Numbered from the stretch's first letter, positions 1 to 64,000 are shown. The stretch: 64,000 bases of DNA from Yuukianura sp. NJ FZ-2021 (GCA_046563655.1 CM102286.1:10850001-10914000), one strand, 5' to 3'. Numbers and translations are program-made. The notes: generated by a model not told the origin, from the sequence alone.

Positions 1-1294
1 CCCCAAGGAAATCAACAGGACTCTGACACTGATTAACGACCGCCATGAGCATTTCATCTTTCGTGCTCCTAGCCTAACCTAATCGATTAGGATTAAGGAA
101 CATAACCTAACTTCAGATTGAAATTAACCCAACAAATCAACAACTCCGAAAAAGAGCCAAAAGTACCACTAGGACAGTTACTGAAGCTGAGCCTTGAAAA
201 AGTAAGCGGAATAAGCGGGCACCGAAATAGGTCAAGCTAGGTTAACATTTTAGGCTGGACTATTGGAGCAGGTAATGTCTTTTGGGCAGATGAGTGGTGA
301 AAGCGTGGATGATCAACAGGGAGAAATGAATTTAGAACCTTGTGTTTCTGATCGTGCTCATCCTACACTTCGTTCCCACTGGAATCTGCTCCATCTGCTG
401 CCCCTGGAAACTTTGAGCCTTATAAATGAGTTTGTTGGTTGTGGGAAGAAGGCCCTTAAGGGCCACTGCTTCTGCACCCCTAAGCCCTTTGAAAGGTTAA
501 TCATACCCTTAAAATTACACAAGCGTTTCGTGTTCAGTTTCATAAACTCATCTTCTGCCAGAACACAAAAACTGAAGCTGTGAAATGATTTAAAGGACTC
601 GGCTGGCGCCAGCTTGTCCAAAGTCCTTCACTCCAGAGGTCCCTTCACATTCATCGCTTTGGACACCATGGACATTAGTTCCAAAGGGACCCCCGATGGT
701 AACTCCAAGTCACTCAAGGGGCCTTGGGAAGAAAGTTGAGACGGCCCTGCAGAGACCCTTCAAAAGTGGTTATTAGGACAACCAAAGGGCACTCGTAGAT
801 CAGGTTCCACAACGACTCATTTCTCACGTAATTTATCCGTAATTCCAGACAACATTTTCTCACCAACGTTTTCAATTTTGAAAGTCTTCAAAAATAATCA
901 CTTCTATTAATTAACACACTTCGGAGATGAAAACCAATCGTGAGTACACACAAACCCACAAACCAATCAGAGCATAGGAGGATCATTCGGAATGCTTTAC
1001 ATGTAAATTAAAGGAACGCGCCAAAATCCCTCAGTTCATCCCCCTTCGCATTAATTTTCTTGAAGATTCGAGCGAAGAACAAGCCTTTTGGACAGATATT
1101 AGATTTCATATCTCCAGCTCTTTCTTGACTTCGTCTCATATTGCCTCGCAGCTTGAAACCTTTAATTCTCCCGCGACATGAGTTCGTCCTAATAACTACT
1201 ACGCCCTATAACACAAACCCTCCTCCCTCTACAAAAGACACTATTTGCCTTTATTAACACTCTGGAACAAAACTTTTGGGCCGTTTTCTCATGT

Positions 1295-1311
1295 ATTATT
1301 TCAAAAGTTTT
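1295..1311 (+). repeat. LINE target-site duplication, left copy
   Basis: ATTATTTCAAAAGTTTT, identical to 6108-6124 (first 3 nt overlap the ATTC tail, so the TSD is 14-17 bp). Confidence 0.9.
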
Positions 1312-1853
1312 TGAATAGTTTATTACTAGAGAGAGCTCCTTATGATTACAATTGTGAAGCATAAATTTCAGCTGGGTTTAGCAACTCCATTGAGTCTTGA
1401 CCTAAATTTCATTATCTCTCTCCTAGCGGGAGTTCATTCCTTAGCAGATTTTCAATTTTGGGATAGTAGCTCCACACTTTGATTGATTGTAGCACAATAC
1501 AAATTACAGTGAACAGAGGATTGAGTTTGAACGCTCAAGACGATCAGCTGATGTTATCTTGTCAATCAACGGGATATCGGATAACGGGATAATCAACAAC
1601 GATACTCCAACATCCTAAACCGGGGATCAATTAACTATCCAGTTAGTTGACGACAGCAGTAGTGAAAGATCCAGTTAAACCAAATCGATCAATTTGAAAG
1701 TGAAAGGAAAACAACTGTTGAAGACCACGAACCAGTACTCATCGTCACCTCATCACCTCAAAATCAACCTCATCAACTCCAAAGGCATTCATTCTCGTTC
1801 ACTCAATTACGTACTTTCTACATCCTTCCGTCGACTGATTATGTAAAAACGAA

Positions 1854-2660
1854 ATGCCAGGGCCCGTCGAACGTTCACCTCCCCAACCCTCAACCAACAA
1901 TCAAAGAAAATCAACATCGTTTACCGAAAATCTAGCAAAGTTTAAGAAGCGCCCAGCAGAACTCATTGATTCTCCAATTTCACCGGCCCAAAAAAGAGGA
2001 AAACAAAACGATCCACAGTATCCCGAAGACATAACGCCGGAAAACAAAATGGAAGACAAAATGAATCAAATCCTACAACAACTCAGCATCCTTCCATCGA
2101 TTGCTGAGACTGTGGCCACCACAAATACCCAGCTAACGGTAGTCTCCGATGCGGTCGAACGTCTCCATCAACGCTGCCAGGAACTGACGGATCGCTTGAC
2201 AGCGCAAGAGCAACATGTAGCGAAACTGGAATCGTCAGTGATCACTCTGAAGGATGAAAACCATGACTTACAGCTCACGGTCGGCCGACTACAAGCGGAA
2301 ATGAATAAGAACTTCCTCATATTCCAAGGAATTCCTGAAGACACCACTAATCTTGAGAACTTCGTCACCCAATTCATCGCTGCAAACCTCAATCTGTCAC
2401 AAATTGAAGTAAAACTAGTACGTCGAATTGGAAGATCTCCACAAACTCTGAGTTCCCGCCCACGACCAGTATCTGTCAACTTTCCCAGCATCGATCACCG
2501 CAATGCCGTCCTGAATGCCTCCAAAAAACTGAAGCACACTGAAATATCAATTTATGCAGATCGTCCCAAGATCCTTAGAGATGAAGCCAAACGAAAATGG
2601 GAAATCAGGAACAAATCACATGCACCGATCAACCAACCAAAACCCCCGAACCAGTATTGA
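1854..2660 (+). CDS. LINE ORF1 (coiled coil plus RRM-like RNA-binding domain)
   Basis: 268 aa. Heptad region followed by NFLIFQGIPE...RRIGR...PRPVSVNF...KKLKHTEISIYADRP, typical of L1-transposase-like ORF1 proteins. Confidence 0.9.
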   Translation: MPGPVERSPPQPSTNNQRKSTSFTENLAKFKKRPAELIDSPISPAQKRGKQNDPQYPEDITPENKMEDKMNQILQQLSILPSIAETVATTNTQLTVVSDAVERLHQRCQELTDRLTAQEQHVAKLESSVITLKDENHDLQLTVGRLQAEMNKNFLIFQGIPEDTTNLENFVTQFIAANLNLSQIEVKLVRRIGRSPQTLSSRPRPVSVNFPSIDHRNAVLNASKKLKHTEISIYADRPKILRDEAKRKWEIRNKSHAPINQPKPPNQY

Positions 2661-5600
2661 CATCTCGGCAGCCCTCAACAAGCACTCACTCTTCGCAATC
2701 CAGTTACTATTTTATACTACAACGTCAACGGTATTTTAAGTAAGAGATCCGACTTTTTTATAGATTTAATTAACATCAACCCAACAATCTTTTGTCTAAG
2801 TGAAACTATGCTTACTTCTAAGTCTTTTACAAATTTTCACCTTCAACAATCCTACGAAATTAAAGTAATTCCAGCACAGCAAAGATCCCGTGGGAGACCA
2901 AGCGGCGGACTAATTATTGCATGGGACAAACAAATAGCGAATCAAGTATCAATTCTTAAACAAACTTCATTCTATATTATCCTAAAACTGAACACTCTGA
3001 GCAAAAGTATTAATCTAGTTTTCTTCTACCTTTCTCCAGATACCGTGTACTGCCCGAAGCTAACCGAGATGATGGAGGATGTAACTTTTTTAAACAACCC
3101 CTTGAACAGTTTAATCCTTGTCGGGGACGCCAATGCCCACACAAGTTCTCTATCCACGTCAATGGGTCCACAAAGATCAAGTAAAGATACCCGTCTAAAC
3201 GCAAGAGGACAGGAACTACTAAAACACGCAGAATCAAATGGTCTAATTATTGGGAACGGTGCAATTGAAGGTGATAGACTAGGGGAATTTACATTTATAA
3301 GCCCATCTCACTCTACCTCTACAGTAATCGATTACTTACTATTCTCTCCTTCTTGTCTAGACCTAATACGCTCTTTCAACGTCTTAGATCTTTCTCACTC
3401 ACCTCATTTCCCAATACTCACCACCTTAGCCGAGTCGATCCATAAACCTCAACCCAGATCTAACAAAATACAGATCAAAGTCCCGAAGGACACCACCCTA
3501 TTGCAAAAATTTAAAAATGAGCTAAACAACAACATGCACAGAGTCAATGCAGCACAATCACCATCCACGACACGAAACCAGATCTACACCAGCATCTTAG
3601 ATGCTTGTAAAGCAAGCAAACTCTGCACTGAACGAAGCTCACTGCCGCCCAAAAAGATGCCACCGTGGTTTGACAAGGAATGTGTAACCCAAAAATACGC
3701 AAGAAATAAAGCGCTACGTCACTTTAGACGCATATCAGCACTCAAATTTCAAAAAAAGTCGGCGGCGTTACAGAACTACATCCAACTAAACAAGGCATAC
3801 CGCAATACCTGCAAAGAAAAATCGGAATCCTTCGCCCTCCAACTCCAGAAGAAATTCCATAACATCAAAAACTCAAAGTCGTTCTGGAACACAGTTAAAC
3901 ACTACAAACCGAAACAAGTCAATCAAGTGAACCAAATCGAAGGGCCTATTTGGCACGGTCACTTCTCCAACGTATTCAACCCGAAAGTGAAGAAAACGAT
4001 TCCACCTCCAAACCTAGAACTCAATTCTATTCATGCCGACCCGATCCTTGATTCTCCGTTCAGCCCTCTTGAACTTAAACTCCTAATCCGAAAAACAAAG
4101 TCTGGAAAGGCAACTGGACTAGACGGTATCCCTAATGAAATATTCAAGCTGTTCACAGACGCTTCCATTTCCAAGCTATCCGAACACTTCCAAATCATCT
4201 ATGACACTGGAGAAATTCCCACCTCTTGGTCAGAAGCTCTCGTTTCCCCTATCCACAAAAAAGGTCTCAGAAACGATCCTAACAATTATCGCCCCATCTC
4301 ACTGCTGAATACAATCCTAAAACTGTTTACATCTGCGCTCACTAACAGACTTAACCTGTGGATCGTCAAGAACAAAAGGATATCTCCATTCCAAGCTGGT
4401 TTCCAGAAACACCGCAGCACAGCAGACCACATTTTCACCCTAAACGCTCTAATTCAAAAACAACTCGGAAAAAAACAAAAACTGTATGCATGTTTCGTCG
4501 ACCTTCGTCAAGCTTTCGACACCCCAAACCATAACATGCTATGGACAACTCTACTAAACCACGGAGTATCAACTAAATTTATTCGCGTTTTTCGAAACAT
4601 CTACAGTCACGCCTCGGCAAAAATAAACTGTGGAAATACTCTCACCGAAAGCATCCCAATCACCAAAGGCGTACTACAAGGCGAAGTTGCCAGCCCCTGT
4701 CTTTTTAACCTTTACATGGAAGGACTTTCAGAGAAATTCAAAAATTTAAAAATTTGTGACCTCTCACTAATGTCAACTGTAATCCACCACCTTTTGTACG
4801 CTGATGACCTAGTGATCCTCGCACACTCGGCCGAAGCTCTGCAACAGAAAATCACACTGACCTCAAACTTCTTCCACTCAAGGCTACTTGAGGTGAACCT
4901 TAGGAAAACTAAAGTCATTGTATTCACAGAATCAGGACGCTTACCAAAAAACGAAAAATTCCACTGGCGAAAGACAGAAATCGAAAAAACAAAAAGCTAC
5001 GAATACCTTGGAGTCACATTTCAATCAAACGGAAAATTTTCTCTACACACAAAAATGGCAATAGTGAAAGGACTCGCCATTTCCGCCACTCTCAAAAGCT
5101 TTGTTAAGATCCCCAAAACTTTTAACCTCAATTCGACATTGAAACTCCTAAACTCTGTCCTTTGCTCATCTATTCTTTACTGTGCGGGTATTTGGGGCTT
5201 GGGCCATGGCGACGATCTTGAAACCGTTCAGCAACGCTTTCTAAAACAGACAATAGGACTGCCACGCACATGCGCTAACTACTTCGTAAGAATTGAAACT
5301 GGATGCCCTCACACCACTATGCATATTGCAAAGGCGGCATATAAACAATGGGTAAAAATACTGTCGGGAAACGAAAATTCCTTAATCAAATGTGCATACA
5401 AAGAGACTCGTAGGGCGGCGGCGTCCGACGCACGGCGAACGAACTGGGCAACACAATTCAGAAACCTACTAATCTCGGTTGGCATGGGTAACATTTGGCT
5501 AAACGACTCCTATAATATAGCAGATAGAAATTATAATACATTTGTAACTAGGTTAAGGAAAAAATTATTTTCTGAAGATCTTAGCAGGGCAGCAAAATCT

Positions 5601-5987
5601 GAAACGATGCCTCACTACCACGCTCTCACTAAACCAACAACCCGTGGTTTCTATCTAAATGCCGGGCTCCCAAAATACGCCGTTCTCAGGATTGCGCAAC
5701 TCCGACTGAACCACAATGCCATCCTTCACAACAACGTGTGGATAAATCTGGGCTCTTTTGAACAACAAAATTGCAAATTCTGCGGAGACAACCTATCCTT
5801 CGAACACGTGCTGCTCCAGTGCCCAAACAGCCAAAAACCCCGAGACCAATTAACCCATAAACTAGCCGTTAAAGACATTCAAGAACTAATCTACAAGCTT
5901 TCCACATCAATCCAACCTCTTCAAACATACAAACAATTCCATATCTTCGCAATCACTGTAATTGAGCCACACTATACCCGTGCATAA
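2661..5987 (+). CDS. LINE ORF2 (AP endonuclease, reverse transcriptase, C-terminal CCHC)
   Basis: Open frame from 2661, with first ATG at 2808. APE motifs YYNVNG, CLSET, GDANAH, IDYLL, SPHFP. RT motifs NYRPISLL, FVDLRQAFD, GVLQGE, LLYADD, YEYLG. C-terminal CKFC...EHVLLQC. No internal stops. Confidence 0.95.
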   Translation, partial: HLGSPQQALTLRNPVTILYYNVNGILSKRSDFFIDLININPTIFCLSETMLTSKSFTNFHLQQSYEIKVIPAQQRSRGRPSGGLIIAWDKQIANQVSILKQTSFYIILKLNTLSKSINLVFFYLSPDTVYCPKLTEMMEDVTFLNNPLNSLILVGDANAHTSSLSTSMGPQRSSKDTRLNARGQELLKHAESNGLIIGNGAIEGDRLGEFTFISPSHSTSTVIDYLLFSPSCLDLIRSFNVLDLSHSPHFPILTTLAESIHKPQPRSNKIQIKVPKDTTLLQKFKNELNNNMHRVNAAQSPSTTRNQIYTSILDACKASKLCTERSSLPPKKMPPWFDKECVTQKYARNKALRHFRRISALKFQKKSAALQNYIQLNKAYRNTCKEKSESFALQLQKKFHNIKNSKSFWNTVKHYKPKQVNQVNQIEGPIWHGHFSNVFNPKVKKTIPPPNLELNSIHADPILDSPFSPLELKLLIRKTKSGKATGLDGIPNEIFKLFTDASISKLSEHFQIIYDTGEIPTSWSEALVSPIHKKGLRNDPNNYRPISLLNTILKLFTSALTNRLNLWIVKNKRISPFQAGFQKHRSTADHIFTLNALIQKQLGKKQKLYACFVDLRQAFDTPNHNMLWTTLLNHGVSTKFIRVFRNIYSHASAKINCGNTLTESIPITKGVLQGEVASPCLFNLYMEGLSEKFKNLKICDLSLMSTVIHHLLYADDLVILAHSAEALQQKITLTSNFFHSRLLEVNLRKTKVIVFTESGRLPKNEKFHWRKTEIEKTKSYEYLGVTFQSNGKFSLHTKMAIVKGLAISATLKSFVKIPKTFNLNSTLKLLNSVLCSSILYCAGIWGLGHGDDLETVQQRFLKQTIGLPRTCANYFVRIETGCPHTTMHIAKAAYKQWVKILSGNENSLIKCAYKETRRAAASDARRTNWATQFRNLLISVGMGNIWLNDSYNIADRNYNTFVTRLRKKLFSEDLSRAAKSETMPHYHALTKPTTRGFYLNAGLPKYAVLRIAQLRLNHNAILHNNVWINLGSFEQQNCKFCGDNLSFEHVLLQCPNSQKPRDQLTHKLAVKDIQELIYKLSTSIQPLQTYKQFHIFAITVIEPHYTRA

Positions 5988-6061
5988 ATTACCTACATCA
6001 ATTTCCCTCTTTTATTTCGAATTTAAATCTAAGATATAAGTAACTCATAATATCTACTTGT

Positions 6062-6110
6062 TGATCAGGGTGTGCCCATATGTCAATAAATAAATATTCA
6101 TTCATTCATT
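6062..6110 (+). terminator. LINE 3' end: GGG-TGTG-CCC stem-loop, AATAAA, (ATTC)n tail
   Basis: tgatcagggtgtgcccatatgtcaataaataaatattcattcattcatt, immediately before the right TSD. Confidence 0.75.
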
Positions 6111-6124
6111 ATTTCAAAAGTTTT
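6108..6124 (+). repeat. LINE target-site duplication, right copy
   Basis: ATTATTTCAAAAGTTTT, identical to 1295-1311. Confidence 0.9.
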
Positions 6125-7740
6125 AAAGTTTTGAGGAGAAACCATGTCTTGTTTCCCCTTTGTCTCTCTTGGCGGGTTTTATGAATTTGAGTTTTACACT
6201 TTTTAGTTAATTAGTCCAAAGAAGTTCTCAATGGCACGTTCGTACTAAAGGATCCTCTTGCACTATTCTCATTAGATAGTCTTAAGTCCAGGACGAACCA
6301 GAGTTGGGCACGTAGAGAAAACTTTGTAAATTTCTTTTCCACTCTTCTCCGGTTTCTACTTTTGGTGGAAAGTGCATTTGGAGAAAGTAAATCATTCGAA
6401 ACTTTCTCCTTTATTACACAAAAGATCGAATTTCCGTGCCCAGCTCTCGAGAGTTTTCAAATGGAACTTCGCCACTTTCTCCCACTAGTGCCAGGGATGG
6501 GCAGGTTTGAATTTTTTGAGGCGGGAGAAAGTTTTCTTTTTGGTTGGCCAAAAAGATACTCAAAATCGGATGGACTTTTGCGTTTCAAAAAAAAAATAAA
6601 GAAGTCTCTAGTGACTTTGGCTTCAGAATTTGAAGGAAGGAAAAGGGAATGGAAAAATCGAATTCGAATTTGAAGGAGGGAGGGAGGAAATAAAGGTTTT
6701 CATTTGAAACGGATGGCTCTCATGAGAAATTCGAACATGTTTGGATTTGGATTTCAAAGTTTGGCGCTTTTCTAAGTTGAAAATTTTCACATCTTAAAAA
6801 AGAGCCAAAAAAATCTTAAAGGGAAGGAAAACTGGATTCTGTTTAAAAAAATGCTTTTACTGACATTGCAAAAAGAGAAAATGTTTATGTTTAGAACCAA
6901 GCTTTACCGCCAAAGCTGTTAGAAGCTTTTCCCGCCACATTTAAAAATGCAAATTCAAACCCGCCGACCTCGTCTCCTTTCTCTGCTATTTTCTTTTGGC
7001 AAGTCGGTTTCACACTCTCAAAGAATCCATTTCATACCCTAGATTGCATCCCATTTGAGTCAATTTTAATGGTAATCTCCAAGGCTTAAGAACCAAAACC
7101 GAAGAGCATGAAAAGCGGGAACTTTTGAATAAATCCGAAAATCGATTCCCGCTCGTTTCGTTAAAAGCCTCAAATTGAGAATTTGTAGTTTGATGAGATT
7201 GGAGAGAAAGTTTCTATATATTCCTCCTGAAGAAGTGGAATGAATAATGAAGGAAATGAACCTCTACTGCTCTGATTCCCGGGAGAGGGCAAAGCCCGGG
7301 AAAGTTTGAAGGAGCTTTGTTCCATTTCAAATGTTGCGGCGTGAGGATTTGAGTGAAAAGACAAGAGACTTTGGTGTGACAAGTAGCAGAGGTGTGAGAC
7401 ACACCAAAGTTTCATCGACTCTCGCACAAACTCTATTATTGAAAGAATCTGAAGCATTTCTTTCTTTTGACTCTCGTGTTCAACTTCTTTAAGATTGCGT
7501 GTTTTGGCGCGCACCAGTTTTGAAAAGAAAATGCCAAACTTTTTCTGTGAGAAAGTGAAATTGACTTTCACAAGGGAAAGTGAGAAACCCGCCACTTTGT
7601 GAGAGAACACAAAGGAACAAAGTTTTACATATGAGTAACGGCCTGGAAATGAAAGCTCTCACAAAGTGGGCGTGGGTTGTCATAAAAGAAGATATGAAAG
7701 TTTGCATGAAAAGAGTTGAGAACTCTTAAGAAAGTGGCTA

Positions 7741-7800
7741 GCAGGTGTAGTGAATGGTAAATCGAAGGTGTGATTGCGGGTTCGAATCCTACCTCCAGCA
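7741..7800 (+). mobile_element. tRNA-derived SINE head or tRNA relic
   Basis: A-box-like TAGTGAATGG (7748) and canonical B box GGTTCGAATCC (7779-7789), with a partial acceptor/T stem. Anticodon arm is missing. Confidence 0.45.
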
Positions 7801-10800
7801 GTTGGATTTTATGGAAGTTGATACCAGCGGAAGATAACGGTTGCGAATATTGGGCGTATAAGATCTTGTACGACTTTTGAATTACGCCGCCATAATGACG
7901 CCAACGGTTAACGGCGTGGAGCTCTTTAGCCAAAGTGCGAAATTTCCTCATGCCGCAAAAAGTTTTCCTCCTTCTGTTTAAAACATTTCCTGGTTAAAAC
8001 AGTCTCCGCTGAACAAAACCCGTGCTGGTACTAATGATTTTGAGGTACACGTTCAACACCTCAAGGGATAATACTTTGACTCTGAAATTTTAAGTTTTTT
8101 AAAAAGTTGGGCAGCAACTGTTGTGGATTTTGAATGTTTAGGTATAGTACGGCAACAACTGTTTTTAGTTATACGGAAGTCTTAATCTAGAAGTTCCTGT
8201 TTTAAATTAGTGTTGTACAAAATGGATAGTTATCTCCTTGTAGTTCTAAATTGAACGACAGTGTTCAAACAAAGTTCTAAGCAGAACTTGTAACTCTGCC
8301 TGTCAGACCCTGCTGATGTCTTCTTTTCCAAGTTTTCGTGGCTAACCCTGTTCATTTCCTCGGTTCTTCACCGCATCCCAACTTCCCAACTTCCTTTGCG
8401 GAATTACTTCTCTCCAATTACTTCCTTCCCTTAAGTCTCAAACTTTGTTTACTTACCTTTGTACAAACTTAAACTTGAACAACATAAAGTTTTCTACAAA
8501 ACCAGTCCTTTCTAATGATCATGTTTCCGTTTCAAAATAACAGACTTGTGCAAATATTTTGAAAATTTAACAATTTTTAGAAAAATACTTCACAGACAAT
8601 TTCACTAAAACCAGATTCAGAGAATTAGGGTCACCCCACGCCTTGCCGAGGAAGCTTCGTTGTGAGAATTTGTCACAAAATTGAACGCATGCCGTTTTGA
8701 CACACTTGAAAAATGAAGAAAAGGGAGGGTTTTTGGTGCAGAGCTTAAAAGTTAAATAGCGGCTTAATTGGAATTCAATTGAGAACAGAAGTTGTTCTGT
8801 GCTGTTTGAACATTGTTTGAACAGTGCATTTCCTCTATTAGTATTTTCTACTTGAAGTTGTCTGAAGCTCATTCAAGTGTCAATTGCATCTCACTGACAT
8901 CCGGTGATGCTCGACTGCATGCTTGCGGAGGATGTTACACTTTTATGGACTGCGAGCCTACATCTGTTTAAATGTCACTGGGACTACAGGATGAGAACTT
9001 AATGTCATTCCGGAGCCATGGTATGGTAAAACATTTTCAAAATTGTCTGGTTTTTTAAAGTATTAGTGCTGAAAATTTTATAAACTTGGTTCCAACGTTC
9101 CATTTCCTGTTAAACCTGTTCAAATGCGCTGTAAACTTTCTGTCAAGGTCCGCAAAAATGTTTTTGCTACACCAGATTGTCCAGTAACTCGATGTTTTTG
9201 TTGTTGTTTTTTTTTCAATTTGAAAAACTATTTTCCTATGGTAATGATTTTCATTAAAGAAATTTGAATTGGGGGGAAATGGAAATGGGGGGGGGGGCCA
9301 AATTAGTTGAAGAAATTTTTTTGCAAACCCCGAGTTATTGTACAACCTGTCGGAAATACAATTCTATTGTCTAGGAGCCTTGCTCTTTGTTATTGACACG
9401 TTAAAGGAAAATCAGATTGGCAAATAGTGACTCATTTGTAATGGATGACCGCACCCGAGAAGCGGCGCAATAACATAAACGGTTCAAATCCTATTTATAA
9501 ATAAACCCTTCGTTGTTATTGTGCAGAACTTTTCTAAACATAAGCACTGAAAAGCCGTGAAAGTAAAAGTTATGCCAGATGCCCACATCCACATGGAAAA
9601 TGACTCATTTGTTGAATAATTTCTAACCTTCTGCGCACCCTCAACGCATGCTAGAGTGAGGTGAAGGACAATATTTCTGGAGACAGTATTGCAGTTTTTA
9701 TGGCGGGATTTATGAGGACTTTTCACCATAAAATTTTCCCCCTAATTTGATTCTCCCTCCATTTTGAAGAAATCAAACTGATATTTTTATGCTCTTAATT
9801 TCAAATGCTGATTAAGCTTTGCTTTTACGACTTCTCCGCCTCTCCTCTGTGTCTCTACACTGCAAATTCCAAAGTTAAGTGAAAGTGGAGGACCATACAG
9901 GTGAAAGTGCTTTTTCAGATACTTTCACTCAACTGGAAATTCCGAAGTGGAAACGAAGATAGAGTAGCGTGATACATTACATTATGAAGTAATTTAGTAC
10001 TGATGAAAATTTTGTGCGTGTTTATTTTGAATTTTCTTCTTAACTCAACTCTTAAGCTCAAAGTGAAATTTTTAACACTGCCCACTTTCTACTATCTCAA
10101 ATGACCTTTTGCTTCCTATTTTAAGGGTCAAAAATGAACAAAATTTTTCAGGACAAAAGAAACTAAATCTTACAAAATAGGAAAACGTTTTTATCAGCGA
10201 GCAGTGACAGAAGTAAAAATATCAGCAAAGTTTAAACATTATATGTATTTGAGTAAAGTTCAAAATTGTAAGCAAAAACTTGTCCGCTTGTGAAAGTTTT
10301 GGCGAAACACAGCGCTAAAGAATTTGTCCAAATTAAAATTTTAGATTCCTGCTCTTTGAGATTAAGAATTTTGTAAGATTTAGGTGATCACATGCTTCGT
10401 GTAGTAATTGATGGGAGCGGGTGATTAGAATCTAAAATTAATGGAGATCTACCCCTCTATAGTCTCTTCCAATGTGAACCTGATGAAATACTTATTTGTT
10501 TCCAAAGTCATTTGCATGCCAAGCGAACCTTAGAGTCAGAAGGGTGTTGTAAAAAAACGAGCGTAAAAACACTTATTCAAAATGTAATTTTAAAAGAAGC
10601 ACGCGAGGAGCTCAAAGATCATTTTTTGGAAATGAAAATTTGTCGTCTCCACTCTCCAAGGTGTTTTTGATTTGCAAAGACCTTTTCCCACTTTCTCTCA
10701 AAATGGAAATTTAAAACGCCTTTTGTTTTTTAAAAATTCAAAATTGTTCTCATCATTTGTCAAATTCAAGCAGACAAAATTTGCCTCACTTTTCTTCAGT

Positions 10801-13800
10801 TGCTGTGTTCTCCTTGTAAAAATTTTGTCAGCCGGTTTTTCCTTTTTCGGAAAACTTTGAACGTAAAAAATTACAAGCTCTTCGCTCGTATTCTTGAAGG
10901 AGTAGGCAATTTGTAAGAAAGTCACAGAGCCAACAGCTATGAAAAAGAATCATCATCAGATTCAACTTAACATTTTCTTTTTGATTTCAACTTTCTCCCA
11001 TTGTACTCCAACTTTCTCCTGCCTCTGAAGTCTGATGCTCCATAAAACTTTTTGACGAAGGAAACTTTTTCTCCTGTTCAAAACTCAAATTCCCTTTTTC
11101 AAATTTTTTTGAAACTCTCTTTTCGAAAACACGTTTTTGAAATTCTTCTTTTGTAACTTCTCCCTACAGGGTGGTGAGGGTGAATAATAGAGAGTTTTTG
11201 GAAAACGGAAGGGAGCTTCAACCTGTCAAAACGTGACAAATGATTCATTCAAACACGGAGCTCCCGGGAAAAGATCTTCTTCCCATTGGAATGTAAATCT
11301 GTTTTTGGGAACATTTGAAAACGAGATCACTTTCTCCCATGGTACACACGCAGGAAAAAATAAACGACAAACACAATGCACAAATGCAACCAAATCCTAT
11401 TCTCTTTTCCGTTTTCCGTAAAGTGCGCCATTTTATTCCAGACAAAAACGCACACAAGGATAAGGAAAAACAAAATGGGCATAAGGTTTCCAAAAATAAA
11501 CGCCTGCCTTTTTATGATAAACTTAAATTTTGAGCCTGGGCGCAGAAAAATATGAAAATCCCACTTGGTTTTGGCAGATTGGAATATTTTTGAAAATGGT
11601 GGACATAAAAACAGTGGAGGCAATTTCAAACTGAGAGTCGCCTTTTATTCTCATGGTTCCTTTGCATGTCGTCACCAAGTGTGAACATGAACAAGAAAAA
11701 CTTCCTTTGACACCACATAAACTGGAAAGATTTATGCTGGAGTTTTGAAGTTTTGGTTGTGCAACGACGTAAATCAACTGCGATTTTATTTCCCGCCAAT
11801 ATTTACTGCTACAACTCATTTCAACAACTTGTAAAACTTTGCCTTTCTTTGTCTAGCAGTCTTTCAAAATTGTTGTCGTCAAATTTCTAGTTTTGGGTCA
11901 TTGACCTCACCTGCCCTGAGTTGCTCGCTGTGCTCGACACAGAATTTGTTTTGGAAAAATTTTGTTGAACTAACAACTAAACTGTGAAAGTTCAACATAA
12001 AAAAAGGAGAAGCAATTTTGTTGGTAGTAATATGAAATCTCAGTAAAAAGTTAAGCGGTTTTTTTTGACTTGTTAATTTGTCATGAGAAAAAAAAAGATT
12101 TTTTGGCGATGAAGTTTATGCTGAGGAAGGCAGAGATTAATGTAAATTATACTGTCAAGGATGTGGCAACTTAAGACCCAAATGAAAATAACAAGAACAA
12201 GAAAAGTCAAAAACTACTTCCGAAAAGGGAGTTAAAAAAGTAGCGAGAGTTGAGATGAGATTTTGTTATTTCTTAAAAACATTCCAACCTCCGGAACAAC
12301 TTTCATAACAAGCACTTTGGAACTTATTTGAAGTTTGGTATTTGTTTCGTACAAAAACGTCACAGGCTGACCTAATTGCAGGTGAATTTTTCTAACACAT
12401 ATGTTTAGACTTGAACTTGCACTCAGAAGCTGCCAGAGAGACGACTGAACTGCACAAAGTGTTTTACCGCGTTCATTTTACTTGCATAGAACGGATTTGC
12501 GTTTCTCCCTTCTCAAATTCCGTTATTTTGACTTTCTCTTTCATCTTCTGTTTTCTCTTGATGTTTCTCTCTTAGTAAAATGTTAATTTCAAGCTCACTT
12601 TCTCTTTCGTCATTTGAGCCAACATCACAAAAACCATTTTCTACAAAAAATTAAGCGCAGGCCAAGCATACGGCTACAAAGAGATGATGCTAGTAGCTGC
12701 TCATGTTACCATAACAAAATTGGTGCTCATTTAGGGCTTCTCCATCTTCATTTTGGTGTCTTAAATCCCCAAAATCCAAAAGGAACTCTCAGAAGCTAGA
12801 AGCAGAGCTGGATGAATTCCCAGTCATAAAAGTGGCGGTGCGTTCTTAGCAGAACAGAGCTGGGCACAGACTACAGTAAATAACGTAGAGCAATTTGAAC
12901 AACTTTCTTTTTTCTAAGCCAAGGAAAATCTCCACAGTTGAGCTAAAAGGAGGGAAGAAAAAAAAGCTTTTGGTTTTATGGAACAAAGTCCTCCCGAACC
13001 CATTGTCTTCCGCCTCCTTAACTTCTTCTTTAGTTCCAAGAAAAAACTTTTTTTTTTGAAAAAGGAATTGAGATTTATTGTAATTGAGGAGGAGTAGCGC
13101 GGGTAATCCTTTCAATTTAAATTTTCAATTTTCAAAGTTATAATGGTGGTAAGATCATGAGTGTAGTTTGCCTCCTGCCGCCAAAGTTTTGATGCCCAAC
13201 TGTGGTGCTCCTCTTCTTCATTGGTTGGAGACGGAAGAAAGTGTCTTTCTCTGCTTTCATTTTTTCTCACCTCGTAAATAAAGACCTCCCGTTTGAGGGT
13301 GAGAGGGAGAAAGCAGTAATCGTATTTTATGGAGACATAATTCCTCTCCTCTGCCCTCACAAAACTACCATTACTAACGGGTTTGGCGCGCACTTTTCAA
13401 ATTTTGAATTTTTGACTTTTTTTGTGGAAAAGAAAATATTACTTTCTCAAACAGTTCAACTTTTCAATTTGGTTTAACGACCATTTCAGGGAATTATTTT
13501 CATTTTTTTTTTGAAAAAACGCACATAATCTTATTTTCAAAGTTAGTCACATGAAGCTCATTAACGGAAAATTGAAAATTTCAATTGCTTCTTCAAAAAT
13601 ACCGGCGAATGTAAATGTTTAGTGGAAACTCCGTAATATTCTAGCTTATTTTCACCGTAAATATCAAAATACGTTTTTTTGTATAAGGTGCAACTGTTTT
13701 CAAAATTGGAAAAGAATGGACTTACTATCGCTCCCGGACACATGGCACGCATTACGCATGCTATCGATCGCATTGTTGAAATTTTGTAACGAGTTTTGTA

Positions 13801-16025
13801 TGACTGAAGTACTACTTTTTGTAAATTGTGATCTTCGACAGTGTTGTTGGCCAACAGAGGGGATAAAGAGAATCCAACAGGAAGAACAACATTGACTGGG
13901 TGTATCTCCCTCCTAAGGTCGGAAATTGTACTGGATGTGATTAATCATCTGATTTAATCAAGTTTCATTCCCTCTGACAATACTCTACTCTCCCCACCAC
14001 CCTCACACAAGGGGGAAAGTAGAAGGGCGGGTAGTTACCCTGAGCAACGCACTGTTTACTGCAGAACCAATTGTGTCTCAAGAGACAAGACCCAATGACT
14101 CAAATCCCCAGTGGACCCGGGCATTGAACGGGAAGCGGCAGAGTTTGAATGTGAGTCCTTAACCCATAAACCTTTCTGCCTCCTTTGAAAAGTCTTTGTT
14201 GGGGGAGGAATTGGCTACAGTTGAAATGGAACTTTAAATGGAAAGTCCGTGGGTTGTGGGGAGTGGGAAATTGGAAAGGGTGGAAGATGTCGTCTGCCGC
14301 ACCCATTAAACTACTCACAATTACAATGGTCTCTACCGACAACGACCATAACGATTATTTCTCCCTGGTCGACTGCCCCTATTTCACTCACCCTACACAT
14401 ATTGACAAGGGGTAGAGTTAGTGTGTCGGTTCAAGGAGTCGGCCAAACCGGAATCCCGACACTCCGTAAGTTTAAAGAATGTCGGTCGACTCACAAATAT
14501 TTCGAGTTTGAGTATACTTTGCAACCGGGGTGTTTCATTTCTGCTGTGTACGTCTTGAAATATTTTCAAGTATACCGAAGAATTTGGTTTTACCGTTTCA
14601 GGATATCGTGACCGTACGCACTGCGTCTGGTACGCACCTCTGATACCGAGCAGCAATAAAAGTAGAAACACAATTGACGTCAAGATTGAAGTTTTAGACT
14701 TTGAAGTGGGCAATGTCCAATATAATGCAACGAATATGTTCCAATGGGGTGAAAATTTAAAGTTATGACTTTCATAAAACTCGACACTTAACTCAACGAG
14801 TGTCACTTCAAGTGTGAAATTCATGCTAAACGTCTGCTCCTGTTTTTGTTTCTTTTTTTCTTGGTAATGCCAGATACTACTAAATTTTGTGAAAATTAAC
14901 TCAGCATAAATTAAATATTTAGTAACTACTAAGATGTAAGTAAATTTACTCGTAAATTTTTACTTTCGAAAAGTCAGAAAGTTGACCTTGCATAGCTTTC
15001 GAGGTCGCTCCAAGTAATGAAATTTTATGTGTAAAGAAAAGGAAAAGCTCTTAAGTGGAAAAAAGTTTTGTTTGAGCGAGGATGCATTTATGTTTGTAGC
15101 ATAACTGACTGTGTTAGTATTGATCTGAAAAGGCAGGAAGTTTGTTACAACCTCATCATACGAAAGTTCTCCATCCTCGTGACCTCCCCCTGTTCACAGG
15201 AAAGGTCTCACTGCGGCCGTTTTTCATGAATACAACAAATATTACGTGCTGAGCTGACCTCCACTTTCTTAGACTTTCACTCTGCCGCCTTTTCCCGCCT
15301 CTTCCGAAACTTTCTTCTTTTTCTCGCTACTGAATTCGATTCTATTTTTTCAAATTCCATTTCTTGCAATTCCGGACGCAGCAGGAGAAAAGTTGAAGGC
15401 GAACGAGAGTCGAACAATCGCTTGTTTTTGGCTTTACTTTTTTCTCAAGAGAAAAAAAACTTGAGAACCGGAAGAATTTCATCTGGGAAGAAAATTCGAC
15501 TTAAGAATTTTAACTTTCCCGTCGTACTTTTCCCTGAGGGAAACTACTCCACCCGCCAACAACTTTAAAACCTTCCGCATCCAATGCTAATTTCAACAAC
15601 GAAAATTTCTAACTAAATTTACACTCGTCTTGGCAGTAATGAATGTCAGGAAGGGTGGATGTGAAATGTGGAATTTTTTGAAAATTTTCCCACTCTTCTG
15701 ATCATCACAGAATACAAAGTCAAGTTCTCCACAAAAATGCAAAATGCAATCTAATTTTAGGAATAATGGAACAGCAAAAAAGTTGAGCGGCAAAGCCAAC
15801 TTTTTCAAAATAGAAAATAGATTTTTTCCAAAATTCCTCTTGAAATCCAATAAAAATTCACAACTTTGAACGTGTTTAAAATTTCAAACTTTTTCGACAT
15901 GAGAAGCTTTTGGCTCAGGAAGCAATAAGCCAATTTAATTTTAAATTTATTAGTTATAAGACAAAATGAGTTTATTTTTAGCAAGATTTGAATTATTTTC
16001 AAAAACAAACTGTATTTTTTTTCAG

Positions 16026-30927
<14,902 letters not shown>

Positions 30928-31999
30928 AACGTCATAAACTACATTAAGTAAACTCATTAAGTAATTAGAATAAATTAAATAGTTAAAATAAATTACATAG
31001 TGTAGACCGGTTGGATATTTTACTTGTAATGTAAAACCTTCCTTGTCAAATATAAAACTTTCTCCATGTGAAGACTGCGGTTCTACTTAACCAAATCAAC
31101 TACTCTTTATAAATTAATTCACATCATACTTTATTTAAAGTTATTATTATAAAAATAAGATAATTAAATTGCTTAGCAATTTAAAATCTTAGTTTAAGTA
31201 ACTACTGATAGGCTACCTAGTGCGGATTTGTACAAAAGCATAAAGTAATTGTGTACAGTTTAGAAAACTTTGTTTAGTAAGCAGAAACTCTTTAGAAGCC
31301 ACTGCCTTTTGGTTTTAATCTTATACTTTATATCTAGTCAATTTATATACCAAACTTCAGTTTTTTTTTAAATGAGAATCGACATTTTGAAGGTTTAGTG
31401 TTCGAAATTTTGATTGAAAAATCCTTGGTGTTTTGCACGTCAACATAGTCGAAAGGTATACTTTTGTGTTTTTTTTTATTAAGGGCATATCACCGGTATT
31501 GGTAGACAATTTATGTTCAAATATTCTTTGGTTGTCCGTGTATCGCAGGTTTGATCGAAAGTTGAGTAAAAGCAAATTTTATAGGAAAAATTGTTCATAA
31601 AGTTTATATTCATTTGGAATGCCTGTTTTTACCTAATTATTTAAACTTTTTACTCGAATTTTACCACAATATGATTTTGAAGAAAAACAGGTTTGAAATA
31701 CTCTTGGGAAACTTTTTGAACTTCACATACCAAACTTTTGAACTTTTATACCAAATTAAAATTTAGGTTTGGAAATCCAGCAGCGTTGAAACAGGTTCGT
31801 TGGGTTGTGAAGCAGAAAAATGCTTGAATTCTTTTTTATGACTTTTAACAGTCTCAAACCGGTTTGAAATCATTATTTTTTTTTTGTAAACAAGGTAAAC
31901 AAGTTTTTGAGCAAGAAAATAAGCTGGATGTATCAGTCTGACCTTAGCACCCACCGACTCGGTTTCCAGTTTCTAAAATGTGAACAAGCAATACGCGCA

Positions 32000-34260
32000 A
32001 TCATGAAGCAACAAAACAGAAGTGAAGAAGAGTTCTAAGAAATAAAAACAATCCGAATTACTTTGCTTGCGCGGAGGTTTTCTCTAGGCTCTTGCACTGG
32101 TAAGTAAATGGATTAAATATTCTTAGAACGACGCGTACTCCGCATATATTTTACCATTGACCTTGTCTGAAGGGAAAGGATATTTTGTTGTTCGAGATCG
32201 GGAAAACACCGACTTTGAGGACTTCGTTAGTGGAGGAAGACGACTCGACTTTACTTGGAAATGAACTGGAACATGAGCTTTGGAAACAACTAGGAAATTC
32301 CAAACGACCTTTATTCAAAGTATTGTTGAAAATTTACGGCTGGACCCATGGTAATTTTATTTACTATAATATTATTTCTTGCTTACCAAGCTCTGCTAAA
32401 CGGTAGCTTGTTGCTGCTGCTGAGAGCTTGGTAAAAAAAACAACAAATGAAACATATCGTAAGGATATACATACTAGAAAAAAATAATTAATACGCATTC
32501 GTGTTTGATTTTTTTGCAGGATGAAATGATAAGAGGGCGTTGTCTCGAAGGAAGCTCTGAGAGGAGGAAATTTACTACTACTTTACCATATACGCGCATG
32601 TCTAGAAATTCCGGTTATTGTGTTGCCCTTCACTGCCATTACATTTTTTTTCACGTATTCGAAGCATATCCAAATTGTATAACAATTTTCTTGAAGTTGT
32701 ACTCCATGCACCTGTTACCAGTTTTTTTCAAACGACGCATACTGGATGGATACTAAACCGAGATTCTCAAAAGGATATTGCCACGTCAGACCAAATAATT
32801 CCTCAACTCTTTCTTCTACCAGTACTGTGAAGGTAACAATAATTTTGCTAATTTTTGAACGAATATAACTTATTTCATTCTAAATTTGATTGTTTCTAAC
32901 GCTGAGGTTTCTTTACAGACTCTTGGTTTATTGAACGTTATGAATCCATTTCCCGCAACCATTTAGATTTTTGGATTCTACAAAACAAGGAAACAGCTCA
33001 AGTGCGCTTCAGAAATTCCTCGCCTAAAGACTACAAGTACGTTACTAAAAAATTTGATTATTTGCACATATTTATATGTGTTATTTAAAAAATAGATAAC
33101 TCAACACTGAATATACATAACCTAGGAAACACTGTCCGTGATTGTGCTTTCTCATCTGATGTCCACAATTCGTTCCTTTCAAATGGAAAAGAAGTTCGAA
33201 ACAGCGTTTGATGAATATCAAAACACGAATTCGTGTGTCACACTTTCTCATGCGATTGTCACCAGTTGCTTCGGAGTTGCAATCCAAAGCTTGCGCCTAG
33301 TTTACGTCGCTACTATATGCATTCTCTTCATGTTCGTCCCAACAGGTAGTAGAGTTTTAAAATTATTGTTTGTTTTTTTTTTCGAAAAATCTTTTAAAAG
33401 AAAACTATTGCAGCTCAAAGAGTTGAGGGTCTCGTACGTTCTTCCTTCCACTTTCTTCACATTCTTAGAGGGGCAACTGATCCGGAAAGTAGTTTTGTAG
33501 TAGTGAACAGAATTCTTGAATATTCAAAGCTGCCAGACGCCATACGAATGGCATTCCATCGACATTCGACAATCTTCCATCCTCGACGTGTCGCACCTCA
33601 TGATGTCACAATTCTCTCAGCTCTATCTGATACATTGATGGTATAACGTGTGTCCGAAAATCGTCTAGGAATCGAAGTATCCGAAGATGGAAATCATTTC
33701 AGTCATACAGAAAAACAAGAAATTTCTTTCGGAAAGGCGATTCTTCGAAATCTGATGTTTTTTGTCATGGATAAATCTTCTGCCCATTTAGACTACCGGT
33801 ATTATTTAGCAGTTGCAAAAATGATCCAAATATTTGGCTTTTCCGAGCTCTAATTTTTTTTTTTCAGAGCGGATACTGTTCTTCGATCCCTCGTTCAACC
33901 AAAGTTTAGTACAGCCACATTGATTACAGTAGCTATAATCGTCTTCAAACAATAGTGAATTCAGACAGGATATGTCTCATGGAAGATAAAGAAATTTCGG
34001 TAATTTTTTTTAATTCTGTTTTTTTTTTACGAATTTCTTTCATTTTCATGTTCATTTTTGTTTGTTGAATTTTTAAGGAGTTGGATACGGCCCAACGTCT
34101 TTTACACAATACAAATGGACAATTTTTGCAATTAATCAAAAAAATCAAACTTTGCACAATGAAGACGGATGCATATCAGAAACTACAACGAGCGTAAACC
34201 CATACAAGGCCCCTGCAAACGGATGTGGAGAATTTATGAAGAACTGAATGTTATCTTAGT
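32000..34260 (+). pseudogene. Degenerate multi-exon gene of unknown family
   Basis: Alternating coding-like blocks and short AT-rich introns with GT/AG signals (e.g. gtaagt ~32100, tttttgcag ~32519, tttttcag ~33868), but stops in every frame. No motif recognised. Confidence 0.3.
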
Positions 34261-35799
34261 GCTAATAATTTGCACGTGGGTATAATTCAATTGTTGGAAG
34301 TCGAAAGTTGAAGACCACTGACCGAAAAACTTTGTAGTTAAACAAGCCTCACTATTCACGAAAATTTTCTTGTGAATACGATAAACAGTTTTCGCACCGG
34401 TCGGTCATTTTCAATGGTCCAACGTATTGAGTGTCGACTCGAAACCAGAAGAATTTTTTCCACCATTTCGTAACCCGTACTAGTCATTTTATCGTTATTT
34501 GCTTCTCGTCCACTTCACGTAAATCTGACAATGACACTGTCCCAGTGTTGAGTTGTCAGCCTGCCCCTTCACCATTGGCCATCGTTGCCTGTTCTCAGGC
34601 AGGGTACCGGATAAGAAGGAGGTGAGGCTGGCGCACATAGATTGGGATTGGGCCAAACAGTATACAAAGTAATATAATATAATAATATAATATATAATAA
34701 AACTCAAAATTTGACTTGCGCTCTCCTGATAATAACTTCAGAAATACGGAAGCGTAAAAGCGACACCCAGCATCTCTCGGCTTATATAGCTTTCTCACTT
34801 TTCGAAACAGAATTTCTCACTCCTTTCACACGTTTTTCCCTTCGTACAACACTTTCTCAAAAGGTGTAAGTTTTGATGCTTTGGTCGAGTATCCCTTCCA
34901 AGGATTGACAATCGATACCAGAAGGCAGAATATCGATCCTTGTGAGCGGTTTAAACCACTCATACTGTAAGGCGTAATAGCCTATAACCATTCACCTTTA
35001 CGTGGGCCCAAGGCTACTTTATGGCTCATGAGCCCATAGCTGGTTGACTTATGGTCTCAGTCGTGAGGAATTCTCATAATATTACGAGGTATGTGTCCCG
35101 GATATGCATTACCTGTGCCCAAGGTCACTTTATGACGTATTAGCCAAGAGCAGGATAACTCAATTGCTATCCCTGAGGCATTCCCACAGTGTGTATGAGT
35201 CATGTACCTAACTTTATCTAGAGAGTATCTCTTTATATGTAGACAGACTGAGCTTGGACTCCGGGAGAGCCTACACTTGGGCTCCGAGGGAGTCTGAGTC
35301 GTGGCTCGAGTTTACAGAACGAGAGTCACACTTTGCTTGGCGTCGGTTGTCCGAGGGACTAGTAAGAATTGTCACTATACGATTGGTACAGAGTTAGCTT
35401 AGTTCCTAGACAGGTTATCGGGTTAGTAGGAGATACCCATATAATGGAGGTCAAGTTGAAGGTGATCTCTGACCTTCGATACGTAAAGTGAAGTATTCTT
35501 AATATGTTCGGTACTCATAAGTTTTGAGTTTAAGACATTCGAACACGGTGTATTCCTTTTCTAATGAGAATGAGGTATGGAGATTCATATAAATTATAGA
35601 TTGTGGACCACCATCAGCACTACATCCAATATGACTTTCTTGGGTATGTTTGTACATCATGGCCACTGTCCAGTGGGTGAACCCACTGATTTGTGTTGTT
35701 GATAGGGTATTTATCCAATTAAAGCTGTTGGGATTGTTCTACGGTTGCGGCGGCATGTGCATTCAAGAGGTCATCGATTATGTGACTATAGGCTAAAAC

Positions 35800-36914
35800 T
35801 CATGTAAGTAATTTTGTTCTCATATTATGTCGCATAACAGTTGCCATGAAATAGTACCTAGAAAAGCTGATCAAATGGTGAATTGGAAATTGAGCCTTAA
35901 AAAACAAATATAACACCGGAAAGGGACAAAATCCAAAGAAAATTATAACCACAGTTTCTAATTCACAAACGTTTATAATCAAAGCCGTGATCCCTGTTGG
36001 AAGACGAGGTAGAGCGTTTTTGCGCGTGGTCGGTATACAGGGCAAGTTTGTATATTTGCAGGGAATTAAGGGAAGGTGGCATGTGATTGAGTTCTAATGT
36101 GACATAGGGGAGTTTCTGACGGATTTCAGATGCTGTTTCAATAGTTAACTCACCACAAAATATAGTTTTAAAGAAAGGAAAGCGTCAGCATTCCAGCAAC
36201 GTGGTGGAGTGCGTAATCGGGAAATCCATATCCCATCAGTGTGAAACTTGTCAGTGTCGAGCAATGAACTATTCCGCACATAATGCTTTCGTCTGTTAGG
36301 TGATGAGAAGATAACGACAGCTTAGTCAATTTGGTCAAGCTTCCGAGGAATGGGGAAAATCGTTATATATTGGAACTAGGTGGGGTGTATATATATCGAT
36401 CAATTTCCTGAAGACACGATTCTTCGCAATTCATGTGATAGCGTTGTCTGTAAATGTAGCTTCCGTTGCTATTAGTACTTGTAAGTTGAAGGTACTACGG
36501 GTGTTGCCTTTTTTCGCTTCTGAACCGTAGACCGTACCAGCTGTGGACCACTATTTGTTTAATACGTCCGAATTAGTAGCACAGTGTTTAGGTTCACATT
36601 TAAGCCATATTGAAATTGGTTATATGTCTAGATGGTTTTCCATAAGTAAAATTGGAAACCTCGTTCCATCTACATAGAGCTACCCTAACATCGGCACTAG
36701 CATCTAATTCTGAAATCTCCAAGGGCACATCCCGTAGTGCCCATCCTATTTGTAATATTGACCACATCCTTGGGTCAAGCACGTGACGCTTTGTCATCAA
36801 ATTATCTTCTGGATCGGCTTGGCGGCATCGGATGGCTCCGTCTTCTCCTCTCATGAGCACGGATCCTTCAGCCATCAGCGTCAGTGTAAGTAAAAGCATA
36901 ATGCAGGGAGACAT
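35800..36914 (-). pseudogene. Decayed secreted/membrane glycoprotein, possibly viral-envelope-like
   Basis: Signal peptide MSPCIMLLLTLTLMAEG, scattered Cys across shifted frames, hydrophobic C-terminal VVIIFFGFCPFPVLYLFF. No introns; stops and frameshifts present. Confidence 0.4.
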
Positions 36915-37296
36915 CCTTCTTATGTTTCCTCTTCCTGGAAGGTTGCGTATGGAGTTAATACTCCTCCTTCATTTCATGAAGGTAGAATCTACTTAATACT
37001 AAATCCTAACACCACTGGCAAGTTCTCCCGCAGTAGGTTTAGTCCCCCCCGAGTCCAAAAGCTTGGAGGTAAATATGATAATGCTCTCTTTTTTGGGCAT
37101 TGGGTGTAGCTATCAACTCATGTGACATCTTTAGAAAGAAAAAACCTATCGGACTGGCTAGCTCCGGGCATGATGCGCCATGGACTGGGATCTTGACCGA
37201 GTTTTTCTCTTCACTCGTCAGAAACTTCAAGTGAGATATGCTAGCCTTAAATGGAGGGACTTTGGCTTAAGCAACTCGGCGCCGGAACTCAATAAG

Positions 37297-37682
37297 AGGA
37301 ACATCTGCAGAGACTTAACCCGACCTTAATTACTGAGCCCTTTGGTCACGGCGGAACCTTCGCTGCCTCCGAACTCAGTGTGATATCCTGTTGTCTAGGC
37401 TGTCCAGCTATCGCCCTACCTAATAGCAAGTTTCGGCTGGTCGCGACTCCAGCGTCCGCAAGTATCCGGATTATCCTTCAACATAGAGCAGTCATGGGGC
37501 ATTGTCGCCACATACCATAACCCCGGTCAAGCTTACACCAGTTGCTAAGGGTCTACCTCCTGACCCCGACGTGTCCCTATAAACGGGAAACTTCAAGTCC
37601 TTACGAGGACTCGGACCTTAAGCTATTGTCCTTGAACAGTACTATATAGTCACGAGGTCTATCCTCTCTCGTGACGAAGTCA
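37297..37682 (-). ncRNA. Conserved ~390-nt structured RNA element, copy 1
   Basis: Colinear homologue at 44723-45112. Many stems are kept in both copies, and G-U pairs form only on the minus strand. Confidence 0.65.
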
Positions 37683-37968
37683 TTTCTAGATCTCGGCGAA
37701 TTGAGTGAAGACTCTCCTCCCTCACTCTAAGCGTTAACCTGTTTTTTATTAATTCAAAATAAAGCAACTACAGTTTTAGTTTCATTAATCTGTGACATAG
37801 GAATTCAATAGTACTGTGATGAAATCTGAAATTAAATCTCCAATTTGGAGCGTTGTGCTGTATATTCAATTTGGGATGCTGCAGATCCCCTTATGAACTC
37901 CACTCTGGATTTGAATTCGTTAACTATTCGCGCCAAAAATTTAGTTCAAACATTTCTGTCATAAAGTT

Positions 37969-39030
37969 CTACGTTACCTCATTCAGGGTAGAAGGAAGGT
38001 GGTTCAGCTCTAAAGTTGCAAAAGGGAGTTGTTTTCGTATTGCCCAAGCAGTGTCTAGTGTTAGTTGTGCGCAAAAGATGGTTTAAAAAAATGAAAGGTT
38101 TAACTTCTGTGTGAGATGGTGAAGTGCACGATCGGAAAAGCCATAACCTGTTAGTGTTAAACTTGTTAGAGTGGTACAAGCAGCGACACCCCACATTATC
38201 GTAGCGTCAGTTAAGAACTTCGAACCCACGGAAAGTTTCGACAACGATTTTAAATTTTCCAGGAATGAAGGTGTGCGAATAAGATCGGACGGATGCGCCG
38301 AGTAAAGTGCTACAACTTTGCCTTGATGTGGCCACCATCCAGTTACAATGCCTGTAATCCCGTCATCTGTAAATTGACCATCAATCGCAACCAATGCCAT
38401 TAAAGACGTTAGATTTTCAAAAATGGAGTGCATCGTCTGATTCGATACAAACTGAATATCCGATTTCTTTCGATGTGGAAAAAGGAACCAAATTTTCTCT
38501 ATAGTGAATGGATCTACGGCAAAGTCAAGGTCAAATTGGTCCACTGTGAATGACGATAAGGAAGGATAGGTCACACCACTTCCAGTATCTATGTCGTCAA
38601 ACATAGGTTGTAATTTTCTAGTTTTAAGGAGCTTCAGAGGGTCGAGTTGCAGCAATTGTAATGGGAAAGCCAGCGAGTCATTAAAGGAAGTGAGGGTTAA
38701 AGAATGGAGACGGGTAAGTTGCAAGAAAACCTGGAAGCGAGAGCAGGTGGTGGGGAAAGGGTGCATAATTTTGGAGGAAATACCTAGCAAATGTGAAATC
38801 GAGCGAATGATATCTAATCGAGGTTTTGACTTTTAGTAAAAACTAGTGTATTTCACAAGAATGTTGATTTAACCCAAGTAAGTCCAGTTGAAGCGTTCCA
38901 ATGGTTATTCCTTAGACGCTAAGTTTAACAGGTTAGCCCATTGGTCGAGCGGGAAATTCAAGTTTTTGAGTTGATAAAGTTTAGGACAGCTCTCATCGCT
39001 TAGAATATGAATAAGCGGTTGAAGCGATGT
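37969..39030 (-). pseudogene. Intronless leucine-rich-repeat (F-box/LRR, RNI-like) gene, copy 1
   Basis: LTSLMALVAIDGQFTDDGITG, LENLKSLSKLSV, LTSLTLTGYGFSD. Premature TAA at 38083-38085 where copy 2 has Lys; homology continues past it. Confidence 0.75.
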
Positions 39031-39049
39031 TTTTCATCAATAGCAATAC

Positions 39050-39350
39050 CGCAGGCACGCCCACATGAGCACGCGAGAACTACGCGATCCATTCCCACAT
39101 GTACATTGTGAATATGGGAAGTCCAAGATTCTTCGGTGGAAAAGCTAAATGGTAAAGCTGAAGAAGTCCCACCAAGCAAAGCTTTTGCACGAAATTCCGT
39201 TTCACAACTCCCACAATACCATTGTGAATTGTCATGGATTCGAGAACAATTAAGATAAGCGGGCAAATCGATATCCAAAAAAGTGGGAATGGCCAAGATT
39301 TCAGGTTCAGCATGATTTTTCGCTAGGAAATCACACCGATAATTAACCAA
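39050..39350 (-). pseudogene. Cys/His zinc-finger-like coding fragment
   Basis: WYCGSC...WTSHIHNVH...ACSCG pattern, abutting the LRR gene. Confidence 0.35.
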
Positions 39351-39399
39351 ATTCTCGTCTGTATCTTCAACATGAATTTCAGCAAGAGTAGTAGGACTT

Positions 39400-41260
39400 T
39401 GGAGTTGACTAGAACGAACATCCCAAAACCTGGGACAAAACCAAAAGAAGCTAATTAGTACAGAAAAATTAAAGAGAATGAGGGAAGGACAAAAACACTG
39501 TCTTAAGAAAATTTCCTTTTTACATCAGAGAAAAGGTTTTGTTGGAAACTTGCGTTCTACGAAAATGGCAAGCCAATGTTCTAAATGGCAGCCAAAGGGA
39601 TTATGTTGAAAATATCATGGCTATGTAAAGCATAAGAAAGTCCAATTAAATGAGAAAAAATAGGGAATCGACTTGCATTTGGTACGATACTGGGATCTAA
39701 TAACCTCTCACGAATCAGATCAGCGAGTTTGCGTAGAAAAATTCCAGCAGAGTTGAGCTGTGCAGGAGAAAGAAAGAGCGATTGAGAAGAACCGAGGAAA
39801 TCGGTCTTTAATTTTTCAGAAATAGAGCTATCGAAACCCGGAAAGAAAAATTTTTGCAATATTTAAACCAAGAAAACATTTTAATATCAGAACAGTTAAA
39901 AACTTACATATTTGGAAGATAACCGACGAATCAGAGATTCACAAGGCAAAAAGAGGTCATAATAATTGAAAACGGGTGCAACCCAGGAAACACCACCAAA
40001 GACCATATTGCATTGAGATTTTAGTTCGATCTGAACTCTCAAAAAATTGTACTCCGGAAGGATAGAAGTCCAAACAACAGGATAGTGTTTAGTAACTGCT
40101 CGATGACGCGCATAATGGTTGGGAGAAGTGAGCAGCCACTCACTTACTTTGAGATAGAAAAAACGAATAAGTACAACTAAAAAACGATATGGTTAAAATT
40201 TCATGGAAGCAAATTAGCAGAAACTTAGAGTTGTCAAAACCAGAAGAAAATCGCACGGAATAAGTGGGTTCGTAGTGAGTTGGGAGAAAACCCAATTAAA
40301 AAATACAACCCCGAAAAATATCTTTTTCCGATCTTTGACACAACTTTGTAGTAAGCAGCCACCGAGCCGTATCAACTAGAGAAAATATAGAAAGTTAAAT
40401 TATATGAGGTTTGTTATTTTGGAAAATAAATAGATAAAATCAAATAAATATTAATCATACCAAATCACGTAGGGGATGAAGTTTGGCCATTAAGTAAGGC
40501 ATATAAATGAATTGAATAATTTCAATCCCATATCTATCAATCCGCAGATTGGTAATTAGTTCAAAATCCCAAGATATCTTGTGCTCGCCACTCTTCCTGG
40601 GACTGGGCGGACTTCGGAGAAACGAGTTTACATGATCGGAGACTTGTTTTTGCGTGACGAGGTCAATATCACGAATCTGAAGTGCCCGTACATTAATGGA
40701 AGGAGACGCGGTGGGTTCTAAAACGGTAAAAATGGTTTTGGAAAAACGTTGATTTGGAATTGAATTGGAAGTGGAAGGTAGAGCAACTGGACAGTCAAAT
40801 TCAAAGGAACCGATAGGTCGGGAAATGTAGTTATCTTGAGTGTCATCATCTTCGTTAAGCAGAGCTTCGGGATAGAACAATTGGTTGTAATCCTATAACC
40901 CAGGTCCAGAACTAGACAAATTTAAAATACAGAGTTAGAGTCTTGCAAAAGGAAAAAGGAGACGGTAAACATTGGAGTTCCAGTTAAAACCTGCTTACAG
41001 GGGAGAGATGGCTATTAAGCACTCATCATTGGAACCCAAGGTTGAATTTGTAGGATAGCAGGCGTTGATAGATTTGAAGAATAAGTAACCGTAAGAGAGG
41101 TTGGAGTAGCAGAAGAACAAAGAAGCGATTCTTCCCAGCGGCGTTTCGGACTTTGGAAGATAGGGCTGGAGAATCCAGGATAGGAAAATTCACCGGTTGA
41201 AGACGAAACGAAGTTAGTCACCGACAGACAGACATAAAGTAGTTTTAAATTCGGAGAAAT
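39400..41260 (-). pseudogene. Decayed multi-exon gene(s) of unknown family
   Basis: Coding-like blocks (e.g. 39581-39859, 40455-40880, 41015-41221) separated by short introns with minus-strand GTAAG donors. No recognisable domain. Confidence 0.3.
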
Positions 41261-41279
41261 CTAAATTCAAAAAATCTGA

Positions 41280-41490
41280 TCTAAATCGGCCTCAACATAA
41301 GGCATCTCGAGCATAATGTAAATTCGTCGGCGAATCTTTCTCAACCTATGTTGTTCAGCTGCAATAGCGAGCTGGTCTTGAAGCTCAAGTTCAGCTAAAT
41401 CGTTCCGAATCCGAGATTCACAAAATGGCGAGACGTGTGAACGTCCGATTTGTTTCTAGCGATTAATTCCACAACGAAACGAAAATTACT
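41280..41490 (-). pseudogene. Small coiled-coil-like gene fragment, copy 1
   Basis: ESRIRNDLAELELQDQLAIAAEQHRLRKIRRRIYIMLEMP; nucleotide homologue at 55467-55690. Confidence 0.55.
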
Positions 41491-43052
41491 TTACTCTATG
41501 CACAGTATAGATATACAGTATATGTAATAGGTAGTAATACGGAGGAGATGGGCATTAGAACCGTAACTTCGGTGTACACGCCGAATCGAAACTAATTTAC
41601 GGAAATCGGCGTAAGGCATGTAGGCTTCAATAAAAGCTAAGTTAATTATGGGATTAGAAACAAAATTAATAAAAGCTAAAACCGAAAGTAGAAACCTGCA
41701 AAGATCAACCGCATAAATTATTCCTAGCATGGAAGCTGAACCTAACTCTCCAAAAATACTAGCCCCAATTCCATTCGGAAATAATTTAGCTTGCTCGTCG
41801 AGGTTCTGCAATGCCTAACTATTATACTTTTCCAAAATAGGAAAATGAAAATATAAATTTTTTAAGTCATTAGGGTACAGATACGAACTAATAATTTTGG
41901 TACGAGCATAAGGCGTCGTGGAAAGAAAATGATTCTCAGCTGGAATCGAAATTTGAATATCAGGAATTCTTGGAAGTTTTCCTAGGAAAAACAAATTTTC
42001 CGTTTCAGTGATTGTTACTGAAAATGGGAGGTTTGAAAGAATTAGCTTGTTTAAATAACCGTTAAAATTTTCAGCCTTAAATGAAGAAGTAGAGGCACGC
42101 CGTTTGACGGAAGTAGATTCAGATATGACTCTAAAATAGTAAAAGTTGGTTACTAAACTTAAAGAGTGTCTAGTAAAATATGCAAAACAGGTTAAACTTA
42201 CGTGTTTTGAGGCCAACAAAGGATGGATTCTCAAGCAAAGCGATAGGTTCGGTCACAACGGGAGACTTCGTTCGCATTTTTGAAATTTTGAGTGTCCTAA
42301 CTTGAACTCTTCAGAAAAGATTTAATAGAATATGGAGCGATTAGATTACAGCGTTATTGGAAAACATCATGTTGGCTAAAAATATGATACGGTAGTTAAG
42401 AAATTGAATTGTTTTAGAAAAAATTGAAAGCGTGAAAAATCCATAATTTTGACACCCCTACTATCGAAATAAAGAAAAAACCACTTAAGCCTAGTGACTA
42501 ATTTCAGTTGATGAATTCGATTTACTTTAACTACGGTTGAGATTTAATTAAAAAAAAATTTTTTTTCAGTATTTTCAATAACATTGGGTATATGTGCCTT
42601 TTTTGCGGAATGCGAGATTGTGGAAAATTGGAGACTCAGTTAGTCCGACTCCAGTACGAAGGTCAGGAAGAAGTAACGTCCGAAGGTTACTTAAGAATAA
42701 AAATAAAAATGTTTAAAAATTATAAGAAGTACAATTGAGCATATTTTAGGATTTATGACTCTTTAAAAAAAATAATAATAATAAAACTAAGGTTGGAAAA
42801 AAACATACAAGGGAGAAAAGTGAGGTTACGAGCACAAAGTGAAAGCCTGATGTTGAGACGTACGCAGTGTAAACTAGTGAACAAAGTGGATAATGGGACT
42901 CTTTGATTAGTTGAAATACAACACAAGCCTTTTAAAGAATGGGATGAGGTTTAAATGCAAATATTTTGCTGCAAAATATTATCGTCTAGAACCATTTTAT
43001 GTTTACATAAAAATTTGCTAAATGCATACATAGCTAAAGAGAAGATACAAAC

Positions 43053-44320
43053 CTTAAATAGAATGGATAATATTCGCGTTCCTTGACTACATCGGGTGGA
43101 GGAATAGTACCCAAGAAGCCACATCTGCATTGGGTCAACCTGGCATCGTAGACAGTTTTCATGTCGGATAAGGCGACAACATTAAGCGTCTCATCTGAAA
43201 TAAAAAGACAAAGAGAATTTATTTAGATAAGAAGGAAGTAAGCGAGTGTAATAGAATTCAGAGAAAACTTACTAAGGGAATATTCCATATTAAATACCAT
43301 ATGCATACATCCAGGTGAAGTGACAACCATGTCACCTTTATGCTGAACATATACGGTGTATTTAATACCCCACTTATGGAGCGTCCGAGGATGGATCATG
43401 AAACCTTTGGTTTTCAACAAGGCGTCACAATTTTCATCAGTAATCTCTTTGATCTTCTCCACCAGTTTTTTAGAATTTTCAAGGTTGAAAAGGATCCAAA
43501 ATTTCGAATAGCCATCCACCATATATTTGATGCTGAAACAACAGCAATCCTCCACATGGGCTCCAGTACCACGGCAACGTTCACTGATGTACACGGCTGG
43601 ACACGTTACACCCATAATTCCAATCTATAAATTACGAAAGTACCGTTTTTAGGAAAACAGATTTATATTAGAAGGAATGAAAAACATAAAGTGAAAAGAG
43701 ATTGATATTTGGAATAAAATTAAAAATCGAAAATAAAATGGAACTTACACCAACGTGCCCAGAAAGGCGATTTAATCCCCGATCCATTTTCCAGAAGTAT
43801 AAAGGATCTCGGAAACAATTTAAGTCAATCCCATGATCCGGAGAAGACGCCACAGTCCGGAAATTCATTTCCTGATAAAACCCTCGGGAACCAACAGTTT
43901 CTTTAAAGAATCGATCGATTCCAGCTCGATCCCAGATATAATCAGTTTCACGAAAACAATATAGAGAATAAAGCAAAAAATAAATTAAAAACCGATCGTT
44001 TTACAATACCTTGTCTGTTTGATTATAAGGCCAGTTCGAGTATCACGGGTATCACAAACACGGTAGCGACTCATACCGTTGATCCCTTTTAGGTTGATTT
44101 TGGTGTAAAACTCCTCCAAATTATAAATCGTAGAATCGCCAACCGGTATGGCTAAAAAGGAATCCAATTTTTTTTGGTCGACTTTGATGTTCGGGTTATT
44201 CCGGACCCGAATAACAAAAGCACCAACGCTGTCAATTTGTTTGATGTGCCGTTCTCGAATATACGGAATATAATAGCCAGTAGCTACGAGCCGAATTCCA
44301 GTGATTTCATGGATAAACAT
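43053..44320 (-). pseudogene. KDM4/JMJD2-like JmjN-JmjC histone demethylase gene (divergent; one acceptor appears damaged)
   Basis: Exons ~44320-44010, ~43950-43749, 43624-43273, 43194-43053. GVTCPAVY..GAHVEDCCCFSIKY..SKFW..LHKWGI..QHKGDMVVTSPGCMHMVFN..NETLN..QCRC parallels KDM4 GVNTPYLY..WHTEDMDLYSINY..PKSW..QEAGEFMITFPYGYHAGFN..AESTN..CxC. Confidence 0.8.
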
Positions 44321-44722
44321 TGTGAGTTGAGCATGGGCTGGTATTTTAGGTGTTGCTAGAGTTAGGATGGTGTCGTTATGTTGCCAAGTGATTGCTGACG
44401 ATGTACAAAGATAATCAGCCGTAGGTCGTATGATAATATTTGCACAGATATAAGTCGAGTGTTGTACGTTTCGATAGAAATGGGATGGGAAAGTTTACTA
44501 ATTTACCCAAAGTCCAACTATTAGTGTCAATGTGATTAGTTGAAGACACTGAAACAAGACTGTGTACTTCACTAATCCGCAAAAGAAACAGGAGAAAGTT
44601 TTGGTAATCGGAGACACTAGAAACCATGTTGAAGTTAAGTCAAAACAGTAGAATTGTATGTGAAAGCGGCGAAAAAGTGAGGAAGAAGTGGTACCTTAGT
44701 CCCTTCACACCGCTATTCTTTT

Positions 44723-45112
44723 AGGAACATCTACGGAGACTTGGCCTATCCTCTTCTTAACTATGCTGAGCTCGTCGGTCCAGGCGGAACCTTCACCACC
44801 TCAGAGCTCACTGTGGTATCCTGTCTTCAGAATTTCAGCTATTGTCCTACCTAACTACAAACTTCTGCTGGTTGACTCCAGCGTCCATAAGCGTTCGGAT
44901 TGTCCAACCGATTAGAGCAGTTATGGGGCATTTCTAGCCACATGCCATAACCCCGGTCAAAACATACACCAGTTGCTAAGGGTCTACCACATTACCCCGA
45001 CTTGTCCCCTACAGACGGGATCGATCAAGTCCTTACATGGACTCGGACCTCCAGCTGTCTTTCTTGAACACTACTCATATTCACAGGGTCCACCCTTCCC
45101 CGTGAAGAAGTC
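44723..45112 (-). ncRNA. Conserved ~390-nt structured RNA element, copy 2
   Basis: Homologous to 37297-37682, with compensatory and consistent substitutions in stems. Confidence 0.65.
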
Positions 45113-47084
45113 AATCTTAAATTATTGCTATTTCTCAGCAAGAGCTTTCCCTTGCTTCTTTTGAACTTTTGAACTTCGGTTCAGATTCTAGTCACTTTAA
45201 TCAAGTTGGAAATCTCGTCCAACAACTCTATTTTCTCTATGTTCAGTCTTTGGGTTAAATATTTGAGAATGAGATCATGTGTAACTTCCTAAGACAATAG
45301 GTCAATAGGTGCCATCGCATAGTTATAGGTCAGCAATGGCTGTTAAGGAACATTACGTTGTATTTCTGAAAAGAGTCCTTGCTTTGATAACTTTGATCAA
45401 ATTCGTTAATGTTTTTAGAATTTCCTGGAGCGTTTCTCAAAGTTTAATTCATCTTGATTAATTTAACGTTAATTATTTTGCGTTAGTGTTTTTCGTTAAG
45501 GTTTTGATTAATTTTCTAATTTTATTTGAAAGTGAAATAAGAAATGAAACTTTTTGGTTTTATAGATAGGAGTAATGTGTTAAATATGAGATGAGTTGAA
45601 ATGAGAATTAAGTAAACTGATCGTTATTGCTCTGATTAAACAGAGTAAAAATTTCAATTGAGAATATGCGAACATACCCCTTAGCACTCTACTGTGAATT
45701 TAGGACCTTATCCCTCCTGTACTCTACTTATGAGTTTTTCAACATTTGGAGAATTTTAAATTTTCGCGCCATTTCAACTTGTCGGATTTTCTGTTAAAAA
45801 TGTATCCTACATATTGTCCTGATCTCTGTGACCTACCTATTGACCTTTCTAGAAGCCTTAAGGGCTGAACGGAAGGATCACAGTAGAACCTCCATTGAAA
45901 CGGGGTGAAATCTTAGCGCTAATTAAAATCTCTATTTTAACATTTCTGCTCAATTGTTCTCTGAAAACAATTGGGCTACGCTGATGCTCGTAGCTTCTGC
46001 AGGTCTAATACCCGTCACCCCCTCGTGACCTAACCCTTTGACCTTTCCGGGCCCTTAAGACACTACCTAATCTAAATACCTAGGATGAGATAGGGCCGAA
46101 CCCAACTGATCCACCTGCCCCTACTCGACCATCCTGACGTCATATGGAAATTGGTCCCATCAGTCCCACCTACCAGCCTAACTACCCACGTTACTGTTGG
46201 GATTGAAAAGGACTAACTCTAGCTATTATGACAATAAAAGAGTATGACTGTTTAATTACCTCCTTCAGCTGCAGTTGAATTCGCAACGCCTAGGTTCAGA
46301 GCAGAAAGTGTAGCCAACAGCGGAAGGATGGATTTTGTAGAATTTATTTTTCCCGAAAGAATACCCTTGAAATGATCCCGTTGAGAGCTTATAAGAAAAG
46401 CTAATTTGAAAATGACTTAACCTCAAGTTCTTAGCTAGAAAGCGAATTTAAGATTGACTTACTTCTAACAGAGTTTTCACTAGTATTTGTAACCTAGATC
46501 TTGACCCACGCTATCCTCAAGGTTTGACCACCCTTGGCAACACCCTTGGGACTCAAGTCCGTGATGAGACGTTAATGACCAGAATTTATGGTCAAATTTC
46601 AGTCATTAATGTTTGATATCAGGCAAAGTTGCGATCGTATGCAAATTGATAACTTGTTAGTTTGTATTAGAATCATTCGTTCACAGGCTGATTCCCCATG
46701 TTCAACAAGTGTAGAACTTGTTGAGCAAGTTACTTTGTTACGTCAGCCTTTTTCCTATCTGTAAGTTGCAAAGATCATTTCCCATAAATATTTGCAAAAG
46801 TGACTTGGTCTGATGTTGACTCATCCCGAAATTCACGAAATTCGGGATAATTCAAAATCCGACGTTACACTCATGCTGAAAGATTTTGCGTTCCGTTTTT
46901 AAAAACGATAAAATGCGCGTTTTGTGCTTAGATTGTCAAGACGTGCATGATTGTGCCATAAATGGACGCATACATCATTAATATGCATCATAATCACGAA
47001 ATACCTGGTCCAATCAAAACTAGCAACGTTCCCGCCACAGCTAAATACAACTGCGTTGTGAAACTATCCTGATTAACATGGATG

Positions 47085-50010
47085 TTAGAATTTGTAAGTA
47101 GTGAACTTCCGTGGTTTAGTACCAAGGAATCGGTTTTTTAGAGTAAGATTTGGTTGATTAGAGGAATCCGTGCTACTGATATGCTGGACTCCACCAATGT
47201 AAATGAATTCAGTAATGTTGTTCAAATTTTGACGTGGTCTACTGGACAATGGTTGTTTATATGGGTGGTACCCATGTGATTGAAGAAAAGAGAAGTGAGA
47301 TAACCTGCCATGAGCCTCTGAGTAGTTGAGGACTGATTGAACTTGTACAGAATTAATAGCAACTGCGGATATGCTATGGGTTTGATCATGTGCGTGCGAA
47401 CACAAAGCGTTTTCATCTTCGATAAATTTACCAAGAGTAGTTGTAGTACAAATCATGTTACAAGCGTCGGTTAAATCTGCAGTTTTGAATGTCGAATTGC
47501 TAATGATCGGAAACGCATAAGAATGGTCACCGGAATGTGATGTCAAAGCTGTGCACCATCCCGTTTCATCTTCCAAAGAATATCCTAACTGTCTCCCATC
47601 CATGTATTCCTTCACCATTGGAAAATATGCGATCAATTCATGCCAGTCTTCTAATTGATGCAAGGGGAGTCGGAAAGTAATATGCTTGTCCAATTCAAGT
47701 TCTGAGAAGTATTCTTTAATATGATCAAACTGTATTCTGTAGAAAGCTTTAAATGCCAACGACGTAGTTTTAACTGTCCCCATGTACGTCTGCGTCCAAC
47801 CTGACTGACGAGGACTGGCTCTTGGCCGTTTTTCGAAATCTGAAATTCTGAAACCCGGAAGTGGTTTCTCATTGTCCAAAAACACTTTTGGCACTATTCC
47901 CGTTTCACAACGCGAAAAAAAAAGAATTCGACCCGGGGTGGGGTTGAACCCATATCGGGCGAAACGGCGAAAGTGACCTTTTTCGGGGTGGGGGCCCTAT
48001 CCTCTGGACCAAAACCTAGTTAGCTGTTCCCGTTGGTAAAAAAGTAATTATTGATGCATACCTGCAGGGAAAAATGGAAGGTACAAGAAAAACGTTTTTT
48101 TTTCGTAAAACCGACGTAGTTCCTCTCATTATTAAAGTGAAAGTCAAAGTATTTCACAAATATGGAGTCGTCAGAGGTTAATCCTATTACAATCGCAAGA
48201 AAATTTGTTCGGATTGTAGAAAAGGAGTTCAAAGGACATGATATTCCCAATCATAGTGAAAGTACAGAACTATTTGCAAGAAAACTGTTTAAATTGTTCT
48301 TGCAAATGCTGGATGATTTCGTTTTAGCCGAAGAAGAAGACTTGACGATTCATGGTACATCAAGACATCAGAATCTGGAATTTAAACTTTTTACTCCAAA
48401 AACTTGTACACACTGTACATTTTTCATATTATTTCACATAAGGTGAAAGTGTCTGACAACAATTTAAAATTAAACTTTCTAGACATCAATGAACGGGACG
48501 AATCGTTTGCTATAGAGCAAGAGATGGAAGTCAACGAAATTCCACTTGAAGAGAGTACGAATTGTCAAATTCGCGGATTCTCACCCAAAGTATAGCCTTT
48601 CGACGCTTCAACATAATGGATGTGCTTCGCTTTCTTCGAAATCAAAACTTGCAATTTGGAGAAATCATAGTTTTTAACCCTATGATACGCTACTCTTTTG
48701 TAGCTGCAGGATTTCTGGAATCCAGCGACAAGAAGAATTTTTTTTTCAGTTGAGCAGATTTGCTTTCACTGGAAGAAAGGAGACTCACCGATTTGCAAAA
48801 AATGTCAAAAAGAAAGTCGTTTCATCCGATGCAGTCATTGTAATAAGATACTTTGTTTTTCATGTTTCTTTTTTGAATATCACATTACAGAGTGCGAATA
48901 TTCTAAAAACATGTTAACTTTCAAAAATTGAAAAAAATTTAAAATTGTTACGATTTTAGACGAAAGTAAGTCACTTTGTTTTTTTTTAACTGGGATATTA
49001 AATTAGATAAACCTTGAGTATTTGCGAAAAACGGGGGAAAGATCGTAATTTGTTTGTTGTAGAATGCTCCTCTTAAGAGCAATTAGTGTCGTTGTTAATT
49101 TTAATCGGTTAACTTTTAATTTGAAAAAAATTTCTTTGACTTTCACTTTCCCTCTTCCTGTGCGCATGAAAAACTAATTTTCTAGGGACCAGCCCTGTGA
49201 TCTTTGTTTTGGTCCAGGGGATAGAGTCCCCACCCCGAAAAAGGTCACTTTCGCCGTTTCGCCCGACAGGTGTTCAATCCCACCCCGGGTCGAATTCTTT
49301 TTTTTTCGCGTTGTGAAACGGGAATGGTGCCAAAAGTGTTTTTGAACAATGAGAAACCACTTCCGTGTTTCAGAATTTCAGATTTCGAAAAACGGCCAAG
49401 AGCCAGTCCTCGTGAGTATAGAAATACATGCAATCTAGGAATGGGTTGTACCAAAATGTATCGCAATCCAAAGAGACAAAAAAGGAGAGGCCACTATTAC
49501 TTCGGAGGTCAAACTTGGCTAACATCATCGAATTGGTCAGTATCGATCAGAGCTGTAAAAGCGATAAGGTTGAGTGCGATAAAAATGGTGACGATTACAT
49601 CTTCCCGGTGCTGCATGCCGATATAACTGATACCTCGGTCTGTCAGAGTACTAAGCTGTTCTCGGAGAATGGACGACAACGGAACTATGCGGTTTGTTTG
49701 AAACGTGGAGTTTGCTTCTGGCATATAAAAATGATTCCGTAATTGTAGAGAAGCCAACACCTCTGGTAGAGATATGAGTTTCGGATGTTGGAAAAACTAA
49801 TTATAAAAATCCTGTTCCTTGAACTGTTGGAATTTCAATGTTGCGTTAACTTTGAACTGTTGCGGAATGCGTTTATCATAGATGTCGGCTAAGAGGAGGA
49901 CTGGTGGAAATTTGACCGCTGATTCTCGTATTCTATTAGTTCCTTCCTGCCAAAGAGGGCTCCCCCATCCGTCGGATATCTCCACGAGCTCGATTGCTTC
50001 TGCCATTCTG
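47085..50010 (-). pseudogene. Unknown-family intronless gene P2, split by a DNA transposon
   Basis: Removing 47809-49412 and one TGA restores FWYNPFLDCMYFYT-QSGWTQTYMGTVKTTSLAFKAFY, colinear with the paralogue at 50480-51860. Confidence 0.7.
47809..49412 (+). mobile_element. Tc4/Tc5-like DNA transposon, internally deleted
   Basis: 207-bp TIRs (47809-48015 and 49206-49412) starting CGAGGACTGG. TGA TSD (47806-47808, 49413-49415) in a C-TGA-G site. Internal transposase N-terminus (VNPITIARKFV) is joined to a Cys-rich C-terminus (CKKC..RCSHC..LCFSCF) with the DDE core deleted. Confidence 0.9.
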
Positions 50011-50479
50011 GAAGAAGCAAAACAATCAATATTCGAAAATCGACAACTCCGAGGAAAAATATGTTTGGTTAATGATGGATAAGATGAATGGGATCAAGAA
50101 GGAACAGAAGGACAACATATCAGTCAAAAATCGAAAAAGTGGTTAAATCGGAGGTGGAACCAAAAAAGTCGGTCGACATTCCCTTAATTTAAAGCCATGG
50201 CATTCTGCACCCAGTATACCTAACGGTGTGAGTAAATTATAGTGCATAATTTTTGTCAAAATGTTAACCGAGTTATCAGAAATATGATGGCTATTTTAAA
50301 ACGAATTTACTCAAAATGTGGTGTGTGCAGTCATAACAGCTAACTTAATTTATTAATAAGAGTAACGTCAGAGCAAAATCAATTAGATTAGCAGTGAAAG
50401 TACAAATAATTACATTCACGATCCTATGATTGGAGTCACAATTTGTCTCTTTAAAGTTTTGGGTAGGATTACAAAGATA

Positions 50480-51860
50480 CAGAGAATCATATATAAAAAG
50501 TGAAAAATAACGTATCAGCTATCGACGTTTAAGTATAGATTTAGTACCTCCGCGTCTGTCGGTGCAGAGATTATGACTGGATACATTCAAAATACATTGT
50601 TTCAATACGTTCAGGTAAAAGTTGTCAAGGTCGTCTGAACAGCTGTTGAATAGGTAGTTGGAAACCGTCATTAGCTAGTTTAGACATATCAATTGCCCCA
50701 CCACTGTATTCAGAGAAAGATTGGATAGCCTGAAGTTGGTCATAGTTAATTCGTAATTGGCATATTCTGTTAAGTGCGCGGTTGGGGGTAAAGATACCCA
50801 TGTGATCTAAATTGTGCACCGTTCCGTGACTTTGGGAGCATCCTGCCCCGTGTTCTTCAATATATTTGCCAAACCGTGTTGTAGTACAAATCGGATGACC
50901 AGTTTAAAAGCGATCGGCTGTTGCAAACATAGGATTTGTGGGAACGGGAAAGGCGTACGTGTGATCCCCGATTTGCCCTTGGAGTGGTGTACACCAACCA
51001 GTGTAATCATCGAATGCTTTAGGTTTGTGTTTTAGTCTTCTATGCTCGCGAATAAGGGGATGATATGCCATAACTTCAAGGCAAAACCTCAATTTTTGAG
51101 CAGGTAAGAGGAATGCAAACTGTTTGGTGTGTTCAAGGAAATAGAAGTGTTCATAAATGTCGTTAAATTGTTGGCTGTAGAACGCTTTAAATGGTAAACT
51201 GTCCGGCCTAACATTTCGCATGTTTAGTCGTAGAGGAACGCTATTTTGTTGCGGATACATATTATCCGTAAATGGGTTATACCAGAATAATCGAGTGGGA
51301 AGTAAGAGATAACAGCAACCAACTTGAGCTCTTAAGTCAATCCAGACCTGATTAACTCTCTCTGGCAAAGAGATATTCGAACAGCTGACCCTAGCCATCT
51401 GATGGTTTGTAATGACAATGGCCGATTGGTGTCCAGAAAACTTCTTGAAACCGATATATAGTAAATTAGGGTTATCGAATAATGATTGGAGTTGTGAAAG
51501 TAGAAGAGGTGGAATGATGATGAGTTTCCCTAATTTAAATGTAGGGGTTCCGAGTCCCTCCATGAAGTGATTACAAAGTTGAATACAGGCCAAGACTTCT
51601 CCAAGCACTAGCATCGTGGTATTATGCAGAAACCATGTAAAAAACTCCATTATTTTGAGCGGCTGCGGGGTGATCGTGGAGCTCAGCTCGACCGTTGGAC
51701 AGCGTTGATCAATGGGGCCATATCCAGCGCGTCCAGTTCCTACAGCTTCGAGAACATCTGTTACATCCCTTGATCGATCCCATTGGTTACGAGGAATATC
51801 GGACGTCCAAAGAATGGGGAACTGCCATGTACTATTTGAATTACGATTGTCGTTAACTCG
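50480..51860 (-). pseudogene. Unknown-family intronless gene P1 (tandem paralogue of P2)
   Basis: EVLACIQLCNHF, FWYNPF, FKAFY, DYTGWCT, GDHTYAFP and a frameshifted tail INYDQLQAIQSFSE, each matched in P2. Confidence 0.7.
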
Positions 51861-52723
51861 GAATATGTATTAAGTGATCTGATGGGGAAATTCTGAGTGT
51901 ACGTCTCCTAACGCAATGAAGATGAAATTAGGTTGGAGGCGGGAAAGTTGAAATGAATTACTCAATTACACAGTTAGGTGTTAGCACCGGAAGTTTATGG
52001 TGGCTTAAACCTGAACCTTTGGAAAGAGGTTGTCTCCTTGGGGCCATAGGAAAATGGAGCACCAGGTGGAGTGAATCAAAGATAACTGAAATGAATCGGG
52101 TGAGTAATGATTTTGCGAGATGAGAGACTCGACTGGATTCACGACCGATGGCTCTATTCCATGCCGTTTAAGCCTGATTCACACGAGATTGTGATGCCTA
52201 AACGTGTCATGTTCATACGTAGGCAGGAGAACAACACGTGACCTTCGGATGAAAGTAATCGTTATCCAATCTAATCTAATCCAGAATGCCACCAACCAAC
52301 AAACAGAAATCTAAGTGGAGACTGACCAAAGTTTATACTAAATGAAAGGAGAAACAAAAATATTGTGACATGTTGCTTTGCGCAACTTGTTATGACGTAA
52401 ATTGGGTAATCGCAATGGACTGCGTAGTTTTGAATAGGAATTGAAACTACACTCGCTATTTACAAAAACCAAATTTAGAAGTACATTTTCCATTACGCGT
52501 AACTGTGAGAAACGAAAAACCGGAGACAATAGTATCTCCAAAAAAAATATGGTTGCAACAGAGAAGATTCTGTTTTTGTTGGGTTCCACCGTAACGTTGT
52601 AACTTTGTAAGAACATGAGTGGATTTCGATGCTAATATTTTGTGTTGAAAGTTTCTTTACAACGGTTGTCAAAAAATGAATTATAAGAAAAATGTACAAA
52701 TATCCCTCCAGATTTGGTAAGGT

Positions 52724-54147
52724 TTAAAGTGGTGGTTTTGGGTGTAAGCAGTTTGAGATAAGGATAACAATAGTATTACACAGTATTTGAAGATGGGTTT
52801 GTAAGTGTGATTTGAAAAAAAAAACACCATGGCTGTTTTTCCGCCAATATAAAAAAATGGTGGAGGTGGGGATGGGACGTTTTAAAGGTCGGGTTTTAGT
52901 TTGTATCATGGCCAGGCGGTAAATGTCGACACTGTTCAGGGCAGGAGGAAGGTGGTTCAGATCTACAGTAGCACAAGGGAGTTGTTTCTGGATTGCCCGA
53001 CCTGTGCCTAGTGTTAGTTGGCCACAAGAGATAGTCTTGAAAAAGGAAAGATTCAACTTCTGGGTGAGGTGATAATGTGCGCGATCAGAAAATCCGTAAC
53101 CTGTAAGGGTTAAACTAGTTAGAGTATGACAAGCAGCGACACCCCACGTTATACTAGCATCAGTGAAGAATTTGGATCCTTGTTTGGATAAGGAAAGTTT
53201 GGATAAGGATGTTAAATTTCCCAAAAATGGCAATGTGCGAATAAAATCCACCGGACGATTTGAGTAAATCGCGTCAACCTTTCGTGCATGTGACCAGCAA
53301 CCAGTTAGGACGCCTGTAATCCCTTCATCCGTAAATTGGCCATCAATCGCTACAAGTTCTGTTAAAGATGTTAAGTTTTGGAAAATGGAGTGTATCGCCG
53401 GAGTCGATAAAAACTTAATATCGAATTTCTTCAATTGTGGAAAAAGAGAGCCAATTTTCTCTATAGTAAAAGGATGGACGGCAAAATCAGGGTCAAACTG
53501 CTCTACCGTGAAGGAGGATAACGGAGGATACGTTACCCCACTTCCCGTATCTATATCCTCTAACATGGGTTCTAAGTTTCCAGTTTTAAGGAGGGTAAGA
53601 GTATGGAGTCGCGGCAATTGTAAGACAAAAGTCAGTGAGTACTTAAAGGAAGTGAGGGTTAAAGAGGTCAGGTGTATTAGTTGTGAGAAACCTTGGAAGC
53701 GGGAGCAGGGTGGAAGTGAATAATTTTGTTAGAAATGATTAGCAAATATAAAGTCGAGTGACAGATATCTCATTGTGTTTTTAACTAGTAACAGAAATTC
53801 TTGCAATTCCCGAGAATGTTGATGTAAACCGATAGTCCATCTAAAGCGTTCTAATGGGTACCCTTTAGAGGCTAAGCCCGGCAGATTTGTCCATTGTTCG
53901 AGGGGGAAATCCAAATGTTTGAGATGGGGAAGTGAAGGACTGGTGTCGCCCGTGAGGATATAAATGAAGGGTTGAAGATTACATGGCCGTTTATGGTCCA
54001 TGTTATGTGTGATGTATTCAGACGGAGCGATTTGATATGGATATGGATAAAGCGGCTAAACAAGTCCATGCAGATGAGAATGAAGCCAATCTTTTCTTTT
54101 TTGGCAGACTTTTTATCCAACTGCAAAAGATCAACTCCGAACGTCAT
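52724..54147 (-). pseudogene. Intronless LRR gene, copy 2
   Basis: Aligns with 37969-39030 (DIDTGSGVTYP, AIDGQFTDEGITG, WGVAAC, LTQKLNLSFF). Broken into three ORFs. Confidence 0.75.
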
Positions 54148-55466
54148 ATAAGGAAAAAACGTTAATACTGGCCTGGTCCTTGGCTTTCTTTGCGGACTAT
54201 GTTAAGAATATGCAGGCACTCCGGACAAAGCTTGCTTGACCTTCTCTTTGTCTAAAAAGCCTGACGACTCTAAGAATGACGGAAAACCAGAAAAGCTTCC
54301 AGCTTGCTATTCAAATAGGCTGACTTTATTTGTCTTTCACACATGCTAAGAACCAACAAAAGAAATTACATAAGACAGTGTATGACGGCGGCTGCCGGTT
54401 GAATATGACTTTTCACCAAATTTATTTCCAGACAACCGAATTCTCGAGAACTATTTAAGCTTAAGACTCAGGGGTAAGTTGGTATCCATAGCGTCTTCTT
54501 CGCTCCAGTCCATTGACTTTACCAAGAAGCACGGATTTTCAAAGCACTGTGACCCGGTTCGTCCACAGCCCAAGATACACGGTTCAGAAAGTTCAAAGTG
54601 ACCCTTCATGTCCTGCATGAACTCTTCCAAGTCTCCTTCCCGAACATAGGCCGAGTGATCTGCTGGCAGTTCATTTATTGTCTTGTCCTTGTTAATTTCT
54701 GCATCGTAGACATAACAGTCGCGGTAACCATTACGGTCCCAGCAGCGTGTTTCAGAACAGCACTGCCAAACTGACGTATGATAGGATCCACTTCGGCAAG
54801 TTCGTACAAAAGTTTAGCCAATGGCTTTTCCTGTATATTTGGCCAATCAAGCTACAAAGAGAAATTTAAGGTCAAAGTTCAAAAACTGGCAAATTCTAAA
54901 ATTTTACACGCCAGAGGTGCAGAATTCGTCGTCGGCATTTTGAAATCGCTGCGCTTACTATGATCACCGTTCCAAGTTTTTACTGCTTTATATAGCCTAT
55001 CGAAATAAAGTACAAACGTTTTTGAAATACTCTTGGCTAGTAAGCTTCAGTTGAAAGGTCAATGACTCCACACGGCATATGCGCCATAGCTTCTTCTCTC
55101 AAACGAGTCATTCACACGGAGAGGAAGGGGTATAAATTGACTGTCTTCCCTTGCATTCAGTCTCACTTTGCTCACCCACAACTCAAGCCAGAGACAAATC
55201 TCAAGAATGATAAAACAATGGAAGGAAGCTCAAAGATATCTACGTAGTTTGGACTATCCTAATAAAAGAAAGTTGACATACGATTTTGAACTGAAGAAAT
55301 AAAAGAAAACTGTACAGAAACCGAAGAATTTGAAATAATTTAATCAGACATTCTCAACAGCCGAATTTAAACCTAAGTTGCAGAGGGACAGACAAAAAGG
55401 TAGAACACATTTATGAAAAAGCGTTTAAATTCGAAAAAGTGTTCTAAATTTGGAATATCTCATACA

Positions 55467-55690
55467 AGTCGGCTTCATAAGCATAATTTAAGGCATTTCT
55501 AGCATAATATAAATTTGTCGGCGAATCTCTCTCAATCTATGCTGTTCAGCAGCAACAACAAGCTGCTCTTGAAGTTCAAGTTTAGCCAAGTCTCTTCAAA
55601 TCCGAGATTCAAAAAATTCCGAGATGTGAAGAGACATGTGCGGAGTCCGTCTTATTTCTACCAATAAACTCCACAACAGAGCGAAAATTA
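55467..55690 (-). pseudogene. Small coiled-coil-like gene fragment, copy 2
   Basis: DLAKLELQEQLVVAAEQHRLREIRRQIYIMLEMP; homologous to 41280-41490. Confidence 0.55.
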
Positions 55691-56823
55691 TATAACTCTA
55701 AGTGATAGAGAGTGTAATAGGGAGTGATTTAAAGAAGACAGGCATTAGACCCATAACTGCGGCGCCGAATAGAAAGCAGTTTGCGAAAATCTTCTAAAGG
55801 CATATATAGGCTTATATAGGCAACCAAGTGGGAGGATAGTCAACCTGGGGGGAGATTTTGTTTTAGGTGTGGACATCCTCTCATCCGCAGGTGTCGCACA
55901 TTGAAAGAAAACACAAGGCCAAAACTGTTGTGGCGTCATTCGTTTATTGCGCTGTTCACCCTACTCAGTGCACCCCATCGTAATTCTGGTTTCTGGTGGG
56001 GTGATTTCCAGGTCAGGAATCACCCCTGATAAGAGGGTCCATACTTAAGAGAAAGTTCCCCAGACGCTAGAGTCGATTACGACTGACTCACTCTTCTCCC
56101 CGATTCCCCCCTCAGATAGCCTCTCTTGTGTCCCGTTTGTGGTCTGTGAGCTGAGTGAACGTGGGAATCCAGGCTCACAATCTTCCCCCACCAAAGTCAA
56201 AAGTCGCGCAAAATGATGAGCTATGCACTGTATATAGAGTTCCTATACGTCAACGCCTTTTTCCATGAGTTTTGTAATTTTTTCAATGTTCGCTTAACCT
56301 AATTGCTGTTATCTAAACTAGTGTAAGTATAGCTCCATTGTGTTAGTGATTAAATGAAGAAAGTTCAGAGTGAAGACAAAATTGATAGAGTAGATTGGAA
56401 ATTACGTTTTGTCGAAGTAGAAAGTTAAGTTTGTATACTATTCAAGAACTCATTATAATCATTAAATCTAGGTGCTGTCTACCAAATATTGTATTGAATT
56501 GTGTTGTCAGCCATTCTCTATGGGTCACACATATCAATCTCAACACCCAGGAGTGTTATATTTCCAGCAATTTCAGTGGTGACGTCCAATAATTTGTGGA
56601 ATTCAGTATCCAGTGGTATGAAGTCAGATGTCTTACGATCTCAATCTTGCCGAAGTTATCACTATGCGTACATAATTCAACTTTTTCCCAAGTCGATGTG
56701 GTCTAAATAAAGTAATGATTGCAATTCCAAGATGTGGGCGTTTGAAAACCTCTGAAAAGCCTTTGAAAATTGATTACATTGGTTGTCTGGGATGTAAAAT
56801 TTATATCGATCCCCCCATACTAA

Positions 56824-59289
56824 CGAGGGATGTTTTTTCACGTGATCTGAAAATTTTGAATTCTAAAGTTATAGTCGAGTTCCTGATGTAAGCACAAATA
56901 TTTTGGTGGTAGTTTTAGTTGCGAATGCAAAAAAAAATTCCACCCCAGATTTGAACCCGCCTTCGCCGCCTCAAAGGATAAAAACTGACCAGACGCTTTC
57001 TCCCCCGCCACGCAAGAGAAATCATAGACACCTGGCTGAATATTCTCCTTTTTCTCGTTGATGCAAAAAAGATTCTTTCACGGCTGAAAATTATTTTCAA
57101 AAAATTCCTTTCTTTTCTCAAAAAATGGACGTAAATCCAATCGAAATTGCGAAAAAGTATGTCAAAATTGTTGAGTATGAGTTCGAGAAGTATAATTTAA
57201 CCACTATGTGTGAAAGTACAGACGCTTTCTTACACGCAACATCAGGTAAACTTCAGGCGTTCAGGCTGAGGAGTGATTATAAATGTTATTAGGTATTAGC
57301 TACTCCAATACACTTTCACCAAAAAGTTTTGCAAATTTAATTTCAGTAAAACTTTTAAATTACTTTTGACACTCTGCCAAGTGGTACATAAAAAAAAACA
57401 AGAAAAACATAAAGTTTTAAAACAACGGCTACAACGAATGAACCGGTTTTCCTTTGCGCAAATTTCACAAATTGTAGAATTTTCCTTTTCCCAGTGAAAG
57501 CAAACTGTTCAACTGATAAAAGTTCCTCCTTGTCATCTTCTTCCACAAATCCTGCTGAAAAAAAGCAGTACCGAATCATGGCGTTGAATACTGGAGCTGA
57601 TAATTGGTGGTGAAGTAGGCTTTGCATTTTTATAATGCCGTTTCTTGTTGTTATGCGGTCTTGTGGATGGATTCCATTTGGTTCCACAAATATGTCACAG
57701 TGGTTGATCATCGCTCGAGAGAGAATTTTCAACTGACGATGGAAATATGTATCAAGGGGTTGGCAAGTTGAGGTATATTTTTCAGGTATGACGAGTACCT
57801 CTGCTTTCACTGTACTTTCTCCAAAAACTCCATCATACAGGTTTAAATTTTTTTGACCTTTCCAAGAATCAATAAGGTAGAGAAAGTCTTCTTTCATCTC
57901 TGTAGCTACCACTTTCTCGTTGAAGTATTTTACCAAACTGGAGTTGAGTTTTCCCGAATGACTGCAGGTCAAGGTCACGTTTGGTGCTGGAAAAAGTGAA
58001 TTTTCTACTATTGGTCCAATCCTTCCGCTGTTTTCTTGGAGACAAATGAACACATTCCCAACAATATTTCCTTGAGCAGAAATAACATACTGAACAGTAT
58101 ATGTATGTGTCACTAGATTTTTTGGAGAAAGCACGCAGCCTTTCACGCTCTTTTCTCCTATGAAGTTTAAGGTCCTTGCAGAGTAAATTTCGTAGGCAAA
58201 TCCGCATTGGTCTGTATTGATGATTTGGGCTGGTGTGTAATTTTTCATTTTCTTCTTCACTTTCACCCGAAACGACTCTGCTTTCTACATGAGATCCTCT
58301 GAATTTGAAACTTCGTGACGGCTTAGGAGAAGGTTAATTCGACGGCTTTTAATTCGATGTTTTGATTTAAAATTTTCAGCCCAACTTCTACTTCTACAAC
58401 TAAAAAAATTTGCTTGAATTTCGGTTGCCTTTTGAATTCCCCACTGTTGTAGATTTTTTGTGCGGAGGATTTTGCCTGAGTCACGTGAAGCCACAAAATT
58501 TTGAAGCACAAACTTGTTAATTTGGCGTCTCTTTTCTCCAAAAGGGTAGACGAGATTTGGATGGAAGTGAGGCACATCCTTTACGTTTTAGTGTAGGTAG
58601 GCTGTAGTTAGGATGTAAGTCAACAAAATCCAATATTCTTTTCTTTTCATGTAAGGGGATTTCGTTGGCCTCAACACTTTCATCTTCAGATTCAAAATTT
58701 TCATTCACTGTGTCTAAAAAATGTTTAAAAACCAAGTTTTGGTTACATTTTCTTTGTAGTAACATTTTAGAAGGGACTATTGAAAGAAACTTTTGACTTT
58801 CACTTACCTGGACCTATCAAGTCCTCTTCTTCTCCAAAAACAAAGTCATCAAGGAGATGCAGGAAGTTGAGTACAACTTGTCAGCAAAAGCGTCTGTAGT
58901 TTCACACATAGTGGTTAAATTATACTTCCCGAACTCATGCTCAACAATTTAAACAAACTTTTTCGCAATTTCGATTGGATTTACGTCCATTTTTTGAAAA
59001 AAACGGAGTTTTTGAAATTAGTGTTCACCCGTGAAAAAAACGTTTTTGTGTCGACCACAAGAAGGAGAATATTCAGCCAGGTGTCCATGATTTCTCTTGC
59101 GTGGCGGGGGAGAAAGCGTCTGGTCAGTTTTTGTCCTTTGAGGCGGGAAAGGCGGGTTCAAATCTGGGGTGGAATTTTTTTTTTGCATTCGCAACTAAAA
59201 CTACCACCAAAATATTTGTGCTTACATCAGGAACTCGACTATAACTTTAGAATTCAAAATTTTCAGGTCACGTGAAAAAACATCCCTCG
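56824..59289 (-). mobile_element. Tc4/Tc5-like (pogo-related DDD) DNA transposon
   Basis: ~404-bp TIRs (56824-57228 and 58887-59289) starting CGAGGGATG. TAA TSD (56821-56823, 59290-59292) in a C-TAA-G site. Confidence 0.93.
57370..58990 (-). pseudogene. Tc5-like transposase (CENP-B-type HTH plus DDE_1), disrupted
   Basis: ATG at 58990, intron 58807-58714. Catalytic motifs NTDQCG / IDSWKG / CQPLD with 38 residues between D2 and D3. Stop at 58285-58287 plus frameshifts. Confidence 0.88.
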
Positions 59290-60649
59290 TAAGAAGGAAT
59301 TAACCAATTCGCATTGAGTATAATCGACGGCACATCCTACTACAAATTGAAGTCTGTTTCCTATACTTAATCTCTGCCTATTGTTACATGATATTGTGCA
59401 GATTAATATAGTAGTTGGTAGCGGTACTACAAGAAGGTCCTGTCCAGAAGCAGTAGGCGTCGGTCATCCGTGTCGTGCCAAAGGTTGTTGCATTAAGGTA
59501 TGGTAACGGTACTCCATCTGGATCCCAGAAGGTCGTCACTAATTCGTCATATTCAGAAATGCCAATTCGGACCCTCTGTCTTGTATAACTCCATAGTGAT
59601 CCGCCGAAGAAATAAATTGTTTTTGCTTCCCATGGTGACTCCTTTACACATTCAAATGCTACATGTCCCCGGTTCAATGGAGTTGCGGTGTGTAGGTCCA
59701 TGGTAAGTAAGGCGTCTGAGGGTGGATTGATGTCACACGAAGCATCGGTGGCATGGATTGCATACAAAATTCCCAATGTCCAGTGTCTCACCTGGGCTGG
59801 ATTGTTGATGAGGTATTTCTCCAGATACAGTGGCTCCTTCATTTCCTGTTGTTGCTCATTTGTAACGTTGTGAAGAGAGTTCACCAGATCAAGCAAATTG
59901 TTATCGTTAGTGGATGATAATGCTGCCTTGGTCATTGTTGAGATTAAAATGATGAGGAGAATTGTTGAGATCTACATCCATAGTTAAGAATTAAGTGCAA
60001 CGATTACTTTAGTGCTTGAGTGCCAATAAGTGTGTCATAATTTTATTGTAAACTGAGTGACCTTATTTAGGTTAACTGGTTAAAAGTGCCTTAACAGTAT
60101 TAACATTTTTTGTGGGGTTAGTTGACATTAAATTTGCGTTGAATGGTGTTATGAAGCAGAATATTTCTCGTTTTTAATTTGTTCCGGAGTGAGGAGTAAG
60201 AGGAAAGTAAAATTTTGAATCTTGTACATAAAATAAGGAGAAGGAGGAATTGTAGTCATTGGTGCCGCGATTTTTGTAATTTCCTCCTCACCAAATTCTT
60301 CCATAATATTTTAGATGTCCGCAGGAATTTGCTATTTTTCGGGTGAAAAATTTGTCATCCCAGGAGAGACAAAAGACCGATTGTCATCGACAAAGTCTTC
60401 GTCATGGGAGTGTCGTAATAACTTTGTAAGAGTAACGTCTATCTGGTCAACTTTATGAGAATCCCAATGCCCCTTTTTTGGATATGTCGTAGAAAATATG
60501 GGTGATGATTGGACGGATGTTATATTTTGTGGTCTCTGCCCTTGTTGAATAGGTACGTCAATGTTTGGAGGACCTTTTGAAACGTCACATGGCCCTATAT
60601 GCAGCACTTTTAGAAAAGATGGTTGCCCAAGCTTGATTGTTTCGTATAA

Positions 60650-61083
60650 GTACGAGAATCAAGATTCATTATTGAATTGTGATGATGTGTCCATGGTTTC
60701 CTCTTGCTCTAAGGTGTTGGTAGCTTCAATTATTCTCCTAGTAATGCCAAGGGGAACCCCACAAATGTCATTTGACTTGATATAGTAGTCCGTAGTGCCT
60801 AAAGCGAGGTCTTTGCAAATTATATGTTTTGGATTAATGTAACAGTTCGAGGCCGTGCGTTTCATCAACGTACAGTTATTTTGGTTGTTGGCGAAGATTT
60901 GCCATACATCGGAGCTAGGGCACATATGGCCATTAAATTCGCAATTTCATGCATGTTGGGAACGTCCGGTGAACGCACGTAACCCGTGTAGGGGTCATAT
61001 CTAGTGGTGACGGTCGTTGAAACGGGTGAAATAAAAACTCCTACCTTATACTGGCTAACTATTGTCTGAAAATAGCTAACCAA
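60650..61083 (-). pseudogene. Second envelope-like glycoprotein fragment
   Basis: TTRYDPYTGYVRSPD..C..SDVW..NNC..C..C..DICG resembles the xDPYTG/Cys-rich mid-region of rhabdovirus-type G proteins. Frameshifted. Confidence 0.5.
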
Positions 61084-61149
61084 GGTGATGTGCGCATTGG
61101 CGTGGGCCTATGTAGTCGTGCCGAAGCTATCCAAGCCACTTACTGCTAC

Positions 61150-61540
61150 TTTGATCTAGATATCCAGGGCCTTGGTTTAAAGGCACGGCGTGATTTGGAA
61201 GGAGAATTCATATTCTTGTATGCCGGAGAGGTCATTGACTATGACCGGAAATCATACATGACTTCTGGTAAGCTAGACAGTTAAAGCCGAGGGTAATAGT
61301 CGAGGTTAGTACCTAGGTAAACTATCGAATGTAATGTGTATTTTTGTAAATAGGGCAGTTGAGTTACTTCCTGTCGTTGTATAACACTGGAAACATATCG
61401 AGATTTCTCAACCGTTCGTGTAACCCAGCCAATCAAAATACAATTCTACCAAGGGTACCAGGATGGGGAAACGTGTCGTCAAGGATGAAACCATGAAGGA
61501 GGTTGAAAAGGGAGAAACGTTATTAGTGGCCTACGCAAGT
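61150..61540 (+). pseudogene. SET-domain lysine methyltransferase relic
   Basis: GLGLKARRDLEGEFIFLYAGEVI, intron 61268-61353, GNISRFLNRSCNPAN, then after a frameshift KEVEKGETLLVAY. These are the three SET signature blocks in order. Confidence 0.75.
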
Positions 61541-62226
61541 CACCTACGCGCAATCAAAAACTTGTCGTATTTCTTTGAACCTAACCTACCACATAGTCTC
61601 ATCTTGTTCATTCTGCTTAAATAAGACCAATAAATTGTCCGAGAGCAACAATGTACTCAGATGAATTCTCTCCTGCATAAGTGTAAGTTTTTATCACATC
61701 AGTCAAAATAATCTACAAACGATACTGCACGTTCTATGGACGCCTGTTTCCAATAATTATGCAAATGCAACAGCATGTGACTGATGATTGTTTTGTAGCT
61801 CTACTCGGAATAAAAAATGCAGCAGTATCATATCACGATAACTTCAAACTTCAAAAGCTCGAACTGAGGTAATTTACCAAACCTCGATTTCTAACACTTA
61901 GCTGAGTTTTGAGGTTTGAAATCAGTAGGGCTTATTACTTGTGGCGTTGTTAATGATTTTAATTCAGTATTACGTTATGGGTGGTATTACTAGCCGAAAT
62001 TTGAAAACTTTAAGTCTTGAAACTGTCTGCTTTTCTTACGCACAAACAAAATTATTGGGTGCAGTCACTTCAATGTGAGTGCCTTCCCCAACTTGATCTG
62101 CTGCTACTCCTAGAGCAGCGTCCGTTGATGGCCCGACGAATTCCGTTTTCTGTCCATCATGAATTCAAAATCTTGCTTTTGAATTAGAATGTCAACGACG
62201 GTTGGGTTGTCAACTACTAACCTAAC

Positions 62227-63174
62227 CTAACCTGTTTTCGGTTGACGATGAAACACATCATAGCTTTCTTCGGTATTTAAACCTTTCAATAAGTATTTGA
62301 TGCGTTTTCCGTTTTTCATAACGGTTCCCTGACTCTTGTCTAGTTGATCGCACACACGCATGATGTTACTACAATACTCGTCGATACGGACGTTCTTTCT
62401 ACGCCGCATCTGAGCAAGTCGATGCTCAACGGCGTTTTCAGTAAGACGATACTTAAAGTCTAGTTTGAAAGCTGCCTCAAACTTAGGCCATGACAAAGGC
62501 AATAATTCGCCATCGTCATCTATGTTGGCCGGATCCCTTTTCCAGTCCGTGCAGTAATTCAACCACCAAGTTTTGGCATACTTGGTGAGGTAGAGCGGAA
62601 AGTGGGTGACTTTGGCAGCGTCATCCCAGTGCTGCGTAGCAGCGACCGCCTTAAATGTTTGCATAAAAATCGTAGCTTGGGTTCCCCGTTTCCCTTCAAA
62701 CATGGGGTCACCAGAAGGGTTCCACAGGAAAACAAACACATTTTCCGCTCACTTTGGTGCTATTAATGGCACTGGGTCAGGGCCATTTTCTCCCGAACCC
62801 CTGCACCAGTATTATCTGGGTCGCTTGGCACTTTGTATAGTTGAAAATAAGTCCCTCCGGAGACGATTTCTCTTCCTTAAATTCCGGCGTGGAGTTTTGA
62901 TTCTTGATGACTTACTCATTTCCACAAGCTTCATCTGAGTATGCGGATGCATGTTCCTATAGTGAAGAAAGTGCGCTATGGCATCCTGTTCTTCGGCCCT
63001 CCAGTAGCTCGGAGTTGCGCGGTATCCCCTGTTGTTCCATGCCGCTCTGAGGCCGTCAAATGTAGAGTAGGCATCACGAATTACCAGTTCTATATCACCA
63101 GTTCTCTCCGGTCGTCTGGTTTTCGTAAATGACCTACTGGAGGCAGACGCAGCCGTCCCAGTCGTCATGTTCAC
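62227..63174 (-). pseudogene. Ty3/gypsy-type gag (capsid domain), frameshifted
   Basis: PMFEG..FMQTFKAVA..WDDAAKVTHFPLYLTKYAKTWW..WPKFEAAFKLDF..L..EY..YLLKGL is the retrotransposon gag pattern. 62812-63174 is the probable N-terminal part. Confidence 0.8.
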
Positions 63175-64000
63175 AAGGCCTTGATAGAACTGATCACATT
63201 TCTATTTGTTTCTTTGTAACTTTGAGACTGTGAAGTGAAAAGTGATCTAATACAAAACGTCGAAAGCTACACACTTTGAATACTGGAGACGACGATGTTG
63301 TGTATGCTGAATAGAGATTTATTCAAGTCCCTGAGTGGCAAGTACACATGAGAAACTGAAAACCAGAATGAGAGTGAGAGTGTGGCTTTCATACTAAGTA
63401 GGACAAGGATGAGAAAAAGGAAAAGAAGCACAAGGTGAATTGGTTTGTGAAGGTCTTTACAACAAAGAAACAAGTTTTGAAGGTGAACAGTAATTATTTC
63501 CTAATACATTACAGACGAGGCAAAAAAATGCATCTTAAACCTTGAAGCAGAAAAACTGGCTGATAGCCACACATTTATTGAAAACTTCTTTTTTTTTACA
63601 AATTTTCGGGGTCAACTTTCGAAACAATACTCTCCATCGTCTTCACGAAAGCGTCAATGTCAGCTCTGTAAAACGTTAACTTTGGGCCCAAAATAGCCAT
63701 TACATTTTGAGTTGTCACTGGGGAAGTCTAGGTAAAAAAAAAATATCGGTCCCTGCGGACGTTGATAAATCGTATCCGAAACTGCATCGTTTCACTGTAC
63801 CAACCATCCTCATGCGTCCAAAACGAAAGCTCCTTTGGTTCAATTAATGTTCCCACCTCGTACTAGAACTTCGGAGTGCCAGCTTTCACTGACTCATCAA
63901 TCTCTGCCACGATTGATTTGAATTGGTCGAGGATGAGTGGTCAAACATATCAATGGTAAAATAGTTTCCCCTTCCCATCATCCGATGGCTCCGTCTTCCT

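Follow-up and report, generated by a model that had tools for sequence, protein, structure and literature searches.

A dispersed, possibly mobile ~390-nt non-coding repeat with a shared RNA fold in Yuukianura sp. NJ FZ-2021

Introduction

What kind of element recurs as a ~390-nt stretch, differs from its other copy at a quarter of its positions, and is predicted to fold into the same RNA? The question arises from 64,000 nucleotides of Yuukianura sp. NJ FZ-2021 (GCA_046563655.1, CM102286.1:10850001-10914000), here called the window, in which a first-pass annotation had noticed two copies of a structured RNA with covariation and had read them as an IRES-like leader for downstream cistrons, or else as a packaging signal or splice-acceptor element. 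Our analysis points, tentatively, to a different answer: the two copies, A and B, may be old, diverged members of a dispersed ~390-nt non-coding repeat family.

Results

Two copies of a discrete non-coding unit

Copies A and B are direct repeats of ~390 nt, both on the minus strand and 7.4 kb apart (Table 1). They align by blastn at 75.8% identity over 396 columns (E ~1e-70), confirming the pair of occurrences first reported, and faint similarity at copy A may extend ~8 nt further 5', up to 37690. Neither blastn, nhmmer with --max, nor an unfiltered covariance-model search with the 133-nt core found a third copy within the window. The ends of the repeat are sharp. The unit begins TGACTTC and ends CCT, the 3' terminus ...AGATGTTCCT is common to both copies, and similarity halts after ...YAG ATG TTC CT, as had been proposed; beyond it, flanks of 60-400 nt on each side score no better than shuffles and are therefore unrelated. 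The GC content of the unit (0.49-0.51) lies above that of its flanks (0.35-0.46) and of the window (0.39). Indels between A and B measure 1, 1, 1, 1, 2, 2 and 7 bases, and codon periodicity is absent from the comparison (phase chi-square p 0.18-0.96 in 7 blocks), leaving no sign of a codon-type substitution pattern. With indels not in threes and no third-position bias, a protein-coding exon is ruled out on either strand. A and B constitute a discrete, portable, non-coding unit.

Table 1. Positions of the repeat copies, their predicted RNA domains and their terminal ATGs, counted from the first nucleotide of the window
Feature	Position	Strand	Basis or remark
Copy A of the ~390-nt repeat	37297..37682	-	blastn, alignments A1/A2, nhmmer
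Copy B of the ~390-nt repeat	44723..45113	-	blastn, alignments A1/A2, nhmmer
5' hairpin of A	37641..37680	-	RNAalifold consensus
Helix 2 of the 5' hairpin of A	37649-37675	-	carries 2 of the 3 two-sided compensatory changes
5' hairpin of B (helix 2 at 45080-45106)	45073..45111	-	RNAalifold consensus
Central multi-helix domain of A	37389..37638	-	RNAalifold consensus
Central multi-helix domain of B	44822..45070	-	RNAalifold consensus
3' hairpin of A (two U-G; C-G and U-A in B)	37334..37377	-	consensus
3' hairpin of B	44767..44810	-	RNAalifold consensus
ATG at 3' end of A	37302..37304	-	frame open 25 codons only
ATG at 3' end of B	44728..44730	-	frame open 5 codons only

A shared RNA fold

RNAalifold, applied to the minus strand of A and B (two sequences), predicts a consensus of 97 pairs with an energy of -94.3 and an SCI of 0.764, and every helix named in the first-pass annotation belongs to it. 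Unchanged in both copies are AGTCC/GGACT, TCCC/GGGA, GGGT/ACCC, CTGGT/ACCGG and GCTGG/CCAGC. The central domain of A is closed by long-range pairs and holds invariant short hairpins together with a 24-nt identical block, and the two ends of the unit, as read from the sequence, can be closed by a 5-bp pairing. Each copy contributes 15-16 G-U pairs. Most of the 97 pairs (79) are invariant, 15 differ on one side with pairing kept, and 3 differ on both. In the 5' hairpin (columns 16-23/35-42) G-C becomes U-A, A-U becomes G-C and G-C becomes G-U; in the 3' hairpin (columns 317-323/354-360) two U-G pairs become C-G and U-A; and in the helix at columns 171-178/197-204 U-G becomes U-A.

The consensus energy was compared with three kinds of null model: 1) a column shuffle (-69.9 +- 5.3), the observed value being reached by 0/100; 2) differences scattered anew (-72.4 +- 5.8 and -74.4 +- 5.1; 0/100 each); and 3) a rotated pattern of differences that keeps their clustering (-68.8 +- 5.4 and -68.3 +- 6.2; 0/90 each). 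Across the three models the minus strand gives z from -3.8 to -4.8, with a null SCI of 0.56-0.60 against the observed value. The plus-strand signal is weaker (z -2.4 to -2.9), in agreement with the minus-strand fold originally suggested, and two control paralogous pairs of similar length and identity from the same window give no signal (SCI 0.39-0.46, z +0.4 to +1.8). The copies thus share a predicted common fold, with their differences placed to spare it, more so on the minus strand.

Support for the fold comes from the placement of the differences, not from compensatory letters: when letters are redrawn at the same columns, 16/80 and 8/80 nulls are equally good, which is not significant. Strict covariation is thin because only the three two-sided pairs carry it. 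Single-sequence minimum free energies are no better than those of shuffles (z -0.14 and -0.94 for the copies), and the pairs of these structures are broken at about the chance rate (29 vs 31 and 29 vs 34); only the centroid of A beats chance, with 11 broken pairs vs 19.5 expected (7/2000). For these two sequences, then, variation is compatible with the fold beyond chance and in a strand-specific manner, the choice of letters not being significant.

Comparison with known RNA and transposon classes

Rfam 15 gives no match at gathering score across the whole window, and searches of an 8.8-kb stretch and of each copy alone at E up to 10 return only unrelated weak matches, in line with the first-pass remark that the unit is not recognizable as a known Rfam family. 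At the same limit, Rfam models detect no tRNA, 7SL or 5S-like head on either copy, nor a hammerhead or other self-cleaving ribozyme family, and ARAGORN predicts 0 tRNA genes. Several further candidates were rejected. A hammerhead core does not form in or beside the unit, no TC...CTRR ends of a Helitron occur between an A and a T nucleotide, and comparison with consensus features of group I, group II and RNase P/MRP-like conserved regions shows no match, Rfam being silent here as well. Guide-like pairing between the upstream flank of each copy and a variable 4-nt patch (columns 99-102) amounts to 4-5 bp, out of register between A and B and at chance level. A spliceosomal intron or introner would fit the YAG near the 3' end, but the 5' end has no GT, which excludes the unit as a full intron.

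Further variants in the source sample

Three DNA runs from one sample, probably the assembly's own, supplied contigs containing at least 8-9 further distinct variants of the unit, some with other flanks or contexts. An alternative letter occurs at 37571 in 8 contigs (X1) and at 44812 in 9. In one contig the match ends at 37684, at the same 5' end, and a different flank follows; in others a B-like body continues into downstream sequence of the A type (joint 37316 to 44757), and one runs from 44488 directly into 45327, lacking the 838 nt in which B lies. Single variant contigs have a word depth of 150-300 vs 20-24 for perfectly matching contigs; summed depth cannot be taken as a copy number. All 7 of the 7 best-supported variants shown map to unpaired columns. 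In one abundant variant, a modelled hairpin loses its tip to a 7-nt deletion, and on our reading its base can re-form.

An 18-mer drawn from the best-conserved block matches 3, 2 and 6 loci in genome, viral and metagenome contigs, respectively, which we attribute to chance because the matches cover only 18-19 query bases, or 26 with mismatches; the same 18-mer has no match in the paper library searched.

Neighboring genes

The genes flanking the two copies differ, as the first-pass annotation had it. Downstream of B lies a decayed KDM4-like JmjC gene, its first ORFs 230-400 nt away, and downstream of A an orphan ORF (36968-36600) at 316 nt, followed by an LRR fragment. A and B have the same orientation, each just upstream of gene-like ORFs. 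The idea of an IRES serving downstream cistrons is not supported, because the frame opened by the terminal AUG closes after 25 codons in A and after 5 in B; the next sizeable ORFs begin ~390-410 nt beyond the terminal ATGs, and frameshifts and in-frame stops mark the downstream genes as decayed. JmjC is the only Pfam domain between A and B, the interior consisting of KDM4-like and LRR pseudogene sequence, and a relaxed Pfam scan of neighboring ORFs found no transposase, recombinase or reverse transcriptase tied to the unit. No copy follows the LRR paralog at 52727-53977 (nhmmer), and a 334-aa LRR-like ORF has no match among proteins of 183-585 aa. Transposons abound in the window, which includes an intact LINE ORF2 whose best database relative is 31% identical; the 3' end of the unit has no similarity to the 3' end of this LINE.

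Discussion

Given two diverged copies that keep a shared fold, the unit is probably an RNA element, mobile or multi-copy, rather than a translation start signal, and the further variants in the sample make a repeat family more likely. The reading that we favor, with reserve, is that the unit is a non-autonomous mobile repeat spreading through structured RNA. Read from the minus strand, it would yield an RNA in which a large multi-helix domain lies between a 5' and a 3' hairpin, and the family would multiply via this folded RNA, behaving like a SINE or a SIRE while being neither by ancestry. The fold may be recognized by machinery supplied in trans, either a reverse transcriptase or an RNP, and such recognition would explain why lineages differing at a quarter of their positions share helices. 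We infer transcription, an RNA intermediate and mobilization in trans, for which the intact LINE ORF2 of the window could supply the reverse transcriptase. If so, it would be by coincidence that the copies precede gene-like ORFs, to which they would lend at most a promoter or leader. Against mobility stands the absence of target-site duplications, of an A-rich or simple-repeat tail and of terminal inverted repeats (none seen on inspecting either copy), of a tRNA, 7SL or 5S-like head and a LINE-like 3' end, and of any identified autonomous partner; in old copies, such duplications could have eroded. The common orientation and ORF context, together with the presence of A's downstream block in other copies, suggest that the unit may travel inside larger duplicated segments rather than insert by itself.

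Among known systems, SINEs are likewise non-coding repeats of a few hundred bases, scattered through a genome that contains several variants of them; the many copies in differing contexts that define them correspond here to the variant contigs of a single sample. An RNA fold matters for SINE propagation, as proposed here, and the unit likewise sits in a transposon-rich region with an intact LINE. Unlike a SINE, it has no tRNA, 7SL or 5S head, its 3' end resembles neither an A-rich or microsatellite tail nor the LINE of the window, and target-site duplications are missing. Retrozymes and viroid-like repeats are non-coding, highly structured units with ends able to pair; the present unit shares these features but has no match to a self-cleaving ribozyme. 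The SIRE of Trypanosoma cruzi is described as a dispersed, non-coding element of ~435 bp with no poly-A tail (PMC6681497), and our unit resembles it in these respects. Here, however, no recombinase or reverse-transcriptase partner bearing the unit lies within the window, and the ORFs of the host are fragmented, resembling those of pseudogenes or of genes with introns, which is not the trypanosomatid pattern.

Should the unit indeed spread via a folded RNA without the usual hallmarks, it would be a new type of non-autonomous element and a natural case for learning which RNA shape a mobilizing enzyme reads. The repeat is also one to be masked or modeled when genes and ncRNAs of this genome are annotated.

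A somewhat unlikely alternative to mobility is a multi-copy gene family for a structured ncRNA (an RNP scaffold or ribozyme), with A and B as variant genes or orphan copies and the ends of the unit approximating those of the RNA. Such a family would agree with the strand-asymmetric constraint on the fold over the whole length, the raised GC content, the pairing of the ends and the several near-identical variants in the sample, as in snRNA-like or 5S-like families; moreover, the invariant block GGTCCGAGTCC, present in both copies, is a putative Pol III B-box that agrees with the consensus in 10 of 11 positions. Against an RNA gene stand the location among pseudogenes and transposons, the variants in several differing contexts, a free energy no better than that of shuffles and the lack of a relative in Rfam even at the relaxed limit; nor does the sequence offer a clear upstream promoter or a T-run terminator at the end of the unit, the run of four T in copy B being internal. 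A large structured RNA gene family with no known relative would be rare in eukaryotes. We consider it rather improbable that the unit represents a new class of large structured RNA from a poorly sampled eukaryotic lineage, a scaffold or ribozyme with no Rfam relative, whether multi-copy or mobile, in which case the entire 390-nt architecture, including the paired ends, would be under selection.

Less probable still is a cis-acting leader or promoter module of expanded gene families, transcribed as the 5' part of an mRNA whose fold controls translation or stability, a wider form of the IRES-like idea. Both copies do lie on the gene strand at the distances given above, in other contigs the downstream block of A accompanies the unit at a different spacing, and several internal ATGs, noted on reading the sequence, would hinder scanning, as in IRES-bearing leaders. 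Viral and cellular IRESs are also structured stretches of a few hundred bases with an AUG at the end. The unit differs from these in lacking a cistron after the AUG and an Rfam IRES match, and in being a repeat with variants in several contexts; the short terminal frames, the decay of the downstream genes, the LRR paralog that no unit follows and the abrupt end of similarity, with no shared first exon, all speak against a leader.

It is very unlikely that A and B are LTR-like terminal repeats of one old 7.8-kb element (37297-45113), or solo repeats. As with LTRs, these are direct repeats with a TG start, a purine-rich tract lies ~30-35 nt upstream of each copy, and more variant contigs cover the unit than most of the interior, although depth is not a copy number; SIRE, for its part, is equated with the terminal repeats of the VIPER tyrosine-recombinase retroelement (PMC6681497). 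Yet the unit has no CA end, the purine tract does not abut the repeat, and inspection shows neither a target-site duplication nor a tRNA-type (TGG) primer-binding site after B. No gag, pol or recombinase lies between the copies, and the same 9 nt follow YAG in both, though only one could be the 5' repeat. Structure-sparing variation over the whole unit would moreover be unexpected for a repeat decaying after insertion.

That A and B are a plain decaying duplicate with no RNA function, the fold signal being a by-product of block-wise conservation, is hardly credible: the non-significant letter choice, the three two-sided changes, the near-zero z-scores of the free energies and the non-significant pair-breakage test would suit it, but three nulls, one of them keeping the clustering, never reach the observed consensus energy, the two control pairs give no signal, and the two strands behave differently.

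Repeat unit and coding potential

Blastn recovers both copies of the ~390-nt minus-strand unit that the first-pass annotation had described as present twice (A and B; table), aligning them at 75.8% identity over 396 columns with E about 1e-70. These two are the only complete unit sequences read. A third copy in the 64-kb window was sought with blastn, with nhmmer at its unfiltered setting and with a covariance model built on the 133-nt core, also unfiltered, and was not found; beyond A and B, the best hit of the covariance model scored 11 bits (E 0.39). The ends of the unit are sharp; local alignments of the A and B flanks, taken over 60, 150 and 400 nt beyond each end, score no better than shuffled sequence, 161-413 of 500 shuffles being as good. 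The 5' border may lie near 37690 and 45120, because ~8 nt 5' of the TGACTTC start are weakly alike in A, B and one further copy at a loose contig end. GC content is 0.51 in A and 0.49 in B, with 0.35-0.46 in the flanks and 0.39 in the window. The unit is non-coding. Its seven A/B indels span 1, 1, 1, 1, 2, 2 and 7 columns, a three-base phase of differences is absent from all seven ungapped blocks (p 0.18-0.96), and substitutions comprise 56 transitions versus 33 transversions.

Positions of the repeat unit, control pairs and neighboring features
Feature	Position	Strand	Remarks
Copy A	37297-37682	-	blastn
Copy B	44723-45113	-	blastn
Control pair 1	41244-41627 with 55424-55813		
Control pair 2	37982-38371 with 52935-53324		
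LINE	1839-6110	+	apparently intact
LINE ORF1	1839-2657	+	coiled-coil
LINE ORF2	2661-5984	+	1108 aa, intact; endonuclease and RVT_1
KDM4/JMJD2-type JmjC gene	43223-43624, within 39000-44500	-	decayed
Orphan LRR-like ORF, after JmjC gene	38832-38083	-	weak LRR match
Three paralogs, orphan ORF	37975-39024, 52727-53977, 36038-36410	-	cysteine-type leucine-rich-repeat-like periodicity
Second orphan ORF family	47088-47996 (-), 50577-51869 (-), 49228-49416 (+)		
Pogo-like DNA transposon	56820-59293		
DDE_1 ORF of pogo-like transposon	57358-58284	-	
Ty3-type gag fragment	62230-62748	-	Retrotrans_gag, Ty3_capsid

Conservation of a shared fold

RNAalifold places A and B in a consensus of 97 pairs and 22 helices, with one hairpin at the 5' end, another at the 3' end and, between them, a domain of short hairpins that long-range pairs close; every helix named in the first-pass annotation lies within it. 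Seventy-nine pairs are invariant, 15 changed on one side with pairing kept (mostly from G-C or A-U to G-U) and three on both sides. The copies differ at 21 of 194 paired versus 83 of 202 unpaired columns, a contrast that is partly built in, since the fold was chosen on this alignment, and that was therefore tested against nulls. The observed consensus energy is -94.3, with a structure conservation index (SCI) of 0.764. Shuffling the contents of columns, each class (identical, different or gap) separately, gave -69.9±5.3 (SCI 0.58, z -4.6, 0 of 100 as good). Holding one copy fixed and scattering the differences of the other over same-base positions gave -72.4±5.8 and -74.4±5.1 (SCI 0.59-0.60, z -3.8 and -3.9, 0 of 100 each), and rotating the entire difference pattern along the fixed copy, which preserves clustering, gave -68.8±5.4 and -68.3±6.2 (SCI 0.56-0.57, z -4.8 and -4.2, 0 of 90 each). 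The same tests on the plus strand are weaker (z -2.9/-2.6 and -2.35) and the consensus holds 15-16 G-U pairs per copy, which favors the minus strand. Two other paralogous pairs in the window, of similar length and identity, served as negative controls and gave no fold signal on either strand (SCI 0.39-0.46, z +0.4 to +1.8), so ordinary duplicates in this window do not trigger the test.

Redrawing the letters at the same differing columns cost the consensus little (z -1.1 and -1.4; 16 of 80 and 8 of 80), so the signal lies in where changes fall and not in compensatory letters. Covariation proper, as claimed at first, is thin, with two-sided changes in three of 97 pairs; what is supported is a placement of differences that spares the fold. 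Single-sequence minimum free energies are no lower than those of dinucleotide shuffles (z -0.14 and -0.94), and their pairs are broken in the other copy at about chance (29 vs 31 and 29 vs 34); the centroid of A alone beats chance (11 vs 19.5 broken pairs; 7 of 2000). A pair-shuffle control gave 59 of 500, a test that is powerless with two sequences. By our reading a conserved fold is well supported, and the predicted details of the fold are not.

As the first-pass annotation had anticipated, no known family was recovered: Rfam 15 gave no match at gathering score over the entire window, and relaxing the threshold to E 10 brought up no relevant family, whether for an 8.8-kb stretch or for each copy alone, the latter under the laxest filters. 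ARAGORN found no tRNA or tmRNA. Motifs of Pol III boxes, of ribozyme cores and of RNase P/MRP regions were compared with the unit by direct reading.

Further copies in the source sample

Relatives were sought in sequence collections with one exact 18-mer, which diverged relatives would escape. The stretch is contained in three DNA runs only, all kept as contigs of one sample; they probably are the data of the assembly itself and are not independent. Contigs fitting an 8.6-kb stretch at 80% likeness number 257, 176 and 61, few of which (51, 37 and 0) are at least 99% alike, so the entire neighborhood of the unit is repetitive. Within the unit, eight contigs of one run carry an alternative letter at 37571 and nine at 44812; word depth reaches 150-300 in single variant contigs versus 20-24 in perfect-match contigs, summed depth not being copy number. 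One contig matches as far as 37684 and continues into a different flank; in one, the downstream flank of A leads, after 13 letters of other sequence, to a B-like body (37316 joined to 44757); contig records 17 and 22 have A's downstream block after the unit, at different spacings; and one joins 44488 to 45327, minus 838 nt containing B. All seven best-supported variant letters in the unit fall in unpaired columns, which adds little because four are also A/B differences. A 7-nt deletion in a contig of depth 259 trims the tip of the hairpin at columns 171-204, which by our reading can re-form five outer pairs because of a short direct repeat.

Nature of the repeat family

The unit is discrete, sharply bounded and non-coding, occurs as several variants in different contexts, and has kept a common fold despite about one quarter of positions differing; a mobile repeat is the best explanation. 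We tentatively propose, as plausible if not quite probable, a repeat family that would propagate as a structured RNA, i.e. a non-autonomous mobile element. The main rival, in which a multi-copy gene family would encode an undescribed structured RNA, is unlikely; it would account for the constraint along the whole unit and for its high GC just as well, but for the varied contexts and pseudogene neighborhood less well.

A shared mRNA leader is improbable. It would account for the unit's place ahead of gene-like ORFs; the dead-end AUG and the sharp 3' border speak against it. Exact matches to AGATGTTCC are found at the two unit ends only, and the terminal AUG, which under the first-pass idea of an IRES-like leader would start a downstream cistron, opens a frame that closes after 25 codons (A) or 5 codons (B); as the DNA stands, no cistron starts there in either copy. 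The two worst fits are an LTR pair of one old element, which is very improbable (the unit is without TG..CA termini, duplications and primer-binding site, and no gag or pol lies between the copies), and a functionless duplicate, which is less credible still.

The proposed mobile element was also tried as a member of the SINEs and of the LTRs and fails the tests of both, so it is filed as working like them. It behaves similarly to a SINE, yet is without a Pol III-type head, tail or duplications. It likewise behaves similarly to SIRE, the short T. cruzi repeat that is the counterpart of the VIPER retroelement's terminal repeats (PMC6681497), yet is not classed with it.

Genomic neighborhood

Under any simple recoding the window holds no long ORFs except those of the LINE, and is therefore eukaryotic, repeat-rich DNA. 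Since the best relative of the LINE among 5.8 billion proteins is 31% identical, the host lineage is poorly sampled. After B on the minus strand lie fragmentary KDM4-type JmjC ORFs in overlapping frames with in-frame stops, and segments of the 7-kb stretch turn up again in sample contigs at 80-95% likeness. An AATAAA precedes A by ~65 nt, and 316 nt after A an ORF (36968-36600) is followed by an LRR fragment (36410-36038). The paralog of the LRR region at 52727-53977 is 75% identical, and no copy of the unit follows it. Protein identity among the LRR-like paralogs is 70% and about 50%, and the 334-aa copy has no relative detected in the 5.8-billion-protein search, which for this copy covered lengths of 183-585 aa.

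The ~400-nt repeat that supplies control pair 1 is 71% identical within the window. Many sample contigs cover it and contig ends cluster at 41217 and 41262, which suggests that a further repeat family lies nested within the JmjC-LRR unit. Immediately upstream of A, a piece of 257 nt (37726-37982) recurs alone, with 13 differences, in a 4.5-kb sample contig and begins exactly where homology between the two LRR units ends, so that A lies where several repeat pieces meet.

The second orphan ORF family has no Pfam match; its two long copies are 37-44% identical, and its N-terminal 63 residues are duplicated, inverted, within an inverted repeat of 287 nt (47804-48090 and 49131-49417). Near the Ty3-type gag fragment neither pol nor an LTR was recognized. 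A short ATTC-type repeat marks the LINE 3' end near 6095-6110, and the DDE_1 ORF of the pogo-like transposon lies between ~400-nt inverted repeats (56820-57228 and 58887-59293) that are 89-95% complementary.
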